Positions 1 to 63,411 of a DNA stretch of 63,411 nt are shown here, piece by piece. Made by a program: the position numbers and the translations under genes. Origin of the DNA: a virus. Taxonomy: Duplodnaviria > Caudoviricetes. The DNA is taken from IMG/VR virus record IMGVR_UViG_3300030106_000472, positions 1 to 63,411 of that record; one strand, given 5' to 3'. The notes under the pieces were generated by a model. The model did no database searches. It saw only the letters and a list, made by a program, of their open reading frames with translations, and had not been told where the DNA came from. Positions within the stretch are counted from its first letter, which is position 1. Every line of letters begins with the position of its first letter.

Positions 1-32
1 ACTGCAGAAATTGCTTGTTTTTCAATAGCCAT
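1..32 (-). CDS. portal protein N-terminus (partial, runs off window start)
   Basis: ATG at 32 directly downstream of TerL gives MAIEKQAISA...; the portal body at the other window end lacks its N-terminus. Confidence 0.6.
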   Translation of the reverse strand, partial: MAIEKQAISA

Positions 33-58
33 GTTGATAAATCATAGTATGATTTTGA

Positions 59-1585
59 TTAATAATAAACCCTTTCGCCATCATAATACTCCTCTTCCTC
101 TAAATAGTCACTGGTTAATTGTAAAAAACCACCTTCTCTAAACCTTGCTAACGCTAATGTTGTAGCATCAACTAGGTCATCGTTTTCGCCTCCTGGAAAA
201 TCAGAAACTTCTTCCATGAGTTCTTCTCCGAATCTGTTATCAGGCACCCAAACGCGTCCATCTTGGAAAATAGGTGACACAGAATTTAACCTTGCGATTT
301 TATCTTGACCTTTTCCTGGACTAAAAGTATTTACGGGAATGCCTACTCTACGTAATTCTTGTACTAATGGAATACCACTAGCTTTAGCCTCAATAATTAC
401 GGTGTCTGGTGTCCAATATTCATACAAACGTAATGCTTCTGCTTTTAATTCAGGAAAATCAAAACGTTCTTTGATACAATCTATTAAAATTAAATGTGCT
501 TCGTTACCGTGATATATTTCTTCACCGATTTTCCCTTCAGGATAAAAAACTCCCCACGTTGTTATCGCAGTAAAGTCAGCTCTTTCTGATTTTAAAAACG
601 CTGTATCGTAACTTTGTATTAAATAATCGCAAGTAGGTGGTTTATTTTCATCCCAAATTTTAAACCATTCTTTAGGTATAATCGAAATACCTTCACCTGT
701 TGGTCTTTGCATGTATTGTGCCGCCCACTTAGACGGACTAACCGATGCTTTTATGCTTTCAAGTTCTTCTAGTTTCCAAAATTCTTTCCAAAGAGGGTTG
801 CCGCTAGGTAAAATTGCAGGAAATTCTATAATTTCCCACTGATCAGAACCTTCATCTTGTGCCATTTTTCTAGTTAATCGACCTGTTAAGTCTTTTTTGT
901 TCCAACGGGTCATAACTATAACGATTGCACCTCCAGGTTGTAACCTTTGTCGAGGACCTGCCATAAACCATTCGTAAGCCTCATCCATCGCTTTATCAGA
1001 CATAGCGTCTTGTTCAGAGTGTGGGTCATCAATAATAAACAAATCAGCACCTCTACCCGCTAACGCACCACCGATACCTGCTGCGTAATATTCACCACCT
1101 TTATTAGTTAACCATTTACCTGCAGAACGGCTATCTGCTTTTAGTTCTGTTTCAGGAAATAATTCTTTATATTCTTCACCATCAATTAAATCCCTAACTT
1201 TTCTACCAAAATTAATTGCAAGGTCAGCGGTGTGGGTTGCTTCTATAATTTTTAGTTTAGGGTTTTTACCTAACAGATACGCAGGAAATAAATGTGAAGC
1301 AAACTCAGACTTTGTATGTCTAGGTGGCATATTAATAATTAAACGTTTTAATTTACCTGTAGCTATATCATCAAAAGCTTTTGCCATTTTTACGTGATGA
1401 TCGCCATTAATAAATTCAGACCAAATAGATTTTACAAAATCTAAAAAAGTGCTTGTAGCTTTTTCTTGAAACTCTCGTTTTTCTAATTCTTCTAATAAAA
1501 CTGTAAACTCTTTAGCTTCAGCTTTATCTAAATGTGAAAGGTCTATGTTTTTTAAAGCTTTTAACTTATCAGCGTTACTAGTCAT
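59..1585 (-). CDS. terL: terminase large subunit
   Basis: Walker A-like NMPPRHTKS, Walker B LFIIDDP, VMTRW coupling motif, RNase H-like QSYDTA, IEAKASG and DDLVDA motifs. Confidence 0.96.
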   Translation of the reverse strand: MTSNADKLKALKNIDLSHLDKAEAKEFTVLLEELEKREFQEKATSTFLDFVKSIWSEFINGDHHVKMAKAFDDIATGKLKRLIINMPPRHTKSEFASHLFPAYLLGKNPKLKIIEATHTADLAINFGRKVRDLIDGEEYKELFPETELKADSRSAGKWLTNKGGEYYAAGIGGALAGRGADLFIIDDPHSEQDAMSDKAMDEAYEWFMAGPRQRLQPGGAIVIVMTRWNKKDLTGRLTRKMAQDEGSDQWEIIEFPAILPSGNPLWKEFWKLEELESIKASVSPSKWAAQYMQRPTGEGISIIPKEWFKIWDENKPPTCDYLIQSYDTAFLKSERADFTAITTWGVFYPEGKIGEEIYHGNEAHLILIDCIKERFDFPELKAEALRLYEYWTPDTVIIEAKASGIPLVQELRRVGIPVNTFSPGKGQDKIARLNSVSPIFQDGRVWVPDNRFGEELMEEVSDFPGGENDDLVDATTLALARFREGGFLQLTSDYLEEEEYYDGERVYY

Positions 1586-3383
1586 TCAAAAAAGTTCTTA
1601 TAAAATCATCTAAATCTTCGTAAGGTATTTCGTCTACTATATCTAACTTGCTTGGGTCTAAGGATATTATTGTTTCTGCTTCTCCTGTCATTTTTCTTTT
1701 AGGAAAACGTAATGCATCATATCCTTCTTTAGTAAATATATCAGAGAGTTCTGTATTAATATTTGTCGGGTAATTACCCAAATACTTGTCGCCACGTAGT
1801 ATCGTGTTTAAATCAAAGTCTAGTTTTTCTGACCCTAATCTGCTCGGACGTCCTCGATACATTTCTAAATTTTGTAATTTATTTAATACACTGTCAGGCA
1901 TATTATTTATGTCTAATGTTTTTTCAAAGTTAGGTTGTAAAACATATCCAGATCCTGGACCTCCTCTACTGGGTTTGCCGAAGGCATAATCTTTAAATCG
2001 AGGGTCTGTTGGGTTTACTAAAGTATAAATACCTCCTTCAGAAGTTCCTTGACCTTTAGGAAGTTCTAATTTCTCAAGTTGTCTAGTTTGGCTACCATGA
2101 AACAATAAATCTTGTTTAGGTTTTAAGTCTAATTCTCCTTGTACTACTTTAGGTGGTTCTTTAGGAGTTACTTTTGGTTCTAGATTCGGTTTAGCTTTTT
2201 CTTTAGCTATTATCTCATTTAAAGTTTTTTCATCTTTTTGCCAACTTTTCCTATGTCGTTCTGCGGCATTATAGGCAGCATCACCATCACCTGAAGCAGC
2301 ATTCCGCAGTTCACGTTGTTCGTCAAACTTACCTTGTTTAATTTTTTGTTGTAGTTTTGTTACTTTACGTGCGATAAATGATCCTGGAACAAGAGGTAGC
2401 ATACTTGCCCCCATCATTATTCCACCTGCTAGAGGATTACCTTCCTCTACCATATACTCCCCTTCACGTATGCCTTGTACGTCACCGAATCCTGGAATAA
2501 GTTCAGATAAAAAAGTTATATCTTCCGCAAACTTATTTGCGTAATAAGGGTCTTTATAAGACGAACCAAAACCTTCTTCTGGAGCATATTTCATTATAAA
2601 ACTAGCTATTCCCTGACGTTGTTTTTCTAACGGTGAGGGTTCGTAAGGTCCTATTGTTCCAAGTCTTGGATTATCAAGAGTATAATTACCAAGAATGTCG
2701 GTGTTTAAGATAACATCATCTAACATAGGAAAGTCTCTAAAATCAATCTCTCCACCATTAGATAAACGTGTATACTCTCCGCTAGATATTCCTCGAAGAC
2801 TATCTTTTTCTATTTCATTTAAAATACTTTTTTGTTGTTTCATCGCGTCTAACAAAACAGGGTCCATATCTTTCTCAAAATTTTCAAAATTAAACCTGTC
2901 TGCGTCATATTTTTTCATGAAAATGTCATAGTTTTCTTGTGCTAATTCATTTTTATGGTGACGGTTTATATATCCTGGAAAAGACTCTCCCATCTTATTT
3001 GCACCTTCTAACATAAGCATATAAAGATCATTAAGTTGGTTTGCTTTTGCGACTTCAGGAGGGCGTGTTCCATAAACAGTAATTGCAGAGTCACTAACAC
3101 CTCCACCGTTAGCTAACCCCAAAGGCGTCTCTTCTTTATCGCTGAGTAGTTGTATTAATAATGCTAATTCTTCTTCGTCTAAACTAGCGTCTTCTAACAA
3201 AGATTCAAACTCACTGCCTTCTGGTAGTTCTAACTCCATAGAAGGTCCAGGACGTGGGGTAGGGTCTGTGCCATACCCTAGTTGAGCGGGATATTCTGGG
3301 TCTCCAAGTATTTTATTGGTAATTACGTTAGTAGCTACATTAGCACCTATCTTTGATAACATTGCTGCTAGGATCGGATTCAT
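1578..3383 (-). CDS. putative internal virion protein with C-terminal ADP-ribosyltransferase-like (ART-PolyVal-like) domain
   Basis: N-terminus paralogous to ORF 37994-38974; C-terminal LFHGS...GGIYT...YA...GYDALRF...EAETIISLDP pattern. Confidence 0.55.
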   Translation of the reverse strand: MNPILAAMLSKIGANVATNVITNKILGDPEYPAQLGYGTDPTPRPGPSMELELPEGSEFESLLEDASLDEEELALLIQLLSDKEETPLGLANGGGVSDSAITVYGTRPPEVAKANQLNDLYMLMLEGANKMGESFPGYINRHHKNELAQENYDIFMKKYDADRFNFENFEKDMDPVLLDAMKQQKSILNEIEKDSLRGISSGEYTRLSNGGEIDFRDFPMLDDVILNTDILGNYTLDNPRLGTIGPYEPSPLEKQRQGIASFIMKYAPEEGFGSSYKDPYYANKFAEDITFLSELIPGFGDVQGIREGEYMVEEGNPLAGGIMMGASMLPLVPGSFIARKVTKLQQKIKQGKFDEQRELRNAASGDGDAAYNAAERHRKSWQKDEKTLNEIIAKEKAKPNLEPKVTPKEPPKVVQGELDLKPKQDLLFHGSQTRQLEKLELPKGQGTSEGGIYTLVNPTDPRFKDYAFGKPSRGGPGSGYVLQPNFEKTLDINNMPDSVLNKLQNLEMYRGRPSRLGSEKLDFDLNTILRGDKYLGNYPTNINTELSDIFTKEGYDALRFPKRKMTGEAETIISLDPSKLDIVDEIPYEDLDDFIRTFLND

Positions 3384-3453
3384 CTACCAAGTATATGCTA
3401 AACGCTGACCATTTGAAAAGAAAACAAGTAAAATAAAAGTAAAGGAGAAAAGG

Positions 3454-3603
3454 TTAGGAGTGGAGTTCTTGGTTCGCGGGTGGTTTTCTTTTTGTTTCTT
3501 TTTCTTTGGTTTTGAATATTCTATCGAAAGCCTCGTTGAACTTATCGCGGTCAGTGGGTCGTGGTTTGCTGCCTTTGCCTCCGTGCCATTGATCCGTTTT
3601 CAT
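3454..3603 (-). CDS. small phage protein, 49 aa (absent from ORF track)
   Basis: ATG at 3603 abuts the upstream stop; translates to MKTDQWHGGKGSKPRPTDRDKFNEAFDRIFK... Confidence 0.65.
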   Translation of the reverse strand: MKTDQWHGGKGSKPRPTDRDKFNEAFDRIFKTKEKETKRKPPANQELHS

Positions 3604-4230
3604 TTATTTATATTCTACCCATCCTGTAGCTATATATTTTTCTCCGCTTAGTGGTGGATTACCTCTATGTATGTGGGTAAAGTACGCAGGAAAAATTAAC
3701 ATACGACCTTTTTTAGGTTTAATTCTTGTATTTTGATGCAAAAACTCAGTTTCGCCACCTTCTTCTACATCGTTCAAAAATAAAGACCATGCAAGAACTC
3801 TATTTCTATGAAGAGAGCCTGTGTTTTCTGCGTGCCACTGATGATATCCTTCTCCTGGTAACGTTTTTTGTACCTTTCCTTCAAACACAACTAAGTTATC
3901 TACTAAAACAGGGCAATATTTTTCTGCATAAATTTTTAAAATTACTTCATGCATAAATTTTGTAAACCCGTGAACGTGTAAATTAAACTTAGTTTCTTCA
4001 AGCGGTAGTGCACCTTCTGCACCAAAATTACCAAAACCAACAGAAGTGTCTGCTTTTTCTAAAGTATTATTTGTATCGTATTGGTTTCTTGTTAAAGCGT
4101 GTCCCCGTTGTTTCATTACCTCAAAATGATGTAAAAACTCTTGACAATTATCGTCTTTAAAAAAGTCATCGAATATTGCTATATGGTCTTTTCTAAAATC
4201 AACATTACCATGTATGTCTTTATTCGTCAT
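3604..4230 (-). CDS. 2OG-Fe(II) oxygenase (prolyl-4-hydroxylase-like)
   Basis: WHAE (HxE), LFLNDVEEGGETEF, THIHRG, KYIATGW; ATG at 4230 preferred over 4257. Confidence 0.9.
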   Translation of the reverse strand: MTNKDIHGNVDFRKDHIAIFDDFFKDDNCQEFLHHFEVMKQRGHALTRNQYDTNNTLEKADTSVGFGNFGAEGALPLEETKFNLHVHGFTKFMHEVILKIYAEKYCPVLVDNLVVFEGKVQKTLPGEGYHQWHAENTGSLHRNRVLAWSLFLNDVEEGGETEFLHQNTRIKPKKGRMLIFPAYFTHIHRGNPPLSGEKYIATGWVEYK

Positions 4231-4585
4231 CTTTATCGTATTCCCTGTAATACTCAACTATGGATAAAATGTTTTTAGTGTACCTAGTTATATCAGCCAT
4301 GTTCATCGATAAATTTTCATATTGTTGCGTGGTTAAAGCATAGTAGGCAACCGCAGGAGCTTTACCTTCTTCAACGAGTTGTAAATATTCAGCCATGATT
4401 TCTGGTGTGAGGACTTTCCATTCAACACCAACGGCTTGAATCTCCATTGGTAATGGTGGGTGGTACATAGGTGCAGGTAACGCAATCGTATTCACCTCAA
4501 CAGGTTTAGTTGGTACTAACGAACAACCTGTAACAAAGAAGAATGAGCTTAGCAAAACTAAATGGTAGGAATTATTGATCTTCAT
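4220..4585 (-). CDS. outer-membrane lipoprotein, probable o-spanin
   Basis: Lipobox FVTGC after a hydrophobic stretch, Pro-rich segment, overlaps the end of the upstream coiled-coil membrane protein. Confidence 0.7.
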   Translation of the reverse strand: MKINNSYHLVLLSSFFFVTGCSLVPTKPVEVNTIALPAPMYHPPLPMEIQAVGVEWKVLTPEIMAEYLQLVEEGKAPAVAYYALTTQQYENLSMNMADITRYTKNILSIVEYYREYDKDDE

Positions 4586-4961
4586 TGGGGGATTCCTTCT
4601 GGACCGAAGTTAGCTCTACTAAGTCATTCATGACTTGTTTTGTGCCTTTATTAACAATCTTTTCTATTAATCCTGGTTTGTTCAACGCAAGGTTATCTAG
4701 ATCATGCTTAGCAAATGTGTTTCTAAGTTTATTGACCTCACGGAGTGCGTCTTGTTTTTCCGCTTCTAACGTACCAAGACTCGCGGACAGCTGTTCTTGT
4801 TTAGCTAAGTATTGTTTTATTGATTCGTTTTGTTCTGATATTTTATCTTCTAGAACTATTTGATTGGCTTTAGCTTGTGTTAATTGGTTAAATAGATATG
4901 TAGACCCTGCTAAACTAGCAACCAAGAGACCTCCAAGGATTAAACTAACCTTAAACCCCAT
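4572..4961 (-). CDS. probable i-spanin
   Basis: N-terminal TM helix followed by a long coiled coil; adjacent lipoprotein. Confidence 0.7.
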   Translation of the reverse strand: MGFKVSLILGGLLVASLAGSTYLFNQLTQAKANQIVLEDKISEQNESIKQYLAKQEQLSASLGTLEAEKQDALREVNKLRNTFAKHDLDNLALNKPGLIEKIVNKGTKQVMNDLVELTSVQKESPNEDQ

Positions 4962-5437
4962 TATGTTTTCAATGAATATCTATTCATAAGGAAATCTTTA
5001 AAAGAACTAGGTAACGCTTGGTGTTTTTCTTTATATGCTCCTATTGCTGGTAACAAATCTTCTGCAAAAGGAGAAAGTGTTCCTGAACCAAACACACTAT
5101 CGAGGTTGTCTGTGTTTTCTATTACTTTAAGAAAGTCTGAAAACTCTTTTTCCATCGCTTGTGGGTTTACTTCGAAATCTACATTAGCATCGTACCCGTC
5201 ACCGAAGAAGCTGTATGGGTTTTTCTTATAGTCTTTTTTATAGATATATTCTGGAGAAAACTTTTGTCTATCTGCTTTTCTTATGTACTGTAACGCATCA
5301 AAACGTTCTTGTTCGCCTAGTTCTGATAATAATTCATTAAGTCTATTTGGTTCTTGTTCTGGTGGGGAATACATGTTTAAAGGACCAGCAAAAGTGTCTG
5401 GTGTATCGGTTTGTAGTATGTCAAGTATTCCTGCCAT
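4961..5437 (-). CDS. hypothetical protein, possibly virion-internal
   Basis: 158-aa ORF starting MAGILDIL, similar to the MAGIEDLM start of ORF 29353-30066. Confidence 0.6.
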   Translation of the reverse strand: MAGILDILQTDTPDTFAGPLNMYSPPEQEPNRLNELLSELGEQERFDALQYIRKADRQKFSPEYIYKKDYKKNPYSFFGDGYDANVDFEVNPQAMEKEFSDFLKVIENTDNLDSVFGSGTLSPFAEDLLPAIGAYKEKHQALPSSFKDFLMNRYSLKT

Positions 5438-5527
5438 CTATAAAGTATATTCGAAAAAAATTTTTTCGCAAAATTTTTACACTAGGGACTTATTCATAAA
5501 TTACTTGCAAAAGCGGATGCAAGTCCA

Positions 5528-5543
5528 GGGGCGGGCGGGTGGG
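5528..5543 (+). other. perfect G-quadruplex motif GGGGCGGGCGGGTGGG
   Basis: Four G3+ runs with 1-nt loops. Confidence 0.75.
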
Positions 5544-5621
5544 ACCCAGCAGGCGACCGTAAAAGGGGGTATAGGGGTAGCGTATAAGCGATTTAGGGAT
5601 AGAAGTAGATAGGGGAGCGGG

Positions 5622-5652
5622 AAAAGAAAAACCCCGCAAGGAGCGGGGTTTT
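5622..5652 (-). terminator. intrinsic terminator
   Basis: Minus strand AAAACCCCGC-TCCTT-GCGGGGTTTT followed by TCTTTT, downstream of ORF 5671-6006. Confidence 0.85.
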
Positions 5653-5670
5653 AAGGGAGCGGAAAGGGTA

Positions 5671-6006
5671 TTAACTTACAGTTATAAACCCTTTAGATAC
5701 CAACATACCTTTATAGAAGGACCAGATTTTAGTAGGCGTTTGTACTGTTTGTAAACCTACTTCGTCTAACTTACTATTTAAACCCGCTTCGTCCGTACCT
5801 ACTAACTGCTCTACGGTTAGCGTATGGTTAGGGGCTTTAGTTAAGGCTTCTAGTATTTTACCCGCTTGGGCTGGTACTTTACCTTTATTAGTTATTAAAG
5901 TAATAACCGCGTCCTTGCTATAACTACGTCCGCTAGGGGCTTTATAGTTAGTATCTATTAAGCTAGTTTTAGTAGTAGTAGCGTTAGTTTTATTTACGTT
6001 TTTCAT
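5671..6006 (-). CDS. hypothetical early protein, paralog 1 of 3
   Basis: Highly similar to 6333-6641 (IDTNYKAP.GRSYS.DA...PAQAGKI...SKLDEVGLQTVQTP.KIW.FYK). Confidence 0.85.
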   Translation of the reverse strand: MKNVNKTNATTTKTSLIDTNYKAPSGRSYSKDAVITLITNKGKVPAQAGKILEALTKAPNHTLTVEQLVGTDEAGLNSKLDEVGLQTVQTPTKIWSFYKGMLVSKGFITVS

Positions 6007-6081
6007 TTTTATAGTTTCCTATTTAGCGGTTTATTATAGTTTAGTTATTAATTAGTACCGCTTTAACTAAGTAATAAGGTA

Positions 6082-6110
6082 ATTGTACTACTAACCGCTT
6101 TACTTGTAAA
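6082..6110 (-). promoter_or_regulatory. sigma70-like promoter
   Basis: TTTACA-17 nt-TACAAT. Confidence 0.7.
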
Positions 6111-6209
6111 TACCCCTTTACTATTTATTTTAAGTTTATTTTTGGCTCGTCTCTTTACCTATAAGCTACTTACCTTGTTCGTCTCTTCGTCTCTTCTTCT
6201 ATTCTTTGT

Positions 6210-6224
6210 GGGAGGGCGGGTGGG
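6210..6224 (+). other. perfect G-quadruplex motif GGGAGGGCGGGTGGG
   Basis: Four G3 runs with 1-nt loops; shares GGGCGGGTGGG with 5533-5543. Confidence 0.75.
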
Positions 6225-6239
6225 TGAACAGGCGAAGGG

Positions 6240-6277
6240 TAGAGTAGAGTAGAGTAGAGTGATAGAGTAGAGTAGAG
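6240..6277 (+). repeat. (TAGAG)n pentamer array
   Basis: About 7 units with one TGA interruption. Confidence 0.9.
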
Positions 6278-6298
6278 CAAGAGACGATAGATTTGAAC

Positions 6299-6325
6299 GA
6301 AAGAAAGGGCGACCGAAGTCGCCCA
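6299..6325 (-). terminator. intrinsic terminator
   Basis: GGGCGAC-TTCG-GTCGCCC followed by a T-rich tract. Confidence 0.85.
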
Positions 6326-6332
6326 ATCGTGA

Positions 6333-6641
6333 TTAGCTGACAGTTATCAGACCATCCGAAACCAATCTAGCTTTGTAGAACTGCCAGATCTTTCTAGGTG
6401 TCTGCACTGTTTGAAGTCCAACCTCATCCAGTTTACTATCTAACCCAGCCTCATCTTTACCGATAAGGTCCTGGACTGTCATCGTGTGGTCTTTAGCTTT
6501 CACTAAGCACTCGATAATTTTACCAGCCTGAGCAGGCAGTTTACCTGTAGGCGTTGCAACTAATGTAATAATTGCATCGTTGGAATAACTACGACCAGTT
6601 GGTGCTTTGTAGTTAGTATCTATAGTTTTTTCTGTTTTCAT
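6333..6641 (-). CDS. hypothetical early protein, paralog 2 of 3
   Basis: SD AGAAAGGAGAAA; paralog of 5671-6006. Confidence 0.85.
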   Translation of the reverse strand: MKTEKTIDTNYKAPTGRSYSNDAIITLVATPTGKLPAQAGKIIECLVKAKDHTMTVQDLIGKDEAGLDSKLDEVGLQTVQTPRKIWQFYKARLVSDGLITVS

Positions 6642-6694
6642 AATATTTCTCCTTTCTTGAAAACTGGTAGGCTTAATTACCTAACCATGCATTC

Positions 6695-6723
6695 ATTATA
6701 CTACTTTACTTTAAGAAAGCAAC
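6695..6723 (-). promoter_or_regulatory. sigma70-like promoter
   Basis: GTTGCT-17-TATAAT. Confidence 0.65.
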
Positions 6724-6840
6724 CACTAATAGAAACTAATTTACTTTTAATAAATGGATCACAGAAGGCAGGAATCGTCTCTTCTTCTAATCGTCTCTTC
6801 GTCTTTTGTTCTCGGGTATGGGTTCGTGGTCCGTTGGTGT

Positions 6841-6871
6841 TGATAGAGTAGAGTAGAGTAGAGTAGAGTAG
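6841..6871 (+). repeat. (TAGAG)5 pentamer array
   Basis: Second copy of the 6240 array, just downstream of the TerS stop. Confidence 0.9.
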
Positions 6872-6882
6872 ATTGATTGAGC

Positions 6883-7416
6883 TCAATCCTTTTTGGAGAA
6901 CTCACCTTCGATCACGTTTGACTCGCTTGCTCGCTTCTTGATCATTTCTTCAAGTCGAGTGAGTATGTCGTCTTTGGACATCATATCGATCTTCGCGGTC
7001 AGGATCTCGCGTCTATCAATGTAGAGTCCACCTGCTTTGCCTCGATGGACCTCCGCTGTGATGGCTGCGGATATCTGACCTTGCTCTTTTGCCTCTTCCC
7101 GTAGTTCGTGGAGAGTGGACAAATGGTTCTCTAGAGAAACTGCGTCCTTCTCTGAGGCTGCGATTTCCAAGTCGATGAGGTAGTTTCTAACAACTGGGTT
7201 ATGATTTAGTAGAACACTGCCTTGTGTCTTCGCTCCCTTCCTGTCCTTTGTATACCCTGCTTTAATAGCTGATTCAGTAGCTGTTTGTCCTTTCAAATAC
7301 TCCTTACAAAACAGTTTTTGCTTTGAGTTGAGCGGTTGCCATATCTTACCCTTGTCATCAACATATGCTTTACCATCTTCTGTCGGCATTAATGATGTGT
7401 ATGTTAGCTGTTTCAT
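6883..7416 (-). CDS. terS: terminase small subunit
   Basis: LNSKQKLFCKEYL...ATESAIKAGY...GSVLL HTH pattern, AAITAE..RGKA.GLY; SD AGGAG before ATG 7416. Confidence 0.88.
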   Translation of the reverse strand: MKQLTYTSLMPTEDGKAYVDDKGKIWQPLNSKQKLFCKEYLKGQTATESAIKAGYTKDRKGAKTQGSVLLNHNPVVRNYLIDLEIAASEKDAVSLENHLSTLHELREEAKEQGQISAAITAEVHRGKAGGLYIDRREILTAKIDMMSKDDILTRLEEMIKKRASESNVIEGEFSKKD

Positions 7417-7485
7417 CGTATCTCCTGGACTTACCAAATGTTATTATAATAATATTAGAAAACTATATCAATTATATACTTTTCT

Positions 7486-7660
7486 CATGCCCTCTAGGTA
7501 TCTTACCATACATTTGTAATAACTAATAGAAAATCTATTACTTTTGACAATCACAACAATCCAATAACCAAGAGCCTTGTAGCCTGATTCTATTAGTATA
7601 TTAGTGATATTAGTAGTTTTACGATTATTTTTTCAAAAACTTTTTTCTTTTACAGAATAA
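7486..7660 (-). promoter_or_regulatory. AT-rich iteron-like element, candidate origin copy A
   Basis: TATTAG x3 (7591, 7599, 7608), CATGCCCTCTA (7486-7496), A/T tracts; inverted homolog at 27700-27840. Confidence 0.55.
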
Positions 7661-7681
7661 CAATACACATAGATTCAATAG

Positions 7682-7717
7682 AAAAAACCCTCGACCAACG
7701 GAACGCTGATCGAGGGT
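7682..7717 (-). terminator. intrinsic terminator
   Basis: ACCCTCGATCAGCG-TTC-CGTTGGTCGAGGGT followed by a T tract. Confidence 0.8.
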
Positions 7718-7734
7718 AGAGGGGAGGGATAATC

Positions 7735-8103
7735 TTACATTCCGTTTTCGTCGTAGTAGACCGCTGACTCGGTCACTCCATAAGGATAGTCTTCTCCGTG
7801 GTCGTGTAGATAACGCCTAGTTATCGTAGCATAATATTGATGACTGTCTCCTTCGCCAAAAATATAATACATTACATCATTACTTCGAAAAACTATTGCT
7901 TTGATCTCATCATTCGGTCCCCAGCCTTTCTTAGTCTCGTCAATCACAACTTCGAAACCATCAACCACTCCTCCTGGTCCAATCAAAGCTACTAACTCGT
8001 CGGCTAACTCACCACCTTCCTCACTGAAAAGAATGGTAGCGTTCCATTCATCTTGCATGTAAGTATCTAACTTACGATTTATCTTAATGTATGCTTCGTT
8101 CAT
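7735..8103 (-). CDS. acidic hypothetical protein, paralog of 8117-8488
   Basis: SD AAGGAG before ATG 8103; shared DEW...SE.G..L.D.L and GD.H...A.ITR motifs. Confidence 0.75.
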   Translation of the reverse strand: MNEAYIKINRKLDTYMQDEWNATILFSEEGGELADELVALIGPGGVVDGFEVVIDETKKGWGPNDEIKAIVFRSNDVMYYIFGEGDSHQYYATITRRYLHDHGEDYPYGVTESAVYYDENGM

Positions 8104-8116
8104 TTCTTTCTCCTTT

Positions 8117-8488
8117 TTATCCACAAGTGTAACTATTTTCCCATTCTTCACGGGTCACTATATGTTTTTGTTTGTCGTGTCTCGTGATTTGAGCTAAATG
8201 TCCCGCATGTTGGTCGCCTGACTCTACGGTTAATATATTATAAATATAATCAACGTCTTCAAACAGTAATGAATACGCTGTAGTAGTATAAGAATTCTTT
8301 GGTTGAATCCTCATCGTATCATGTAACGCTAATCCATTTACTCCTTCGATAAGCTCTGGGTTACTCACCTCCGCTAAATCGTCTAGTAAACAAGATCCAT
8401 CTTCTGATAATGGTATCACCGAATGCCACTCGTCCACTCGATTTTTATCCAACTCTCGCTGTATGTTTTCGTATATTTCTTTACTCAT
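8117..8488 (-). CDS. acidic hypothetical protein
   Basis: SD AGAAAGGAGAAA and own promoter. Confidence 0.8.
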   Translation of the reverse strand: MSKEIYENIQRELDKNRVDEWHSVIPLSEDGSCLLDDLAEVSNPELIEGVNGLALHDTMRIQPKNSYTTTAYSLLFEDVDYIYNILTVESGDQHAGHLAQITRHDKQKHIVTREEWENSYTCG

Positions 8489-8526
8489 AATTTCTCCTTT
8501 CTATTATAGTTTTTATTACTAGGTAT

Positions 8527-8555
8527 ATTATAACTAAGAAACAAAGCGAAGTAAC
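8527..8555 (-). promoter_or_regulatory. sigma70-like promoter
   Basis: GTTACT-17-TATAAT. Confidence 0.7.
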
Positions 8556-8578
8556 CCAGCCGTCAACCACCGCCCCAT

Positions 8579-8602
8579 AAAAAACCCCGCCGAAGCGGGG
8601 TC
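8579..8602 (-). terminator. intrinsic terminator
   Basis: ACCCCGC-TTCG-GCGGGGT followed by a T tract. Confidence 0.85.
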
Positions 8603-8628
8603 AAAGAATAATCCATCGAGGAGTAAAT

Positions 8629-8958
8629 TTAGGGGGTGATGGATTTCTCTTTTTTGTAGGGTAGAAGCTCACACCAATAGCCGTCGGTCTCAGTGCTCCA
8701 GCCATAGGTATAGACAAACTGCTCGCCTGTCTCCATGTCTTCTAATATTTCACCACTAGCAGTTTCATAATTTTGTAGTATAGGATCAGAAGTAAGTGAT
8801 TCAATCGACATATCTAGGTAGAGTTTACTCTCTACTATAGTTTGGTAGAGTTCACCATAATACTCTAGAATATCCTTTACATCGTCGACTGTGCAGACAC
8901 AGACATGAAGTAATACTCCGCCTTCTGATTCAAGATATAATTGGTATAGTTTTTTCAT
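8629..8958 (-). CDS. acidic hypothetical protein
   Basis: SD AGAAAGGAGAAA; E/D/Y-rich. Confidence 0.75.
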   Translation of the reverse strand: MKKLYQLYLESEGGVLLHVCVCTVDDVKDILEYYGELYQTIVESKLYLDMSIESLTSDPILQNYETASGEILEDMETGEQFVYTYGWSTETDGYWCELLPYKKEKSITP

Positions 8959-9029
8959 AAATTTCTCCTTTCTTATTTATTACTATATATAGTATAGCAA
9001 ACAGCAACCCCAGTTTATACCAGTATGCT

Positions 9030-9500
9030 TTACCACCATACGTGCATTACCGCACCACGCTTACCAGCAACACCGAGTAAAGTCGCTAGGTCTTTAACTT
9101 CGCCTAATGTATATTCAGCCCAATCATCTACTTGATAAACTATAGTGTCGTCATCAATATCTAAAGGACAGTTTGTATCATTAGGGTCGCTACCAGACAC
9201 ACCATATTCTTCTCTAACAGTATGTAAAAATTCTTCTAACGCTTCAGCCTGTTCTTTTAGCTCCTCACTTGTAACATATGGAGGAGCATCGTGTTCTGTT
9301 TTATGCCAGATACCTCCCTCATGTTGCATAAGGTCATCTATCAAAGGTTCGTAGACTTTGCCTCTAAACGAGCCATCGCTACCATGACCACTGGTAAACA
9401 TGCTACCACATAATTGGACGTCTTTTAATTCCTCTGCATCTTCGCTAGTAAATGCTTTGTCATGGTCGTTACCATGCACTATATAACAATCAAGACCCAT
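9030..9500 (-). CDS. acidic hypothetical protein (MGLD-start phage family)
   Basis: MGLDCYI start, FRGKVY motif, C-terminal WW. Confidence 0.75.
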   Translation of the reverse strand: MGLDCYIVHGNDHDKAFTSEDAEELKDVQLCGSMFTSGHGSDGSFRGKVYEPLIDDLMQHEGGIWHKTEHDAPPYVTSEELKEQAEALEEFLHTVREEYGVSGSDPNDTNCPLDIDDDTIVYQVDDWAEYTLGEVKDLATLLGVAGKRGAVMHVWW

Positions 9501-9696
9501 TATTACTCTCCATCAATGCGATACGTGCAGGTATCACAACTGTCGCGTTGCAGTCATCACAGCATCTACCATCGTTAATAGGCTGGGCATTATTACCACC
9601 AGTCCACACAACCTCACCTGTTTCAGGGTGTCGTAATGGCTCGATGTAGCAACCTTTAATGCTACATCTCACTTCGTTAATATCAGTTACGTCCAT
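9490..9696 (-). CDS. small Zn-binding phage protein
   Basis: C...GC and GNNAQPINDGRCCDDCN...VIPARI. Confidence 0.75.
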   Translation of the reverse strand: MDVTDINEVRCSIKGCYIEPLRHPETGEVVWTGGNNAQPINDGRCCDDCNATVVIPARIALMESNNGS

Positions 9697-9698
9697 AG

Positions 9699-9902
9699 TT
9701 ATCTCCCGATACTCTTAGTATCATTTATAGTTATATATTGGTATGCACCTTTATTGTAAGCAGGTGCAGTCTGCTTTTTACGTTGCTCAGTCAGTTTAGA
9801 AGCTACCTGCTCACCGCAATCAATACATGTAGTGTAGCCTAGTCGTGCTCGTGCCTCTGGCACTCGACACTCAGGGTCTCTACAGTAAGAACATATATTC
9901 AT
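9699..9902 (-). CDS. DksA/TraR-like C4 zinc-finger protein
   Basis: C..VPEARARLGYTTCIDC resembles the TraR/DksA IPxxRxxA...CxxC pattern. Confidence 0.6.
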   Translation of the reverse strand: MNICSYCRDPECRVPEARARLGYTTCIDCGEQVASKLTEQRKKQTAPAYNKGAYQYITINDTKSIGR

Positions 9903-9941
9903 AATTTCTCCTTTCTAATAGTTTGATTAACTTACCCTTAT

Positions 9942-9970
9942 AGTATATAAAAGAGCAACGCCAATGTAAC
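9942..9970 (-). promoter_or_regulatory. sigma70-like promoter
   Basis: GTTACA-17-TATACT. Confidence 0.65.
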
Positions 9971-9975
9971 CTAGC

Positions 9976-10284
9976 CTACGAGTCGCCATCTTTTTTGAAT
10001 AAGCCATCTTCGAGTTTACCAGTGCGGTCTTTTATTTCGTCCCATGCGGCGTCCATACACTCTAATAGAGTCATATTATTCTGTGCTGCTAGTATAATCA
10101 ACACCACCACACAATCACCTATGCCATCTTTTAATCCTTCTTGGTCACCATAGGCGAGTGCTCTAGCCGTTTCACCGACTTCTTCTATTAGTTTGAGCAT
10201 TTGTCTATCTGGGTTTGCTTTATCTCCGATTAAGCCTTTTTCCTTACCCCAGTCTTCTACTCTAGCTATTGGAATCCATCCCAT
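9976..10284 (-). CDS. MazG-like nucleotide pyrophosphohydrolase
   Basis: QMLKLIEEVGE...DGIGD...AWDEIKDRTG..F.K. Confidence 0.88.
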   Translation of the reverse strand: MGWIPIARVEDWGKEKGLIGDKANPDRQMLKLIEEVGETARALAYGDQEGLKDGIGDCVVVLIILAAQNNMTLLECMDAAWDEIKDRTGKLEDGLFKKDGDS

Positions 10285-10307
10285 TTCGTTCTCCTATGTA
10301 TGTGAAA

Positions 10308-10592
10308 TTATTTCTTTGTTTGAATGTGAAAAATGCCCAACCCTTGACTGTCAAATTCTTTAGTCTTACCTTCTAAGTAGTCAGACAAAAATTGCTTTGC
10401 TCGTTTCAGAGTAGGCATCGATTCTACTGGGTGGTTAAGTTGCTTTTCACCATCAAATATATCCCAACCAAAAGATGTATCTTTAATCCTAAAATCACCA
10501 AAGCCATATACAGATTCACCAGATTTGTGATATCCATTTTGTGCAGTCATCTTTGAATATGGCTTATTAAGTCTTTTTAGCTTTAATGCCAT
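10308..10592 (-). CDS. hypothetical protein
   Basis: ORF in a translationally coupled early operon. Confidence 0.65.
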   Translation of the reverse strand: MALKLKRLNKPYSKMTAQNGYHKSGESVYGFGDFRIKDTSFGWDIFDGEKQLNHPVESMPTLKRAKQFLSDYLEGKTKEFDSQGLGIFHIQTKK

Positions 10593-10750
10593 TAGTTTTT
10601 CTCCTTTCTGAATTTTTCTCGTAAAAACGATTTGTTATTTTGGATATAATCTTCTTTAGATTTTATATCCGTTTCTTGATAAGCAGATTTTTCGTGAAGA
10701 TACTCGTTATACATATGCTCACAAAAGTTGTCAAAAGCTTTATTTTCCAT
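10592..10750 (-). CDS. hypothetical protein
   Basis: ATG at 10750 with AGGAGG SD. Confidence 0.65.
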   Translation of the reverse strand: MENKAFDNFCEHMYNEYLHEKSAYQETDIKSKEDYIQNNKSFLREKFRKEKN

Positions 10751-11022
10751 TAGTTTGCCTCCTGTATAGGTGCACCCCACTCATCGTGAGGCTCTGCAGG
10801 CGCAGGGTCAACGAAATACTGGTCACACCACAAATCGAAAAAGTATTGAACATCGCCACGCTTGATCGATTGATATGGCTCGTAAACTCGGTGATAGTCA
10901 TATATAACTTCATACACCCATTTATAAGCATCTAAAATCTGCTCATCCGTAAGATTAAGCCACTTAGATAACTCGACAATATGTGGTAATGTTTGCTTTT
11001 TAATCTCTCGTAGACTCAACAT
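10750..11022 (-). CDS. hypothetical protein
   Basis: Fills the operon between neighbours. Confidence 0.55.
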   Translation of the reverse strand: MLSLREIKKQTLPHIVELSKWLNLTDEQILDAYKWVYEVIYDYHRVYEPYQSIKRGDVQYFFDLWCDQYFVDPAPAEPHDEWGAPIQEAN

Positions 11023-11242
11023 CTTGCATCTCAGTAGTAGGTATAATTCCAGAAATAGTGTCTATGACGCGATTTGTATGCTCTGCCATCATAACTTTAG
11101 TTTCTAGCTCTTTTATGCGTTTAGCTAGGAACTCGTTAGCTTCTAACTGTCCTTGCATAAACTCCTGAACACTACGTTGTGTAGTGACTATAGTATCGAT
11201 AGAGTCAACTATCTTTACTAAGGTTTCTTCTAGGTTTTTCAT
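11000..11242 (-). CDS. coiled-coil hypothetical protein
   Basis: ATG at 11242 follows SD AGAAAGGAGAAA. Confidence 0.7.
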   Translation of the reverse strand: MKNLEETLVKIVDSIDTIVTTQRSVQEFMQGQLEANEFLAKRIKELETKVMMAEHTNRVIDTISGIIPTTEMQDVESTRD

Positions 11243-11454
11243 ATATTTCTCCTTTCTTAGTTGTGAAATAGGTGAGGCGTTGTTCATAAAGTTTATTGCA
11301 ACTTAACTGGATTTGGTCTTTAATAGCTATCCACATTTTCCGCTAACCTCGTTGTGTTGCCTGATAAAGATAAACTATAAAAACCTTTATCAGGACTTGA
11401 AATGTTGTATGTATATAGTTTTAACATAAGTATATTATATAGTGCAGCATACGA

Positions 11455-11640
11455 TTATAAACCAGCCTTATGATCATCAGGATAACCTGTTACTTTAATC
11501 CAAATCTGATTATTGTTATCTTCTGGTTTTTCTTGTTTTTTCTTAATTTTATCTAGTGTAAGTTGTAATAAATCGTTGTATGTTTTATTCATAACATCAC
11601 TAGTAAATAAAGTTATTTCTACTTTATCTTGAAAAGACAT
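11455..11640 (-). CDS. hypothetical protein
   Basis: Coupled to the upstream stop. Confidence 0.55.
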   Translation of the reverse strand: MSFQDKVEITLFTSDVMNKTYNDLLQLTLDKIKKKQEKPEDNNNQIWIKVTGYPDDHKAGL

Positions 11641-11963
11641 TAGTGAAGCTCCCTATCAGAACCAACTTCATGGTAGCCCTCGTGATGAGGGTCATACCAT
11701 GATAAGGTTGTTTTAATTAGACCTTCAGTTCCTGGTTTGTATCTATGCCAGTAATCGATATATTTTCTAGATATATCAGATAACAGTTCATTACGTGGTC
11801 GAGTATCGTGTGAAAACTTTTCCTCGAAATCTTTGAGATTAGGTCGTTTATTTTCATCAACAGCTTCATCGATGAACTCGATCATCTCAACATCAACATC
11901 AGTCAATGTATTGAAAAAGTCTACCATTTTCGCAGTCTCTGCCATTAGTTTTTTAAGTGACAT
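11640..11963 (-). CDS. hypothetical protein
   Basis: Coupled ORF. Confidence 0.65.
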   Translation of the reverse strand: MSLKKLMAETAKMVDFFNTLTDVDVEMIEFIDEAVDENKRPNLKDFEEKFSHDTRPRNELLSDISRKYIDYWHRYKPGTEGLIKTTLSWYDPHHEGYHEVGSDRELH

Positions 11964-12472
11964 TAATAATACCCCCCGATTTCCATAGCAGGTTCGTCAA
12001 ACCAAGCAGTTATATGAACGCCCATATCTTCAGTATAGATTTTACGCAAGGCTTCGATTGCTTCTTCTGGTGGCGACCACGCAGTATCAAAATGGTAATA
12101 TAAACAAGTATCGTCATCTATATAAGATAACTCATCACTATAAGTATTCCACTTAGTTCCCCAATTTAGTATTTGCCAAGAATACCACCTATCGTCTTGT
12201 TTACCAGTGCTGGCAAACTTCCAAAATGTGCCGATTGCTTCTGGAAATTCCTCATCTTTTATAGGTAATTCACCAACTTTACCAAGTTCTGATTTTTCTC
12301 CCATAAAATTAGTTTCTTTACCTGTTAATGGTGTTTTCTCAAAATTTGGTTTTGGAACTATATTATTTAAATCGAAACAAGTTTCTTCAGAATGTAAAAA
12401 TTCTTTTATTTCTAAAGTTTGTTCTACTGTTTCACAATGTATTTCTACACGATTTTGACAATGATTTGGCAT
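11963..12472 (-). CDS. DUF1281/YubB-like ferredoxin-fold protein
   Basis: MPNHCQN start, W...NWGTKW and FDTAWSPP signatures. Confidence 0.8.
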   Translation of the reverse strand: MPNHCQNRVEIHCETVEQTLEIKEFLHSEETCFDLNNIVPKPNFEKTPLTGKETNFMGEKSELGKVGELPIKDEEFPEAIGTFWKFASTGKQDDRWYSWQILNWGTKWNTYSDELSYIDDDTCLYYHFDTAWSPPEEAIEALRKIYTEDMGVHITAWFDEPAMEIGGYY

Positions 12473-12505
12473 AACATTTCTCCTTTCTTAAATAGTTATA
12501 TATAT

Positions 12506-12534
12506 AGTCTACATACGAAAAACCGCAAAGTAAA
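12506..12534 (-). promoter_or_regulatory. sigma70-like promoter
   Basis: TTTACT-17-TAGACT. Confidence 0.7.
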
Positions 12535-12575
12535 CTACTAACAGAAACCACGCGAAAACCAATACTATCTTGTCG

Positions 12576-12761
12576 TTATCGTTCATCATCTCTTACTTCT
12601 GTAAGTTGTTCAATAGCGTCCATAACGCCATTTATAAAGTCTGTTTCTAATGAATAATGATAAGATGTATCTGCTGTTACGTGTGGATATATCGCTTTTG
12701 CTAGAGCGGTCACGTTAGTTGTAAAAGTCGTGCCGTCTCTTTTTTGTATTTTTATTTGCAT
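12576..12761 (-). CDS. hypothetical protein
   Basis: ATG at 12761 with AGGAG SD. Confidence 0.65.
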   Translation of the reverse strand: MQIKIQKRDGTTFTTNVTALAKAIYPHVTADTSYHYSLETDFINGVMDAIEQLTEVRDDER

Positions 12762-12810
12762 AGTTTCTCCTAAAAAGTAGGTGCACAAGTTTCCCTGTGC
12801 ACCTGTTAAT

Positions 12811-13182
12811 TTACGCTTTCGCGAAGTAGCCTTCATCAACGAGTCTTTTTGCATAGAACCTAAAGATTCTAAGCGGGTCTTGACCCGTAGTCAAAGTGCC
12901 TTTCTTCACAGCCAACGCTACCAAGTCCTGTGCAGTGAAACTGGTTATATCTAACTCAGTTTTCTTAGCTTCGACACAGGTAGTAATCAACGCATTCATT
13001 TGCGGTGTCTTACCTTCTGGTGCTTTACCACTATAAGTGTATAAAGTTCTTGCGGAACCTCTACCTGCTTTCGTAGGTTTAGGTATCGCTGTCACTTTAG
13101 CTTTACTCAGCGGCTTTGCAGCTACTTTCGTAGTTGCTATTGGTGCTCTCTTTTTAGAGGGCGTAGAAGTAGATGTTTGCAT
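12811..13182 (-). CDS. basic protein, distant paralog 3 of 5671/6333
   Basis: PQM..L...T.QDLV...LTTGQDPLRIFRFYAKRLVDEGY aligns with LQTVQTP.KIW.FYK.RLVS.G; K/A/T/P-rich N-terminal tail. Confidence 0.75.
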   Translation of the reverse strand: MQTSTSTPSKKRAPIATTKVAAKPLSKAKVTAIPKPTKAGRGSARTLYTYSGKAPEGKTPQMNALITTCVEAKKTELDITSFTAQDLVALAVKKGTLTTGQDPLRIFRFYAKRLVDEGYFAKA

Positions 13183-13238
13183 TTGCTTTCTCCTTTCTTC
13201 TTGTTAATAAAATCCACCTTGCGGCAGAACCAGTTTCT

Positions 13239-13267
13239 AGTATGCCTTCGAATAATACGAAAGTAAA
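13239..13267 (-). promoter_or_regulatory. sigma70-like promoter
   Basis: TTTACT-17-CATACT. Confidence 0.65.
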
Positions 13268-13286
13268 CCAGTACATGATAGGCTTT

Positions 13287-13517
13287 TTAATGTAGCTTAT
13301 CATCAGAAAACTTTACCAAGTCATTTTCTTCTAGGTAGTTTTTCCAAAACATTAGTATAAGCGAGGGATCAGTTACCCCCACTAGTTCTTGACAACCTTG
13401 TGCGATCATAGTATCGGAAACTACACGAGCCAGTTCATCGTTGCCTGACTCGAATAGTTGCTCCCAAACCATACCCAAGACATCAGCGTCTATTTTGTAT
13501 TGTTTAGGATTTTCCAC
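13287..13517 (-). CDS. hypothetical protein
   Basis: GTG start coupled to the upstream stop. Confidence 0.6.
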   Translation of the reverse strand: MENPKQYKIDADVLGMVWEQLFESGNDELARVVSDTMIAQGCQELVGVTDPSLILMFWKNYLEENDLVKFSDDKLH

Positions 13518-14545
13518 TAGGCTGCCCTCTGTAGAGCAAGTTCTAGAGCCTTGCTTTTACGATTGGCTGCGGCACCGAACCATGCACTATGTAGAGCATT
13601 ACCTTCGGTTTGCGACTCACGTAAATGGTCTTCGACGTAGGTGACTGCATTTAGTGCACCCCACCACGTGCCTCTAGCAGACTTCAGGTTTGCACCTGGA
13701 CTCTGATCTAGAGCATCGACCACTAATGAAGGAAACTTATTCAGTTTCTCTTTTAGAGGCTCTTGTATACCTATAGCTTTGCCTTCTGCACGTAGCTGTT
13801 GTTCTTTACGATACTCAGCGATCATTAATGGTTGGTATATTTCACCAACATAATCAAGAACATCTGAGTGTTTAGCTTTCGTTTTTGATAGTAGAGTAGA
13901 GTTGTTTCTAAACTCGGTCATAGCTGTCGCAGATAAACCTAATGCTTCTTCTGCAGCTTGTATAACGTCGTCACCGAACTCTCTAACGTGAGGCATACGG
14001 AAAGATGCTGAACCACCGTGCTGTAATGCCATCGTGAGGGTGTTATTACACACAACTCTTATAGGCGTTAGCTTTATGGTCATCGATCTACCAACTATAT
14101 GCGGTTGATTAATAAGAAGATAACCTTTTATAAGGTCGTCTCCCGCCAGTTCGAAGTCTTCTGAGATTTTAGCTAAACCCCATATTTCTCCGCCATCTTT
14201 TAAACTACCTGCGGTTTCCATGGTCATATGACCAGCTTCCGTAAAGCGTTTAAAGAATTTGAATACGTCTTCATTTTGAATAGGAACGTAGTCTCTACCG
14301 CAATGAGATAGTATTCGGTTATCAGAATCACGAACGATGTGAAAAGTATTCTCCGCTTGGATAATACCAACATCGTCGCTCCATTCGGGGGCGTCTAGCG
14401 TGTAACTAGGACGTTTACTAACAGTCCAGTCTAGCTGTGCAGCCTCCTGCATTTGCAATGGTGTAAGGTTAGCGTCAACTTCAACACCTAATCCGTGCCA
14501 AGGTTTGTCACCTGCCCAAGCCATTGTTTCTACTTGATGTGCCAT
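13517..14545 (-). CDS. DUF932 / TIGR03299-like phage-plasmid protein
   Basis: MAH.VETMA...PWHGLG, Y.P.QN...F.FF, ETAGSL..G, TPIRVVCNNTL, GTWWGA.NAVT. Confidence 0.88.
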   Translation of the reverse strand: MAHQVETMAWAGDKPWHGLGVEVDANLTPLQMQEAAQLDWTVSKRPSYTLDAPEWSDDVGIIQAENTFHIVRDSDNRILSHCGRDYVPIQNEDVFKFFKRFTEAGHMTMETAGSLKDGGEIWGLAKISEDFELAGDDLIKGYLLINQPHIVGRSMTIKLTPIRVVCNNTLTMALQHGGSASFRMPHVREFGDDVIQAAEEALGLSATAMTEFRNNSTLLSKTKAKHSDVLDYVGEIYQPLMIAEYRKEQQLRAEGKAIGIQEPLKEKLNKFPSLVVDALDQSPGANLKSARGTWWGALNAVTYVEDHLRESQTEGNALHSAWFGAAANRKSKALELALQRAA

Positions 14546-14595
14546 ATATTTCTCCTTTCTAAGTTAATGACAGTAGCTTAATTACTACTATGGTC

Positions 14596-14624
14596 ATTAT
14601 AGTTACCAAAGTTACGAAAGTAAA
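14596..14624 (-). promoter_or_regulatory. sigma70-like promoter
   Basis: TTTACT-17-TATAAT. Confidence 0.75.
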
Positions 14625-15001
14625 GCAGTAGTTAGAGCGTCCCAATCGTAGGGTATTGTGAGCGTTAGTAGAGCGTCAGATTTGTAGCCACCTTTTACTA
14701 GGTCTTTTATTCCTGTGAGGCTGTCAATATGGTAGAGTTTGATTTCGTCATTTTTTCTAGCCATAACAAAGACTTGCCCTCCATGAGATGCTCGTTTAGC
14801 CAACCAAGAGATTTGCATTGGTCGTAGAGTGAGTTGATTACCCGAGTGTATTTCTTTTAGTTCTATCCAGAACTCTTTGCCTTTACCACAACCATTAACA
14901 TCAGGAACACCTGCTCCTGTCATCCCAGTTTCAATTCTCTGTAGATGTATCTGTGTTAGGTTGGTTCTTAACAAGAGCCATAAATTTTTTTCTTTCGCCA
15001 T
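14612..15001 (-). CDS. VRR-NUC / Holliday-junction resolvase-like PD-(D/E)xK nuclease
   Basis: RIE...GVPD...FWIELK...LRP.Q..W. Confidence 0.8.
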   Translation of the reverse strand: MAKEKNLWLLLRTNLTQIHLQRIETGMTGAGVPDVNGCGKGKEFWIELKEIHSGNQLTLRPMQISWLAKRASHGGQVFVMARKNDEIKLYHIDSLTGIKDLVKGGYKSDALLTLTIPYDWDALTTALLS

Positions 15002-15581
15002 GTCTTGCTTTCCTACCGAAACCTTTTTCTATCATAATTTTCTCGTGAGCTTTTTGTCTTCTTAACTCTTCGAAACCCACTTCAGAAACATAAACTGTTC
15101 CATCAGCGTATCTTGCTACAGGAAGTTCTTCCGCTATTATTTTATCTATCTCATTTACGTCTTCCCAAACAAAATTATTATCTGCTTCTGCTTCTACTAC
15201 CCTCATTACTTTTAAAGGTAGAGCACAGGCAGGAAGCCAATCACGTCCTATTTTTCCATCAGTGCGTAAATCTTGCGTAACTCGTTTTTTACCAAAGACT
15301 GATCGATTTTTCTCATACTGTGTTTGTTTTTCACATTCTTTAGAACAATAAACTGATGACTTATGTCTGTCATATTGAAACTTTTTTTCACATCGAACAC
15401 AAACACAAGTCTTTTGTTCATTTACAAAATTACCTCGTGCTTTTTTAGTTGATAAGTCTCTACACTTTTTGCTACAGTATTTTGTTTTTCGTGGAGGGAG
15501 AGGAACTTTTTGACATTCAACACAATAATTATGTTCTGTAAATTCGTATTCCTGGTTTGTTATTTCATAAAAAGTAGCCAT
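14931..15581 (-). CDS. Cys-rich zinc-binding hypothetical protein
   Basis: Two CxxC...YCSxxC modules. Confidence 0.65.
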   Translation of the reverse strand: MATFYEITNQEYEFTEHNYCVECQKVPLPPRKTKYCSKKCRDLSTKKARGNFVNEQKTCVCVRCEKKFQYDRHKSSVYCSKECEKQTQYEKNRSVFGKKRVTQDLRTDGKIGRDWLPACALPLKVMRVVEAEADNNFVWEDVNEIDKIIAEELPVARYADGTVYVSEVGFEELRRQKAHEKIMIEKGFGRKARHGERKKFMALVKNQPNTDTSTEN

Positions 15582-15587
15582 ATAAAT

Positions 15588-15616
15588 AGGGTAAAGGAGA
15601 AAAACGCCAAAGTAAA
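15588..15616 (-). promoter_or_regulatory. sigma70-like promoter, probably leaderless transcript
   Basis: TTTACT-17-TACCCT; -10 ends 6 nt before ATG 15581. Confidence 0.55.
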
Positions 15617-15631
15617 CTACTAAATAGAGTA

Positions 15632-15775
15632 AAAAGCCCCTAGAAAGTCTCTTAAAGAGCCTACATCCGATATAAGCTAATCTGGGACGTCCTAAGAGCT
15701 TTTATATAGTTCTGAAGTAAAACCCTCAACTACTAGTAGATCGTTTAACCTGTGGCATCAGGTAGAGTCGATTTT
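15632..15775 (-). ncRNA. candidate structured RNA or branched terminator
   Basis: 12-bp closing stem 15632-15643/15692-15703 with G-U pairs on the minus strand enclosing two hairpins, plus two upstream hairpins. Confidence 0.4.
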
Positions 15776-15799
15776 TAGAAAAAGCTTAAAAATTAACAA

Positions 15800-16138
15800 C
15801 TACCAATCCCACCCTGTATGAGGAGCAACTTTTTGGTTATCTGACGCTAATTTGATTTCACGATCACTTAACCATTCATTAAATGCTCTTTGTGTTTGAT
15901 CAATATCTGAATAGAGTTGTTTAAATTCTGACCATTTATTACGTGCAACGTGCACACCATAGTAGTAATCACCATCACCTAACTTACAACGTGTGATAAT
16001 TTGCCACATACGTTGTTTTGTAATATCGTATTCTTTTCCTAGTTCTTCTAATGTAATTTCTGAATTATTCCATTTATCATACATATCTCTGTATCTAATG
16101 GAGTTTTCTTTTGCTTTTTGTTGTGAGATACCTTTCAT
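15800..16138 (-). CDS. sigma70 region-4-like HTH protein
   Basis: TLEELGKEYDITKQRMWQI. Confidence 0.7.
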   Translation of the reverse strand: MKGISQQKAKENSIRYRDMYDKWNNSEITLEELGKEYDITKQRMWQIITRCKLGDGDYYYGVHVARNKWSEFKQLYSDIDQTQRAFNEWLSDREIKLASDNQKVAPHTGWDW

Positions 16139-18003
16139 GTTTTTATTTCCTTTGTTTCGCCCCATGACACACCTAGTTCTTGATCCACTAATAGGGGAAC
16201 AGCAAGTTCGACACAGTTCTCCATTATTCTTGTTACTGTGTTAGCTTGTTCTGTGTTCTCTATTGAAATATCAACTTCATCGTGGACTTGTAGGTGAGGA
16301 ACTATTCCTTCCTCCCATAAACCTATCATTGCTAACTTAGTCATGTCAGCAGCAGAGCCTTGTATTAAACGATTTAGAGCCTTGTATGTGTATGACCTTT
16401 TTAAGTCTTCACCATATTTTTCTTTTGCCTCATCTAGAGGTAGAGGTAGAGTGCGTTCATATCTGCTTTCCCACAAATCGAAACGACAGTGTCTACCTGC
16501 GAACGTTTTGATATAGCCACGTTCCATAGCCACCCTTGCACATTGGTCTTGTAGAGCTCGAATAAAAGGAACGTTAGCGTGATACTGCTGAAATAAACTT
16601 TCAGCTTCTGTATCATCTATACCTAGTTCCTTAATTAACTTTTCTTTACCCATTCCATAACTTAATCCTAGATTAATTGTCTTAGCCTGTTTACGTGGTA
16701 TGTTAGCCATGTCTGCAACTATTTGATGAAAGTCTGCGTTATCGTCTCTGTATTGAGCGACTGCATTCTCAGCACCACTTAGTTTCATTTGATTAGCGTA
16801 ATGCACTGTTAATCTAGGTTCTTGTTGTGAATAATCAAACACACCCCACTGACACCCTTCTTCAGGAATAAACAACGAACGTATAAGGTTGCCTATTTCT
16901 GGGTCACGTGCAGGGACTTGTTGTAGATTAGGATTACTATAACTAAATCTACCACTGACTGTGCCGCCACGATCATTACGCATAGGATGTGCTTCTGCAT
17001 GTATCCTACCGTTAAATGCGTGTTCCATAATCATCTTATCGATAAACGTAGTTCTAGCTTTGTTGAGTTTTCTAGCTCTAACAATTAATTGCGGAAGTTC
17101 ATGTTCGTGACCTTCTAACCAGTCTTTTTGAAAACTAGCCATTCCCTTTTCTGTGCGAGGGAACCACAATTTATTTTTAGTAAAAATATTTTCAAGAGAA
17201 GCATTAGCCCATAGATTAACATCACTACCATACTTACGCTTTATCTCTACTTGTATTTTCTGTTCCTCAGTCGATAGTTGTTTACTAACTACTTCGGCTT
17301 TTTCTTCGTCTACTCTAACACCTCTCCATCGCATTTCTAATAGTAGAGGAATCAGCTTAGACTCCATTTCAAGTATTTTATCTAGTCCTTGTTCAGCTAT
17401 TTCTAGTTTGAGTTTATTCCATAACTTTAATGTAAGTGCTGCATCTTGTTGACCGTAAGGTCCAACATATTTAGCATGTAGCTTATACATTTCTGACTTA
17501 GGGTTGATACCGAAAGCCAACGCTGCATCTTGTAATAAAGACTCATCTTTCTTTTCATCACAGTAAGCAACACCTAAGTTATCAAGTGAATAAGAAAACC
17601 TGTTCTCGTTTATTAAGGGAGCCGCAACAATCGTATCGAGTATTTTACCTTTTACAATAATGCCTTCTCTTCTTAACCACCCTACATCGTAGAGAGCATT
17701 ATGAAATATAACGTCTCTCTTAGTAGAGTTGAGTAGATTTGTTAACCAACGTAGAACAATACCTTCATCTAGATTACCACCACCTTCATGACGGATAGGA
17801 AAATAACCAGACCAATTCTCTGTTGCTACTCCAACACCCACAATATGCCCACGACCTGTAGCCCATCCTGGACCACAAGTCGTTAGGTGAGGGTCATAAG
17901 TTTCTAAATCGATAGCCACTGTCTCTGTCTCAGAAAACTGAGGAAAGACATCAGGCACTGTCCAGGAACTTTCAGGAGCGAAAAGAGAATTCTGCAAGAT
18001 CAT
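16135..18003 (-). CDS. DNA polymerase family A with 3'-5' exonuclease
   Basis: ExoI IDLET, FHNALYD, motif A FDYSQQEPR, motif B RKQAKTINLGLSYG, motif C LQVHDE. Confidence 0.96.
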   Translation of the reverse strand: MILQNSLFAPESSWTVPDVFPQFSETETVAIDLETYDPHLTTCGPGWATGRGHIVGVGVATENWSGYFPIRHEGGGNLDEGIVLRWLTNLLNSTKRDVIFHNALYDVGWLRREGIIVKGKILDTIVAAPLINENRFSYSLDNLGVAYCDEKKDESLLQDAALAFGINPKSEMYKLHAKYVGPYGQQDAALTLKLWNKLKLEIAEQGLDKILEMESKLIPLLLEMRWRGVRVDEEKAEVVSKQLSTEEQKIQVEIKRKYGSDVNLWANASLENIFTKNKLWFPRTEKGMASFQKDWLEGHEHELPQLIVRARKLNKARTTFIDKMIMEHAFNGRIHAEAHPMRNDRGGTVSGRFSYSNPNLQQVPARDPEIGNLIRSLFIPEEGCQWGVFDYSQQEPRLTVHYANQMKLSGAENAVAQYRDDNADFHQIVADMANIPRKQAKTINLGLSYGMGKEKLIKELGIDDTEAESLFQQYHANVPFIRALQDQCARVAMERGYIKTFAGRHCRFDLWESRYERTLPLPLDEAKEKYGEDLKRSYTYKALNRLIQGSAADMTKLAMIGLWEEGIVPHLQVHDEVDISIENTEQANTVTRIMENCVELAVPLLVDQELGVSWGETKEIKT

Positions 18004-18317
18004 TTCTTCTTTTTAACCCTCACTACTTTTACTTTTGGTTTTTTAGCAGCTTTTTTCTTAGGTGCTTTACCACCTTCCCAAGCTTCGTTTACATCAGGAG
18101 TAGATTTGTCATCAGCGACATATCTTCCCTTTTTAGTCCTAGCACGTTTAGGTGTTACAGGCACTATACCTTCTTTTACATTCTTAGCCGATGTAAAAGG
18201 TTCAAGTTCTACCGTAGCCTCCTCTACTGCTGCTTTTACTATTTTTGCTTTTGCAACTTCATCCACCTTTACTGGCGGAGGTGTTATAAAAGATAAAAAT
18301 TTTGACCACCAACCCAT
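18000..18317 (-). CDS. basic hypothetical protein
   Basis: GAGGAGG SD before ATG 18317; RARTKKGRYVADDKSTPDVNEAW motif. Confidence 0.7.
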   Translation of the reverse strand: MGWWSKFLSFITPPPVKVDEVAKAKIVKAAVEEATVELEPFTSAKNVKEGIVPVTPKRARTKKGRYVADDKSTPDVNEAWEGGKAPKKKAAKKPKVKVVRVKKKK

Positions 18318-18318
18318 A

Positions 18319-18678
18319 TTAGTCCTCCTCTCTGTTTTCTTCAACAGAGTAATTTACATCATCAGCTTCTTCTACTAGGTTTTCTATATTAGTAGTATTA
18401 GTCATGATGTGTTCTTCAGTTAATAATAAATACCTACGCAAATCCCGTATATCATCGAGTAGACCTGCCTCGCCTTTATAGACTTCACCTGCCTCGAATA
18501 TATCCCAACCATGCTTTTCAGCTTGGTGCTCGATCCTATCGAACTTACGTGCTAACATCATAAAAGCACCTACACCTCCACGACGTTTCCAAGAGTCGCC
18601 ATACGACGTTTCGGCTCGTTTAAGAGCTTCTAAATCGTTTTGAGCAGACTCTTTCATTTTTTCCCATTTATTACTCAT
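18319..18678 (-). CDS. nucleotide-modification-associated domain 1 (Nmad1)-like / all-alpha NTP pyrophosphatase-like protein
   Basis: YGDSWKRRGG.G...ARK.DR and D...DL..Y pattern; adjacent to the TS homolog. Confidence 0.7.
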   Translation of the reverse strand: MSNKWEKMKESAQNDLEALKRAETSYGDSWKRRGGVGAFMMLARKFDRIEHQAEKHGWDIFEAGEVYKGEAGLLDDIRDLRRYLLLTEEHIMTNTTNIENLVEEADDVNYSVEENREED

Positions 18679-19717
18679 GAGTTTCTCCTTCGTCCGTTTT
18701 GTTAATAATCGTCTTGTCTCTTTTACGGACCCAATCGAAACAAGCCGTTCTCCAATCAGAAGCTTTTATCAAATTTATCTTGTCGTAGACTTCTTTAAAA
18801 TTCTTCATTTTATATGCTGCATAAACCTCCATCATAGGAATCGCTATATCAGTAAACGCGGGGTTGACCCAACCGTGATCATAAGAACTTATGTCCATAG
18901 GATGCATATTAAAAAATCTATTAAGTTCCCAATCTAACACAAACATATCTTTGAATAATAAACTAGGCTTATAATCCTTTAGAGTATCATAAGGATTCTT
19001 TATATCTCTATACGTGTATACATCTATCTCCATATGTTTAACTTTGTCCCAAACAGGGTTCAAATAAATATGAAAACTATCACTAACTTGTCTATACACA
19101 CCAACCTCGACCTCTAGATGAGCAGCTATGTATTCTTGTAATACTGACATGTGAACCACGTTAGCACCATAAGCCCCCCACAACATATCGTTTGATCGAT
19201 TACATACTGTCATGTTTAATTTGTTATCTCGTATCTTAAAATAAATGTTAGTATTACAAGGAACATCTTTGCCTTGTTTATCTAAATCATGAACTGCATC
19301 CCACATTTGTAAAACAGCACGTCTGTCTTCAGGATTCTTTTGTAACATTTTAACAATAACATCTAACTGATTTTTAAGAAAATACGTTCTCCATCTATAA
19401 CCATAGGCTCCCCATAAAGTCTCGCCATCATCTGAAAAATCTGCCATAGATTTAACAAAATAAGTTAAGGGTTTTAAATCGTTATGTCCTGCTAACATCC
19501 AAAGACTTTCTACGAAGTGGAAAAAAGGATTAGCATCTCTTTGTTTAATTAAACATACTCGTTCACAAGGTTTACTATAAACTGTTGTGACAGGCTCTAA
19601 AGCCTCATATGTTGTTCCATTACGACTTTCTTGTACTCTATAAGATGTATCATCTAAAAATAAATCGATACCAAGTAACATAGCATCGTTTACATTTCTT
19701 GCGTTAATCACCCTCAT
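18671..19717 (-). CDS. thymidylate synthase homolog, probable dUMP hydroxymethylase
   Basis: SRNG, RDANPFFH, GAYG.RWR, catalytic PCN, RSND..WG.YGAN, SFHIY. Confidence 0.85.
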   Translation of the reverse strand: MRVINARNVNDAMLLGIDLFLDDTSYRVQESRNGTTYEALEPVTTVYSKPCERVCLIKQRDANPFFHFVESLWMLAGHNDLKPLTYFVKSMADFSDDGETLWGAYGYRWRTYFLKNQLDVIVKMLQKNPEDRRAVLQMWDAVHDLDKQGKDVPCNTNIYFKIRDNKLNMTVCNRSNDMLWGAYGANVVHMSVLQEYIAAHLEVEVGVYRQVSDSFHIYLNPVWDKVKHMEIDVYTYRDIKNPYDTLKDYKPSLLFKDMFVLDWELNRFFNMHPMDISSYDHGWVNPAFTDIAIPMMEVYAAYKMKNFKEVYDKINLIKASDWRTACFDWVRKRDKTIINKTDEGETHE

Positions 19718-19935
19718 AATGTATCCTGATACCCGTCTATTATTTCACCGATAAGAAAACTTATCTCACTTTCATTTAATCCAGGAAGTTTTCTCTTTAT
19801 AAAAGCTACAGCCATTTTATGGTCAGCAGCAACCTTTAAAAAGAAAGCAACTTCTAAGAACTGGGTATAATATATGTCAACCGAGTCGCCCCAATCTTCT
19901 AAAAGCTCAACTGAATATTCGTTAACTTTTCCCAT
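19714..19935 (-). CDS. hypothetical protein in modification cluster
   Basis: Overlapping start/stop with both neighbours. Confidence 0.65.
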   Translation of the reverse strand: MGKVNEYSVELLEDWGDSVDIYYTQFLEVAFFLKVAADHKMAVAFIKRKLPGLNESEISFLIGEIIDGYQDTL

Positions 19936-20854
19936 ATTTACTTTCTCCTTCTATTAAATCTTCTACTATAGGAAGATTATTTTGTTTATATATAGACCTT
20001 GTTCTGCCTTCTCCTCTGAGAATACGTGAGTATTTATCGAACTCACAAAGTCCTCCTTCTATTTCGCGTAACTCATATAATCTATCGTTACGCATGGTTA
20101 TATGTGGTGGTAGTCTATCCACAACCAGTGCATATAACTCTTGCATTTCTCTATTCCAATCATGACTACGATGAGAAAAATCTAATTTTCTGCCTGTTAA
20201 CCTGTTAAGTCCTCGCATAGCTCCTGGACCTGCATTAGCCCACGTCATAATATCTGTAGCTTCATCCAACACATACGTATGTCTTAAATCAGTAACTACC
20301 TCGTATGCCATAAATGGACCCATGTATGGGTATTGTGTTAGTAGAGTCCAAGCAGACTTTAAAGAACTTATTCCCTCTCCTTTATCAAACTCTAAGCGTT
20401 TAATTAACCAAGTCTTTTCTGCCCATAAATTATTTATACAATCAACAACACCTGTAACCTTATCCATACCGTTTGGTGTTTTAATAATATAAGAACCAGT
20501 AATCCACTGAGGTTGTTCTGTTATAAGTTTGATAGCTTTATCACCGTCCCAGTTCACTAATAAGTCATTCTCTATAAGCGTTCTACCTGTAGGTATAAAA
20601 TTAAACCAACGAAAAATAATCGTAGCCATAATAACATCTGAACTATTTGCTAGAGGTTCTCTAATATGTGTTCTAAACCACCTAGTCGTTCTGTCATCTT
20701 CTCGGAATACTTGACAAAATTTAAACTCTTGCAAAATAGGGTCGTCTGTCCAAGGTGGAGAAAATTTAGACTCTTCTTTTTGAAGTCTAATCTTCTCCCT
20801 CTCTGTTTGCCAATAGCAAAAACGATTTACTTCTTCTGCAAGAAACTCAGTCAT
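19922..20854 (-). CDS. 5-hmdU DNA kinase helical domain (aGPT-Pplase1 family)
   Basis: ER..I..K...PWTDDPILQ.FKFC.VFREDDRTT.W, FRWFN, GPFMAYEVVTDL, GPGA.RGL, IE..LCEFDKY.R. Confidence 0.85.
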   Translation of the reverse strand: MTEFLAEEVNRFCYWQTEREKIRLQKEESKFSPPWTDDPILQEFKFCQVFREDDRTTRWFRTHIREPLANSSDVIMATIIFRWFNFIPTGRTLIENDLLVNWDGDKAIKLITEQPQWITGSYIIKTPNGMDKVTGVVDCINNLWAEKTWLIKRLEFDKGEGISSLKSAWTLLTQYPYMGPFMAYEVVTDLRHTYVLDEATDIMTWANAGPGAMRGLNRLTGRKLDFSHRSHDWNREMQELYALVVDRLPPHITMRNDRLYELREIEGGLCEFDKYSRILRGEGRTRSIYKQNNLPIVEDLIEGESKYGKS

Positions 20855-21765
20855 TACTTTTTCCTTAAAACCCAAGAACAGTTGTTAGCGTACTCAGGGT
20901 ATGGTGTTGCTGCTACTACACGTAAAAACTGTCTACCATACCTAGACTCTAACATTTCTAATTGTTCAGGTGACCATGCTCTAGGGTATCGTTTTACATT
21001 TGAATAAGTAGGTATTCCATCTACAGAAGGTTCTACTTGTTCCTTCATAGCTTTCCTTAGATTAGGAAGTTGTATAAACGTTCCTGTAACATCTACTATT
21101 TCAAAATTACGTTCTAGTTCTTGTTTAAGTTCTTCAAAACCCCACTCATATACGTGGTCTTCAGGTAGTTTATCGTTAGAACCGTCATGGTTAGGTGTAG
21201 ACACAAAAGCCAATGCGTTAGGTCTCATTGTCCTAGCGGCATCGTCTAACCAAGGACCAACAAACTGTCTCCCCATGTGTTCAATAACTTCAGTAGTCCA
21301 GAAAAAGTCTATACTTTCATCAGCTATATCAAATATTTGTTTAGGGTTTTGAAGGTCTCTTATTACAGTTAAGTCTTGTATTCTTATTTCTCCGTTAAAG
21401 TTTTTAAACCATGTAGAGTCTTTTAAAGGCTCTCCACCATTAGACCAAAAAGGGTTTTCTAACTCACATGCAGGATCAATATCGTAGCCAAGATAAGAAG
21501 CAATAACATCTGATTTCTTTATGACATATGCTTTATATAAATTTCTTAAAGTCCAACACTCACCACAACCTACTTCAAAAGTATCTAGTGGTCTACCTAA
21601 CCGCTTAGCTTCTTCAATACACATAGAAGCTATCTTATCGAAACGACTCATATGAGCTATCTCATCTGGTCTCCAGTTTGCTAGTACACCTGCACTAGCT
21701 ATATCCATTCTTGTATTTTTACTGTCGTTTTCATTAACAGTTAATTTCTTTCTTATTGATGACAT
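20854..21765 (-). CDS. class I SAM-dependent methyltransferase
   Basis: EVGCG motif I, GYDID, EVIEH, STPN, H..EW...EL. Confidence 0.85.
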   Translation of the reverse strand: MSSIRKKLTVNENDSKNTRMDIASAGVLANWRPDEIAHMSRFDKIASMCIEEAKRLGRPLDTFEVGCGECWTLRNLYKAYVIKKSDVIASYLGYDIDPACELENPFWSNGGEPLKDSTWFKNFNGEIRIQDLTVIRDLQNPKQIFDIADESIDFFWTTEVIEHMGRQFVGPWLDDAARTMRPNALAFVSTPNHDGSNDKLPEDHVYEWGFEELKQELERNFEIVDVTGTFIQLPNLRKAMKEQVEPSVDGIPTYSNVKRYPRAWSPEQLEMLESRYGRQFLRVVAATPYPEYANNCSWVLRKK

Positions 21766-22256
21766 TATTGATTTACCTCCCACCAACTTGGTTTATTTCT
21801 ACCCTTTTCCCATTTAGCGTAATGTTTTTCGTTTATAACATAATTACGATAAGCGAGAATAGAGTCCTCGTTTTTATACTCATCTGGCATAGCTTGTGCT
21901 ACGTCAGTCATGAGACCTCTAGTAATGTTTTTAGGCATTACATATAAAGCATCAGCTAATTTTTTAACACTAGCATGAGTACGTTTGTAGCGATAAGAAT
22001 ACTCATTACCTAACGCTAAAAAATGTTTATAGAGCCACCAGTAGTTACCACTACATTCTCTAGCCCATATGGTGCACGGATGATTCATGTAAGCTTTCTT
22101 GTATAAACCAACTTCGTCTGCATAATCATCTCCGTCTAATATTCGGTGAGCAGTGCATAACATCTGTGCAGTTTCTAGAGGCATCTTGACCAACATCTTG
22201 TCGGGCTGAGCTTTAGCAGAAACTACAGGATCCTCACTAAAATAAAATATGTTCAT
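21765..22256 (-). CDS. pyrimidine-dimer glycosylase (DenV)-related protein
   Basis: MNIFY..DP..A...DK..VKM.LE.AQML.TAH, NHPCT.W, EY..RY..H, QAMPD.YK...AYR.Y. Confidence 0.75.
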   Translation of the reverse strand: MNIFYFSEDPVVSAKAQPDKMLVKMPLETAQMLCTAHRILDGDDYADEVGLYKKAYMNHPCTIWARECSGNYWWLYKHFLALGNEYSYRYKRTHASVKKLADALYVMPKNITRGLMTDVAQAMPDEYKNEDSILAYRNYVINEKHYAKWEKGRNKPSWWEVNQ

Positions 22257-22295
22257 GGTTTTCTCCTTTCTTTAAACATAGAATATATAATAACC

Positions 22296-22325
22296 TTTAT
22301 ACTTTACTTTTATATGCAAAGTAAA
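22296..22325 (-). promoter_or_regulatory. sigma70-like promoter for the modification cluster
   Basis: TTTACT-18-TATAAA followed by SD AGAAAGGAGAAA. Confidence 0.5.
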
Positions 22326-22331
22326 GAACTT

Positions 22332-23828
22332 TTATATTTGATAGTGCCGTGGCGATTTAGGCTCAATCAGATATAAATTTTCTTTTGTCCTCGTTATACC
22401 AACATAAAACACCCTGTTTTCATCATCAGGATTTTGTTGATAGTTTTTATATACTCTAGTCGTTATGTCCGTTAACAGCACTACGTTGGTAGCTTCGCCT
22501 CCTTTAGCGGCATGAATAGTAGACAATCGTATACGTGGTTGTTTTGTTATTTTTTCTCCTCTACGTAACATAGCTCTTATATAACTTATCTCGCTAGGAC
22601 TTAGTAGAGTAAAAACGTCATACCAATGACCATCAGGTAAATCAGAAAAGTGTTCTTTTAGGTCTTGATATTGAAATGTTAAATTAGAATCTAACATATC
22701 TAACTTCTTATGTTTTTCTACTTTTACAAACTTTAATATATTAGCTGATTCGGTAAGACTTATAGACTCTCCTTTTCGTAACCTTTCCCAATATATGACA
22801 GCTCTCACTTTTGCTTCAGATATACTTGGTCTGCCTTTTACCTCGAAAAACCATCCCTCGTTTCTACAATACTCATCTACGTCTTCTAATAAGTAATTAG
22901 TTCTAGCTAAGACTAACCAATCTCCTTTTTCCATGTTTACTAGTTCTATGTTAGGTTCCCACCTAACCATCCCTTGTTCTTTTCTAGGTGTCCATTCCTT
23001 ATATATCCTAGATCGAACTTGACCAATACATTGTCTAGCGACCTCATGAACAGCAGCAGGGACACGATAAGACTGCTCTAACACTAAAGCATCTTTTGAG
23101 TTTTGTATCAAATAATCAACATCGGCTCCTGCCCACTTGTATATAGCTTGATCATCATCACCTGCTACATATATCTTCTTAGCTTTTTCTGCAATCTTGC
23201 GTACTACAGCCCATTGTAAAGGTGATAAATCTTGAGCTTCGTCTACAAACATAACATTTAGTTCTGGTATATCTCCTTCTTCTAAAAACTTATGTAACAT
23301 ATCCGTGTAGTCAACTAACAACCTGTCTTCTTTAAATAACTGTAATCCTTTAGCAAAACGCTCTAGTTCAAACCAACCCACAGCGTCTTCTACATCATGC
23401 CATTGTTCTTTTAACGGCACATTACGCATCCTAGCTAAGTTCTCTATAAACGCTAATCTATCATCATGAGTCATACCAAATATATGACCATCATCAGATG
23501 TCGTTCTTCCTGTAAGTCGTAAATTAAGTTTGTCGTTTAAGTCTTTTATGTCTGTATGACTTACTACACTTTCTCTTGTTAAACCTAGTTGTCTAAAAGC
23601 TAACGAGTGTAACGTTCTAAAGAAAGGAAGTTCTTTATCGCTGATATTGAACTTAGTCATGGCTCTTTGCTTACCTTCGTTCACTGCTTTTTTAGTAAAT
23701 GTAAAAAACCCGATAGAATCAGGGCTAGTGCCGTTTTGTAATTCGTCTTCTATAAGCCCGAGTAGAGTGCTCGTCTTGCCTGTTCCAGGAGGTCCAAGAA
23801 TAACTTGTGTGTGGCTAGGTAACGTCAT
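22332..23828 (-). CDS. SF1 (UvrD/Rep-like) helicase
   Basis: GPPGTGKT, TFTKKA, RTLHS, VDEAQD, GDDDQAIY, QSYR, STIHAAKGGE, YVGITR. Confidence 0.92.
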   Translation of the reverse strand: MTLPSHTQVILGPPGTGKTSTLLGLIEDELQNGTSPDSIGFFTFTKKAVNEGKQRAMTKFNISDKELPFFRTLHSLAFRQLGLTRESVVSHTDIKDLNDKLNLRLTGRTTSDDGHIFGMTHDDRLAFIENLARMRNVPLKEQWHDVEDAVGWFELERFAKGLQLFKEDRLLVDYTDMLHKFLEEGDIPELNVMFVDEAQDLSPLQWAVVRKIAEKAKKIYVAGDDDQAIYKWAGADVDYLIQNSKDALVLEQSYRVPAAVHEVARQCIGQVRSRIYKEWTPRKEQGMVRWEPNIELVNMEKGDWLVLARTNYLLEDVDEYCRNEGWFFEVKGRPSISEAKVRAVIYWERLRKGESISLTESANILKFVKVEKHKKLDMLDSNLTFQYQDLKEHFSDLPDGHWYDVFTLLSPSEISYIRAMLRRGEKITKQPRIRLSTIHAAKGGEATNVVLLTDITTRVYKNYQQNPDDENRVFYVGITRTKENLYLIEPKSPRHYQI

Positions 23829-24409
23829 AAACCACTTCTAAAAGTTAAATTGATTCTTTCACCTGCTTTTTCTAAATCAGGAACAGCGTGAGTAGACGTC
23901 ATTTGATTATGTCCGTCAAACATTAAAACATCACCATGCTCTAGTAAAAAGAACTGTTCATTTATTAAAAAGTTTTCTTTCCTGACCTCTATCTCACTGG
24001 TGTCTGTTTGCATTTTAATTGAGTTCTCATACGTTCTTTGAACAAAAACTCTAGGAGCACCTAACGAAATTGAAACAACGATATCGTCTAATGTAGGAAC
24101 CGTGTCTGAATGATGAGGAATCCCTTTGCCATCAGTACCGTAGTAACCACATAAACAAAACGTAAATTGTTTATCAACTCCTAACTCATTCCACACAAGT
24201 TTTTCTGCTTTTTGTTTGATATGATACATAGAGTCAGTCCAAGGAGTAGGCTTATACAACTTACCTGCGTAGTCAAAAGAAGAACTACCAAAACCTTTTG
24301 TAGGTCTGCCTTTTACAACTTTGCCTTTAAACTTTCTTTCTCTAGGCTTGTCCCATTCTGTAATATTTGGGTCGCAGTTTTCAAAATATTTTTTAATATA
24401 AATGATCAT
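23825..24409 (-). CDS. AlkB-family 2OG-Fe(II) dioxygenase
   Basis: HSD (HxD), SISLGAPR.F, HAVP, RINLTFR. Confidence 0.88.
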   Translation of the reverse strand: MIIYIKKYFENCDPNITEWDKPRERKFKGKVVKGRPTKGFGSSSFDYAGKLYKPTPWTDSMYHIKQKAEKLVWNELGVDKQFTFCLCGYYGTDGKGIPHHSDTVPTLDDIVVSISLGAPRVFVQRTYENSIKMQTDTSEIEVRKENFLINEQFFLLEHGDVLMFDGHNQMTSTHAVPDLEKAGERINLTFRSGL

Positions 24410-25929
24410 AATAAATTATCGTTAAACTCTGGTAAGTCATGAGACTCATCCTGTGCTTTAAACTCTTGTATAAACCATACATTTACACCTTTGCCTTTTA
24501 TGTTGAAAAAGTACGGCTCTCCCTCTAACTGTTTTAATCGTGCTGTTAGTTTATTTCTTTGATACTCTTTAAAATTATTTCTGTGTAAGTAATCCATCAA
24601 ATCCATAAGCCTAAAATAAGTTCTACCTTTGTTTGTCCAAGGTTTATGTAATAGCAATTCATCACGTTCTCTAGCAGGTCTTTCCGTACAGAAAGCTTCT
24701 AATAACTCCATAAAATAACCCTCTGTAGAACTTTCTTTAGGAACTTCTACTATTGTTATAGAGTCTAATAACTGTTGTATGATTTGATTCCAGACGTTTT
24801 CTTTTACCTTTGGAGGTATTTTATTTAAAGCATCCATACACTTACGTTGAAACCTGTTTTGATTTAACAGATCATCTGTCTCTAATTCTAGTCTACCTCC
24901 CTCTACATCAAGAAACCATATCGGTGGATCGCTATCCTGTTTTGTAAGGTTACTGAACAAAGGTGTACCGCCGTTAGCACCAATACCAAACTTACGAGTT
25001 CTACATAAAGGGCTATTACAATGACTTGCTATAGGTTGGTCATTACATCTATAAAAATAGTCTTTTCTTTGTAACTGTTTACCTACGGTTAAAACTTCTT
25101 GTGCCCCTAGTGGAGGTTGCATATATTTTATGTTTACATCTTCTAATCTTTTTTCCCAATCATCAGGAAACTTTTTACGTAAAAACACACCTACATTAAA
25201 CAATCCTGAATTTCTTGATCCTTCAGGAAATCCTTGAACAACTAAATGTTGTATACATGGTGGGGCTTGGTCTAACCACTCCATAGTTTCATTTAAGGGA
25301 CTAGCTTCTAATCTTTCTAATGTGCTAGGTTTTAGTTCTATTTCATTACAATAGTTTAAAAATTCTTCTGGGGTTAACGCTTGTCCTTCTTTTCCATAAG
25401 CGTATCTAGTAGAGTTCTCTCCACCAAAATAAGGCATATTTAATGTACTGCCTCTGTCTCCTCTATCTAACAATAGTTTAGTTTGTTTAGGGAATATCTC
25501 TACTTGTCCATACCCTATCGCAGCAGCAATCTGTCTTAGTTTTCTTTGTACCATTGATGCTGCTACTGGTTCACTAAGGAACATATAGATGTGTGCTCCA
25601 CCGCTTTTACTACGGCAAAGAACCAATGGTAACTCCTGCTTGGCTATTTTGATTGCTAAATCTTTTAAATCTAGCTGATACTCGTCAACGTCGATGGCAC
25701 CCCAGACACATTTATTGTCCTCGTCTATCGCTACAATCCCTACACTTTGTTGACCAGACAAATGGTCTTCCCATAACTTTAATAAGTCGTCGTCTGACAA
25801 CTCCTTAGAAATAGTAATGTTTTTACCACTTGCCTTGCCATCCTCTCTAGTTTCATTGTTAGCTGTAAAAGTTCCATACGCTTGACGTAGTCCCGCATAG
25901 CGTACAGCAAACTCCTTTGCTAACGACAT
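24406..25929 (-). CDS. primase (AEP-like with PriCT-like domain)
   Basis: WGAIDVD (DxD), RSKSGGAH, EIFPKQ, NMPY, PPC...EGSRN..LF. Confidence 0.8.
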   Translation of the reverse strand: MSLAKEFAVRYAGLRQAYGTFTANNETREDGKASGKNITISKELSDDDLLKLWEDHLSGQQSVGIVAIDEDNKCVWGAIDVDEYQLDLKDLAIKIAKQELPLVLCRSKSGGAHIYMFLSEPVAASMVQRKLRQIAAAIGYGQVEIFPKQTKLLLDRGDRGSTLNMPYFGGENSTRYAYGKEGQALTPEEFLNYCNEIELKPSTLERLEASPLNETMEWLDQAPPCIQHLVVQGFPEGSRNSGLFNVGVFLRKKFPDDWEKRLEDVNIKYMQPPLGAQEVLTVGKQLQRKDYFYRCNDQPIASHCNSPLCRTRKFGIGANGGTPLFSNLTKQDSDPPIWFLDVEGGRLELETDDLLNQNRFQRKCMDALNKIPPKVKENVWNQIIQQLLDSITIVEVPKESSTEGYFMELLEAFCTERPARERDELLLHKPWTNKGRTYFRLMDLMDYLHRNNFKEYQRNKLTARLKQLEGEPYFFNIKGKGVNVWFIQEFKAQDESHDLPEFNDNLL

Positions 25930-25943
25930 ACAATATCCCCTTG

Positions 25944-26717
25944 TTAGATAGTGTCGTTAACAACGTCATTCTGCTGTTCTTGTTTTACTTCTACATCTCC
26001 AGACCTAGCAGCACTCATGAAGTCTTTAGCCATCATAGCCATAGACATATCAGTAGCACCCTCTTGGTTAATACTATAACCATTCCAACTACCTTTATCG
26101 TTAGACTGTGTAGTCGTAGTGAGTCTGTAAGTGTACGCAAACATAGGAGCCTCTACTGATTCTCCTTTAGAGTTTTGTACTCTAGCCATTCTTAACATAG
26201 TTAACCACTTTCTAGAAACTCCTAATTGCGTAGATGTAAATGCTAGAACTGCTTGTTGTGCAGTGCCGTTTTCTACAACTAACACAAAGAACTGTGCGGT
26301 TTCAACAATTTCATTACCTTCAGGAGTGTAATATCTTCTAGACTCCTCGTCTCTCGTACACTTAGAAAGTATAGATATGTCATGACTAGCGTTTACAAGT
26401 CCGCCACCTTTTTCTCTAGGAATCCACTCAATGTACTTCTTATTATAAGCACAAGGAATTATAGAGATTCCTTTTTCTCCATCATGAGCTTCACCTGTAA
26501 CTGTGTTGTACAGATCCCCTGCACTAGCACCCGCTACAAAACTCCCATGTTGTTTTTGTAATTGTGGTGACATGGGTTGTAAAACTCTTATAAAGGGGAT
26601 TGCAAAATCCTCAGTAGTTGTTTCTTCTAACCCAGTACCGCCTGATAATAAAGTATCGTCAAACGTACTTATTGCTGTATTTTTATTTTCAGCTATTTCA
26701 TTTTTATTTTCTGCCAT
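25944..26717 (-). CDS. putative single-stranded DNA-binding protein
   Basis: D..IPF...LQ.MSPQ, YIEW.PR..GGG.V, S..W; replication module context. Confidence 0.6.
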   Translation of the reverse strand: MAENKNEIAENKNTAISTFDDTLLSGGTGLEETTTEDFAIPFIRVLQPMSPQLQKQHGSFVAGASAGDLYNTVTGEAHDGEKGISIIPCAYNKKYIEWIPREKGGGLVNASHDISILSKCTRDEESRRYYTPEGNEIVETAQFFVLVVENGTAQQAVLAFTSTQLGVSRKWLTMLRMARVQNSKGESVEAPMFAYTYRLTTTTQSNDKGSWNGYSINQEGATDMSMAMMAKDFMSAARSGDVEVKQEQQNDVVNDTI

Positions 26718-26721
26718 AATA

Positions 26722-27297
26722 TTAATCCTTTTTAATAGTAGCTTTAGTACCTATATAGATACCAAAGGGCTCTGTTGGTATATCGTTCCCACTAGTAAAC
26801 TGCTCTTTTACAAAAGCTTTTAATGTGCTAGGGTGAACACTCTGACGCACCTCTGGTGATAGTCCTCTAGATTGTAAAGCTGAAACAGTTTGTTCAACTA
26901 TTTCACTTTCATCACGTCCGAACTTCATTAGAACTTCGTTCTTAATCAGTCCTTCGTGACCATTAGATACTAGCCATTCATACGCTTTTTCTTGGTTTGC
27001 CTTCGATATGTGAGCGTTATAAAACTCATTAATAGTGATGTTTTCTCCACTACTAAGTCTTATTTGAGTTAATCCTGCGGCTTGCATAGCATCAGGCAAC
27101 TCTTGCTCGGAAGTCAAACGAAGTTCTTCCTTCTTAGCTTTTAAACTAGCTTCAAGCTCAGCTACTTCAGTAGCGAGTTTTAACTGTTTATTAGCTAGGT
27201 TAGAAACTATAGAAAGTTCTCCATCGGTAACTTCATTAGTCCATTCCTGGACATCTGCTGATCCGACTAAGTCCTCAAAGGTTGGTTTCTTGCTCAT
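26722..27297 (-). CDS. conserved phage replication-module protein
   Basis: Coiled coil, LP..M...G, WL..NG...LIK, VHPSTLKAFVKE. Confidence 0.7.
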   Translation of the reverse strand: MSKKPTFEDLVGSADVQEWTNEVTDGELSIVSNLANKQLKLATEVAELEASLKAKKEELRLTSEQELPDAMQAAGLTQIRLSSGENITINEFYNAHISKANQEKAYEWLVSNGHEGLIKNEVLMKFGRDESEIVEQTVSALQSRGLSPEVRQSVHPSTLKAFVKEQFTSGNDIPTEPFGIYIGTKATIKKD

Positions 27298-27616
27298 CTA
27301 TTTCTCCTTTCTGGTGTAAATTGATATCAACGGGGTAGTATAAACCTTCCTGCCTATCCCACTTTAAGATACTATATTTACCTCGATTATAAAATGCAGC
27401 GATAGAACACGCTACGCCAATGGCTGCAGGGTCGCCTATTAATAATAAGTAATCACCTTCTTTATAGTCCTGTAAAAGACTTTTCATCCTACGAACTGAA
27501 GGAGACGCACTTAACATAATTTGAGTATTAGAAGGTAAAAGGACTTGAAAATCACCATACTGCCTAGCAGAAGCAATGTTTCGTCCTGGAACTTCTTGTA
27601 CGACATATACTGTCAC
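27275..27616 (-). CDS. conserved hypothetical protein
   Basis: GTG with strong SD; VYVVQE...A..YG...DYLLL.GDP...LKWDRQ..YYP. Confidence 0.75.
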   Translation of the reverse strand: MTVYVVQEVPGRNIASARQYGDFQVLLPSNTQIMLSASPSVRRMKSLLQDYKEGDYLLLIGDPAAIGVACSIAAFYNRGKYSILKWDRQEGLYYPVDINLHQKGEIDEQETNL

Positions 27617-27647
27617 TTTTTTCTCCTTTCTTATTTCTAGTTATTAA

Positions 27648-27676
27648 ATAATATATACCAATTAAGGCAAAGTAAA
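27648..27676 (-). promoter_or_regulatory. sigma70-like promoter of the replication operon
   Basis: TTTACT-17-TATTAT. Confidence 0.65.
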
Positions 27677-27699
27677 GCTATTACCGATATGTCTTTTTA

Positions 27700-27850
27700 A
27701 AATATAAAAAAGTTTTCTAAAAAATTTTATAAGAATAGCTAATATTACTAATAAACTAATACTGACTACTATAAAACACAGTGTTTAAGAGAATATACCA
27801 GTATTAGATTTAAAATATCAATATTAGAGGGCATGGGGAATCTATTAGCT
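27700..27850 (+). promoter_or_regulatory. AT-rich iteron-like element, candidate origin copy B
   Basis: CTAATA x3 (27739, 27748, 27756), TAGAGGGCATG (27825-27835), in the divergent intergenic region. Confidence 0.55.
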
Positions 27851-27913
27851 TGGGCTATATATTACTCAGATTGTAATATATAATCTCAATTAGAAATTAG
27901 AAAGGGTATATAC

Positions 27914-29356
27914 ATGAATTATAAGTTTAAGACTAAACCATATAAGCATCAGTTATTAGCATTAACTAAATCATGGAACAAACGTGAGTACGCTTATTTT
28001 ATGGAAATGGGAACTGGTAAGTCTAAAGTTCTTATAGACAACATAGCTATGCTTTATGATAAAGGCGGCATTAATGCTGCAATAATAGTTGCTCCTAAAG
28101 GTGTTTATAGAAACTGGTCAGAAAAAGAAATACCGTCCCATATGCCAGAACATATAGAAAAACATATTGGTGTATGGACTCCCGCACCTACGTTAAAACA
28201 AAAGAAAGAACTAATGAAGTTGTTTGAGGTAGGACATGATTTAAAAATACTTATTATTAATGTAGAAGCTTTTAGCACTAAAAAAGGAGTGGCTTTTGTT
28301 GAAAGATTTATTCTAGGACATCATGCTTTAATTGCTGTAGATGAATCAACCACTATAAAAAACCCAAAAGCTCAAAGAACTAAAAACTTATTGAAGTTAG
28401 CAATCAACACTAAATACAGAAGAATACTAACAGGGTTTCCTGTTACTCAATCACCTTTAGATTTATATAGTCAAAGCAGTTTCCTATCCCCACAATTATT
28501 AGGTTACACATCGTTTTATTCTTTTCAAAACAGATATGCTAAATTAATCAATCGTAAAATGGGAACTAGATCTTTTAGACAAGTTGTTGGGTATCAACAT
28601 TTAGACGAGTTAACTAAAAATGTAAATGAGTTCTCTTATAGAGTGCTAAAGAAAGAATGTTTAGACCTTCCTGATAAAGTATATCAACGTAGAGAAGTAG
28701 AACTAACAGCTGAACAAAAGAAAGTTTATAAAGAATTAAAAGACTATGCTATAGCTGAACTAGACTCTCATGAAGTAGTTAGTGTAACTTCTGTTCTTAC
28801 ACAAATACTCAGATTACACCAAGTTGTTTGTGGTTTTGTTAGACACGACAACGGTGAAGAAGTAGAAGTTAAAAGCAATCGTTTAGATGAGTTAATCAAT
28901 GTATTAGAAGAAGTACAGGGTAAAACTATTATATGGGCTAACTACCAATATGATATAAAACGAATATTAAAAACATTACACAACATAACAGGTGTTGATA
29001 GTGTAGCTACTTATTACGGAGAAACACCAGACCAAGAGCGTCAGGAAATAATTAGAAGATTCCAAGATCCAAATTCAGACCTACAGTATTTAATTAGTAA
29101 CACACAAACAGGAGGTTATGGCATAACACTTACTGAAGCAAGTAACGTTATTTATTACAGTAATAACTACGACTTAGAAAAACGACTACAGTCTGAAGAC
29201 CGTGCTCATCGTATAGGACAAACTAATAAAGTAACTTATATTGATTTAGTAGCTAAAGGAACTGTTGACGAAAAAATTGTAAAAGCTTTACGTAACAAAC
29301 TTAGTTTAGCCCAAGAAGTTCTTGGCGATGAAAAGTGGAAAGACTGGATAGGCTAA
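27914..29356 (+). CDS. SNF2-family SF2 helicase
   Basis: EMGTGKS, VDES, LTG.P..QSPLD, GGYGITLT, QSEDRAHRIGQ. Confidence 0.93.
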   Translation: MNYKFKTKPYKHQLLALTKSWNKREYAYFMEMGTGKSKVLIDNIAMLYDKGGINAAIIVAPKGVYRNWSEKEIPSHMPEHIEKHIGVWTPAPTLKQKKELMKLFEVGHDLKILIINVEAFSTKKGVAFVERFILGHHALIAVDESTTIKNPKAQRTKNLLKLAINTKYRRILTGFPVTQSPLDLYSQSSFLSPQLLGYTSFYSFQNRYAKLINRKMGTRSFRQVVGYQHLDELTKNVNEFSYRVLKKECLDLPDKVYQRREVELTAEQKKVYKELKDYAIAELDSHEVVSVTSVLTQILRLHQVVCGFVRHDNGEEVEVKSNRLDELINVLEEVQGKTIIWANYQYDIKRILKTLHNITGVDSVATYYGETPDQERQEIIRRFQDPNSDLQYLISNTQTGGYGITLTEASNVIYYSNNYDLEKRLQSEDRAHRIGQTNKVTYIDLVAKGTVDEKIVKALRNKLSLAQEVLGDEKWKDWIG

Positions 29357-30066
29357 GCCATTTTAAATTTCATAAGATCAGCCATAGCTTGATCTTTATC
29401 AGAAACACCTCTACCCATTTGACCTACAACATTTTTCATAGCTTGTTCTTGAACAGCAGGTTTTTGTAGATTTTCCATAATCATTTGTCTTAGTATATCA
29501 GTATCACCCATAGACATACCATCAGCCGCGTACAGAGGTCCACCCATATTCATAAAGCCCATGTTGTTTCTAACATCTTTAGGAAGTTTAGGCAATCCTT
29601 TGTTACCTGCGGGTATTGGTTTTAATGCACCACCACCGTTCATCCTTTGAGGATTTTGATCCATAGCACTTTCAACACCACCTGCCATACCTCCTGCTGC
29701 ATTTTCAACACTAGCAATCAACATAGCTTTTGCATTATCTAACACAGCAATAGCAGCACCTATATCACCTTGTGCTCTACCAACTACAGCTTCAGCTAAC
29801 ATCATTGAATCTTGTTCTAAGTTCATTCCTGGTGCTTCCATTGGTGGTGCTTCCATAGCAGCCATTTCGCCCATTCCTGGTTCAGGCATAGGGGAAGACA
29901 TGGGGGGTCTTTCCGTAGCAGCCATTTCACCCATCGGAGGCATTGGAGGTTGTCCGCCACCCATCGGAGGCATTGGGGGTTGTCCGCCACCCATCGGAGG
30001 CATTGGAGGTGCGTTTTGCGTGCCTCCCTGTGTTCTTATATTCATTAAATCTTCTATGCCTGCCAT
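29353..30066 (-). CDS. Met/Pro/Gly-rich putative internal virion protein
   Basis: End of the virion operon; low complexity; MNGGG and MNMGG motifs. Confidence 0.7.
   Translation of the reverse strand: MAGIEDLMNIRTQGGTQNAPPMPPMGGGQPPMPPMGGGQPPMPPMGEMAATERPPMSSPMPEPGMGEMAAMEAPPMEAPGMNLEQDSMMLAEAVVGRAQGDIGAAIAVLDNAKAMLIASVENAAGGMAGGVESAMDQNPQRMNGGGALKPIPAGNKGLPKLPKDVRNNMGFMNMGGPLYAADGMSMGDTDILRQMIMENLQKPAVQEQAMKNVVGQMGRGVSDKDQAMADLMKFKMA
29928..30010. repeat. 30-bp coding tandem repeat, about 2.7 copies (PPMPPMGGGQ)
   Basis: CACCCATCGGAGGCATTGGRGGTTGTCCGC repeated. Confidence 0.9.
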
Positions 30067-30068
30067 TA

Positions 30069-31238
30069 TTATCTCCTTGGTCGGAATCCGCTTTGGAATA
30101 CCTGTGTTGTTAGTGTATCACCTTGTCCGTTCATCGGCAACATGGAAATACCTTTGTTTAAATATCCACCGCCTTTTGCTCCTGTTGGTGCCATAGCGAT
30201 AGGTCTGAGTCTTTCATCAAAATCATCAGGAGGAGGAACACGTATTATATCGTCTCTAGGTGGTTTTCTTGGTGGTGGTTTTACTATAACTGGTGGAGGT
30301 GGTAGTTCAAATCCAGGAGCTTGACCAAACTGTTGAGGAGTCATTTTCTTAATTAAAGGTGCTGTTCCACTGTCTGTTGAATACGGTGTGTATGGATTAC
30401 TGATTGGTTCGCCTGTGTAATAGTTTGTTGGTCCTGTGGGTGTTTTTATTATATCATCTATGCCTGGATCTATAGGATCAGGGTCTATGATTGGTGGGGT
30501 ATATGGTGGGAAGATAGTGTCATCAAACGGTGGTTCACCAATACCGTTATAAAAATCTTCTTCATTAATATCAAAATATCCAGGAATCATTCCAGCAAGA
30601 TCGTTTCCAGGAATATTAAAAATATTAGTGTATGGATTGTCTACAGGAGCAACTGGATTTGCTGGAGGCGTGTTTATAGGAATAACTGGTTCGTCTACTA
30701 TATAGTTTCCAAAACCAGTGTCTTTAAAATCTCTTACAAAATCTTCTCGTCCTCCTTCTCCTGGAAAAGGTAAACTAACCACAGGATCTGTTGCTGGAAT
30801 AATATCAGGAGCAGCTTCTACTGGTTCTCTTTCAGACCTTATAAGTGGAGGTACAAAAGGTACACTAATTTCATTAGGCATACGTGATACTGTTGGTTCT
30901 CTTGGTGGTGTAAAAGCAGCTATGCCTTCAGGAACAAAAGGAACTTGTGATAAATTTAATATTTCAGGAAGCGTGGCTATACCTTGTTCTATCTCAGTTG
31001 CTTGGGTGTTTTTAAAATCAGCAACATCAGCCTCGTATTGATCAGTTGCATTATTAATTGCGTCATTCGCTTCTTTTCTAACAGTTACTGCTTCAAGAGC
31101 TTTATTAATAGAGTCTTGATCAACATTAGGAGCTACATAATCAAAAGAAGGAACTCTAAGCTCAGGTTCTCTTTCTATAGACATGAAGTCGTCTCTAGGC
31201 AGTCCTGGAATTCTAAATCCTCTTATTCCACCTATCAT
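30069..31238 (-). CDS. Pro-rich putative internal virion protein
   Basis: Operon context; AKGGGYLNKGI motif. Confidence 0.7.
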   Translation of the reverse strand: MIGGIRGFRIPGLPRDDFMSIEREPELRVPSFDYVAPNVDQDSINKALEAVTVRKEANDAINNATDQYEADVADFKNTQATEIEQGIATLPEILNLSQVPFVPEGIAAFTPPREPTVSRMPNEISVPFVPPLIRSEREPVEAAPDIIPATDPVVSLPFPGEGGREDFVRDFKDTGFGNYIVDEPVIPINTPPANPVAPVDNPYTNIFNIPGNDLAGMIPGYFDINEEDFYNGIGEPPFDDTIFPPYTPPIIDPDPIDPGIDDIIKTPTGPTNYYTGEPISNPYTPYSTDSGTAPLIKKMTPQQFGQAPGFELPPPPVIVKPPPRKPPRDDIIRVPPPDDFDERLRPIAMAPTGAKGGGYLNKGISMLPMNGQGDTLTTQVFQSGFRPRR

Positions 31239-34200
31239 TATATTCCTCCTGTCATTTCTAGAACTCTTTCAGGAATAGGAAGCACTGGTGTTTCTGGGGT
31301 TTTTTGTGTTTTATCTATTTCGTCATAATATTGCATTTCGTTTCCTAAATCTCTAGCATGTACAAAACCATAAGCACTTAAAAATCTTATAAATGTTTGT
31401 GTGTTTTGAACACCTTGTGCCATTTTCATAGTCTGCTCAAATAATTCAGGGTCTAATAACATTCTTCCGATAAACTCACGTGAACGATTAGCTTGGCTAT
31501 TTGAAATAGCTGTTATTCTTCTACCTGTTTGTGTTAAAGGAGCAATTAATAATCTTTGTAACATCCTAGCACCTTCGATATTAGCACCTGCTCCGTACTC
31601 ACCTCTAGTTAAATCACGTACTACACCCTCACTAGGTAATGCTCCTAGTTCTCGTTGTACCATATCGTCTAATATTTTAATATTTTTTACAAAGTCTGGA
31701 CCGTCTTTACCTAATAAAGGAACTATAAAATTGTCAAACGTAAGTGCGGGACCTACAACATCTTCGGGACCAAAACCTTCAGTCAATAATTTATTTAAAG
31801 CTATATCGTCTAACTCAAAAGCACCACCTGTTCCTTGTCTAGGTTTTAATATTTCATCTAAAAGATATCGTTTAGTGACTTGTGCCATCTGTTCTTCTAA
31901 TATAGGGTCGCCTTTAACTATGTTTGTGATATATTGAATATCATCTAATAAAATTCCTGATTGTTTTTGTGTTCTACCTGTAGCTAGGATAGACTCAACA
32001 ATATTAGCTACTCGTCTATCGGGATCAACAGAAGATAAACCAACACGAGCTTCTATTTTTAAAATATTTTGTTCTATTTTCGTTAAATCATCGATAACTT
32101 TATCAAAACTTCTTTTATTATTAAATCTAGAAATAAAATTATCATCTCCAAAAATTGCTCTTAATGTTGCTTCGTTTTCTTTTCTAAATTTTCTAAAATC
32201 ACGTGCTATTTGCAAAGGTGTTCTGTCAGGGTTTTGTAAAATTTCTCTTTGTATATAAGCAGCTACACCGTTTTGTATATCTAAAACCTCATCAGCCCCA
32301 TCACGTTTTAATAACGTCATTAAATCAGTAACTACTGTGTTTGTTTTACTACCTTTTGCTGTAGTGTTGAGTAAATACTCTGCAACTTTTTCAGGTCTTT
32401 GTTCTAATATAGAACGCACTGCTTGTGAATTAGCTAACTCTATTGCTGCTTTTTGATTTGACCAAGCGATTTTTAAATCATCGCCGTATTTATTTGTGTT
32501 TATCCAATTTTCTAGTTCTGCTTTTCTTGTAAGTGGTATACCTGATTCAGCCGAAGCCCCTTCTCGCAACAACCTATTCATTTGTTGTTCTAAACCACGT
32601 TCTAAGTTTCTTGCTTGTTGTGCTGCTTTTATATTATTAGTTGTACTAGCGAACTCGTTTAATGCTACTCTAGAATCATTAAGTTCTTTTAATGAAAAAT
32701 TAGGAGATTCAAAACCTCCTTTGCCTTTTGGACCTATGCCTCTTAATCTATTTAAAGTATTTCTAGTTCCAGCAGGTATTTGTTCAAATAATAATTTAAC
32801 AGCTTCGTCAGATTCAACAGAACGAAATAATTTATCCGTCTCGCCTTTTCTTAAATTTAACCAATCCTGTGCGGGTTTTCTTGTATATCCTGCTCCCGTT
32901 GTTAAGTTAACATAACGTGGGTTGTTTAAAGCGTCGTTCCATGCTTGATTATACGGAAGCATATAGTTTGTTTTTATTTCTTTTAATCTACTTTGCGTCC
33001 TTTCGAACAAAGGTCCACTAGAAGCGTTAGGGTTGTCAACTTGTTTAAGTAATGTGCTACCTGCTAATGATGCATCGTCACCGACAGCCCCGACCTGAAG
33101 TCTTACTTTATCAATCATTTCGTAAGCTTGGTCATTAAAAGCATCTATATCTTTTTGAGCTAAATCTCTAATACCCGTACCTAACGTTGCTGCTGTAACA
33201 TCTGTTGTTGTTTTAGGTCCTATTTTTTCACTTAAAGTTATTACAAACCTATCAATAACTTCTTGATTACCTAATTTTATTTGTTCATACGCTTCTCTTA
33301 AATCAACGTCGTCAGCATATTTCAAAAATAAAGTTTCTAAATCAGCTCCTTCTGTTGTACCTGAACGAGCTCCAAGTGTTGGGTTGTAATTTTTTAAGTC
33401 TAGTTCAAACCGCTTAGCTAGTTCTTCTATTTGCTCATTAATTTGTTTTACTGAAGTTGCATCACCATATAATATTCCTGGTGTTAAACTCGGGTCTCCT
33501 GTTTCACGGGCTCTTGCTTCTTGTAAAAGGTCGTCTATTTTTTCATAATAACTTGGCGGTACGTCTTTACCTGTCATCATTTTCCAAACTTTAGGTATTA
33601 GTTGTGCTCCTGTACTTATAACCGCAGTACCACCAAAAGCAAAAGCACCAATCATTCCTGACTCTCTTAATATTTCATCAAAATCTCTGTCATGAGCCCC
33701 CATTTGTAATCCAGCAGTTAAACGTAGAAAATCTCCACCTGCTGCACCTGCTGCTGCTAAACCAGACAAACCTAAAACTTTTCCTGCTTTTTTGTATAAT
33801 TTGTCATCTAAACCAGTGCTTTTAGTAAATTTTTTACTACCCCAAACTGTTAAAGCTATGTCTCCCGCGAGAGCTGGAAACTCTTGTACTATAAAATTAA
33901 AAGTATCTTCTTTAGTAACGAAAGGCGTGTTTAATAATTGATACTCGTCAGCTCCTTCAGGTCTGTACGCTAACCCTAACGAAGGTTCACTAGGGTTTAT
34001 GTATCTAAACTCACCGTCAGGTAGTCCGTGTTGTTCGGCTAAATATTTAAAATCTTCTATAGTCATGTTTCTAGGAGCAAAAGCTAATTTACTTCTAAAA
34101 CCTGCACCATTTAAAAAAGTATCAAACTGTAATTCATTCGCAGGATCAAAACCAAGAGACGCTATCTTTTTTGCTTTTTCTAATCCCCAAGGCTCACCAG

Positions 34201-34648
34201 GAGCTGCACCCAAATTTTGTAAGTTAGGATCATCAGGCATAGGTGGTCGTGTGTATGCACCAGGATTGTCTTCAGACCATTTACGAAGTTTTTCGTTATA
34301 CGCATCTCTTTTATCTTGGTCTGCGTTATAGCTGTCTAACTGAGCCATATACTGAGGATGACGTTCATACATATCGTATTCAATAGGTGGTCTATTATAA
34401 GGAGCAACTCTATTTTCCCAATCAATAGCGTTTTCTATTTTTGCTAATTGTTCTTTATCATAAATAAGAGCAGCTCTTGATTTAATATCAGGACTAAACA
34501 CATGAGTTGCTAATTCTAATTCTTTAGGAGATAACAAAGAACCATAAGTAACATTTGGATTATCTTTAAGAGTTTTATTAGCTAAACTATTCGCTGCTTG
34601 ACTTCTTAAACTTAAAAACTCATCTAACTGTTCTTGAGTAACGTCCAT
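31238..34648 (-). CDS. large putative internal virion/ejection protein
   Basis: 1136 aa, helical, with hydrophobic G/A-rich segments; position in the ejection-protein block. Confidence 0.7.
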   Translation of the reverse strand: MDVTQEQLDEFLSLRSQAANSLANKTLKDNPNVTYGSLLSPKELELATHVFSPDIKSRAALIYDKEQLAKIENAIDWENRVAPYNRPPIEYDMYERHPQYMAQLDSYNADQDKRDAYNEKLRKWSEDNPGAYTRPPMPDDPNLQNLGAAPGEPWGLEKAKKIASLGFDPANELQFDTFLNGAGFRSKLAFAPRNMTIEDFKYLAEQHGLPDGEFRYINPSEPSLGLAYRPEGADEYQLLNTPFVTKEDTFNFIVQEFPALAGDIALTVWGSKKFTKSTGLDDKLYKKAGKVLGLSGLAAAGAAGGDFLRLTAGLQMGAHDRDFDEILRESGMIGAFAFGGTAVISTGAQLIPKVWKMMTGKDVPPSYYEKIDDLLQEARARETGDPSLTPGILYGDATSVKQINEQIEELAKRFELDLKNYNPTLGARSGTTEGADLETLFLKYADDVDLREAYEQIKLGNQEVIDRFVITLSEKIGPKTTTDVTAATLGTGIRDLAQKDIDAFNDQAYEMIDKVRLQVGAVGDDASLAGSTLLKQVDNPNASSGPLFERTQSRLKEIKTNYMLPYNQAWNDALNNPRYVNLTTGAGYTRKPAQDWLNLRKGETDKLFRSVESDEAVKLLFEQIPAGTRNTLNRLRGIGPKGKGGFESPNFSLKELNDSRVALNEFASTTNNIKAAQQARNLERGLEQQMNRLLREGASAESGIPLTRKAELENWINTNKYGDDLKIAWSNQKAAIELANSQAVRSILEQRPEKVAEYLLNTTAKGSKTNTVVTDLMTLLKRDGADEVLDIQNGVAAYIQREILQNPDRTPLQIARDFRKFRKENEATLRAIFGDDNFISRFNNKRSFDKVIDDLTKIEQNILKIEARVGLSSVDPDRRVANIVESILATGRTQKQSGILLDDIQYITNIVKGDPILEEQMAQVTKRYLLDEILKPRQGTGGAFELDDIALNKLLTEGFGPEDVVGPALTFDNFIVPLLGKDGPDFVKNIKILDDMVQRELGALPSEGVVRDLTRGEYGAGANIEGARMLQRLLIAPLTQTGRRITAISNSQANRSREFIGRMLLDPELFEQTMKMAQGVQNTQTFIRFLSAYGFVHARDLGNEMQYYDEIDKTQKTPETPVLPIPERVLEMTGGI

Positions 34649-34649
34649 A

Positions 34650-36335
34650 TTATTTATATAAATCCTCTATGGCTTTTAAATCTTCTTCTAATTTAGTAGT
34701 TACATCTACTTTTGTTTGGTTTGGGTTAGGATTAAATTCTGTTCCTGCACGTCTTTTATGTTTTTGATAAAGTACAACATCAGGCACTTTACTGTAACGT
34801 GAATAAAAGTTTTTAAATTGATATCCTTGTGAATTAGTAAAATCAGGAACTCCGTCAACCATAGGAGGCTGCCAATAACCAGCAAGAATACTTGTAAACA
34901 TTTGATCACCTAAATCATAACGACCTGATTGTATGTTATTTAACGATATAGTTCCTTGTACTACGTTATCTGTTTGTCTAACTAACGTATCTACAAAACC
35001 TAATATATTATCTTTAGCTGTTTGTGCATCTTGTGTAGCACCGAAACCTACCATTTGTAAATGGAAAGCTAAATCTTTATCAGATAATGTTCTACCTGTT
35101 TGACCATTAGCCGCTGCTGCTGCATAAGCTAACTGTAACATCGTAGCTCTAGTTCTTACATTGTTATACGCCATGTCTCCTAACGAAGCTCTAAAGCTAA
35201 CTTCTGGATTACCTTTTTCAAAAGCTTCCATAGCCGCTATCATTTGTTTATCATCTCCAGACTGTATAGCTTGGTATAGTTGTTTAGCTAATTGACCAGA
35301 ACCTTCTCTACCGTTTGATCCTGCTACGTTATTTTGTATATCATCTGCGTTAGCGAAAGCTCTCAGTACATCTCCACCACCCATATAAGATAATACTTGG
35401 TTTGCGTTAGCTGTTGCACTGTTTAAAAAGTTACCAATACTAGTTACTGTGGTTAATGGGTTTTGAGTAGGATCTGCTATACCTTGATCAAGCATTCTAA
35501 CCATTTCGTTAGTAAGTGTCATTGTTCCTAATAAAGCAGTATCTTTAGCGTTTAATTCTCCATCTTTTTTACTTAAATCAACTAGACGTGGGTCTTTTAA
35601 TTGAGCAGCTAATGATTGTGTTGGTTTATACTTTTGTTCTATCCAGTTACCTTCTAGTTCTCGAATGTTTGTGTATCCTGATTTATCATCATTCATTACA
35701 TAACTCTCTCCTCTTGGATCAACAAAACCACTACGATAATCATTAATACCTAATCTAGCTTTATCCACATCTTCAAATGTTTTATATTGCAAATTGTTTA
35801 CATCTTTTAATGCTTCTTTTAAAAACGCTGCTCTGCTTGTTTCTTTACTTAGTCTAGATTTTTCTTTTTGAGCATCAATAGCCAAAGAAGTAGCGGCATA
35901 ATCTTTTGCTCCTCTACCCATTTGACTACCTATAATCATATTAATAATTTCGTCCATGCCAAATCTATCTTTTTCTTCAGGTTCGCCGAACTGTCTATAT
36001 GCGTCTAGTTGTGCCATTTTTCTTTGATTACTTAACACATCATCTAAATTAGTTCCCTCACTTAATCCACCAATACTTTCTAAATATTGTGCGTCAGTCA
36101 TAGTTTCAGGTTTACCTTTAAACAACCCCATAATCCCCTCTACTGCTATAGGTAAAAGAGGAGCTAGTGTTTCTTTTAATTCAGGTTCAGGTGTACGTCT
36201 TACAGGTCCACGAGCCGTTGGAAACCTCATTTGTGTCGGAGCTAGTTTAACAGGGGTGATTCCTAAACCTTCTTTAGGACCTCCAAAAGTTGGAAAAGGT
36301 AAAAACCCTCCTATACCTCTATTACCGTTAGCCAC
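34650..36335 (-). CDS. putative internal virion protein
   Basis: 561 aa in the ejection-protein block. Confidence 0.7.
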   Translation of the reverse strand: MANGNRGIGGFLPFPTFGGPKEGLGITPVKLAPTQMRFPTARGPVRRTPEPELKETLAPLLPIAVEGIMGLFKGKPETMTDAQYLESIGGLSEGTNLDDVLSNQRKMAQLDAYRQFGEPEEKDRFGMDEIINMIIGSQMGRGAKDYAATSLAIDAQKEKSRLSKETSRAAFLKEALKDVNNLQYKTFEDVDKARLGINDYRSGFVDPRGESYVMNDDKSGYTNIRELEGNWIEQKYKPTQSLAAQLKDPRLVDLSKKDGELNAKDTALLGTMTLTNEMVRMLDQGIADPTQNPLTTVTSIGNFLNSATANANQVLSYMGGGDVLRAFANADDIQNNVAGSNGREGSGQLAKQLYQAIQSGDDKQMIAAMEAFEKGNPEVSFRASLGDMAYNNVRTRATMLQLAYAAAAANGQTGRTLSDKDLAFHLQMVGFGATQDAQTAKDNILGFVDTLVRQTDNVVQGTISLNNIQSGRYDLGDQMFTSILAGYWQPPMVDGVPDFTNSQGYQFKNFYSRYSKVPDVVLYQKHKRRAGTEFNPNPNQTKVDVTTKLEEDLKAIEDLYK

Positions 36336-38001
36336 CGTACATTCCTCCTAGTCCAGGAAGGTTCGTGAAAGGATATTGGAATGATGGAGGTTGTTGAATA
36401 CTTGCTATACCTCCGCCCATTCCACCGACTGGACCGTATTGACTTAAAGTATTTGGTGAACCGCCCGCATAACCAAAACCACCTGCCATAGGTCCAAGAG
36501 AAGCTGTAAGTGCTCCAACGTTTTGTAATGTTTGCATAGGTAAGTTGTATTGACCAACAAAGTTTTGGTAATTTAAGTCCATTAACGACTGTTGTCTACC
36601 TCTACCTAATCCGCCCATACCCATCATTGATTGAATATCTTGTTGTTGTAGTTGTGGTAATAAACTAGCCATACCGCCGTATTGACCACCGAAACCACTT
36701 AACGCACCTGCTGTTTGTTGACCTAGTCCTGCTAATCCTTGACCGCCTTGTAAACCCATACCAAATTGCTGTTGTCCTAAAGAACCTAATTGTGCTCCAC
36801 GTTGCATTTGGTTAGTAAATTGTTGTTGGTCTAATGTATTTAAAGCTTGACCCCTAGCTAGTGCGTTATCAACTGCTGCTTGTTCCGAAGCATTTAATGC
36901 TTGACCTGTTGCTAATTTAGCTTGTGCTTGTTGTGCTTCTAAACTACCGAGTTGTGCTGCTCTGCTTAATGCGTTTTGAGCTTCTGTTGTAGAAAGGTCT
37001 CCGAATTGTCTTCCTCTGGCTAGTGCTGCAGAACCTTCTTGTCCTGCGAAGCCTCCTTCTTGTCCTGCTAACCCTGCTTGTAACCCAGCAAAACCTGCTT
37101 GTCTAGCTTGTTGTGATTCAAATGCTTGTTGTGCTCTATTAGCTGCGTCTTGATAACCTCCACTACGAATAGCTCCTATTTGTTCTGCTGCTCCTCTTCC
37201 TATGTCTGCTGCTAATTCTTCACGTCTCATTCTTGATCTAGCACCACCAAAAGCACCACCACTAACAGCTTCATCTCTAAGCCCCATGTCGCTTTTAGCT
37301 AAACCTTCTCTAACATCTTTTAATGTTTGTTGTACTACATCTTCTTCAAACGGATTATAAAAACTTCCTATTCCTCTAGGATCAAAACGACCTGTAGAAC
37401 CATAACCTGCTTGTTCTGCTCTACTTAATCCTCTCCTTGCTCCTCTAAAATCTGGTCGTGCTGAAGCTGTTTCTAATCTAGCTAAGTCTAAATTAGGTGC
37501 TCCTGCTCTTGTTAACTGTTGAGCTTCCCCAAAAGAAGGAACTCCTCCTCTAAGGTAATCTCTGCCTGATTGACCAAATCTAGCACCTTCTATAAGTCCT
37601 CTACCTGATTGATCAAATCTTGCGTCTTGTGTAATCCCTGCTCCTAATGCAGATAATCCTCTACCCGCACCAAGTCCTCTAGATATTTCGTCTTGACCTC
37701 TCATGAGAGAGCCTCTAGAAATACCTGCTGCTTCGTCTAATAAACCTGCTTGTGCTCCTAAATACGGTCTATAACTACCAATCGCTTGATCTGCAAGTTG
37801 CATACCATAAAGTTCTCTAGGGTCGAAACCCGCTACCCTTTGTCCTGTATACGTAAACGGACTAGAATCCGCTTCACCCAGTTGACTAAATTGTTGTCTT
37901 AAAAACTGTTGTGCGTACGGGAATATATCCTGTTGTAAAAATTGCCCTATATACGGGGCGGGGGCTTGACTGGAATATTCTTGTTCTTCTCTACTAGCCA
38001 T
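36328..38001 (-). CDS. Gln/Gly/Ala-rich DNA pilot/ejection-type protein
   Basis: NPF...V.Q, GAFGG.R, Q/G/A helical repeats; ATG at 38001 preferred. Confidence 0.75.
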   Translation of the reverse strand: MASREEQEYSSQAPAPYIGQFLQQDIFPYAQQFLRQQFSQLGEADSSPFTYTGQRVAGFDPRELYGMQLADQAIGSYRPYLGAQAGLLDEAAGISRGSLMRGQDEISRGLGAGRGLSALGAGITQDARFDQSGRGLIEGARFGQSGRDYLRGGVPSFGEAQQLTRAGAPNLDLARLETASARPDFRGARRGLSRAEQAGYGSTGRFDPRGIGSFYNPFEEDVVQQTLKDVREGLAKSDMGLRDEAVSGGAFGGARSRMRREELAADIGRGAAEQIGAIRSGGYQDAANRAQQAFESQQARQAGFAGLQAGLAGQEGGFAGQEGSAALARGRQFGDLSTTEAQNALSRAAQLGSLEAQQAQAKLATGQALNASEQAAVDNALARGQALNTLDQQQFTNQMQRGAQLGSLGQQQFGMGLQGGQGLAGLGQQTAGALSGFGGQYGGMASLLPQLQQQDIQSMMGMGGLGRGRQQSLMDLNYQNFVGQYNLPMQTLQNVGALTASLGPMAGGFGYAGGSPNTLSQYGPVGGMGGGIASIQQPPSFQYPFTNLPGLGGMYGG

Positions 38002-38974
38002 ATCTCTTATTACCTGCTTTATTAAATGCATCTAATCTAGCAATACCCATAGCATGACTACCGTCGCCTGCTGCATCGACTGCCGCTTTCGATAACATAT
38101 ATTCTCCGTTACTCGCCATAACAGGAATTAAATCATCTTTAGGACCTCCTGGACCGTGCATAGCACCACCATGAGGCATGAACATAGGTCTTTGTAATAC
38201 TTTACCTTCGTTAGCAAAAGTAACAGTTGAACCACCTATAGGATTCATTTTTAATTTTGATCTTCTTCTAGCTGCGTTTCCAGGAAGTGTTTCAGTTCTA
38301 ACTAAACTTCCTCTAGGTTTATCTTTCCCGCCTAATAATCTTTGGAATATTGCTGTTCCTATGTCTCCTAATCCTTTATACATCGCAGCAGAAACCATAG
38401 GGTCTTGACCCTCTATAAATTGTTCCATTTTTTCCAATCTACTTAATTCCATTTCAGGAAGTTCTGGAGGAGTTATTTCAGGACTCAAATCCGCAAACAT
38501 CTGTTCTTCCATTAAGTCTTCAGGATCAGGCATTTCTATTTCAGAAAAATTTACATCTAAAACACCTGTTGTCATTTCAGGAGGGTCTTCAGGAATTAAA
38601 CCTTCTTGTTTTAATAATTCTATAATACCTAAATTACCGCCGTTAGCTCTGTTTAGATAACCACCTACAGCCATACCTGCAAGACCGTATTGATCTAAAT
38701 CAGCTACGTCTACACCCGCTTCTTGTAATTGTCGTAATATAAGTTCTTGTTGACCGTCATCAGGTTTGGCTAAATTTTCGAATTGAAAATCTCCAAACTC
38801 TTGTACTTCACTACCTGCAACAGGAGCTATTTCCATGTCAGGTCCAGGACTTAATGAGGGTGAAGTACCACTGCCGATTTGTGCGGGCATATCAGGATCG
38901 CCAGCAATTTTACTACTTATAACATTAGTTGCAACGCCTACCGCTGTTAATGTTGCTATTACTCCTAAACTCAT
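37994..38974 (-). CDS. putative internal virion protein
   Basis: C-terminal GPGGPKDDLIPVMASNGEYML motif; several xxGG motifs. Confidence 0.75.
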   Translation of the reverse strand: MSLGVIATLTAVGVATNVISSKIAGDPDMPAQIGSGTSPSLSPGPDMEIAPVAGSEVQEFGDFQFENLAKPDDGQQELILRQLQEAGVDVADLDQYGLAGMAVGGYLNRANGGNLGIIELLKQEGLIPEDPPEMTTGVLDVNFSEIEMPDPEDLMEEQMFADLSPEITPPELPEMELSRLEKMEQFIEGQDPMVSAAMYKGLGDIGTAIFQRLLGGKDKPRGSLVRTETLPGNAARRRSKLKMNPIGGSTVTFANEGKVLQRPMFMPHGGAMHGPGGPKDDLIPVMASNGEYMLSKAAVDAAGDGSHAMGIARLDAFNKAGNKRYG

Positions 38975-39519
38975 GTTAAATCCTCTATAATTTTATCTAT
39001 TTGTTTTACATCGAAACCTTTTAATTTTAGTTTAGAAAAATCATCAACGGTTATTTCGTTTACAACGTCATCAATATTTAAACAATCTGTTCTATGTACT
39101 GTTATAAAAGTACATTCTTCATGTATATATAAAACTCTTTTTGTACCTGCTTCAGTTATTCCATGAAAAGGTGCTTTTATACGCTCTACACCTTTATCAC
39201 TATAAATAGATGCTTCGCCTTTCATAATAAAGAAAGGATGGTTTTTAGAATGTATTTTAGTTGAAACTAGTAAATTTTTAGGCATAACTATTTGTCTTAT
39301 ATACTGACCATCTGCAAAGTTATGCGTAACAGCTCCTTCGGTTTGACCTGTTATTTGATTACTTAGTTCTTGGTTGTTGTTTTCTTCACAGTGTTTAGTA
39401 ATTGCTGCTTCAAACTTTTTTATTTTGTTTTGAAATTTTATTTTGTTTTCTTTATAATCGAAAAACTCGCAAGCTTCCTGATACGATAGTTCAGGATTTT
39501 TAACTAATGCTTTACTCAC
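38971..39519 (-). CDS. cupin-like conserved phage protein
   Basis: H.FADG.Y.R...MP....KIH..HP.F...G, GTKR..Y.HE...F.TVH. Confidence 0.7.
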   Translation of the reverse strand: MSKALVKNPELSYQEACEFFDYKENKIKFQNKIKKFEAAITKHCEENNNQELSNQITGQTEGAVTHNFADGQYIRQIVMPKNLLVSTKIHSKNHPFFIMKGEASIYSDKGVERIKAPFHGITEAGTKRVLYIHEECTFITVHRTDCLNIDDVVNEITVDDFSKLKLKGFDVKQIDKIIEDLT

Positions 39520-39626
39520 TAGAAGCGGCTCCTAGTTTTTTGTTTCTTTCCTTTAGACGTGTAAATATAGAAGTCAGAACGACTCCCTTTTTTCTTTAGA
39601 TATGTCTTTTTATCTACTCCAGTCAT
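39519..39626 (-). CDS. small basic ORF, 35 aa (absent from ORF track)
   Basis: GGAG SD, MTGVDKKTYLKKKGSRSDFYIYTSKGKKQKTRSRF; stop overlaps the next GTG. Confidence 0.5.
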   Translation of the reverse strand: MTGVDKKTYLKKKGSRSDFYIYTSKGKKQKTRSRF

Positions 39627-39711
39627 TGGTTCTCCAGCGTGTTTACACGTATTTGCGAGTTAAAGCTCACCCCGTAAGCTGCAGCACAATAGCTGATATA
39701 TTGATTATATA

Positions 39712-41445
39712 TCAAAAAGTGTATATTTTTAAAGGTTTTTCTTTACCTTTTACTTTTATTGGTTTTAACGGTCTTAGTGTTATACCACAGTAAAGCTCTG
39801 TTTCTTTCCCTATTAGTATGTTTACACCTGCTTCTTTAGTTGCTGATTCTAGTCTAGCAGCGGTATTAACAGCATCTCCTATGGCTGAATAATCGAACCT
39901 AGTATCACTACCCATGTTGCCTATAACCGCTTCACCTGTATTTACACCTACACCAATTTCTACACCAATATCAGCGTTTATTATATTTTCTTGTATTTCT
40001 TTTGCACATTTCACAGCTACTTGTTCGTGATGTTTTAAATCCATAGGTGCATTAAATATTGCCATCATAGCATCGCCAATATACTTGTCTACCATTCCTC
40101 CATATTTTTGTACTGCATCAGATTGTATTGTTAATGCTTTATTCATTATCGAAGTTACTTCTTCTGGTGAAAGTGTTTCAGATAAAGCTGTGAATCCTCT
40201 AACGTCTGTGAACAAGAAAGTACACCTTCTTTTTTCACCACCTAATTTCAATAAGCTAGGGTCTTTTTGTAAACGTTTAACTTGTCTAGGGTCAAGATAA
40301 TGTTCAAACTGTTTTTTAATTTGTTGTCTAAGTTTGTATTGTTCTCTAAATCTTAAATAAAAAGCTATAGCTCCTGCGATAAACTGCGAAACTAAAGACC
40401 ACGTAACATCTATCAAAAGACCTGTGGTTATCGTGTAGTAACCGTATACGCCCGTTAAAGCCATCGTAAGTAAAGCTAAGCTTACGCCCCACGTTATCCC
40501 TAAATAGCTTATAAACGCCCATACGAGCACCACAGACACTATAAATATTAAAAGTTCTAAAGCTAATGCGTAATCAGGTATATAAGGACTATCTTGTATA
40601 AGAATGCTTTCTGCAAGTGCTGCTTGTATTTTATGTGGTTCAAGTAAACCAACAGGAGTTGCAACTTGCGGCATTACTCCATTAGCGGTAACGCCTACAA
40701 ATACGAATTTACCGTTTACGTCCATTTCCTGTAAATCTGTTTGTGGTGTATCTACCCAACTAATCCACTTACGACCAAGACTATCTGTTTTAACTGGTGG
40801 TATTCCTCTAACAGCTATTTCTTGTACACCATTTTCATTAGTCGTAATAATATACGTACGGGCTTCTGTTAAACTTTTTAACACATGTGTTCCGAAAGAA
40901 GCAGTCCAACCGTCAGGAGTTCTTAATAAAAGTGGAATACGTCTAACTAACTGGTCTACTTCAGTAGGGGCTATAGCAACTCCTTGTGGTACGTCATCGT
41001 ATAGATAAAAATTTCGTTTTACTCCTGTAGAAGAAAGACCACCAACATCAGGTCCTTTAATTACTGTTCCTGTTGTTTTAGGATAGTTTTGATTACCGTC
41101 TTCAAACGTAGCTATTACACTTGGTGCATAACCTAACGAACTAGCAAATCTTTGGTCTCCGCCCATTCTGTCTGCTTGTGGAAAAGAAATAACCCAACCA
41201 ACACCTATGGCTCCTTTGCCTAATATTTCTAACTGTATATTAGCTAAACGTTCTCTAGGTAATGGATAACCCCCTTCTCTTTCTACATCGTCTTCAGTTA
41301 TATTTAGAATAACAAAATTACCAGACGGTTCTTGTTCTTGTATTAAGGCATCAAACGTTTTTAATTTAAGTATTTCTGTCGGCGTTGTTTGAAATAATAA
41401 AGGTAATACAAGTATTGCTAATATAGGTATTATCAGTTTTTTCAT
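39712..41445 (-). CDS. CHASE2-domain class III adenylate cyclase
   Basis: N-terminal TM, extracytoplasmic CHASE2-like domain, 3 TMs, LFTDVRGFT, DKYIGDA, DY..IGDAVN.AARLE. Confidence 0.92.
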   Translation of the reverse strand: MKKLIIPILAILVLPLLFQTTPTEILKLKTFDALIQEQEPSGNFVILNITEDDVEREGGYPLPRERLANIQLEILGKGAIGVGWVISFPQADRMGGDQRFASSLGYAPSVIATFEDGNQNYPKTTGTVIKGPDVGGLSSTGVKRNFYLYDDVPQGVAIAPTEVDQLVRRIPLLLRTPDGWTASFGTHVLKSLTEARTYIITTNENGVQEIAVRGIPPVKTDSLGRKWISWVDTPQTDLQEMDVNGKFVFVGVTANGVMPQVATPVGLLEPHKIQAALAESILIQDSPYIPDYALALELLIFIVSVVLVWAFISYLGITWGVSLALLTMALTGVYGYYTITTGLLIDVTWSLVSQFIAGAIAFYLRFREQYKLRQQIKKQFEHYLDPRQVKRLQKDPSLLKLGGEKRRCTFLFTDVRGFTALSETLSPEEVTSIMNKALTIQSDAVQKYGGMVDKYIGDAMMAIFNAPMDLKHHEQVAVKCAKEIQENIINADIGVEIGVGVNTGEAVIGNMGSDTRFDYSAIGDAVNTAARLESATKEAGVNILIGKETELYCGITLRPLKPIKVKGKEKPLKIYTF

Positions 41446-42563
41446 TAATCACTTTGAGTAATAGTAATTACGCTATCACTTCCTCCATTAACTTTAATTA
41501 TATTAGATACCCCGTCCTGTATCAAAATAACCGTATAAGCATTACCACCATCTAAATCAACTCGTACACTTTCATTTACTTGTCTTCGTAAGCTAATAAC
41601 ATTGCCTGTTATTAAAGTTGTTATCTGTGTATCTGGGTCTTTACCTAAAAGAGTTCCTGATATTTGTGTGCTTGTTGCTTGTGCTAATTGATCTTCTTCT
41701 TCTGCTACAGCTAATGCATCTAATACATTTAATAAATCTTCTAAATAATTTACGTCAAGATAATTTATATCTAGTTCAGTAAATTCTAAATTATCTTCTT
41801 TTAAAAAATCTTCTGCAAGATAGTCTATGTCTAAGTCGTTAAAATCTAATACGCTATCTGTTTGTGCTGTAGTAGTTTCTTCTTCAATACTTTGTTCTTC
41901 TTTGGGAGGAGTGACGATGAGCATATTATCTATTACATCTAACGTTAAATCCAGGATAACAGGTTTAGTAGGAGCAGATTCAAATACACTTACTGTAGTT
42001 GCTTCATACGGTTTGTTTAATATAACGGTTCCCATAGCAGTAACTACTTCTATTTCTCCACTAGATAAACCTAAAGGGTCTGGAAGTAAAATAATAAGTG
42101 AACGTCCTAGTTCGTCAACAGTCGCTGTGAAATCTGTTCCACGAATTGCTATGTTTGCCGTAGGTGTTTTAAGTGTGATGTTTTGTTTATCTATACGGTT
42201 TAGATTACCTGTAATAAACCTTGCTGTGCCAAGACCAAACGTAAGAGCCATTTTTGCTTTACTAGGATCAGGGTCATAGATGTATTCATCTATAAGAAGT
42301 TGAGAGTGTTCGGTAAGTTTTACTGTAGAATTATCAAGAAATGTAATAGCCATACGACCATTTGTTGTTATGGCTTCATCGTTGCTTTGAATAGCAAACT
42401 TTAAATTAGCTTCGTATGGTTTGTCTCTTAGTATTTGTGCTGAACCGTTTAATTCAGATATGCCACCAATATCAGCATCCGAGACTTGTGCCTTGATCGT
42501 TTTGAACGACACACACAGAAGAAGCAGCATTACCACCGACGGATATAATTTTAAGCCAGTCAT
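41445..42563 (-). CDS. FecR-domain protein
   Basis: Signal peptide, I.F.D.S.V.L..S.L, G.ARF, TPTA.I.IRGTDF. Confidence 0.85.
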   Translation of the reverse strand: MTGLKLYPSVVMLLLLCVSFKTIKAQVSDADIGGISELNGSAQILRDKPYEANLKFAIQSNDEAITTNGRMAITFLDNSTVKLTEHSQLLIDEYIYDPDPSKAKMALTFGLGTARFITGNLNRIDKQNITLKTPTANIAIRGTDFTATVDELGRSLIILLPDPLGLSSGEIEVVTAMGTVILNKPYEATTVSVFESAPTKPVILDLTLDVIDNMLIVTPPKEEQSIEEETTTAQTDSVLDFNDLDIDYLAEDFLKEDNLEFTELDINYLDVNYLEDLLNVLDALAVAEEEDQLAQATSTQISGTLLGKDPDTQITTLITGNVISLRRQVNESVRVDLDGGNAYTVILIQDGVSNIIKVNGGSDSVITITQSD

Positions 42564-43203
42564 TATCTTGGGTACTCAGTTGTTGGATATTAAATGTTCT
42601 TTGTCCGCCTGTATGATCTAGGTAAAAATATCCACCTGCTGAAGCATTTACACCTGTTCCTAAATAAGTAACTGTGTTATCACTACCGTCAATATCCATA
42701 AAGTTAGTAGCCCCATCAATATTTATTGTTGATGTGACCGTGTTATTAGATCCTTGTATTATCCAGTCTAAATCTAAAGATGCTGCTAACGCTGTCGTTC
42801 CTTGATTTAAAGTGAACGTATTGCTACTGCCTGTAACAGCAACATTGTGGTTAGAGCTATTAGCCCCATAAGTATTCGTTGGGTCTACTTGTATAGTGAA
42901 ATTATTAGTTGAGCCTGTAAAGTTGTAAGCTCCTGTAAAACTATTAGCTGTTATATCTCCAAGAAATTTATTAGTTGCACCAATCATATTGATGTCTAAT
43001 GTCATTCCTGTTCCATCTAAATCGAAAGGATTCAAGCTGCCTGATGTTGAATTAAGACCACCAATAATATTAGAAATACCTAGTTGCTCTAGGTCTATAT
43101 TGGCACCAGTTCCTGACTGATCTACATATATCTCATTATCAGCCGCAAATAACGGAAATAAAGTAAGACATAACAAAAGTTGTATGCACTTCTTCATCAT
43201 CAT
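42472..43203 (-). CDS. curlin-like secreted beta-solenoid protein
   Basis: Signal peptide, DNEIY.DQ.G, repeated I.G..N strands rich in N/G/T/S; follows csgG. Confidence 0.7.
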   Translation of the reverse strand: MMMKKCIQLLLCLTLFPLFAADNEIYVDQSGTGANIDLEQLGISNIIGGLNSTSGSLNPFDLDGTGMTLDINMIGATNKFLGDITANSFTGAYNFTGSTNNFTIQVDPTNTYGANSSNHNVAVTGSSNTFTLNQGTTALAASLDLDWIIQGSNNTVTSTINIDGATNFMDIDGSDNTVTYLGTGVNASAGGYFYLDHTGGQRTFNIQQLSTQDNDWLKIISVGGNAASSVCVVQNDQGTSLGC

Positions 43204-43207
43204 AATT

Positions 43208-44044
43208 TCATTCTACCTTTTTTTCCTCGTTTTGTAAAACCCAATAACCTCTTTCATAACCTTGTTTAATTATTTCTAACACACCACCCTCAATAGCTTT
43301 CATTAAAGCTATGGTAGATGACTCGTTTCTTGCGTTACCCATTTCTATTTCTACTAGTTCAGTACCTGCTTCAATAAATCTAAATACGTCATTAGATTTG
43401 CCATAACTAAAAATAGTTTTCTGGCTTAATACTTCTAACAATACTTCTCCTGTAGCTACAGAAACCATTCTAAGACTAACTGTAATATTATCTTCCCTAT
43501 ATTGAACGCTAGTACCAATACCTAAATATCTTGCACCAGAACCCCCAGATTCTAAATTAGATTCATAAGATATAACAGCACCTTCTATTAAAATACCTGC
43601 GAATAATAACGGTGCTAATTGTTTTTTCTTTTCTTCTTCGCTTGCAAACTGTTCCCTTGCTGAACGTATTAATTGTCTTTCTTTAGTTAGGTTATCTAAA
43701 CCAACTCTTTCAACAACTCTAAAAAACTGACCATTACCTGCGTGTTTTAAAGCTCGGATAAGAAGTGCGTTTGGTTGTTGGGTTATTGCGGTACTAAACA
43801 AAGCAAACTCACTGTTACTTTTACGTTGCCCTGTTTGATCAGTAAATGCCGTAGGATATACAGCAACAACAGGACTGACTTTAGGAACTTCTACATCACG
43901 TAAATAAGGAGATTGTAGTTCTTGTATAGAAACTACATTATGTGCTTGAAACCTATGTTCGTACGTATCTTCAAGTTGATCAAAAGTAGAACAACTAGAA
44001 AGTAAAAGTACCGATAGGAATAACGATCGTTGTAATTGTACCAT
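43208..44044 (-). CDS. csgG: curli secretion channel CsgG
   Basis: Lipobox LLSSC, AVY..F.DQTGQRK...STA.TQ, F.VVER.GL.NL..ERQ.IR, GG.GARY.GIG...QYR.D.V.LR.VSV.TGE.L. Confidence 0.92.
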   Translation of the reverse strand: MVQLQRSLFLSVLLLSSCSTFDQLEDTYEHRFQAHNVVSIQELQSPYLRDVEVPKVSPVVAVYPTAFTDQTGQRKSNSEFALFSTAITQQPNALLIRALKHAGNGQFFRVVERVGLDNLTKERQLIRSAREQFASEEEKKKQLAPLLFAGILIEGAVISYESNLESGGSGARYLGIGTSVQYREDNITVSLRMVSVATGEVLLEVLSQKTIFSYGKSNDVFRFIEAGTELVEIEMGNARNESSTIALMKAIEGGVLEIIKQGYERGYWVLQNEEKKVE

Positions 44045-44528
44045 CTGACTCAGTTATAGTTAGGGTTAATGTTGTGCCATCGCTTGTATATTCAATGGTG
44101 TTGCCCTCCAAGGTTATTGTACCTGAATTTTGAGGTGTTTCCCCAAACAGGTTTGCCACTAACTGTCTAGATAACTCAGCATACACTCTTGATTCAAGAT
44201 TACGCATAAATCTTGCAAGAGTAGAATTTTCTTTTTCTCTTTTAATTTCGTCTTGTAACGCTTTTATTTCTTCTTTGAGTGTAAGTTTACGACTAAATTC
44301 TTGATTCTCTATCGTTAGGTAATGTGATGATGTACCAACTCCGTTAAAACTAGGTGATTTAAATTTATGTACTATTTGGTCAGACCAAACATTTTGAACA
44401 AATATAGCTCCTAATAAAACTACACCAATAACACCGACTATACGAGCAATTAAAACTTTTTCAGCTTCTTGTTTTCTTTGTTTTAGTTCCGCGTTGCTTG
44501 GTCGTCCTCTTTTCTTTTTTATTGTCAT
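43995..44528 (-). CDS. csgF: curli assembly component CsgF-like
   Basis: After a TM/signal segment, HKFKSPSF.G; F...LESR....LS.Q.V..LFG; directly upstream of csgG. Confidence 0.8.
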   Translation of the reverse strand: MTIKKKRGRPSNAELKQRKQEAEKVLIARIVGVIGVVLLGAIFVQNVWSDQIVHKFKSPSFNGVGTSSHYLTIENQEFSRKLTLKEEIKALQDEIKREKENSTLARFMRNLESRVYAELSRQLVANLFGETPQNSGTITLEGNTIEYTSDGTTLTLTITESDGTITTIVIPIGTFTF

Positions 44529-44766
44529 TCAATACCTCCTGCTCTTTTAGCTGTAATACTGTATTGACTTTTTGTTGTAATCGTATCATGTCTTGGTCTA
44601 ATAAACGAAGTTGATCTGTTAATCTTATAATTGTGCCTTTCATTTCTTGCACTGCTGGGTCTATTGTATTCGTTATCGTTTGCCATACATAATAAACGAA
44701 GTAACCCAGTCCTACCACCATCACTACAGGAAAACCAAAATCTGCTATTAATTGAGCTACATCCAT
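44461..44766 (-). CDS. small membrane protein (TM plus coiled coil)
   Basis: IADFGFPV...GYFVYYVW; resembles the upstream ORF. Confidence 0.75.
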   Translation of the reverse strand: MDVAQLIADFGFPVVMVVGLGYFVYYVWQTITNTIDPAVQEMKGTIIRLTDQLRLLDQDMIRLQQKVNTVLQLKEQEVLNDNKKEKRTTKQRGTKTKKTRS

Positions 44767-45062
44767 TAATCCCTTCTAGCATCTATCTTTCCATCTTCTA
44801 CAAAATTTTCTGCTCTTGCTATCCTGTCTAGGTCTGGTGCTATGTTTAATGCACTCGATACGCTTGTATCTATTCTTATCATGTCGTTATTCATAATAGA
44901 CGCTCTGGTAATTAACATTTTAGTAATACCTTGAACTGTTTTTATTTCATCAACTAAACCACCCATAAGTTGTTTCATAATTAAAAATATAAAATACGCC
45001 ATGACTAACGCACCTGCAATAGGAACGCCAACTTCGGCTATTAATGCAAAACCCTGTTCCAT
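44766..45062 (-). CDS. small membrane protein (TM plus coiled coil)
   Basis: IAEVGVPI...AYFIFLIM, NDMIRID, ends DARRD. Confidence 0.75.
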   Translation of the reverse strand: MEQGFALIAEVGVPIAGALVMAYFIFLIMKQLMGGLVDEIKTVQGITKMLITRASIMNNDMIRIDTSVSSALNIAPDLDRIARAENFVEDGKIDARRD

Positions 45063-45223
45063 TCTGTACCTTCTTCGTTATTAATAATAGCGGTTACTAT
45101 ACCAACAACAATAACACCATAAACTACTGCTTCCATTTCAGCTTCTTCAAAAGAATTAGCATAAATATATGGTCCGTCGTATATTTCATCTCCGACCTTA
45201 AATTCAGTAGCAAATACTTTCAC
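45041..45223 (-). CDS. hypothetical protein
   Basis: F.TEF...YDGP.I.A.S.EEAE. Confidence 0.6.
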   Translation of the reverse strand: MKVFATEFKVGDEIYDGPYIYANSFEEAEMEAVVYGVIVVGIVTAIINNEEGTEWNRVLH

Positions 45224-45546
45224 TTGTCTTCTCCTTTAAATTTTTTACTTTGCCCTGATGTTCCTGCATATATTCCAAACACTGCTGCCATAGCTCCTAC
45301 AACGATAGACACAAGACCTGCTTGTTCTAAATTAGGTTCTGGCAGTTCCATAAACCAAATAACTACTTTATACAATAAAACAATATAAACACTAACAAAC
45401 ACTCTAGGAAAAATACGCCAAGCATCTATAGTCTTAGCTAGATGCACCCATTTTATATAAGGATTATCACCATCGTTTTTAGACGTGACATCTATATCAA
45501 GTTCTAGTTTTCTTTTTATTGTTTCATCTATTATTTTTTCTTCCAT
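45220..45546 (-). CDS. two-TM membrane protein, holin candidate
   Basis: D.WRIFPR, WFM.L..P..EQAG.VS..VGA...FG.Y. Confidence 0.6.
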   Translation of the reverse strand: MEEKIIDETIKRKLELDIDVTSKNDGDNPYIKWVHLAKTIDAWRIFPRVFVSVYIVLLYKVVIWFMELPEPNLEQAGLVSIVVGAMAAVFGIYAGTSGQSKKFKGEDK

Positions 45547-45547
45547 A

Positions 45548-45973
45548 CTAATCCTCTACGGGTGTAAATTTCCCTAGTTCTATTAACTTTTCCCTATTGA
45601 TTAAATGCTCTGCTTCTACATCATTTTTAGATTGACCAAAGTAAGCAACAGCTAAATGATTTATTACCATAGTTTCATTAATATTTAATCCATCAACAAT
45701 AACATTACCTAAAACTCTGCCGTATTTACCTCTAGAATCTTTTAATTTAGTTTCTATAACAATTTTAGTTCCCTTATCTACAGCATTCTTTAAGAAAGTC
45801 GCAGCCATTTTTCCTCTAACTTTCTCATCTTTGTCACGAGTACGTGACTCGGGAGTATCAATACCATATAAACGAACACGAGACTTAAACCTAATGTCAA
45901 ACCCAAGATCCAAAACAACGTCAATAGTGTCCCCATCAACAACTCTTTCAACCGTACAACCATATTCATACAT
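45548..45973 (-). CDS. staphylococcal nuclease (SNase)-like protein
   Basis: RVVDGDT.D, RL.GIDTPE, GKYGR.L. Confidence 0.9.
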   Translation of the reverse strand: MYEYGCTVERVVDGDTIDVVLDLGFDIRFKSRVRLYGIDTPESRTRDKDEKVRGKMAATFLKNAVDKGTKIVIETKLKDSRGKYGRVLGNVIVDGLNINETMVINHLAVAYFGQSKNDVEAEHLINREKLIELGKFTPVED

Positions 45974-46272
45974 TAGCACTTCCACCTTTTTCTTGCTTGT
46001 CGCAATCTTGAATTAGGATTCTTAGCCGCTTTAGGAAATTTCTTCATCTGTCCTGCACTTCTAGCACAATAAGACTTTCTTCTTTTTGCTGCTTTGCTTC
46101 CTTTTTTAACTTTTCCTGTTACAGCTGTTTTTAATTTACTTCCAGGATTCTTTTTTCTATATGCTTTAACGCCTTTCTTAGTCATGCCTGCCCCACTTTT
46201 AGTAGGACGGTAATTTGCACCTTTACCTTTAGTGGTACGTCTTATAGACTTTTCTTTACGTTTTTTAGCCAT
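45973..46272 (-). CDS. highly basic conserved phage protein
   Basis: G.T.KG...YR..NPGS.L, RRKSYCARS.G, P.SR...AR.RW.C. Confidence 0.8.
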   Translation of the reverse strand: MAKKRKEKSIRRTTKGKGANYRPTKSGAGMTKKGVKAYRKKNPGSKLKTAVTGKVKKGSKAAKRRKSYCARSAGQMKKFPKAAKNPNSRLRQARKRWKC

Positions 46273-46469
46273 TATTTTTTCTTACTTTTCTTTTTAGGTT
46301 TTTTAGCTGTTTTAGCAGAACGTTTAAAAGCAGCCGCTGTTGGTGCACCTTTAGCTCCTTTTTTACGCATTTTTCTGCCTTCTTTACGTTTTTTATTTAT
46401 GTTGTAATAAAGACCTTTTTTAGCTATTCTGCCGTCTTTAGTTTTATGTGTTTTCTTTTTTGCTGCCAT
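46272..46469 (-). CDS. Lys-rich small protein
   Basis: KGLY.NI..KR..G..MRK.G.KGAPT..AF. Confidence 0.75.
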   Translation of the reverse strand: MAAKKKTHKTKDGRIAKKGLYYNINKKRKEGRKMRKKGAKGAPTAAAFKRSAKTAKKPKKKSKKK

Positions 46470-46471
46470 AT

Positions 46472-47146
46472 TTAATCCTCATATAAATTATTAAAAGTTA
46501 TTGATGGGTCTAGATAACTCTCATGTCCTTCTGCAGAGTGAGTGTGTTGTGAAGGAGTAAAGTCAGGTGCTCCTTCTCCAGTCACCCATAACGCAGGACT
46601 AGTCGCTCTTACCCTGTTATTAGGTAAAGCAACTATGTTGCCTTTCCATTCGCAATCTTCAGTTATATATAATACATGAGATTGTTTATGTTGTGCGGGA
46701 CAATCAGCAATAGCGTTATTTGTATAGTCCACCGTAAACATATACTTACCAGTATAAAACTTTCCGTCTATTTTGCAAAGCCATGGACTAGAACTAACTC
46801 TATCCATAACTATAACAGAATGGTCTCTTGATTCACAATCCCAAGGTTGTGCTATATGGTCTTCCATAGGAATAGCCCAGTCTTCAACAGGAATATCAGC
46901 TATTAATCCCTGTATTGGCATTCTAGCCCACATAGCTCCTCCGTGTATATTTCCTTCTTCCCAATCATCATATTCTGTTTCACAACCTGTAAAAACAACT
47001 TGAAAACTTAACGACCTATCTGGAATAGTGTTCACAGCAAAAGCTATTGCATGAAGAAACTCACCATGATATTTTTGGTGATTAGCAGTAAATTCCCTAC
47101 GTACCCAACATTTAAAATGAGGGATATTACTTATGAGGGAAGGCAC
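46472..47146 (-). CDS. conserved hypothetical phage protein
   Basis: SNIP.F.CWVR.E.T.NH..YHGEF, HGGAMWARMPI, QPWDC, QHKQSH, LPNNR. Confidence 0.8.
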   Translation of the reverse strand: MPSLISNIPHFKCWVRREFTANHQKYHGEFLHAIAFAVNTIPDRSLSFQVVFTGCETEYDDWEEGNIHGGAMWARMPIQGLIADIPVEDWAIPMEDHIAQPWDCESRDHSVIVMDRVSSSPWLCKIDGKFYTGKYMFTVDYTNNAIADCPAQHKQSHVLYITEDCEWKGNIVALPNNRVRATSPALWVTGEGAPDFTPSQHTHSAEGHESYLDPSITFNNLYED

Positions 47147-47263
47147 TTACTTCTTCTTGCTTTTCTTCTTTTTCATGACTCTTTTCTTAGAGCCGCCTTT
47201 TTTCTTATATTTAGAGCTTTTTATTGCTCCACCTTTTCTCATGTATTTAGCTTTTTTCATCAT
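47147..47263 (-). CDS. Lys-rich 38-aa ORF (absent from ORF track)
   Basis: MMKKAKYMRKGGAIKSSKYKKKGGSKKRVMKKKKSKKK; GGAG SD; fills the gap exactly. Confidence 0.65.
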   Translation of the reverse strand: MMKKAKYMRKGGAIKSSKYKKKGGSKKRVMKKKKSKKK

Positions 47264-47709
47264 AAGTTTTCTCCATTTAAAACTCTATCTTTTAATCTTA
47301 TAGCTCGTGGACCTACCTGTTTAGCCCAACGACTATCTAACATTTCAACTGCAGCTTTATCCCAATTATGGTTTTCCATTGCACTTAAAAACTTTTTAAA
47401 CTTTAATAATCTAGTTATACCTAAATTAAAACACATATTAGCCATAACTCTTTGTAAATCTTCTGGTAAATTTTTCCACCAAATCATGTTTCTATCTAAA
47501 TCATTAATCACGTTTTGTATGTCTTTTTCAAAACACTCTGTTATTCTTTCTTCAGATACAGGCGTATCAACGTCTTGACCATGCTCAGGGTCTGTTTCTA
47601 ATATTAAATGACCTATACCAAATGTTGGATAACCTAGATGATCTAGATAAACTTTATCGATACAGCCCTCATCAAAAGTTAATTCTTTTTGTAGTTTTTT
47701 CATATCCAT
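47260..47709 (-). CDS. GH24 (T4-type) lysozyme/endolysin
   Basis: DEG....Y.D.LG..T.GIGH catalytic E-D-T, NM.FNLG, AA.EMLDSRWA.QVG.RA.RL; start about 47709. Confidence 0.9.
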   Translation of the reverse strand: MDMKKLQKELTFDEGCIDKVYLDHLGYPTFGIGHLILETDPEHGQDVDTPVSEERITECFEKDIQNVINDLDRNMIWWKNLPEDLQRVMANMCFNLGITRLLKFKKFLSAMENHNWDKAAVEMLDSRWAKQVGPRAIRLKDRVLNGENL

Positions 47710-47720
47710 AACTCGTCTCC

Positions 47721-48086
47721 TTACGTGTACCAGTTTTCGGTTCCGTAGCCAGACGCTATGTCCCCTATCACTATTGTTGTGTCCCCACCAGTCGAAACAC
47801 TTATTTGTCCTAATTGAGAAATACCCTCTACCCCGTTTTCGGAGCCTTTGTATATATCTACCCATTGTGTTCCTGTCCATAACTGTAATTGTTGTGTCGC
47901 TAAATTCCAAATAATATCGCCAGTATTAAACTGACTAAGATTTCTTTCTGTTTCATTAACATTTACAGTTGAATTTACATCAACTTTATTTAAACTTAAT
48001 TCTAATACTCTAACTAAACGATTAAATAATGCTGGATCAATAGGTCCTATAGCTACAGGAAGTTTTGTTTCTAATAACTTAGCCAT
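47721..48086 (-). CDS. virion/tail protein
   Basis: Follows the tail stabilisation gene; G.IIWN...LQ...G..W. Confidence 0.65.
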   Translation of the reverse strand: MAKLLETKLPVAIGPIDPALFNRLVRVLELSLNKVDVNSTVNVNETERNLSQFNTGDIIWNLATQQLQLWTGTQWVDIYKGSENGVEGISQLGQISVSTGGDTTIVIGDIASGYGTENWYT

Positions 48087-49957
48087 TATCTTTTACCGTC
48101 TGCTTGGGTTTCTATACGTGTAGCTCCCGCTCTAAAACTCATTCCAATAACTGTTGTATCTGTATCGTTAGATTGTAGTCTTAGCACTGCTTGTCTTCCT
48201 CTAACTCTAGTGTCTATTTTAGTAGTAACTGAAGTACAAGCTCCTGTTACAGCCGTAGTTAAATCTTCTCCTGGATAATTTCTTCGTTTTAAAACGATAT
48301 CTAAAGTTTGCCCACTAGCACCTGTATCAGCGTTACCTGTAAATTTAATATCAGGAATAACTTTACTAATAAATTGGTATTCGTCTCCTTCTCCTAAATC
48401 AAAATCACTAGACTCTATAAACACGTTAGTCATGGCAGAGCCGTCGGCGTCTACCCCTGATTCATGATTATAAAGATATCCAACATCATTAGAGGAAGAA
48501 GTTGCTTTAGGGTCTGGAAAAATACCTTCATCTAACCAACAGGTTCTAGAAAGATTTCCTATCATCCAAAGATTTTCTTCGTAATTATACGTAACGTATT
48601 TATCTATAACTGTTTCATCCTCTGAACAATAAAACCAACCAACTTCATCGAAAGCTTTATTAACAAAACCAAATATTTGATAACTTTGTGTTTGGTTAAT
48701 ATCACTAAAAACATAATCAGTAACAGAACAAGGCAATTCTTGAACTTGTCCTGTGTAGGTATAAAAACCTTTTTTATCCATCCAAAAAACACCTTTAGGA
48801 GTGTTTACCATAGCATTAGGTCCAACAAGACCTACACCTTCATTAACTAAATTAACTGAAAAAGTAAACGGTTGACCTACAAAAGTCATTGAATATAATG
48901 ACGTATCTGTCCAAACTAAAGTTTCTTGTCTTGCTCTTACTGCACCTACTATTGCAGAACCTGCTGAGAGTCTAAAAGAACCTGCTGTATTTGTTGGTAA
49001 TGGTTCCCATTGCGTAACATTTTCTTGGTCACTCCATGCTATAAACATTGGGTCTATTGCTCCAGTTCTAGCGGTTCCTGAATCGTTTAAAGGATCTGCA
49101 CCAAAACAAATAACATGTCTATCTACGTCTGAAACCATAACTTGTAATGCTAGTGTAGGAGTTAGGTTTGCTCCTGTAAGGTCTGATAAAGCCACTGCTC
49201 TCGTTTCTACCCCAGAACTTTCATCCCAATAAAAAACACCAGAACCACGAGCATTAATTATTAAATCTTCGCCAAAATTATCATGTGTCCAAATACGTAA
49301 CTGATTTGTTGCACCTAGTGCAGATACACTGCCCCATGTTCCTGCTCCCCAATAATCAGATCCCCACCCAGTAGAGGGAACATAAACATCTAAACCAACG
49401 TTTAATTGATAAACAGCATCTGCACCAGAACCACCGTTACCACTATCGCTAGAATTTGCTGTGGCTGTTGCAGTAAACGTAAATGTATTTGTACTGGGGA
49501 CTGAAACAACTTGGTATTCTTGATTTAAAACAGAGGCTGTAATATTCCCTCCTAAACTTACAGCTCCTGAAATAGTTACAAAATCTCCTGTAACTACTCC
49601 ATGACTTGAATCTGTTGCTGTTATTGTAGCAGAACCATCAGTTGCTGCAAAAGTAATACCGTTAGTTGTTGTTGCACGTATTGGTGTTATATCATGAAAA
49701 GTCGAACCATCTAATACGTAATATTTCCAAGTAGTGCCTAATCCAAGATACCGAGTGCCGTTTAAATCAACCCATGCGTGAAGTGCTCTACCTGTTGCTT
49801 TGAAAGAATTACTAGAGGCTTTTATCCACCCACCTATTTTTTCTGGTAATCCTTTACGAAAACGCACTAGATTAGAATTGAACCATCCCCCCTCATTAGA
49901 GTAAGCGGTTCCTTCTTTATTTATTCCTGGTTTAAATAAAAGTTTTTGCAGAGGCAT
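48086..49957 (-). CDS. tail stabilisation/nozzle protein (P22 gp10 / T7 gp12-like)
   Basis: PGIN...T.Y..EGGW...VRFR.G.PEKIGGW, WSDQE...W.P..TN.AG, R.RGRQ; beta-propeller-like. Confidence 0.75.
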   Translation of the reverse strand: MPLQKLLFKPGINKEGTAYSNEGGWFNSNLVRFRKGLPEKIGGWIKASSNSFKATGRALHAWVDLNGTRYLGLGTTWKYYVLDGSTFHDITPIRATTTNGITFAATDGSATITATDSSHGVVTGDFVTISGAVSLGGNITASVLNQEYQVVSVPSTNTFTFTATATANSSDSGNGGSGADAVYQLNVGLDVYVPSTGWGSDYWGAGTWGSVSALGATNQLRIWTHDNFGEDLIINARGSGVFYWDESSGVETRAVALSDLTGANLTPTLALQVMVSDVDRHVICFGADPLNDSGTARTGAIDPMFIAWSDQENVTQWEPLPTNTAGSFRLSAGSAIVGAVRARQETLVWTDTSLYSMTFVGQPFTFSVNLVNEGVGLVGPNAMVNTPKGVFWMDKKGFYTYTGQVQELPCSVTDYVFSDINQTQSYQIFGFVNKAFDEVGWFYCSEDETVIDKYVTYNYEENLWMIGNLSRTCWLDEGIFPDPKATSSSNDVGYLYNHESGVDADGSAMTNVFIESSDFDLGEGDEYQFISKVIPDIKFTGNADTGASGQTLDIVLKRRNYPGEDLTTAVTGACTSVTTKIDTRVRGRQAVLRLQSNDTDTTVIGMSFRAGATRIETQADGKR

Positions 49958-49966
49958 TTAATGCTC

Positions 49967-50149
49967 CTATAAAAACTTAGCTAGGATGATTGATCCTACT
50001 ATAAATGGATATATTCCCCAAAGAAGCATTTCGAGTCTTTTAAACTTTGCAGAGCCTTCGTCAAGTCTTTTTTCTATATATTCGTAACGAATTGCACATT
50101 CTCTTTCGTGTGCATTTAGTTCTGCTAATGCGTCTTTAACTGTAGCCAC
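49967..50149 (-). CDS. small coiled-coil/TM protein
   Basis: HE.ECA.RY..I..RL..G..F, C-terminal TM. Confidence 0.7.
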   Translation of the reverse strand: MATVKDALAELNAHERECAIRYEYIEKRLDEGSAKFKRLEMLLWGIYPFIVGSIILAKFL

Positions 50150-50310
50150 TATTTATCCTTTGCTTTACCTATGTTTATTGCAAATAAATCAATGATAGAA
50201 TAAACTTTTTTAAAAAAGTTATCATCTTTTGGTGTAGGTGTAAGTGCTGCAATTAAACTTGCTATTGTAACAATAGCGTTAATTATCATTATAATTTTTA
50301 AGATACTCAT
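50149..50310 (-). CDS. 53-aa membrane protein, holin candidate (absent from ORF track)
   Basis: MSILKIIMIINAIVTIASLIAALTPTPKDD...AINIGKAKDK; AGGAG SD. Confidence 0.7.
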   Translation of the reverse strand: MSILKIIMIINAIVTIASLIAALTPTPKDDNFFKKVYSIIDLFAINIGKAKDK

Positions 50311-50567
50311 TTTTTCTCCTGTGTGTTTTCATCTTTTAATATTTCATCAGCTACTTCTTGTGTAGACTGTATAAAAGTGTTTTGAAAAACATTTAAAGCA
50401 GCTTCGATTTGATCTAAATCAAATGTTATTTTTGCTTTTTTGTTTCTTAGGTCTGTTATTTGTTTAGCAAGATATTGTTGTTCAGGAGTCATTTCTGACT
50501 CTAATATTTCTTTATCACCTATAACAGCTTTATTTTCTTCTTGTTTGACAGTTTCTTTATTATCCAT
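50307..50567 (-). CDS. coiled-coil hypothetical protein
   Basis: AGGAGG SD. Confidence 0.7.
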   Translation of the reverse strand: MDNKETVKQEENKAVIGDKEILESEMTPEQQYLAKQITDLRNKKAKITFDLDQIEAALNVFQNTFIQSTQEVADEILKDENTQEKK

Positions 50568-50625
50568 ATAATCCTCCTATGGTTTTATGCACACTTGTCG
50601 GTGTGGTTAGTTTAATAATTAAAAA

Positions 50626-50910
50626 TTATTCGCCGTAATTCCAAGTTTCATAAGCATTTTTAATGTCTGTTGTCCAAGTAGCGTTTGCTATTGCTTGAAC
50701 TTTAGAGTCTTCTCCGCTGATATCTGGGTCATACCAACCAGAATCATTTTTAAGTCTAGGCTCTAAGACATGTCTATGAAAACTTCTGCTAAGCTCAGTA
50801 TATCCTTTAGCGTCTGTTCCTTCTTTTACAATCGTAGCTGTTCTTATATGAATAACTCCGTTTTCTAACGAAGATATTTTGTCAACTACTGTTTCTTTTA
50901 CTAATGCCAT
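50626..50910 (-). CDS. tail-fibre-associated small protein
   Basis: D.I......R..T....G.ELSRSFHRH...D.S.E...VQAI..A.WT. Confidence 0.7.
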   Translation of the reverse strand: MALVKETVVDKISSLENGVIHIRTATIVKEGTDAKGYTELSRSFHRHVLEPRLKNDSGWYDPDISGEDSKVQAIANATWTTDIKNAYETWNYGE

Positions 50911-50981
50911 TTCTTCTCCTATTTATTATCGTGCTTTATTGCACCTGTCCATGTTAAACATCCATTCAACATAAAATTTCA

Positions 50982-53351
50982 TTAATCACTGGTTTGAAAA
51001 GATATTTGTCCAGCAAAATATCCTGTGGTCACGTCACCTGTATAGTTACTTTGCGTTACACCTGTGGGCATAATCGTTAAATTACCCCCTGTCATATAAA
51101 ATCTTGTGACGGCGTCTGGCCAAACGTCATTATATCCAATCGTACCTACTTGCTGATATGAGTTTTGATTGTTAGTAAATGGCAATCCATCGACAGACTT
51201 GTTGCCAGCTCCCACATTACTTACAGAAGTGACTATTATAAGAAAAGTAGCATGTACTATATCTCCTACTTTGACATAATCACCAACCGCAGTACTTGTT
51301 CCGTATACAGGGTTAGTTGTACTTCCAATAAGCGTTGGTGTCCACGTTCCTATTTCATAATCATCTAAAGCATTAGCTGCTGCTGTATCACTACCAAATT
51401 TAAGTCCATCGCCATCCACTCTTATTCTTACTGTAGTGTCTGATCTAAGTATGTGTGCGTTCGCTATAGCTCCAAATTCTATATTCGCTGAGCTGCTATT
51501 ATCTCTAAATGAAGCAAAACAATTAGCATCTGTGCTTTCTCCAAAAAGAACTTCATCGCCACTACCTGCTTTTACTGAAAGTATTTGGGAACTATAACCA
51601 TCATTCTCAAGTCCGATTGCTACACCACCATCGGATCTAATTCTCATTCGTTCAGAGTTAGAACCACCTGTAGCTTGTGTAAAGAAACTTAAATCAGCAG
51701 CATCATTATTGCCACCTACTCTACTAGCTCTTATCATAGATACACTATCAGTATTGTTTTCAAAAGTAATACTAGCTACCGCACCATTAGATGATTTATT
51801 ACCATTAAGTGTTAAATCAACTCCTACATCTGAAGCTGAAGTTGCTATTTCTAATTCTGTTGCTGTAACTTTATTGTTAAATGTAGCTGCACCTGCTGCT
51901 GACATATCAAGGGTAAGGGCATTAACTGTAGAACCACCATCATTACCTTGAAAAATAATATCTGCATCAGAAACAGCACTATATATTTTCATAGTCGCAC
52001 CATCTTTTGCAAATTGCATTAAAGTTGTGCCATCATCTTTAAATCTCCACACACCACTATCTGCATCAAGAATAATATCTGTATGTGCATCTATAGTTAG
52101 ACTACCACTTGATAAATCTATTTCTGTGCCATCAATAGTAATATTATCTATTTTTACCCCTGCATCTGCTGTTACTACTCCATTGAATGTAGCTGCACCT
52201 GCATCAGACATATCAAGGGTAAGAGCTGTGATTGTTGAACCACCATCATTACCCCTAATTACTAAATCTTTATCTGATTGTTCTACGCCTAAATATGAAT
52301 CTCCACTTACATTAGAAATTGAATAAAAGCTAGAACCTCCCGCTTTATAAAAAATATTATCCCCATCAGCATCAAGAATAATATCTCCACTTGAATCAAG
52401 AGTTATATCTGTACCATCATTAGTTATAGTGTCTAAAGCTATTGAACCTACATTAGTTATATCGGCATCGTTAAATGATGTAGCTCCAAAAGTGTTAGCG
52501 GCTGCTGTAGAAGTAATACCGTTTGCTGCAGTAATACCGCCGCCATCAGCAATCGTTATAGCGTTGTCGCCATCTGTATAGCCTATATTAGCTGTTTGTA
52601 CTTCACCGCTTACTAAAGCATTGCCTGAAATATCTACAGCACCGTTTATATCAATAGTGGTAGCGTTTATTTCTATTTCAGTATCAGAAACTAAATCTAA
52701 TACTCCGTCTGCTGATTGATGTATGTATGTACCAGAGTCACCGAATTGTAATTGTCTTGTGCTGTTTAATAATAAACCTGTATCAGCTACGTGTGTTAAT
52801 GTTACATCAGTGTCAGCACCGAAACCCAAAACACCTGCGTCTGAAGATAAAGTTAAATCGTCTCCTACCGTCATGTCTGCTGCTGCTGCAACATTACCTG
52901 CGATACTAAGTGTTCCTGCTAAATCTAAATCAGTAAAAGCATTTACTACTGCTGCTCCTGAACCTGCTCCATCTAAATAAACAACAGATACTCTTCCTGT
53001 CGGAATAGTTACAGTTGCTCCTGTTCCTTGTTTGATTATTATTGACTGAGAGCCTGAAGTAGCGTTTTCAATAATTTGCACTCTTTTCATAGTGTTAGGT
53101 GCAATAGTAATAGTACAGGTTGAGTCTAATGTTCCTGTGTATTTAACATACATAGCTCTTGCTGCATCAGAAGCACCGTCAGCTACTGTTGATGTATGTG
53201 TGTCTGCGTTTGTTGTTATGGCTTCTGTGCCATAGCCTAACGCTTCTCCGATTAACTCTAAGTTAGTGTTAGTTGTTGTTCCCCAAGTTCCACTGGCATC
53301 TCCAGTAGCCATCTCATTTAATCTTAGGTTGTTAACATATGTACTTGCCAT
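50982..53351 (-). CDS. tail fibre/spike protein
   Basis: MASTY..L.L...TG..SGTWG..TN.N anchor, G/D/T-rich beta repeats, ERMRI, LDDYE.GTWTP head. Confidence 0.85.
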   Translation of the reverse strand: MASTYVNNLRLNEMATGDASGTWGTTTNTNLELIGEALGYGTEAITTNADTHTSTVADGASDAARAMYVKYTGTLDSTCTITIAPNTMKRVQIIENATSGSQSIIIKQGTGATVTIPTGRVSVVYLDGAGSGAAVVNAFTDLDLAGTLSIAGNVAAAADMTVGDDLTLSSDAGVLGFGADTDVTLTHVADTGLLLNSTRQLQFGDSGTYIHQSADGVLDLVSDTEIEINATTIDINGAVDISGNALVSGEVQTANIGYTDGDNAITIADGGGITAANGITSTAAANTFGATSFNDADITNVGSIALDTITNDGTDITLDSSGDIILDADGDNIFYKAGGSSFYSISNVSGDSYLGVEQSDKDLVIRGNDGGSTITALTLDMSDAGAATFNGVVTADAGVKIDNITIDGTEIDLSSGSLTIDAHTDIILDADSGVWRFKDDGTTLMQFAKDGATMKIYSAVSDADIIFQGNDGGSTVNALTLDMSAAGAATFNNKVTATELEIATSASDVGVDLTLNGNKSSNGAVASITFENNTDSVSMIRASRVGGNNDAADLSFFTQATGGSNSERMRIRSDGGVAIGLENDGYSSQILSVKAGSGDEVLFGESTDANCFASFRDNSSSANIEFGAIANAHILRSDTTVRIRVDGDGLKFGSDTAAANALDDYEIGTWTPTLIGSTTNPVYGTSTAVGDYVKVGDIVHATFLIIVTSVSNVGAGNKSVDGLPFTNNQNSYQQVGTIGYNDVWPDAVTRFYMTGGNLTIMPTGVTQSNYTGDVTTGYFAGQISFQTSD
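51880..52253. repeat. internal tail-fibre duplication, 306-nt period
   Basis: 51880-51947 matches 52186-52253; GNDGGST..ALTLDMS.AGAATFN twice. Confidence 0.85.
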
Positions 53352-53393
53352 TTTTCAGTCTCCGTTTTGATTATACCTTATTTTTCATAAATA

Positions 53394-53864
53394 TTAAGCA
53401 ACTTCTTGCCAATTTGGTGTTTGAGTGGTGGAAACAGGAGTATACGTTGTTGATACCCCTTGTGCTACCTGTCCCCAAACATTAACTGTGTTCAGTGCAG
53501 AGGTTAACCCAAAACCTTCTGTAATCGTGACTATTGCGTCTGCTGTAGGCGTCACACTTCCTAAAGCACTTGTACCAGCAAAACCTGTAACATCCAGGTT
53601 GTTGTTAGTACTTAACGACTCCGTACCTAATGCCGAAGTTCCTACGTTTCCTGTAACGGCTACATTAGCAGCAGCAGATACTGATTCGTCACCTAGTGTA
53701 CTAGCTGACGCGACTGCTGAAACACCTGTAACAGCTGCCGCTTGAACTGCAGTACCATCATCTAGTGCTGTAGTTCCGACTACTCCTGTAACGGCTACAG
53801 GAAGTGGTTCACCAAAGGTTAGTTGACCCCAAGTACCTCTACCCCAACCGTTAATATTAGCCAT
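53394..53864 (-). CDS. virion structural protein (T/A/V/G-rich)
   Basis: GWGRGTWG start, repeated VTG...T.ALG. Confidence 0.75.
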   Translation of the reverse strand: MANINGWGRGTWGQLTFGEPLPVAVTGVVGTTALDDGTAVQAAAVTGVSAVASASTLGDESVSAAANVAVTGNVGTSALGTESLSTNNNLDVTGFAGTSALGSVTPTADAIVTITEGFGLTSALNTVNVWGQVAQGVSTTYTPVSTTQTPNWQEVA

Positions 53865-53872
53865 AAGCTAAA

Positions 53873-54304
53873 CTACGCGATTCTTATTATCGCGTTACTT
53901 GCATCAGCAGCTGGAAATTGAATAGTAAAATCTCCTGCTGTAGAAGTTTTATCTCCGCCAAATGCTAAAATTGCAACCGCAGGGTCTCCTGAAGCACTAT
54001 CATTAAAGATCATTGCTCCGTTTGCAGTTACAGTGGCATTTGAAAACGTAAGGTCAGCAAAATCAGTTAACGCTGTTGTTCCTGAAGATGTTGGTGTTAC
54101 GTTTGTTAAAGCACCGCCTTTTGCAGTATAGTTAGTTCCACTTGCTTCATTACTTGTTGTATAAGCAGTTGTACTTGCACCTAAACTAGCACTACTTGTG
54201 TATAGTGCCAAGTTAAATGTATTTCCAGAACTGTTTGTAAAATTATGTACGCCTTTCAACAGTTCTACTTTAAATGAAGTGCACATTGCTTGGGTTATTG
54301 CCAT
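53873..54304 (-). CDS. virion structural protein
   Basis: MAITQAMCTSFK.ELL.G.HNF...F.LALYTSSA...FGGDKTST.G.FTIQFP. Confidence 0.8.
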   Translation of the reverse strand: MAITQAMCTSFKVELLKGVHNFTNSSGNTFNLALYTSSASLGASTTAYTTSNEASGTNYTAKGGALTNVTPTSSGTTALTDFADLTFSNATVTANGAMIFNDSASGDPAVAILAFGGDKTSTAGDFTIQFPAADASNAIIRIA

Positions 54305-54594
54305 TATAGCCTCCTTATAATATCAGCCATTTCTTTATGACCTTGTTTTTCTAGTAAACCTGCTACAGTCGCTCTATCGCTTAATATAGCTTGTTTCATA
54401 TACAACAAAACGACTTTTTGTATAGTTTCTTTAAACGCTTCAGCCTGTGCTTTTACCATAGGATCTGCATTATCACTAACCGCAACTAGTCGTTCCATTA
54501 TTCTTTCAGTCCAATACTCTGGACTTAAACCTTTGTTTTCTGTTGTTTGAACTCCAACTTTTCCTAAACTACTTGATACATCTACACTAAACAT
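54304..54594 (-). CDS. conserved hypothetical protein
   Basis: TT.N.G.SPE.W.E, QA.AF, SDR.T. Confidence 0.75.
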   Translation of the reverse strand: MFSVDVSSSLGKVGVQTTENKGLSPEYWTERIMERLVAVSDNADPMVKAQAEAFKETIQKVVLLYMKQAILSDRATVAGLLEKQGHKEMADIIRRL

Positions 54595-55255
54595 TTGTCG
54601 TTCCTTGCGGCATTATTTTTATTTGATCGTTTCTAGCTTCATCTCTTACGTCTTTATACTCACCTAAAAGTTTTAACATAGCTAATGCTTCTTGATATTT
54701 TTGTTCGTACATCATAATCGTGTCTGGTGACATTTTCATAAAAACAGCTCCTTCTACTAAAGAACCGTATAACATAGCATTAGGGGCGTTTTCAGATAAC
54801 CAACTTTGATTACTATCACCTACAGTGGTTAAAGAAGCAGGTCTGTAGTTGTAATGTAATTCGAAACTTAATGCACTTGGTGGAGTAGGTGCCAGTATAA
54901 AAGTGTTGTTATCAAATAAAGCATAGTAAATGGGTTGCCCTGTTGTGGCTCGTGCTGGTGTATAGTCTCTGATCCAGGTTACGTGTTTAAGTTGTAAATA
55001 GGTGTAGTTATTGCTTGAATCTATTACAGCTAAACTAAAAGGTGATAAAAAATCGTCTGGTGTTTGTAAATATTCAACATCAGCAGTAGCACTACCTGTT
55101 ACATTTTTACGAAACACAGGAAGTTGTACCGATTTTAAAATACGTTCTTCTGTTGTTTGTATAAAGGTGTCTAACGTATTAACAAAAGTTGTTTCAGTAT
55201 TATCTAAATAATTTTGTACTGCTGTTTTTAATCCGCTATATGTAAATCCTGCCAT
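54587..55255 (-). CDS. head-tail adaptor/tail tubular-like protein
   Basis: TY..LK.A...Y...E..F, G.P.YYA.F, APTP, WLS.NAP..LYG.L.E. Confidence 0.7.
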   Translation of the reverse strand: MAGFTYSGLKTAVQNYLDNTETTFVNTLDTFIQTTEERILKSVQLPVFRKNVTGSATADVEYLQTPDDFLSPFSLAVIDSSNNYTYLQLKHVTWIRDYTPARATTGQPIYYALFDNNTFILAPTPPSALSFELHYNYRPASLTTVGDSNQSWLSENAPNAMLYGSLVEGAVFMKMSPDTIMMYEQKYQEALAMLKLLGEYKDVRDEARNDQIKIMPQGTTNV

Positions 55256-55590
55256 TATGTATTCACCGTTACGTTTCCTATTTCAGTAGTTGCTCCAAAA
55301 CCATCAAAATCAGTTCCTATTGGGTCCGAAGCAAAAGTCATTCCACTGCCTGCGTTTGTAGTGATTATAACTCCTAATTGGCTTTGCGGCAAAGGAACAT
55401 CAGGTCTAGGTTTCCATAAAGACTCTGCGTCTGCCGTTATATGTGGTGGATCAAGTTGTGGATGTTTAGGTTCGTAACATTCAGAACACGTTCTAAAATT
55501 TTCCCAATTACCTTTAGCTTTTTTATAGGGGTATCTAAAACCACAAGTGTCACAGATAAAGTAAGCGTATTTACCTGAAGCATGTGCCAT
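55255..55590 (-). CDS. Zn-ribbon virion-region protein
   Basis: A.GKYA..ICD.CGF.Y...C.EC.EPKHPQ. Confidence 0.75.
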   Translation of the reverse strand: MAHASGKYAYFICDTCGFRYPYKKAKGNWENFRTCSECYEPKHPQLDPPHITADAESLWKPRPDVPLPQSQLGVIITTNAGSGMTFASDPIGTDFDGFGATTEIGNVTVNT

Positions 55591-56261
55591 TATATATACT
55601 CATGTTTAGGAACAATTCTTAAAGGAGAGCGGTCTTCATCGTACCTCATAGCGTTTCTTAAATCTTGTTCGTATTGTTCTTTCATTATAGGAAGTTTCTG
55701 TATATTCTTTTTTAAACAAATATAATAAGCCAATCCTGAAACTAAACACGGCATAAACCTAGTAGGTATATCAACATCATTGATTTGAGCAGAAGAGTCT
55801 TCTATAGTTCTCCAAACATAGTAAATGAGTTTGTCGGTTGAGTTCTCTGGTGTTGGATAAAGATGTATAACAGGACTTTTTAGCCTTTCTAACCAATACT
55901 CAGTTGCTCTAGCCTTAGTTGCTTTATTAGGAATATTAACAAACTCATTCCTATCTACTCTGTCTAAAGTATAATCAGTAACTGTATCGTTAACCGTTCT
56001 TTGGATATATGCATCTAAGATGTCTATATCAAAAGAATTGATTGTATATTCACTAGTTCCTTCAGTAAGCGTAAGCTCTACTTTAGAAACTTCCCACATT
56101 TGAATACCTCTGTTTGACCAATCGGCAAACATAATATTCATAGAACGACGAGCTGTGACTGCATCATAAGAAGTACGAGCTTCCAATCCTGCAAGCTCGT
56201 ATGCTTCTTCTATTGCGGTCGCTACATCTAAACTAAATGCACGAGTTCCTGACGTAGCCAT
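55590..56261 (-). CDS. head-tail connector/adaptor protein
   Basis: MATSGT..F.LD....IEEA.E..G, ARRS.N..F.DW.NRG...W, P.RF.PC...GLAYY. Confidence 0.7.
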   Translation of the reverse strand: MATSGTRAFSLDVATAIEEAYELAGLEARTSYDAVTARRSMNIMFADWSNRGIQMWEVSKVELTLTEGTSEYTINSFDIDILDAYIQRTVNDTVTDYTLDRVDRNEFVNIPNKATKARATEYWLERLKSPVIHLYPTPENSTDKLIYYVWRTIEDSSAQINDVDIPTRFMPCLVSGLAYYICLKKNIQKLPIMKEQYEQDLRNAMRYDEDRSPLRIVPKHEYI

Positions 56262-56263
56262 TA

Positions 56264-56680
56264 TTAATAACTTTTAACAAATTCGGCTACTATAGTGTAA
56301 TGATCATGGTTAGTGTGTCCATGAGTCGTTAAATCTAAATCGCCAGTTATACCACTACCTGCGTTATTAGGAATACCGCCCCATTCTCTAAAATCCATAT
56401 GACCTGAAACTACTCCTGCTGCTGCACTTCCTCCTAAGACAGTACAAACAACATTAGACGTCGCATCCCATTCAAGAGTTACTCTTATACCGCCTATGTC
56501 ATACCATAGTTGCGATAAAGTTACTCTCGTACAGGTTTCTCCTTCGTTATTAGTGTTCAGTCCAGAGACGTCTACTTTATTAACAGAAGATTCTCCTGTG
56601 CCGTCAGAGATATTAGTGAATTTATAAACTAGCTTCCTATCAGTATCTACAATTTTTTGACTTGTAACTGCGTCTGCCAT
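56264..56680 (-). CDS. virion structural protein
   Basis: MADAVTSQ.I.D....V.KFTN.SDGTGES.V.KVDVS.L. Confidence 0.75.
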   Translation of the reverse strand: MADAVTSQKIVDTDRKLVYKFTNISDGTGESSVNKVDVSGLNTNNEGETCTRVTLSQLWYDIGGIRVTLEWDATSNVVCTVLGGSAAAGVVSGHMDFREWGGIPNNAGSGITGDLDLTTHGHTNHDHYTIVAEFVKSY

Positions 56681-56689
56681 AGTTTACTC

Positions 56690-57595
56690 CTAGCCTAAAT
56701 TCATATTAATCAATGAATACTCAGTGCTTGCTGAAACAGCCATAACGTCACCAACTTCTTGTAAAACGTTATCTGTTGCTGGAGCAACTCCTCCTGCAGT
56801 ACCGCCTGATCTAACTGCTGCATTACCTACAACTAGAGTTCCTACAGTCAGTAAAGCTGCGGGTCCTTTAATAACAGCCCAACCAAAATAGTCTGCTGTC
56901 ATATCAATAACTGTAGCCCCCATTAACGCACCTGTTTCTGTTGCTGGTGCAACAATAAGGTTTGTGTTAGGATTTTCAATTAAAGATAGTTGTGAGCTTG
57001 TTGTTAATGCAGTTGCAAGTGCATCATAACAAGTGATAACTACTGATGGATCTGCTGAGTGATCGTGTGCTGGGTTAGATTTTACTCTAAGCATTTGACC
57101 TTCACCGTTTACATCATTAACCCAAAGATAACCGTCTGCGTATTGGTTAAGTGTTAGGTCAGTTCCACCTGTTTCTACAGAAATAGCTGTTTCACCTGCT
57201 GCTACTGCTGCTGTTGCAGTCATGTTTGCATGATCAGAAACAATAGCTTTATGTTGTAGCAGTTTACCTGCTGTTACCGCAGTTCCACCTATTTCAACAT
57301 AACGATAAACGTTGTTACCGTAAACTAATGTGCTTCCTAATGGAAACAACTGTGTAGCACTTTCTGCATAAGGGTTAGCTGTGCCGTATTGACTACCACC
57401 CTTACCTATAATTAAATCAGCAGGTCCATATCCTGTGGTAGCTGCATATTGAATATGCCCACCATTATCAGTATAGACATTACCATCTGAGTTTATTACT
57501 AAACCGTCAGTAACTGCTCCTGTTGATGAGTTTACGTCAATGGTTTTAAAACCATTTTCAGACCTGACTGGTCCGTTAAAAGTCGAATTTGCCAT
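56690..57595 (-). CDS. capsid-associated fibre/decoration protein
   Basis: MANSTFNGPVRSENGF N-terminus directly downstream of the major capsid gene. Confidence 0.7.
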   Translation of the reverse strand: MANSTFNGPVRSENGFKTIDVNSSTGAVTDGLVINSDGNVYTDNGGHIQYAATTGYGPADLIIGKGGSQYGTANPYAESATQLFPLGSTLVYGNNVYRYVEIGGTAVTAGKLLQHKAIVSDHANMTATAAVAAGETAISVETGGTDLTLNQYADGYLWVNDVNGEGQMLRVKSNPAHDHSADPSVVITCYDALATALTTSSQLSLIENPNTNLIVAPATETGALMGATVIDMTADYFGWAVIKGPAALLTVGTLVVGNAAVRSGGTAGGVAPATDNVLQEVGDVMAVSASTEYSLINMNLG

Positions 57596-57596
57596 A

Positions 57597-57677
57597 ATTT
57601 CCTCCTACGGAAATAAGTCTTATCATCTCGGCTTGTCTGCTAGGTCAGTTGATAAAACAAGTTAATATAATCCTAGT
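57597..57677 (-). ncRNA. candidate pseudoknotted cis-regulatory leader RNA
   Basis: 9-bp stem 57617-57625/57650-57658, inner loop CCUAG complementary to upstream CUAGG, SD-overlapping hairpin 57597-57614. Confidence 0.45.
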
Positions 57678-57704
57678 CCTTATGATTGTATATCATTCGT
57701 CTAC

Positions 57705-57732
57705 AAAAGAAAAGGGACCCGAAGGTCCCTTT
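57705..57732 (-). terminator. intrinsic terminator after the major capsid gene
   Basis: AAAGGGACC-TTCG-GGTCCCTTT followed by TCTTTT. Confidence 0.9.
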
Positions 57733-57751
57733 AATTTTTCACATAAGTGAA

Positions 57752-58660
57752 TTATGCTCCAGGGGAACCGAAAATACCTCTCCAGTCACTCCAACCAAAG
57801 CTGTAACGTTCTCTTGCCTTGTATCTAACATTACCAGTTTCGAAGTCGCCTTCCATACTAGTTGATACAGGTGTTCTAACGAAATGTTTTAATCCGTTAG
57901 GTACGTCAGTTTTGATAAAGAAAGCATCAGTATCTGTTAGATAATGATTTACAACATAGCCTTCAGAAATCATTCCCATGTTTCTGATTGCGTTGATGTC
58001 ATTATCTGAAGTACCAACTCTTCCAGGAGTTTCCATGAGTCTATCAGCAACAAACTGTAATGCAGGCGGAATAATTAATTTTTTCGCTTGTGCATTAACT
58101 TTAAGATTTCTCTCATCTTTGAAATCAGCGATGTCAATCAACGCTTGTTCAAGAGAAGTCTCGTTTAAGTCAGCTGCAGTAGTCAACTCATTTTTTAGAT
58201 CCACGTTAGCAACAGTAGGGTGGTCTGTAGCACAAAGCTCTTTTCCATCTCCACCAACATATGAAGAACTAAACGCATTGTTTAATACGTTAGCTGCTTT
58301 CACTTGTTTAGTTTGTTGCATAGACCTAGCTAAAGCTCTTGTGTATCTTGAAGATAGTGTATCGTAGAGATTGTCTTCGATCGCTTCTTCTGTCAACGCA
58401 AACGCTAATGCTATGGTCTCGTGTGTGAAACGTGATGTCCAGGATTCTTGAGCTGTATCATAAATGACCGCTGCTCCTTCTCCTTTAGTCGGTGCTTCAC
58501 CAAACCCACTTAACATTACTTCTTCCTCGAATGCTCTTTCAGAACTCTCGGTGTCGAAGATGTCTTCGTGCTCGTTATTGTATCTCTCATACTCTAATCC
58601 AAAGAGAGCATGGAGTCCGGGTACTAGTTCTTTGACTAGTTGGGCTCTATTAATTGCCAT
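57752..58660 (-). CDS. major capsid protein
   Basis: MAINRAQLVKEL.PGL.ALFGLEY, S.RAFEEEV..SGFG.A..K.EG, GDF.TGNVRYKARERYSFGWSD.RG..GSPG. Confidence 0.9.
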   Translation of the reverse strand: MAINRAQLVKELVPGLHALFGLEYERYNNEHEDIFDTESSERAFEEEVMLSGFGEAPTKGEGAAVIYDTAQESWTSRFTHETIALAFALTEEAIEDNLYDTLSSRYTRALARSMQQTKQVKAANVLNNAFSSSYVGGDGKELCATDHPTVANVDLKNELTTAADLNETSLEQALIDIADFKDERNLKVNAQAKKLIIPPALQFVADRLMETPGRVGTSDNDINAIRNMGMISEGYVVNHYLTDTDAFFIKTDVPNGLKHFVRTPVSTSMEGDFETGNVRYKARERYSFGWSDWRGIFGSPGA

Positions 58661-58677
58661 TATTTATTCTCCTTAGA

Positions 58678-59217
58678 TTATACAGCAAATGTGTTAGTAG
58701 GGAATGTGAATAATCCTCTCGCATAAGCACCTATTGAGTTGCTTGGTTGCGAAGCGAATCCAACACATAACGCTACACCACTTGATGTTGTTGCAGTCAC
58801 ACCCTCTTTTGATCTACCGTTGGTTGTAGAACCAGCAGTAGTGGAGAGAGTGTATTTGTTACCGATGAAGCTTACGGCAGGTGTTCCTGCTGTAAATTGA
58901 GCCTCGTAAACGATGCCAGGATCGTTATAAACGAGAGCTTCTGCATCGGCACTTCCTAGTGTCGCAGTGTCAGCAGTCCATACTTTCGAGAAAGTAGGAG
59001 TACCGTCAGTTGCGGTATAGTATACCCCGTAAAATACACCTGCAGGAGTACCAGTCGCCGTGCCTTGAATGACATATCCGCTAGATAGATTAACTACATC
59101 ACCTGAAAATATTGATGCGTTAGTTGCACTAGCAATTCTCATTTTAGCAGGACGAATAACACCACCGTACATATGATATGCGGGAGTAAAACCATCTGGT
59201 TTATTTGTATTAGCCAT
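58678..59217 (-). CDS. capsid decoration/cement protein
   Basis: MAN...P.GF.P, IF.GD.V, GVF.G..YT, DP...YE.Q; directly upstream of the capsid gene. Confidence 0.7.
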   Translation of the reverse strand: MANTNKPDGFTPAYHMYGGVIRPAKMRIASATNASIFSGDVVNLSSGYVIQGTATGTPAGVFYGVYYTATDGTPTFSKVWTADTATLGSADAEALVYNDPGIVYEAQFTAGTPAVSFIGNKYTLSTTAGSTTNGRSKEGVTATTSSGVALCVGFASQPSNSIGAYARGLFTFPTNTFAV

Positions 59218-59250
59218 GATTGTCTCCTTTGCTTATATACATTGTTATTA

Positions 59251-59742
59251 TTAATTTCCTTTGTCGGTAGGTTTACTACCGAAAGCAACTTTAGAAGTCC
59301 TTTGGATATCACTATCTTTTATAGGCATTCTAGCGTCGCTTTCTCGCATATAGTTCTGGTCTACACCGTCCATAGCAGTTTTTGCTTGGTTTTGAAAATA
59401 CGCTGTGCGTTCTTCGGCGGTTTCAACAGGTACTTTAGCGAGGATTAAACCTCCAACCCCAATTACTCCTTTATTACTTCCGCTATCTACAGTTGGAGCT
59501 TCAAAATCAGGATAATCTTCTGCTCTCACAGGCTCATATCCTTCTCTAATACGTTTAGACATATTAGATTTATCATCTATCCCTCTAGTAGCTTCTCTAA
59601 TCCACCTGAATTGATATCCAGGAGGAGCTTCTGGTGCGTCTAACATTGACGGGGGTTTCCAAGGCGTTCTGCGAGTTTGAGAGTCTCGTGTCTCGGCAGA
59701 TCGTGAGTTACGATCAGTTTTGACTTTCATTTCATCTGTCAT
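59251..59742 (-). CDS. conserved head-module protein
   Basis: W.PP..LDAP..P.GY..RWIR, REG.E.VR...YP, GVIGVGGL.LA. Confidence 0.75.
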   Translation of the reverse strand: MTDEMKVKTDRNSRSAETRDSQTRRTPWKPPSMLDAPEAPPGYQFRWIREATRGIDDKSNMSKRIREGYEPVRAEDYPDFEAPTVDSGSNKGVIGVGGLILAKVPVETAEERTAYFQNQAKTAMDGVDQNYMRESDARMPIKDSDIQRTSKVAFGSKPTDKGN

Positions 59743-59743
59743 T

Positions 59744-60637
59744 TTATACTCCTTCGATATGCTTAGCATATTCTTCTAGCGGCACATTTAATCTTTTAGC
59801 TATTGCTACTTGACTTGGTGTGAGCTTGATTTTGCGTGATGATTTTTTACCACTAGCACCTCTGCTACTGGCAGCAACCTGTTGCACGGGGGCAGATTGC
59901 TCGTTAGAAAACTTGTGTGGAAAATTTTCAGCCATACGTTTATCAACTTCGGCATAATAAGCATCTGAAGTCGGGTCTATCCCTCCCTCAACTAATTCTT
60001 TATGTATTCCAAATGCTGCAAACGTCATTGCTTGGTCATCTCCGAACCATGTGTTTCGTTTTGCCCACTCCTCTGCTTTTGGATCAGGTCCAGCAGCCTG
60101 AGGCTGTAACGTAGGCTTATACGCTTCTACAGGAACTTCTTGAGGTTGATTTTTCTCTCTAAGCTGTTGCTGAGCTGATAATCTTCTAAGATTTTCTGCT
60201 TCGGCACTTGCTCTAGAAAGTTTTTCAGTTGCTTCTACAACTGCTGCACTATCTCCCACTTCTTGAGCTTCTTTTAAAAGCTGTTTAGCTCCCGCTATTT
60301 CAGATTGTACTCTATTATCATACTCTTTGAAAAGGGAAGAGTCTGAATTCTTTAATTTTTCTTTTAAAGTAGATGCTGTTTGATTAACACTTTGAGCGTA
60401 ATTAACGGCTTCATCTCGCTGTCTTTCTGCTTCTCGCATCTTATAGGTTAGTTTATCAATACGTTTTTGTACTGATTCACTAATCTGATCTAGCTCGTCT
60501 TTTGGTTGAGCTTCTTCTTCTACAGGTTGTTCTTCAACTATTTCGTCTTTAATTGAATTATCAACATCTGCTTCTCTTACGTCAACTTCGCCTTCGGGAA
60601 GTTCTAGTTCTATTTTTTCTGCTTCATTATTTTGCAT
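59744..60637 (-). CDS. capsid scaffolding protein
   Basis: Acidic coiled coil, VQKRI.KLT...REAER, N.WFG.D..MT, LT.SQV.IAK.L.VPLEEYAK. Confidence 0.75.
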   Translation of the reverse strand: MQNNEAEKIELELPEGEVDVREADVDNSIKDEIVEEQPVEEEAQPKDELDQISESVQKRIDKLTYKMREAERQRDEAVNYAQSVNQTASTLKEKLKNSDSSLFKEYDNRVQSEIAGAKQLLKEAQEVGDSAAVVEATEKLSRASAEAENLRRLSAQQQLREKNQPQEVPVEAYKPTLQPQAAGPDPKAEEWAKRNTWFGDDQAMTFAAFGIHKELVEGGIDPTSDAYYAEVDKRMAENFPHKFSNEQSAPVQQVAASSRGASGKKSSRKIKLTPSQVAIAKRLNVPLEEYAKHIEGV

Positions 60638-60655
60638 GAGTCCTCCTCAAGATTG

Positions 60656-61108
60656 TTATGATAAAATTGCTTCGGGATCATCAATAGTTGCTAAAATTTC
60701 GTCATCATTCAAAAGTCGCATATCGCCACCTTCTATTTGAAAACGAGCTCCAGCATATCTACCAAAAATTACCCAATCACCTTTTTTGCACCAAGCTCCT
60801 TCAGGAAACTTGTGCGGGTCACTATAAGCGTCTGGTCCCATTTCGACAACATAACCAACTACCGTTGCAAGTCTTTCTTTGTCAACAGTTGCTTTAGCTA
60901 AATGTATGCCGCCTTTGGTCACAGAAGATTGTGTGAAAGGTAATATTAAAATACGATACCCCGTTGGACGTGGTAACGATTCCGCATGAGAGTCTAAGTT
61001 ATCGGGGGTGATTATAGGCTCATCTGCTTGTGCTAAAGCAGCAGCTCCTCCACTACCAAAATTATTTACTCTATCAGGAACAGTTTTTGTTTCGACTTTA
61101 TTCGTCAT
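60656..61108 (-). CDS. GroES-like co-chaperonin
   Basis: P.GYRIL..P...TKGGI.L, G.V..MG, GDWV.F.RYAG, LLNDDEILA. Confidence 0.88.
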   Translation of the reverse strand: MTNKVETKTVPDRVNNFGSGGAAALAQADEPIITPDNLDSHAESLPRPTGYRILILPFTQSSVTKGGIHLAKATVDKERLATVVGYVVEMGPDAYSDPHKFPEGAWCKKGDWVIFGRYAGARFQIEGGDMRLLNDDEILATIDDPEAILS

Positions 61109-61298
61109 TTGCATCCTCCATATTAGAATGTAAAGTTTGAATTTCCTGTTCAGCGAAACTCAAACCCGCTATTTCGCCAACTATCCTTTGGTATTGTTCA
61201 AAATTCTCAACACTTCCAGAAGCTAACGTTTGCGTGAGAGCTTCTTTTCTCTCACGATATTTACGAAGCAAATGCTCCGTAGCTAAGATATAGTCCAT
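61098..61298 (-). CDS. conserved hypothetical protein
   Basis: L..G.V..FE.Y...VGEI.GL. Confidence 0.75.
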   Translation of the reverse strand: MDYILATEHLLRKYRERKEALTQTLASGSVENFEQYQRIVGEIAGLSFAEQEIQTLHSNMEDANDE

Positions 61299-61526
61299 TT
61301 ACTTAATGTAATTATACCAAAGAAGTCCTTTAGTTTGTCCGTAAGCAGCCTTTACTTTAGACTCTTTACCGACAACCTTGCCTTTTGCGTCAGTGTTTAC
61401 TTCGCCAGCAGTAACAGACTTAGTTTTAGTGCTATCAACCATTGCTGGTTCACTAGGTGCAGGTCTATTAGCCTTTTTTGAAGGTGACGGATAGGCTTTC
61501 ATCTTGTCGTCGTAATACTCTCGCAT
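61299..61526 (-). CDS. hypothetical protein
   Basis: Coupled to the portal stop; GGAG SD. Confidence 0.65.
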   Translation of the reverse strand: MREYYDDKMKAYPSPSKKANRPAPSEPAMVDSTKTKSVTAGEVNTDAKGKVVGKESKVKAAYGQTKGLLWYNYIK

Positions 61527-63411
61527 TATTTTTCTCCATTTTGATTTCTACTATCCCTAACTGTTTTTACCAGTTCGTTATAGTTTTTATCAGCGTCGGC
61601 TTTCGCTTTCAGCTCTAATTCTTGTAATTCTATAGCAGATTTAGTGTCTTGTACTCTTAAATCCGCTTCTATCTTCTCACGTTTAATTTGTGCATCTAAT
61701 TCAGTTTTCATAGCAGCTAGTTGTGCATCTCTTGCATCATCTTCTGTTTTTTGCATTAATTGTTCTTTTTCTAATTGTAACTGCTGCTGGAACATTTCCA
61801 TTTGTGGGTTTTGTTGTGCTGCTGCTGCGGCTTGTGCCATCGCTTGTGCTTGACCTGTAACTTGTTGTGTTGCTTGTGCTGCCATCATAGCTATTTCGTT
61901 CATCATTTCAGGCGGCATAGGTTGGTCTAGTTGTGGAAGCGGTTGTCCCATTGCTTGTTCTACTTGTTGTCTATATAGCATTGCCTGATGTTCTTGTATA
62001 TTTGCACCTATCGCTTGCATAGCTACAGGGTTTTGTTGTATCATCGGGTTTTGCATAAAAGCACTATGTGCTTGTATATAAGCTTCGTGATTTTGAAACG
62101 GATAAGCTTTTATAGGATTACCAGTCATAGCTGATTGTTGATCACTAATAGGGTCACGTGGAGGTACTTCTTGTTCTGGAGGTAGTAACGCATCAATATC
62201 TTTAATATTTAACGCTATATACATTTTTCTATAAGATTCTCTCAAATCATGTAATTCAGGTGCCGCTTGTGCCATTTGTAGTTGGGCTTGGGCTAAAGTT
62301 ATTCTTTGAGTCATACTAAAAATATTAGGATCACTTACAGGAATAACATCTACTGAATTATCAAAATCTTGTTTAAATACGTTTTCTGAAGCCCCTTGTA
62401 CTTGATAAGGATATTCAGCAGGTAAAAACTCACCAAACACTCTTTTTAATATTTTAAACTCACATCTTTGTGCATAATGTAATCTTTTATGAATTGCGGA
62501 CATAACTCTTTGTCCTTTTTCCATAAGTGCTACGGTTGTTCCTACAGGAGCTTCAGAGTTGCCATCTCCTGTTGGGTTTTCTACTGTAGCCGCAAATCTT
62601 TTACCAGAATCAACTAAAGCTCCTAATAACGTAGTTAAAGTGCCGCTTGGCTCTTTATAAGGTAAAGGAAGGAAAGCATCTTGCAATCTCCCGCCTGGAG
62701 CGTCAACATCACGCCATTCTCCTGGTTGTAACGGGTCATCATGCTTTTGAATATTTAATCCGCGTGATTTAAACCCTGCTGGTAGGTTAGAAAGTGTTCC
62801 TGCGTCTATTAATTGACGTAAAATCGCTGTAACTGACTTAGTTAAGCCTCCCATCATGTGAATTAACCCAAAACCGTAAAAACCTAGTCCTGGAAGGAAC
62901 TTATAATGCGTAAAATGTTCAATTTTCTTACGCATAGGGTCTTTTTCGTCATAATTTGGTCTAATTGCAAGAACTTTGTTGTTATCTTTGCAAATAGTTA
63001 CAATATAAGGTAACGCTAAGCCTGTTTCTTCACCGTTTTCGTCTTTATCTTGATATCCTTCTAAATCTAAGTCAACATGCATCTCTAAAAGCGTAAATTC
63101 TTCATCATTTATAGTTCTAGTTAGTCCTTGTAACTCATCTAGCTTTTCATCAACGTCTGTTTCTTGTATTCCGCTTCCTGGAGACGCCATATCAGTGTCT
63201 ACATAAAAACCCGATAGTTGTAATTTACGTAATTCATTCTCATTCATGTGAATTACGTGTGTAATTCTAGGAGAAGTTAATAAATCTACTGCGTAATACG
63301 GAACAACTAAATCTTCTGACTTAACAAACCGTGCTACGGCACGTCCAACTGCAGGATCATAGTAAACTTTTTTAAATGCAGAACCAGATAACGGTAAATA
63401 AAATAAAAGCT
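61526..63411 (-). CDS. portal protein (5'-partial)
   Basis: Frame stays open to the window end (LLFYLPLSGSAFKKVYYD...); PGLGFYG.GLIH..GGL, LRQL.DAGTL.NLP.GFK, PVGTT.AL.E. Confidence 0.9.
   Translation of the reverse strand, partial: LLFYLPLSGSAFKKVYYDPAVGRAVARFVKSEDLVVPYYAVDLLTSPRITHVIHMNENELRKLQLSGFYVDTDMASPGSGIQETDVDEKLDELQGLTRTINDEEFTLLEMHVDLDLEGYQDKDENGEETGLALPYIVTICKDNNKVLAIRPNYDEKDPMRKKIEHFTHYKFLPGLGFYGFGLIHMMGGLTKSVTAILRQLIDAGTLSNLPAGFKSRGLNIQKHDDPLQPGEWRDVDAPGGRLQDAFLPLPYKEPSGTLTTLLGALVDSGKRFAATVENPTGDGNSEAPVGTTVALMEKGQRVMSAIHKRLHYAQRCEFKILKRVFGEFLPAEYPYQVQGASENVFKQDFDNSVDVIPVSDPNIFSMTQRITLAQAQLQMAQAAPELHDLRESYRKMYIALNIKDIDALLPPEQEVPPRDPISDQQSAMTGNPIKAYPFQNHEAYIQAHSAFMQNPMIQQNPVAMQAIGANIQEHQAMLYRQQVEQAMGQPLPQLDQPMPPEMMNEIAMMAAQATQQVTGQAQAMAQAAAAAQQNPQMEMFQQQLQLEKEQLMQKTEDDARDAQLAAMKTELDAQIKREKIEADLRVQDTKSAIELQELELKAKADADKNYNELVKTVRDSRNQNGEK

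Follow-up and report, generated by a model that had tools for sequence, protein, structure and literature searches.

Why would a phage keep one stretch of about 670 bp almost free of short words that are abundant in the rest of its genome? The window analysed here, a complete marine phage genome of 63,411 bp (rated 100% complete), raises this question. The initial annotation had noticed a segment between 5497 and 6224 that lacked TCA/TGA except at a start codon and CAC/GTG between two G-quadruplex (G4) motifs. It took the segment for the leading end of the genome, recoded to evade a sequence-specific defence and carrying an anti-defence or takeover gene.

Both word counts held. TCA/TGA occurs around the island at positions 5494, 6003 and 6225 only, leaving gaps of 509 and 222 nt, and the TCA at 6003 belongs to a TCAT that represents, on the opposite strand, the start codon of the island gene and one further base. 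CAC/GTG occurs at 5539 and 6208, each time within a G-rich motif, with a gap of 669 nt. The next-longest gaps in the genome are 297 nt for TCA/TGA and 336 nt for CAC/GTG. We compared these values with the longest word-free gap in each of 200 first-order Markov genomes. The simulated maxima were 345 nt for TCA/TGA (mean 225) and 571 nt for CAC/GTG (mean 352), confirming that the depletion is genuine and far above chance; no TCA/TGA-free stretch of similar length arose elsewhere in the genome.

As a description of what is missing, the two word pairs were too narrow, since the dinucleotides CA/TG and GA/TC are depleted overall. Between 5546 and 6207, CA/TG was found 20 times against 77.9 expected from the remaining genome (0.26x) and GA/TC 38 times against 72.4 (0.53x). 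The other ratios were 0.68x for AT, 1.62x for TA, 1.61x for CG and 1.54x for CC/GG, with TT at about 1, which gives the rank TG (0.26x) < TC (0.53x) < TT < TA (1.6x). The trinucleotides ATG/CAT, GCA/TGC, ATC/GAT, ACA/TGT, CAG/CTG and CAA/TTG were all low, and so were TG after any preceding base and TC in most of its contexts; ATC/GAT stood at 0.31x and TCG/CGA at 0.74x. The sliding-window comparison proposed in the initial annotation placed the genome-wide extremes of 400-nt windows inside the island for CA/TG (minimum 0.20, z -5.0), GA/TC (minimum 0.24, z -4.5) and TA (maximum 1.81, z +5.8), while the minima of the remaining seven dinucleotide classes (z -2.6 to -3.5) all lay off the island. 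Counted on both strands, 16% of T in the island is followed by G or C (hereafter TS), compared with 36% genome-wide, and in the lowest 200-nt window, starting at 5941, the share is 4%. The purge concerns TG and, less strictly, TC, on both strands.

The strands are equally affected (rho of CA 0.29 and TG 0.30; GA 0.46 and TC 0.54) and the non-coding DNA of the island is likewise purged. The constraint is thus one on double-stranded DNA rather than on codons or mRNA. Around the cassette, however, TC is not avoided absolutely: the regulatory repeats at the edge of the island and just outside it (CTCTA and AGAGACGA) abound in TC/GA, and GA/TC reaches its highest value in the genome at 6776. A second region of low TS content, at 27598-27948, is an AT-rich divergent intergenic region that is explained by its low G+C and is no outlier after normalisation for composition.

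By its predicted elements, the island is a self-contained cassette of regulatory repeats, a sigma-70-like promoter, a gene for 111 amino acids and a terminator between two G-quadruplex-type borders (Table 1). The two border motifs share an 11-nt direct repeat, GGGCGGGTGGG, and no other G3-N1-7 x4 motif occurs in the 63,411 bp of the genome. The motif at the downstream border is kept in the related contigs L002, L003 and L005, whereas L001, L004 and L006 stop at it, and L003 begins at 6239. A second (TAGAG)n array lies at 6844-6872. Two contigs from RNA libraries overlap 5899-6174 and reach upstream of the predicted promoter; they may be DNA carry-over.

Table 1 Features of the island, its surroundings and the thymine-modification genes in the window
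Feature	Position	Strand	Remarks
G-quadruplex-type motif GGGGCGGGCGGGTGGG	5528..5543	+	Downstream island border; on the gene's template strand
TS-poor island (TG/CA + TC/GA)	5544..6209	.	Promoter, gene, terminator and ~100 nt of downstream spacer
Intrinsic-terminator-like hairpin	5628..5652	-	3' of the island gene; 10 pairs, 6 of them G-C, then a T run
Island gene (copy 1), 111 aa	5671..6006	-	Weakly supported winged-helix-like fold; 74% identical to copy 2
Sigma-70-like promoter of the island gene, TTTACA-17-TACAAT	6082..6110	-	10/12 matches; consensus match only
Tandem TTCGTCTC repeats	6178..6204	.	Upstream of the island promoter; also upstream of copy 2
G-quadruplex-type motif GGGAGGGCGGGTGGG	6210..6224	+	Upstream border of the island
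(TAGAG)n array	6239..6277	.	Between the two modules
Paralog (copy 2), 102 aa	6333..6641	-	Normal composition; internal control
terS, terminase small subunit	6883..7437	-	Upstream neighbour of both paralog modules
Divergent thymidylate-synthase homolog, 348 aa	18671..19717	-	Adjoins the kinase; PF00303, E 1e-22; candidate dUMP hydroxymethylase
5-hmdU DNA kinase (5-HMUDK)	19922..20875	-	PF18723 HMUDK_hel, E 2.1e-40

The adjacent paralog provides an internal control for the coding part. Copy 1 contains 27 TS dinucleotides. Its protein could be encoded with as few as 18 or as many as 129, and the codon usage of the genome predicts 66 +/- 5 (z -7.8), whereas copy 2 contains 76 (z +1.7). TCA/TGA occurs once in copy 1 and nine times in copy 2, matching the initial annotation's count of about nine and its argument that protein constraint is no explanation; for CAC/GTG the numbers are 0 and 7. 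Only 35 of the 77 residues identical between the copies use the same codon, and the synonymous differences include many transversions (ACA to ACT, GTC/GTT to GTA, GCT to GCC/GCG). The TS count of copy 1, close to the minimum for its protein, supports a recoding of the segment that acts on the DNA and runs counter to what the protein needs. Translational codon selection was rejected as a cause, considering that the major capsid gene lacks such a codon pattern (GCA 12, ACA 9, ATA 1) and that non-coding DNA is purged too.

The depletion is shared by relatives. Five related viral contigs carry the same island, with 24-31 TS dinucleotides in the gene, and all five orthologous segments are depleted (z -6.8 to -7.4). 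Substitutions in the six sequences created only 2-7 CA/TG each, compared with 12.7-21.2 expected (P <= 0.004 each), and 7-16 TS compared with 22.4-37.9. In the copy-2 control region, avoidance of CA/TG was not significant (P 0.16-0.66), and the lowest P values for TS were 0.045 and 0.063. Given that the island is kept in five contigs and that substitutions avoid the depleted dinucleotides, the depletion is actively maintained, and recoding by selection, as the initial annotation had proposed, agrees with a count near the minimum for the protein. A more distant relative with a complete genome, G001, has a homologous second paralog in the same place with intermediate depletion (22 CA/TG compared with 33 expected, z -3.2). 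Across 68 homologous ORFs, taken from 55 viral loci and the window, depletion was found only in second (downstream) paralogs and never in first ones, the exception being L026, in which neither copy is depleted. The trend among homologs is graded.

The protein itself offers few clues. Searches of Pfam, PHROGs and NCBIfam assigned it to no family, its homologs come from viruses only, and a profile search of the PDB returned no sequence relative, nor did Foldseek against pdb return a match at E <= 1e-3. Pfam searches with all 19 family members and with 20 distant representatives assigned no function, the long matches of the latter being fn3 and HEAT repeat proteins that look spurious, and a protein atlas search assigned none either. 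A 397-aa protein in which the domain occurs four times gave a borderline match to HARE-HTH. The AF2 model (pLDDT 81.7) gave VIA-align matches over residues of about 40-111 with best Z values of 6.7 to 5.0, in a range (Z <8) that the tool calls common. Most were winged-helix proteins or domains (MecI, Fur/PerR/Nur, MarR, PadR, histone H1/H5, Z-alpha, RPA32C and cullin WHB), which weakly suggests a winged-helix-like fold. In a collection of cultured phages, the island region and both paralogs had no match, and neither did a neighbouring protein of 601 aa.

What, then, could TG and TC have in common for this phage? Thymidine hypermodification is a shield against host nucleases that extends across the whole phage genome. 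The window encodes a 5-hmdU DNA kinase, whose PF18723 match scores 139 bits against a cut-off of 25 and covers residues 16-287 of 317; in tblastn it is 35% identical to the homolog of Yuavirus PAE1 and 32% identical to that of Acinetobacter phage SH-Ab 15599. The kinase was found in three of five related records searched, the other two being 23%-complete fragments. The adjoining thymidylate-synthase homolog falls well short of the cut-offs of the ThyA equivalog models (98.9 compared with 174.6, and 69.5 compared with 327). The presence of the kinase suggests that the phage DNA may be hypermodified at thymine. In the phages studied, this type of kinase starts post-replicative thymidine hypermodification and is normally followed by a PF18724 amino-acid:DNA transferase (aGPT-Pplase/ADDT) that replaces the phosphate. 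We detected no PF18724 match in the window or in G001, each of them rated 100% complete, while the same search was positive in PAE1 (E 2e-48) and Epa5 (E 2e-25); the 310-aa product of an adjacent gene shows no relation to the Epa5 enzyme. In the absence of this transferase, the modification pathway may differ from those of the phages studied.

The reading that we favour, and to which we give roughly an even chance, is that selection has kept this cassette of promoter, gene and terminator out of reach of the thymine hypermodification that the phage itself imposes. SH-Ab 15599 is reported to be hypermodified at TG first, then TC and seldom TT or TA. In M6, ViI and phiW-14, resistant restriction sites contain TS dinucleotides, and the M6 kinase acts on TG. 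The order of depletion in the island is the same, which supports escape from the phage's own modification. Finer support comes from the contrast between ATC/GAT and TCG/CGA in the island, which parallels the strong blocking of MboI (GATC) and weak blocking of TaqI (TCGA) described for SH-Ab 15599. By analogy, the kinase of the window would prefer TG over TC and would initiate hypermodification at these sites after replication. Elsewhere in the genome, about one third of thymines stand in target contexts; the island would carry few or no bulky thymine adducts and would probably be left mostly unmodified, amid heavy modification in the remaining genome.

Under escape from modification, selection would keep the island adduct-poor, the likeliest gain being that the cassette DNA is read alike in any modification state. 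Such reading could be done by host RNA polymerase, which would recognise the promoter and transcribe the gene on the injected, fully modified genome, or it could be protein binding, possibly by the encoded protein itself. Copy 2, whose composition is normal, would in that case be a counterpart of like function that is exposed to modification. A transcriptional benefit is not a given, as published in vitro work with T7 RNA polymerase reports effects of such thymine adducts that are only moderate, whether positive or negative. Three cultured kinase-bearing phages, Epa5, PAE1 and SH-Ab 15599, contain no comparable island (minimum TS rho 0.78, 0.75 and 0.79, respectively, compared with 0.23 in the window), which indicates that such islands are not a general trait of kinase-bearing phages. 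In SH-Ab 15599, a mild minimum (z -3.7) overlaps an HU-like gene; it is within the tail of that 143-kb genome and we conclude nothing from it. As an unlikely extension, the G4-fenced, modification-free cassette and its normally written paralog might together form a sensor or timer of genome modification. The regulator-like copy 1 would be read identically from injected hypermodified and newly made unmodified DNA, and copy 2 would respond to the modification state.

Could the purge instead protect the DNA from a host defence? The island gene might be an early counter-defence gene whose DNA was purged so that a host nuclease could not cut or block it before expression. Such a nuclease could be a modification-dependent sensor of hypermodified thymine, or there could be several restriction enzymes with CA/TG in their sites. 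A strong promoter-like site and a terminator are part of the cassette, and its product is small, virus-only and without assigned function. Moreover, nucleases are described that attack thymine-hypermodified phages early in infection, as are small inhibitors that some phages carry and need for plaquing. However, the remaining genome is unpurged, keeping 1207 TCA and 761 TGA as well as 687 CAC and 645 GTG, so that a nuclease reading such words would still cut elsewhere and destroy it. Classical restriction enzymes read words of 4-8 bp rather than a dinucleotide, whereas all NTG contexts are low here. The evasion of bipartite Type I half-sites put forward in the initial annotation is unsupported on the same two grounds. 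If hypermodification protects TG and TC sites, the island would even be the part least shielded against classical restriction. Nor does anything mark it as a leading end: the cassette sits between terS and terL (59-1585), no terminal repeats were detected in the 63,411-bp genome, and the contig ends between terL and the portal gene. Nor does the proposed anti-defence or takeover role gain from the protein, which resembles no anti-restriction family in Pfam, PHROGs or NCBIfam and looks at best weakly winged-helix-like. We consider defence evasion quite improbable.

Mechanics or protein binding without any modification is similarly doubtful. Here, the cassette would have to be TA-rich and CA/TG-poor so that a nucleoid-type protein, perhaps the one it encodes, can bind or wrap it, or so that the flanking G-quadruplex motifs can set up a structural transition. 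The genome maximum of TA in the island fits this proposal, as do the two unique G4-type motifs conserved at both borders and the histone H1/H5 globular domains among the matches of the weakly predicted winged-helix-like fold. It leaves unexplained both the purge of TC/GA and ATC in the published rank order of modification and a coding sequence near its theoretical minimum. We know of no binding protein that demands the absence of a dinucleotide over 670 bp.

A compositional relic is very unlikely. In this case, the donor of the cassette would have had an unusual oligonucleotide signature, which drift has so far failed to erase. For this, one may cite the sharp borders with the 11-nt direct repeat, the 74% identity of the paralog protein with 35 of 77 identical-residue codons the same, and the frequent breaks of assemblies at the island borders. 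Yet the signature is maintained and not decaying, no donor-like genome was seen among the 55 viral loci with homologs, and to our knowledge a TA rho of 1.66 matches no genomic signature. The second paralog of G001, with its intermediate depletion, speaks against a recent insertion, and the presence of this diverged copy at the same place led us to reject simple insertion of the island. Finally, a local mutational bias, through deamination linked to transcription or G4 structures or a RIP-like process turning CA/TG into TA, is highly improbable: loss of CA/TG with gain of TA is the signature of RIP, the target is one of two paralogs and both single-transition products, TA and CG, are enriched, but many synonymous differences are transversions instead of the overwhelmingly C-to-T changes, at one fixed context and irrespective of coding, of RIP-like or deaminase hypermutation, the strands are equal, which transcription-linked damage would not produce, the protein has stayed intact and conserved, a blind process would not reach the near-minimum count without wrecking the gene, and we know of no RIP-like process in phages.

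If escape from hypermodification is correct, the depletion would be the first sequence-only read-out of the target specificity of a hypermodification enzyme, obtained from an uncultured virus, and it would open a computational route to modification preferences in such viruses. Where hypermodification must be absent is a question so far unasked, and our literature search found no report of a region purged of a thymidine-hypermodification target. A conserved, maintained island that lacks precisely the published target contexts would show that modification has a local cost for some function of DNA. The purged and unpurged paralogs form a natural test of how adducts affect promoter use, transcription and protein binding, and the border G-quadruplex-type motifs, unique in the genome, provide a second testable element.

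Several known systems share parts of this arrangement. Like M6, ViI, phiW-14 and SH-Ab 15599, the phage of the window encodes a 5-HMUDK, and its island is depleted in the contexts these phages are described as modifying, TG above TC with TA and TT spared. In contrast to those reports, which describe modification genome-wide, the window has a region purged of the presumed targets, and unlike PAE1 and Epa5 it lacks a PF18724 transferase.

Phage genomes avoid restriction sites, and in T7 an anti-restriction gene, gene 0.3 (Ocr), lies in the first-entering region. As in restriction-site avoidance, short words were removed from the island by selection independent of the protein code, and as in the gene 0.3 type, a small gene that looks early is served by a promoter of its own. 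Unlike in these cases, the island loses a dinucleotide rather than a site of 4-8 bp, over ~670 bp rather than the genome. The removed word is the presumed target of the phage's own modification and not a site read by a host enzyme, and we found no evidence that the island enters first. TF1 of SPO1 is a small phage DNA-binding HU homolog that prefers hmU-containing DNA. Like TF1, the island protein is small, may have a DNA-binding fold and belongs to a phage predicted to modify thymine, but it is winged-helix-like at best. Vertebrate unmethylated CpG islands, finally, retain the dinucleotide that the enzyme targets and are shielded from its action. The phage island would resemble them as a promoter-gene region free of the genome's base modification, with the difference that here the target dinucleotide itself has been removed.

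Nearly all genes of the complete virus record (63,411 bp) lie on the minus strand, along which the gene for the small terminase subunit is followed by two similar modules, first that of copy 2 and then that of copy 1. Both modules are built from a (CTCTA)n array and AGAGACGA-type repeats, a promoter-like site, and a ~100-codon gene together with a hairpin terminator; the two encoded proteins share 74% identity (71/96 aligned residues). Beyond copy 1 we found several small genes, a 2OG oxygenase, an unknown protein of 601 aa and the large terminase subunit. Judged by large-terminase similarity, the closest cultured relatives are marine, namely phage 023Pt_psg01 (58%), DSL-LC04 and the pelagiphages HTVC027P and HTVC023P (52-53%).

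Coordinates of features in the window
Feature	Position	Strand	Product	Remark
G-rich border motif	5528-5543			shares GGGCGGGTGGG with the other border
Copy 1	5671-6006	-	111 aa	in second module
G-rich border motif	6210-6224			shares GGGCGGGTGGG with the other border
Copy 2	6333-6641	-	102 aa	in first module
Small terminase subunit	6883-7437			upstream neighbour of the two modules
Divergent thymidylate-synthase homolog	18671-19717			adjoins kinase
5-hmdU DNA kinase	19922-20875			PF18723, E 2e-40
SNF2-type helicase	27914-29356	+		only large plus-strand gene
CHASE2 sensor domain fused to adenylate/guanylate cyclase	39712-41445			Pfam
FecR-domain protein	41445-42563			Pfam
CsgG-like lipoprotein	43208-44044			Pfam

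The initial annotation had described a segment around copy 1 as free of TCA/TGA, except at the start codon, and of CAC/GTG, and both gaps were confirmed. TCA/TGA occurs at 5494, 6003 and 6225 with none between (509 nt versus 297 nt for the next longest gap genome-wide), and CAC/GTG at 5539 and 6208 with none between (669 nt versus 336 nt). Both gaps exceed those of all 200 first-order Markov simulations (maxima 345 nt for TCA/TGA and 571 nt for CAC/GTG), and copy 2 contains nine TCA/TGA, matching the earlier count. Compared to the rest of the genome, CA/TG is reduced to 0.26x, GA/TC to 0.53x and AT to 0.68x in 5546-6207, and TA, CG and CC/GG are raised ~1.6-fold. With TT at about 1, the order in this island is TG < TC < TT < TA (1.6x); of the TC contexts, ATC stands at 0.31x and TCG at 0.74x. 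The strands are equally affected (rho 0.29 for CA and 0.30 for TG; 0.46 for GA and 0.54 for TC). In a scan by 400-nt windows with correction for base composition, CA/TG (0.20, z -5.0) and GA/TC (0.24, z -4.5) reach their genome minima in the island and TA its maximum (1.81, z +5.8), and the seven remaining dinucleotide classes all have their minima (z -2.6 to -3.5) outside it. T followed by G or C on both strands drops from 36% genome-wide to 16% in the island and to 4% in the 200 nt spanning the promoter and gene start, the deepest part of the purge. The same scan places the genome maximum of GA/TC (rho 1.71, z +5.1) at 6776, within the repeats upstream of copy 2 and just ~600 nt from the GA/TC minimum.

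The depletion of the island is the result of selection at the DNA level, which is ongoing. Copy 1 contains 27 TS dinucleotides (TG and TC, counted as TG/CA/TC/GA on both strands; z -7.8), where its protein permits 18-129 and genome codon usage predicts 66 +/- 5; under the same model, copy 2 contains 76 (z +1.7). In copy 1, valine is encoded by GTA in 8 of 9 cases and GCA is avoided for alanine. Considering that the major capsid gene does not have this pattern and that the non-coding DNA of the island is also purged, translational codon selection was ruled out as the cause.

The same island, at the same place and with normal flanks, is present in five further viral contigs (L001-L005; 86-97% protein identity), whose island genes score 24-31 TS dinucleotides (z -6.8 to -7.4). 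We aligned the six islands and placed the number of substitutions of each sequence randomly, using the observed substitution spectrum. New CA/TG were found 2-7 times versus 12.7-21.2 expected (P <= 0.004 for each of the six) and new TS dinucleotides 7-16 times versus 22.4-37.9 expected. The six tests are not independent because the sequences are related, but the contrast with the copy-2 region is still clear: in the same replay with five sequences, avoidance of CA/TG was not significant (P 0.16-0.66), and the lowest P values for TS were 0.045 and 0.063. Moreover, the downstream spacer differs strongly between three sub-lineages, yet is CA/TG-poor in every one. The near-minimum TS count and the avoidance of new CA/TG in orthologs support the earlier proposal that the segment was recoded under selection.

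At first comparison, the island was apparently absent from more distant relatives (L007-L010, including the complete 65-kb genome G001). In the corresponding place, G001 carries a more diverged second paralog (57% identical to copy 1), which rules out a simple insertion of the island. This paralog is moderately CA/TG-poor (22 versus 33 expected, z -3.2; TC/GA not significant), and the G001 spacers are likewise low in CA/TG (rho 0.31-0.56). Among 68 homologous ORFs from 55 viral loci and the window, z <= -6 was limited to the six copy-1 orthologs. Four more lineages with two paralogs showed weaker depletion in the second of them, and weaker depletion was also seen at the single-hit locus L072; no first paralog was depleted, and the two-paralog lineage L026 showed no depletion. 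The purge is therefore graded, a lineage-wide tendency of the downstream copy that is extreme in the sub-clade of the window.

The border motifs are the only G3-N1-7 x4 motifs of the window genome; L002, L003 and L005 have one per border and G001 has none. Independent assemblies break here repeatedly: three viral contigs (L001, L004 and L006) end at window position 5528, L004 with a poly-C run or artefact, L003 begins at 6239, and contig pieces from two metagenome runs stop at ~5484-5572 and ~6251-6278. These breaks could reflect G4 sequencing failure, presence/absence variants or a site-specific DNA interruption. Some contigs of three metagenome runs (X6, X7, X16) join the (TAGAG)n arrays (6261-6278 to 6895-6935), omitting the copy-2 module, and one metagenome contig omits 4730-5442, the site of a 158-aa gene missing from L002, L003 and L005; these joints have short sides and may originate in relatives.

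A Pfam scan of 56 ORFs identified the 5-hmdU DNA kinase. It is present in three of five related records, the two others being 23%-complete fragments. Its nearest cultured homologs are those of Pseudomonas phages Epa5 (43%) and PAE1 (35%); with the kinase of Acinetobacter phage SH-Ab 15599 it shares 32% identity. The PF18724 transferase, the normal next step after the kinase, had no match in the window genome or G001 and was found in PAE1 and Epa5 by the same search. Phages of this clade may make a new thymine derivative. Also encoded beside the kinase in its cluster (18671-24409) are a 310-aa protein whose methyltransferase match is sub-threshold, a protein resembling T4 endonuclease V (Pyr_excise) and a 2OG oxygenase of AlkB type.

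Modification motifs were not known in 2018, according to Lee et al. (PMC5889632). In Flodman et al. 2019, resistant restriction sites in M6, ViI and phiW-14 DNA have TG or TC in common, from which the authors deduce a kinase preference for TG/TC, and the M6 kinase acts on TG (PMC6449724). For SH-Ab 15599, a 2026 paper reports that TG is mainly modified, TC less and TT/TA much less, with CATG, TGCA and GATC blocked and TCGA, CTAG and GTAC weakly blocked (PMC13458397). The island depletion follows the same hierarchy (TG, TC, then TT/TA). Considering this agreement and the kinase in the genome, we read the island as a cassette putatively purged of the phage's own inferred hypermodification target, an evenly balanced proposal drawn from sequence comparison. 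About one third of genome thymines would lie in target contexts, and the island would bear few adducts. The purge could serve recognition or reading of the duplex by host RNA polymerase or a binding protein; it extends over both strands and the entire transcription unit, which suggests that the duplex as such matters rather than one site. Counting against modification escape, the PF18724 transferase is missing here and in G001, the cultured kinase phages Epa5, PAE1 and SH-Ab 15599 lack such an island, the cassette edge carries TC-rich repeats, and such adducts had only moderate effects on T7 RNA polymerase in vitro (PMC11550810).

It seems improbable that the cassette is instead spared from a host nuclease sensing hypermodified DNA. 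Such nucleases exist (PMC12191111), but this updated defence idea lacks an account of how 670 spared bp save a genome modified everywhere else. The initial annotation's explanation by Type I half-sites, its leading genome end and its anti-defence protein found no support.

The island protein belongs to a family that is small and restricted to viruses, with 32 representative clusters found in 1.8 billion proteins at E <= 1e-3. Its confident model (pLDDT 81.7) is most similar to winged-helix DNA-binding domains, at a level that is not decisive (Z 5-6.7). Four tandem stretches of the 397-aa protein P0024 match the paralog family, and its borderline HARE-HTH match (27.2 bits versus a cut-off of 25.9) may connect the family distantly with that class, which has been proposed as a reader of modified DNA.

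Elsewhere, the gene run 39712-44044 is unusual in phage, and every member also matches a PHROG family of unknown function. The AT-rich divergent intergenic region 27617-27913, between minus-strand genes and the helicase gene, is a candidate for an origin or for early promoters. A 30-nt tandem repeat (29928-30010; 2.8 copies, 96% matching) lies in or beside the ORF 29353-30066.

Whole-genome scans of the kinase phages Epa5, PAE1 and SH-Ab 15599 revealed no comparable island, and full-text searches of literature outside subscription journals found no account of a hypermodified phage with a hypomodified or TG-poor region. Genome-wide TS rho is 1.16 in Epa5, 1.11 in PAE1 and 1.15 in SH-Ab 15599 versus 0.97 in the window and 0.96 in G001. 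In SH-Ab 15599, an HU-beta-like gene (41491-41766) sits at a mild TS minimum (rho 0.82, z -3.7; alone not significant), and its product resembles that of the island in being a likely small DNA-binding protein.

What the first reader, a model, noticed from the sequence alone, without database searches (positions are those of the whole stretch)
18319..21765. Thymine hypermodification cluster with a SAM methyltransferase instead of the known transferases: possibly a new DNA base
Seen: a tightly overlapping operon of SAM-MTase, aGPT-Pplase1/5-hmdU DNA kinase helical domain, a 73-aa ORF, a TS homolog and an Nmad1-like protein, upstream of PolA. A MazG-like enzyme lies elsewhere. The TS homolog keeps the catalytic Cys and the Asn (YGAN) that specifies dUMP rather than dCMP. 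Known: in M6, ViI, phiW-14 and SP10, 5hmdU is incorporated, phosphorylated on DNA, then substituted by an amino-acid:DNA transferase (aGPT-Pplase2), often with radical-SAM or PLP tailoring. I recognise no such transferase, P-loop kinase, radical-SAM or PLP enzyme in this near-complete genome. Inference: a minimal variant pathway giving a methylated 5hmdU derivative (for example 5-methoxymethyl-dU or a methylated phospho-adduct) or another undescribed product.
Basis: partly seen in the sequence, partly recalled or inferred. Interest (0 to 1): 0.85.

Follow-up and report, generated by a model that had tools for sequence, protein, structure and literature searches.

The report
Kinase-less hydroxymethyluracil methylation cassette, marine phage
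An abundant uncultured marine phage carries a tightly packed gene set that probably puts hydroxymethyluracil into its DNA in place of thymine and then methylates it with a Hen1-like enzyme, which would give a DNA base that has not been described.

Summary
On the minus strand, overlapping by 1-26 nt, lie a class I SAM methyltransferase (MT), a stand-alone aGPT-Pplase1/HMUDK_hel protein (HEL), a 73-aa ORF, a thymidylate-synthase homologue with catalytic Cys and uracil-type Asn, a 119-aa ORF, a basic 114-aa ORF and PolA. The record is a complete 63.4-kb phage of the HTVC023P pelagiphage type. It has no 5-hmdU DNA kinase, amino-acid:DNA transferase, radical-SAM or PLP enzyme.

MT is closest to Hen1/HENMT1 2'-O-methyltransferases and keeps their metal-binding residues. 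MT relatives in other phage lineages sit beside Asp-type (dCMP) hydroxymethylase modules, and some are fused to a C5-cytosine DNA methylase-like domain. So the family tracks 5-hydroxymethylpyrimidines.

HEL keeps the Cys-Glu pair that is essential in the amino-acid:DNA transferases, so it may be an enzyme and not only a helper.

Best reading (about 0.45): 5-hmdU DNA is O-methylated to 5-methoxymethyl-dU. No chemistry was tested.

The TS plus aGPT-Pplase1 pair in these pelagiphages is already published (Wittmers 2022). The methyltransferase link and the missing kinase are not. Earlier runs of this scan found the same cassette on other genomes.

The parts
21765..22256 (-). DenV-like protein (Pyr_excise domain), first gene of the overlapping run; accessory
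   Evidence: PF03013 E 1.4e-7 and phrog_624 E 8.6e-57. Its TAA stop overlaps the MT ATG by 1 nt. Found in 38 of 80 related loci.
20854..21765 (-). Hen1-like class I SAM methyltransferase (MT), 303 aa from the ATG at 21765
   Evidence: Methyltransf_23, 26.9 bits. Model pLDDT 86. The family profile hits HENMT1 at E 1.4e-8 and bacterial Hen1 at 2e-8 to 2e-7, with the alignment running through E-x-x-E-H and STPN...DH-x-[FY]-EW. Motifs lie at residues 159-163, 189 and 203-208; there is no DPPY, PCQ or ENV motif.
19922..20854 (-). Stand-alone aGPT-Pplase1 / HMUDK_hel protein (HEL), 310 aa from the ATG at 20854
   Evidence: PF18723 E 2.1e-40 and phrog_2396 E 5.9e-60. 42-43% identical to PaMx11 gp50 and PhiJL001 gp19. 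Invariant E266, C270 and E271. The MT stop and HEL start overlap as TAATG, with AAGGA upstream.
19714..19935 (-). 73-aa ORF of unknown function; accessory
   Evidence: No Pfam, PHROG or NCBIfam match. Found in 50 of 80 related loci by tblastn and 57 of 80 by jackhmmer.
18671..19717 (-). Thymidylate-synthase homologue, predicted dUMP hydroxymethylase
   Evidence: PF00303 E 1.1e-22 and phrog_5131 E 1e-109. Best solved relative is MilA CMP hydroxymethylase at E 8.4e-22, against 7e-12 for thymidylate synthase. Below every NCBIfam thymidylate-synthase equivalog cut-off. Best cultured relatives are Sonora, M6 (42.5%, E 9e-77), SPO1-like and ViI-like phages. Asn at the specificity site in 78 of 78 marine relatives.
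18319..18678 (-). 119-aa helical protein, possibly Nmad1/DUF1599 or MazG-like
   Evidence: Highly conserved, with 37 invariant columns in 14 sequences. Three-helix model, pLDDT 70. Only weak MazG-like fold rows, E about 4-8. Atlas cluster with DUF1599 on 11% of members. Present in 77 of 80 loci.
18000..18344 (-). 114-aa protein with a Lys-rich basic tail; accessory
   Evidence: No family found. Present in 61 of 80 loci.
16135..18003 (-). Family A DNA polymerase at the end of the run
   Evidence: 50-54% identical to PolA of pelagiphage HTVC023P and 023Pt_psg01, and 39% to PaMx11 gp55.
9976..10284 (-). MazG-type nucleotide pyrophosphohydrolase, candidate for keeping dTTP/dUTP out of the DNA
   Evidence: PF03819 E 3.1e-6. 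Its role is inferred.

Best explanation
The cassette is a DNA thymine-replacement and modification module.

- Step 1 (inferred from family membership): the TS homologue converts dUMP to 5-hydroxymethyl-dUMP. Host kinases make the triphosphate and the phage PolA incorporates it. The MazG and/or the 119-aa helical protein may deplete dTTP/dUTP.
- Step 2 (inferred): the Hen1-like methyltransferase uses SAM and a bound divalent metal to O-methylate the 5-CH2OH group, giving 5-methoxymethyl-2'-deoxyuridine.
- Where step 2 happens: most likely on the DNA polymer, since MT is translationally coupled to HEL, a DNA-base enzyme family, and relatives are fused to a C5-cytosine DNA methylase-like domain.
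- HEL's own reaction is unknown. It keeps a Cys-Glu pair like that of the amino-acid:DNA transferases, so it is probably catalytic on the 5-substituted uracil and not a passive helper.

No step has been shown biochemically.
For: (1) Complete phage. It has HEL and the TS homologue but no kinase, ADDT, radical-SAM or PLP enzyme.

(2) The TS homologue has the catalytic Cys and the uracil-type Asn. Its best cultured relatives are phages with 5-hmdU or its derivatives: M6, SPO1-like and ViI-like. It is below all thymidylate-synthase equivalog cut-offs.

(3) The cassette behaves as one unit. HTVC023P and 023Pt_psg01 have the same primase-helicase-PolA backbone without it. Among the 80 related loci kept of 118, HEL is present in 80, TS in 78 and the 119-aa ORF in 77; the loci lacking them are cut short.

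(4) MT is Hen1-like. The profile matches HENMT1 and Hen1 at 1e-8 to 4e-6 through the E-x-x-E-H and H-x-x-E motifs. These are the Hen1 metal ligands (PMC10781085, passages). E166, E169, H170 and H211 (numbering from the TTG start) are invariant or nearly invariant in 19 sequences.

(5) The MT family tracks hydroxymethylpyrimidine enzymes in other lineages. 49 of 64 IMG/VR loci with an MT relative have a TS homologue in the flanks. All 51 TS homologues, counting AXL3 and MW202510, carry Asp. 16 of 25 MT clusters at 50% identity have such a neighbour.

(6) AXL3, which is cultured, has the gene order MT - NTP-PPase - dNMP kinase - TS - dCMP deaminase. Its DNA resists 35 of 37 restriction enzymes; only AATT and TTAA cutters cut (PMC7504290, passages).

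(7) 16 of 17 longer relatives of the AXL3-type MT are fused to PF00145. In L168/L173 the fusion lies directly after NTP-PPase, TS(Asp) and dCMP deaminase.

(8) L089 has MT inside a canonical cluster with HEL, ADDT and an HMUDK kinase.
Against: - No chemical data exist for any member.
- The MT fold is generic. All structural matches tie at Z 15-17, and HEN1 is rank 11.
- Hen1's metal binds a vicinal diol, which a single CH2OH does not offer.
- Most MT relatives sit among nucleotide-level enzymes (NTP-PPase, dNMP kinase), so methylation of the mononucleotide is possible.
- An O-methyl ether is not a leaving group, so methylation cannot replace the kinase step if HEL is a transferase.
- The 80 marine loci are one lineage, so their synteny is inherited and is not independent evidence.
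- MT relatives without a TS neighbour exist: 9 of 25 clusters.
- The Asp-type TS homologues could be dCMP methylases and not hydroxymethylases.
Confidence: 0.45

Rival explanations
1. Same final base, but made before replication. MT methylates 5-hydroxymethyl-dUMP in the nucleotide pool and PolA incorporates 5-methoxymethyl-dUTP. HEL acts separately on the DNA.
For: In most other lineages MT is embedded among nucleotide-level enzymes (NTP-PPase, dNMP kinase, hydroxymethylase, dCMP deaminase) without HEL. The nearest folds are mostly small-molecule methyltransferases.
Against: Relatives are fused to a C5-cytosine DNA methylase-like domain. MT is translationally coupled to HEL here. MT sits in a post-replicative hypermodification cluster in L089. 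The closest sequence relatives, the Hen1 enzymes, act on polynucleotides. This window has no phage dNMP kinase.
Confidence: 0.13
2. HEL is the real group transferase. It attacks C6 of 5-hmdU in DNA and forms the exocyclic methylene without prior phosphorylation (or after a host-made activation). It then adds an unknown nucleophile, and MT methylates that adduct. The final base is something other than 5-methoxymethyl-dU.
For: The E-x-x-x-C-E motif is invariant in HEL across MT-linked, kinase-linked and glycosyltransferase-linked members. The Cys and the neighbouring Glu are essential in clade 2 transferases (PMC8989533, section 17 passages). A weak hhalign match puts HEL's Cys on a Cys of PaMx11 gp46 (E 0.25). 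From the 2018 table plus my own reading: SP10 seems to carry only the kinase-fused clade 1 domain, yet makes alpha-glutamylthymidine.
Against: MT relatives occur with hydroxymethylases but without HEL or ADDT in most lineages, so MT does not need an adduct. M6 gp55, the HEL orthologue, was dispensable for glycinyl-thymidine formation. No activity has been reported for clade 1 in the passages I read.
Confidence: 0.15
3. The phage DNA carries plain 5-hmdU. MT works on something else, for example 2'-O-methylation of an RNA 3' end as Hen1 does, or a sugar hydroxyl on a glycosylated base.
For: Its closest characterised relatives are RNA 2'-O-methyltransferases. An earlier scan note (e1-6061560, not checked here) read a relative as a sugar methylase beside a glycosyltransferase. 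PhiJL001 and some pelagiphage clades pair HEL and TS with a glycosyltransferase.
Against: No RNA ligase, Pnkp or glycosyltransferase family appears among the 80 ORFs scanned. MT lacks Hen1's RNA-binding regions. The repeated adjacency to pyrimidine hydroxymethylases in 16 of 25 MT clusters, and the cassette's presence or absence as one block, are hard to explain by an unrelated role.
Confidence: 0.15
4. The TS homologue is an ordinary thymidylate synthase, the DNA has canonical T, and HEL and MT are relics or serve other ends.
For: It matches PF00303, and public records of relatives are annotated 'thymidylate synthase'.
Against: It falls below all six thymidylate-synthase equivalog cut-offs, for example 98.9 against 174.6 bits. 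It is closer to a CMP hydroxymethylase than to any solved thymidylate synthase. Its relatives are in phages with 5-hmdU-derived DNA. HEL, MT and TS are conserved down to about 50-60% identity across the clade.
Confidence: 0.05

Closest known systems
Thymidine hypermodification clusters of Pseudomonas phages M6 and PaMx11 (Lee et al. 2018, PMC5889632; Lee et al. 2021, PMC8989533)
   Same: A dUMP-hydroxymethylase-type TS homologue (41-43% identity) and an aGPT-Pplase1/HMUDK_hel protein (42%) lie just upstream of a related PolA (39%) in the same order.
   Different: The P-loop 5-hmdU DNA kinase (gp49), the amino-acid:DNA transferase (gp46), and the FAD, acetyltransferase, PLP and radical-SAM tailoring enzymes are all absent. 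A Hen1-like methyltransferase occupies the position just upstream of HEL where PaMx11 has the kinase.
TS plus aG/PT-PPlase1 'partner AMGs' of HTVC023P-type pelagiphage clades V, VIII and IX (Wittmers et al. 2022, PMC9599517)
   Same: This is the same phage group and the same two genes near PolA. The curli CsgG/CsgF, FecR and cyclase module is also present in this window.
   Different: The paper's main text never uses the word methyltransferase, and its only kinase mentions are histidine kinases. It does not discuss the missing kinase and transferase. Its supplements were not seen.
Hen1 / HENMT1 small-RNA 3'-terminal 2'-O-methyltransferases
   Same: Class I fold. Profile E-values of 1.4e-8 to 4e-6. 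Shared E-x-x-E-H and H-x-x-E residues, which are the metal ligands in Hen1.
   Different: No RNA-binding domains and no Pnkp or ligase partner. It has its own conserved N-terminal extension. It sits with pyrimidine hydroxymethylases, and structurally it is no closer to HEN1 than to many other methyltransferases.
T4-type 5-hydroxymethylcytosine pathway followed by post-replicative decoration (glucosylation)
   Same: The logic is the same: a TS-family hydroxymethylase supplies the 5-CH2OH base, and a second enzyme caps the hydroxyl. MT relatives sit in NTP-PPase - dNMP kinase - Asp-type TS - dCMP deaminase modules.
   Different: Here the base is uracil-type. The capping group would be a methyl from SAM and not a sugar. 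There is no phage dNMP kinase or dCMP deaminase in this window.

Membership tests
Characterised thymidine hypermodification pathway (5-hmdU, then 5-PmdU, then amino-acid adduct) | dUMP hydroxymethylase of the TS family | tested here: met
   PF00303. Catalytic Cys and Asn present. Relatives are M6, SPO1-like and ViI-like phages. The activity itself was not assayed.
Characterised thymidine hypermodification pathway (5-hmdU, then 5-PmdU, then amino-acid adduct) | P-loop 5-hmdU DNA kinase | tested here: not met
   PF18748 absent from the whole record. No tblastn match to PaMx11 gp49 at E <= 1. The only credible Walker A motif is UvrD's.
Characterised thymidine hypermodification pathway (5-hmdU, then 5-PmdU, then amino-acid adduct) | Clade 2 aGPT-Pplase (amino-acid:DNA transferase, PF18724) | tested here: not met
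   PF18724 absent. No match to PaMx11 gp46.
Characterised thymidine hypermodification pathway (5-hmdU, then 5-PmdU, then amino-acid adduct) | Tailoring enzyme (radical-SAM, PLP, FAD lyase or acetyltransferase) | tested here: not met
   None among the 80 ORFs scanned against Pfam.
HMUDK_hel / aGPT-Pplase1 (PF18723) | Profile score above the curated cut-off, and the family's conserved residues | tested here: met
   139.3 bits against a cut-off of 25. 23 invariant columns are shared with PaMx11 gp50, PhiJL001 gp19, L089 and L123, including E266, C270 and E271.
HMUDK_hel / aGPT-Pplase1 (PF18723) | Fused to, or next to, a P-loop 5-hmdU DNA kinase | tested here: not met
   It stands alone. Its upstream neighbour is the methyltransferase.
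Hen1 / HENMT1 2'-O-methyltransferases | Class I methyltransferase domain with the metal-binding tetrad E-x-x-E-H plus a downstream His | tested here: met
   The profile alignment to 5wy0/4xcx covers both motifs. The ligand identities come from PMC10781085. The motifs lie at residues 159-163 and 204. Metal binding was not assayed.
Hen1 / HENMT1 2'-O-methyltransferases | RNA 3'-end substrate, with RNA-binding domains or a Pnkp/ligase partner | tested here: not met
   The protein has 303 aa and only its own N-terminal extension. No ligase or Pnkp family appears among the 80 ORFs scanned. The substrate itself cannot be tested with these tools.
Bona fide thymidylate synthase (ThyA equivalogs) | Score above the NCBIfam equivalog cut-off | tested here: not met
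   The best match is 98.9 bits against a cut-off of 174.55. The five other models give 50-70 bits against cut-offs of 108-405.
Nmad1 / DUF1599 (for the 119-aa ORF) | Match to PF07659 | tested here: inconclusive
   No Pfam hit at E <= 5. The Atlas neighbour cluster carries PF07659 on 11% of members. hhalign against the L089 DUF1599 protein gives E 0.029. Only non-significant MazG-like fold rows.
DNA N6-adenine / N4-cytosine / C5-cytosine methyltransferases (for MT) | Catalytic (D/N/S)PP(Y/F/W/H) motif, or PC(Q) with ENV | tested here: not met
   None of these motifs occurs in the 303-aa protein.

The most novel reading that the evidence does not exclude
A phage-specific family of Hen1-like, metal-dependent O-methyltransferases caps the 5-hydroxymethyl group of pyrimidines in DNA. 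This would give 5-methoxymethyluracil in one of the most abundant groups of marine pelagiphages, and 5-methoxymethylcytosine in AXL3-like and many other phages. These would be two undescribed natural DNA bases, made by a route that skips the kinase and amino-acid transferase of every characterised thymidine hypermodification pathway.
Probability: 0.4. Interest if true: 0.85.

Novelty: new variant of a known kind. Interest (0 to 1): 0.7.

Why it matters
Modified phage DNA bases decide which host restriction and CRISPR systems can cut a phage. They have also given useful enzymes and reagents.

If the reading is right, a simple SAM-dependent ether formation on DNA would be new chemistry for DNA modification. 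It would occur in a phage group that is very abundant in the surface ocean: MT relatives were seen in Tara, JGI and ENA data.

Native long-read sequencing of marine viromes might then miscall T in these genomes.

The prediction is testable now, because Stenotrophomonas phage AXL3 carries an MT relative, is in culture, and has restriction-resistant DNA of unknown chemistry (PMC7504290).

The work also raises the question of what clade 1 aGPT-Pplases do. They are conserved in M6-like phages, yet were dispensable in the published reconstitution.

Tried and rejected
- Near-identical DNA in cultured phages: none.
- PHROGs and NCBIfam for MT, the 73-aa, 119-aa and 114-aa ORFs: nothing.
- Foldseek and VIA-align on the MT model: only generic class I methyltransferases, all tied, so the fold alone does not name a substrate.
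- Complex prediction for MT with HEL: 'no answer' (score 0.00). This counts neither for nor against binding.
- Profile of the 119-aa ORF against PDB sequences: nothing below E 1. Foldseek: nothing at E <= 0.001.
- hhalign of HEL against two ADDT proteins: not significant (E 0.25 and 0.44).
- Fused forms of the window's own MT: none found among 1720 candidates, which is weak evidence.
- Pfam on ten weak, longer MT hits: only unknown N-terminal extensions, one DUF3383 and one PF00145 fusion.
- Promoter and terminator scans over 15500-26500: not above chance (16 found against 35.6 expected; 6 against 4.6). I therefore claim no promoter.
- TS homologue in the L089 record: none, but that record is only 35% complete.
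- Nanopore runs holding this DNA: none was listed.
- The search for related loci with single protein P0280: no relative.
- Literature: no paper holds 5-methoxymethyl + bacteriophage + deoxyuridine, methoxymethyl + phage + hydroxymethylcytosine, or Hen1 + hydroxymethylase + phage. The 25 listed of 39 papers with methoxymethyl-pyrimidine terms were irrelevant by title and abstract.
- Considered and rejected: MT as an orphan DNA adenine or cytosine methylase (no catalytic motifs), and a hidden kinase in the small ORFs (no Walker A).

Full report
**What is there.** The window is a whole IMG/VR virus record of 63,411 bases that CheckV rates 100% complete. Almost all genes are on the minus strand.

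Read in the direction of transcription, the finding's region holds these genes:

| Gene | Coordinates | Evidence |
|---|---|---|
| DenV-like protein | 21765-22256 | PF03013 |
| Class I SAM methyltransferase (MT) | 20854-21765 | Methyltransf_23, 26.9 bits against a cut-off of 27 |
| aGPT-Pplase1 / HMUDK_hel protein (HEL) | 19922-20854 | PF18723, E 2.1e-40 |
| 73-aa ORF | 19714-19935 | no family |
| Thymidylate-synthase (TS) homologue | 18671-19717 | PF00303 E 1.1e-22; phrog_5131 E 1e-109 |
| 119-aa ORF | 18319-18678 | no family |
| Basic 114-aa ORF | 18000-18344 | no family |
| PolA | 16135-18003 | family A polymerase |

Homologues start at the methionine encoded at 21765, so MT has 303 aa and not 310. 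Consecutive genes overlap by 1, 1, 14, 4, 8, 26 and 4 nt. A TAATG stop/start overlap and a purine-rich stretch upstream occur at both DenV/MT and MT/HEL. The consensus promoter and terminator scans found nothing above chance.

**What is missing.**
- Searches of the whole record find no ADDT (PF18724) and no HMUDK kinase (PF18748), while HMUDK_hel is found once.
- tblastn with 16 PaMx11 and 20 PhiJL001 proteins matches only HEL, TS, PolA and three others at E < 1e-3. The PaMx11 kinase gp49 and transferase gp46 give nothing at E <= 1.
- A six-frame Walker A scan gives three matches, and only the UvrD one is credible.
- Pfam scans of 80 ORFs show no kinase, radical-SAM, PLP, FAD-lyase, acetyltransferase or glycosyltransferase family.
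- A MazG lies at 9976-10284.

The one weak point is the 'Nmad1-like' label for the 119-aa ORF.

**Which phage.** PolA is 50-54% identical to that of Pelagibacter phage HTVC023P and of 023Pt_psg01. The window also has Pam3 gp32-34-like genes and a CsgG/CsgF, FecR and cyclase module.

HTVC023P and 023Pt_psg01 share the primase-helicase-PolA backbone but have only small ORFs where this cassette sits. So the cassette is gained or lost as a block.

Wittmers et al. 2022 (PMC9599517; I read passages only, supplements were closed) already report TS plus aG/PT-PPlase1 as 'partner' genes for DNA hypermodification in HTVC023P-type clades V, VIII and IX. They also report the curli module. The word methyltransferase does not occur in their main text.

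**The TS homologue.**
- Its best solved relative is the CMP hydroxymethylase MilA (E 8.4e-22), against 7e-12 for the best thymidylate synthase.
- In those alignments the Asn of YGAN sits opposite MilA's Asp and opposite the Asn of thymidylate synthase. The catalytic Cys is kept.
- It is below every NCBIfam thymidylate-synthase equivalog cut-off.
- Its best relatives in cultured phages are Sonora, M6 (42.5%, E 9e-77) and PaMx11-like phages, then SPO1-like Bacillus phages and ViI-like phages. These groups are known, from the papers cited and from my own knowledge, to hold 5-hmdU or bases derived from it.
- All 78 of 78 TS homologues in the related marine loci keep the Asn.

**The methyltransferase.** The family is small: 154 representatives at E <= 1e-3 among 1.84 billion.

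A model built on 19 sequences has pLDDT 86. Foldseek and VIA-align return only generic class I methyltransferases, tied at Z 15-17. HEN1 (3htx) scores Z 16.1 at rank 11, with the highest identity, 20%.

Sequence profiles discriminate better than the fold:
- The family profile hits human HENMT1 (E 1.4e-8), bacterial Hen1 (2e-8 to 2e-7) and plant HEN1 (4e-6).
- The alignment runs through E-x-x-E-H and STPN...DH-x-[FY]-EW.
- Those Glu, Glu, His and His are the metal ligands of Hen1 (PMC10781085, passages).
- They are invariant or nearly invariant in the family.
- MT has no DNA adenine or cytosine methylase motifs.

I tested it as described above.

**Where else the methyltransferase occurs.**

Within the marine clade (the best 80 of 118 relatives), HEL follows MT in 80 of 80 loci. 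TS is present in 78 and the 119-aa ORF in 77; the loci lacking them are truncated. This is one lineage, so the synteny is inherited.

Outside the clade, 72 IMG/VR loci were fetched with a profile of distant members, and 64 hold a recognisable MT relative.
- 49 of these 64 also hold a TS homologue within the flanks.
- Counting AXL3 and MW202510, all 51 of 51 such TS homologues carry Asp at the specificity site, which is the dCMP type.
- The usual gene order is MT, NTP-PPase, dNMP kinase, TS(Asp), dCMP deaminase.
- Grouped at 50% identity, 16 of 25 MT clusters have a TS neighbour.

Stenotrophomonas phage AXL3, which is in culture, has this module. Its DNA resisted 35 of 37 restriction enzymes, and only AATT and TTAA cutters worked (PMC7504290, passages).

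Among the longer relatives of the AXL3-type MT, 16 of 17 are fused to a C5-cytosine DNA methylase domain. In L168/L173 such a fusion lies directly after NTP-PPase, TS(Asp) and dCMP deaminase.

L089 shows MT inside a canonical cluster with HEL, ADDT, an HMUDK kinase, a phosphatase and a DUF1599 protein.

What these contexts share is a 5-hydroxymethylpyrimidine. The fusions and the L089 cluster point to action on DNA.

**HEL.** It is a typical family member. It shares 23 invariant columns with PaMx11 gp50 (kinase-linked), PhiJL001 gp19 (glycosyltransferase-linked), L089 and L123, including an E-x-x-x-C-E motif.

In clade 2 aGPT-Pplases a conserved Cys and the neighbouring Glu are essential, and the mechanism is attack at C6 with an exocyclic methylene intermediate (PMC8989533, section 17 passages). 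The same paper shows that M6 gp55, which I take to be the HEL orthologue, was not needed to make glycinyl-thymidine. It also shows that the kinase domain of SP10 gp186 works without its C-terminal part. So the function of clade 1 is open.

I read HEL as probably catalytic.

**Most likely mechanism and odds.**
- I put about 0.85 on the phage making 5-hmdU DNA.
- I put about 0.65 on MT acting on a hydroxymethylpyrimidine or its derivative.
- I put about 0.45 on the specific outcome, 5-methoxymethyl-dU made mainly on the polymer.

The rivals are:
- methylation at the nucleotide level (0.13);
- a HEL-made adduct that MT then methylates (0.15);
- plain 5-hmdU with MT working on another substrate (0.15);
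- an ordinary thymidylate synthase (0.05).

Weak points:
- There is no chemistry for any member.
- Hen1's metal binds a vicinal diol, which a single CH2OH does not offer.
- A methyl ether cannot replace phosphate as a leaving group.
- The Asp-type TS homologues could be dCMP methylases.

**Novelty.** I found no paper on a natural methoxymethyl pyrimidine in phage DNA, or on a Hen1-like enzyme beside hydroxymethylases. These searches cover only the open-access library.

The TS plus aGPT-Pplase1 pairing in these phages is published. The methyltransferase link and the kinase-less layout are not.

This scan has reported the same cassette on other genomes, and Hen1-like methyltransferases beside dCMP hydroxymethylases. 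Those are unchecked AI notes and add no independent support.

Noticed in passing
window 39712-44528 (-): A curli-type secretion module in a phage: CsgG (43208-44044), CsgF (43995-44528), FecR (41445-42563) and a CHASE2 plus adenylate/guanylate cyclase protein (39712-41445). Already described for HTVC023P-type pelagiphages by Wittmers et al. 2022.
   Followed up: partly
window 23825-24409 (-) and 3604-4257 (-): Two 2OG-Fe(II) oxygenases. One is AlkB-like (PF13532, E 8.9e-20), lies between the primase and UvrD, and is present in 60 of 80 related loci. The other is of the 2OG-FeII_Oxy_3 type. Whether the AlkB-like enzyme relates to the DNA methylation chemistry is unknown.
   Followed up: no
L089:3941-9875: A viral contig fragment with an unusual thymidine hypermodification cluster: HEL, a myo-inositol-1-phosphate synthase-like protein, an MT relative, ADDT, a dual-specificity phosphatase, an HMUDK kinase and a DUF1599 protein. 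It may make yet another base.
   Followed up: partly
P0271-P0287; L168:7959-9893, L173:7959-9893: Proteins of 611-1077 aa that join a C5-cytosine DNA methylase-like domain (PC motif kept) to a Hen1-like methyltransferase. In two viral loci the gene follows NTP-PPase, an Asp-type TS homologue and dCMP deaminase.
   Followed up: partly
L123:5341-6621: The MT relative of a 75.7-kb viral contig carries a LAGLIDADG endonuclease domain (PF00961, E 3.4e-13) in its N-terminal part. The same locus has a divergent HEL together with an Asp-type TS homologue.
   Followed up: no
L108:5007-5771 and AXL3 gp32 (L158:5174-5773); window 18000-18344: AXL3-like modules have a conserved gene just upstream of MT that encodes a protein with a long Lys/Ala/Pro-rich, histone H1-like stretch. 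The window's 114-aa ORF before PolA also ends in a Lys-rich tail. Both may bind DNA.
   Followed up: no
window, ORFs scanned (coordinates not resolved): A Cpn10 (GroES) co-chaperonin, a staphylococcal-nuclease homologue and two SU10 adaptor-like proteins are encoded among the 40 ORFs scanned together.
   Followed up: no
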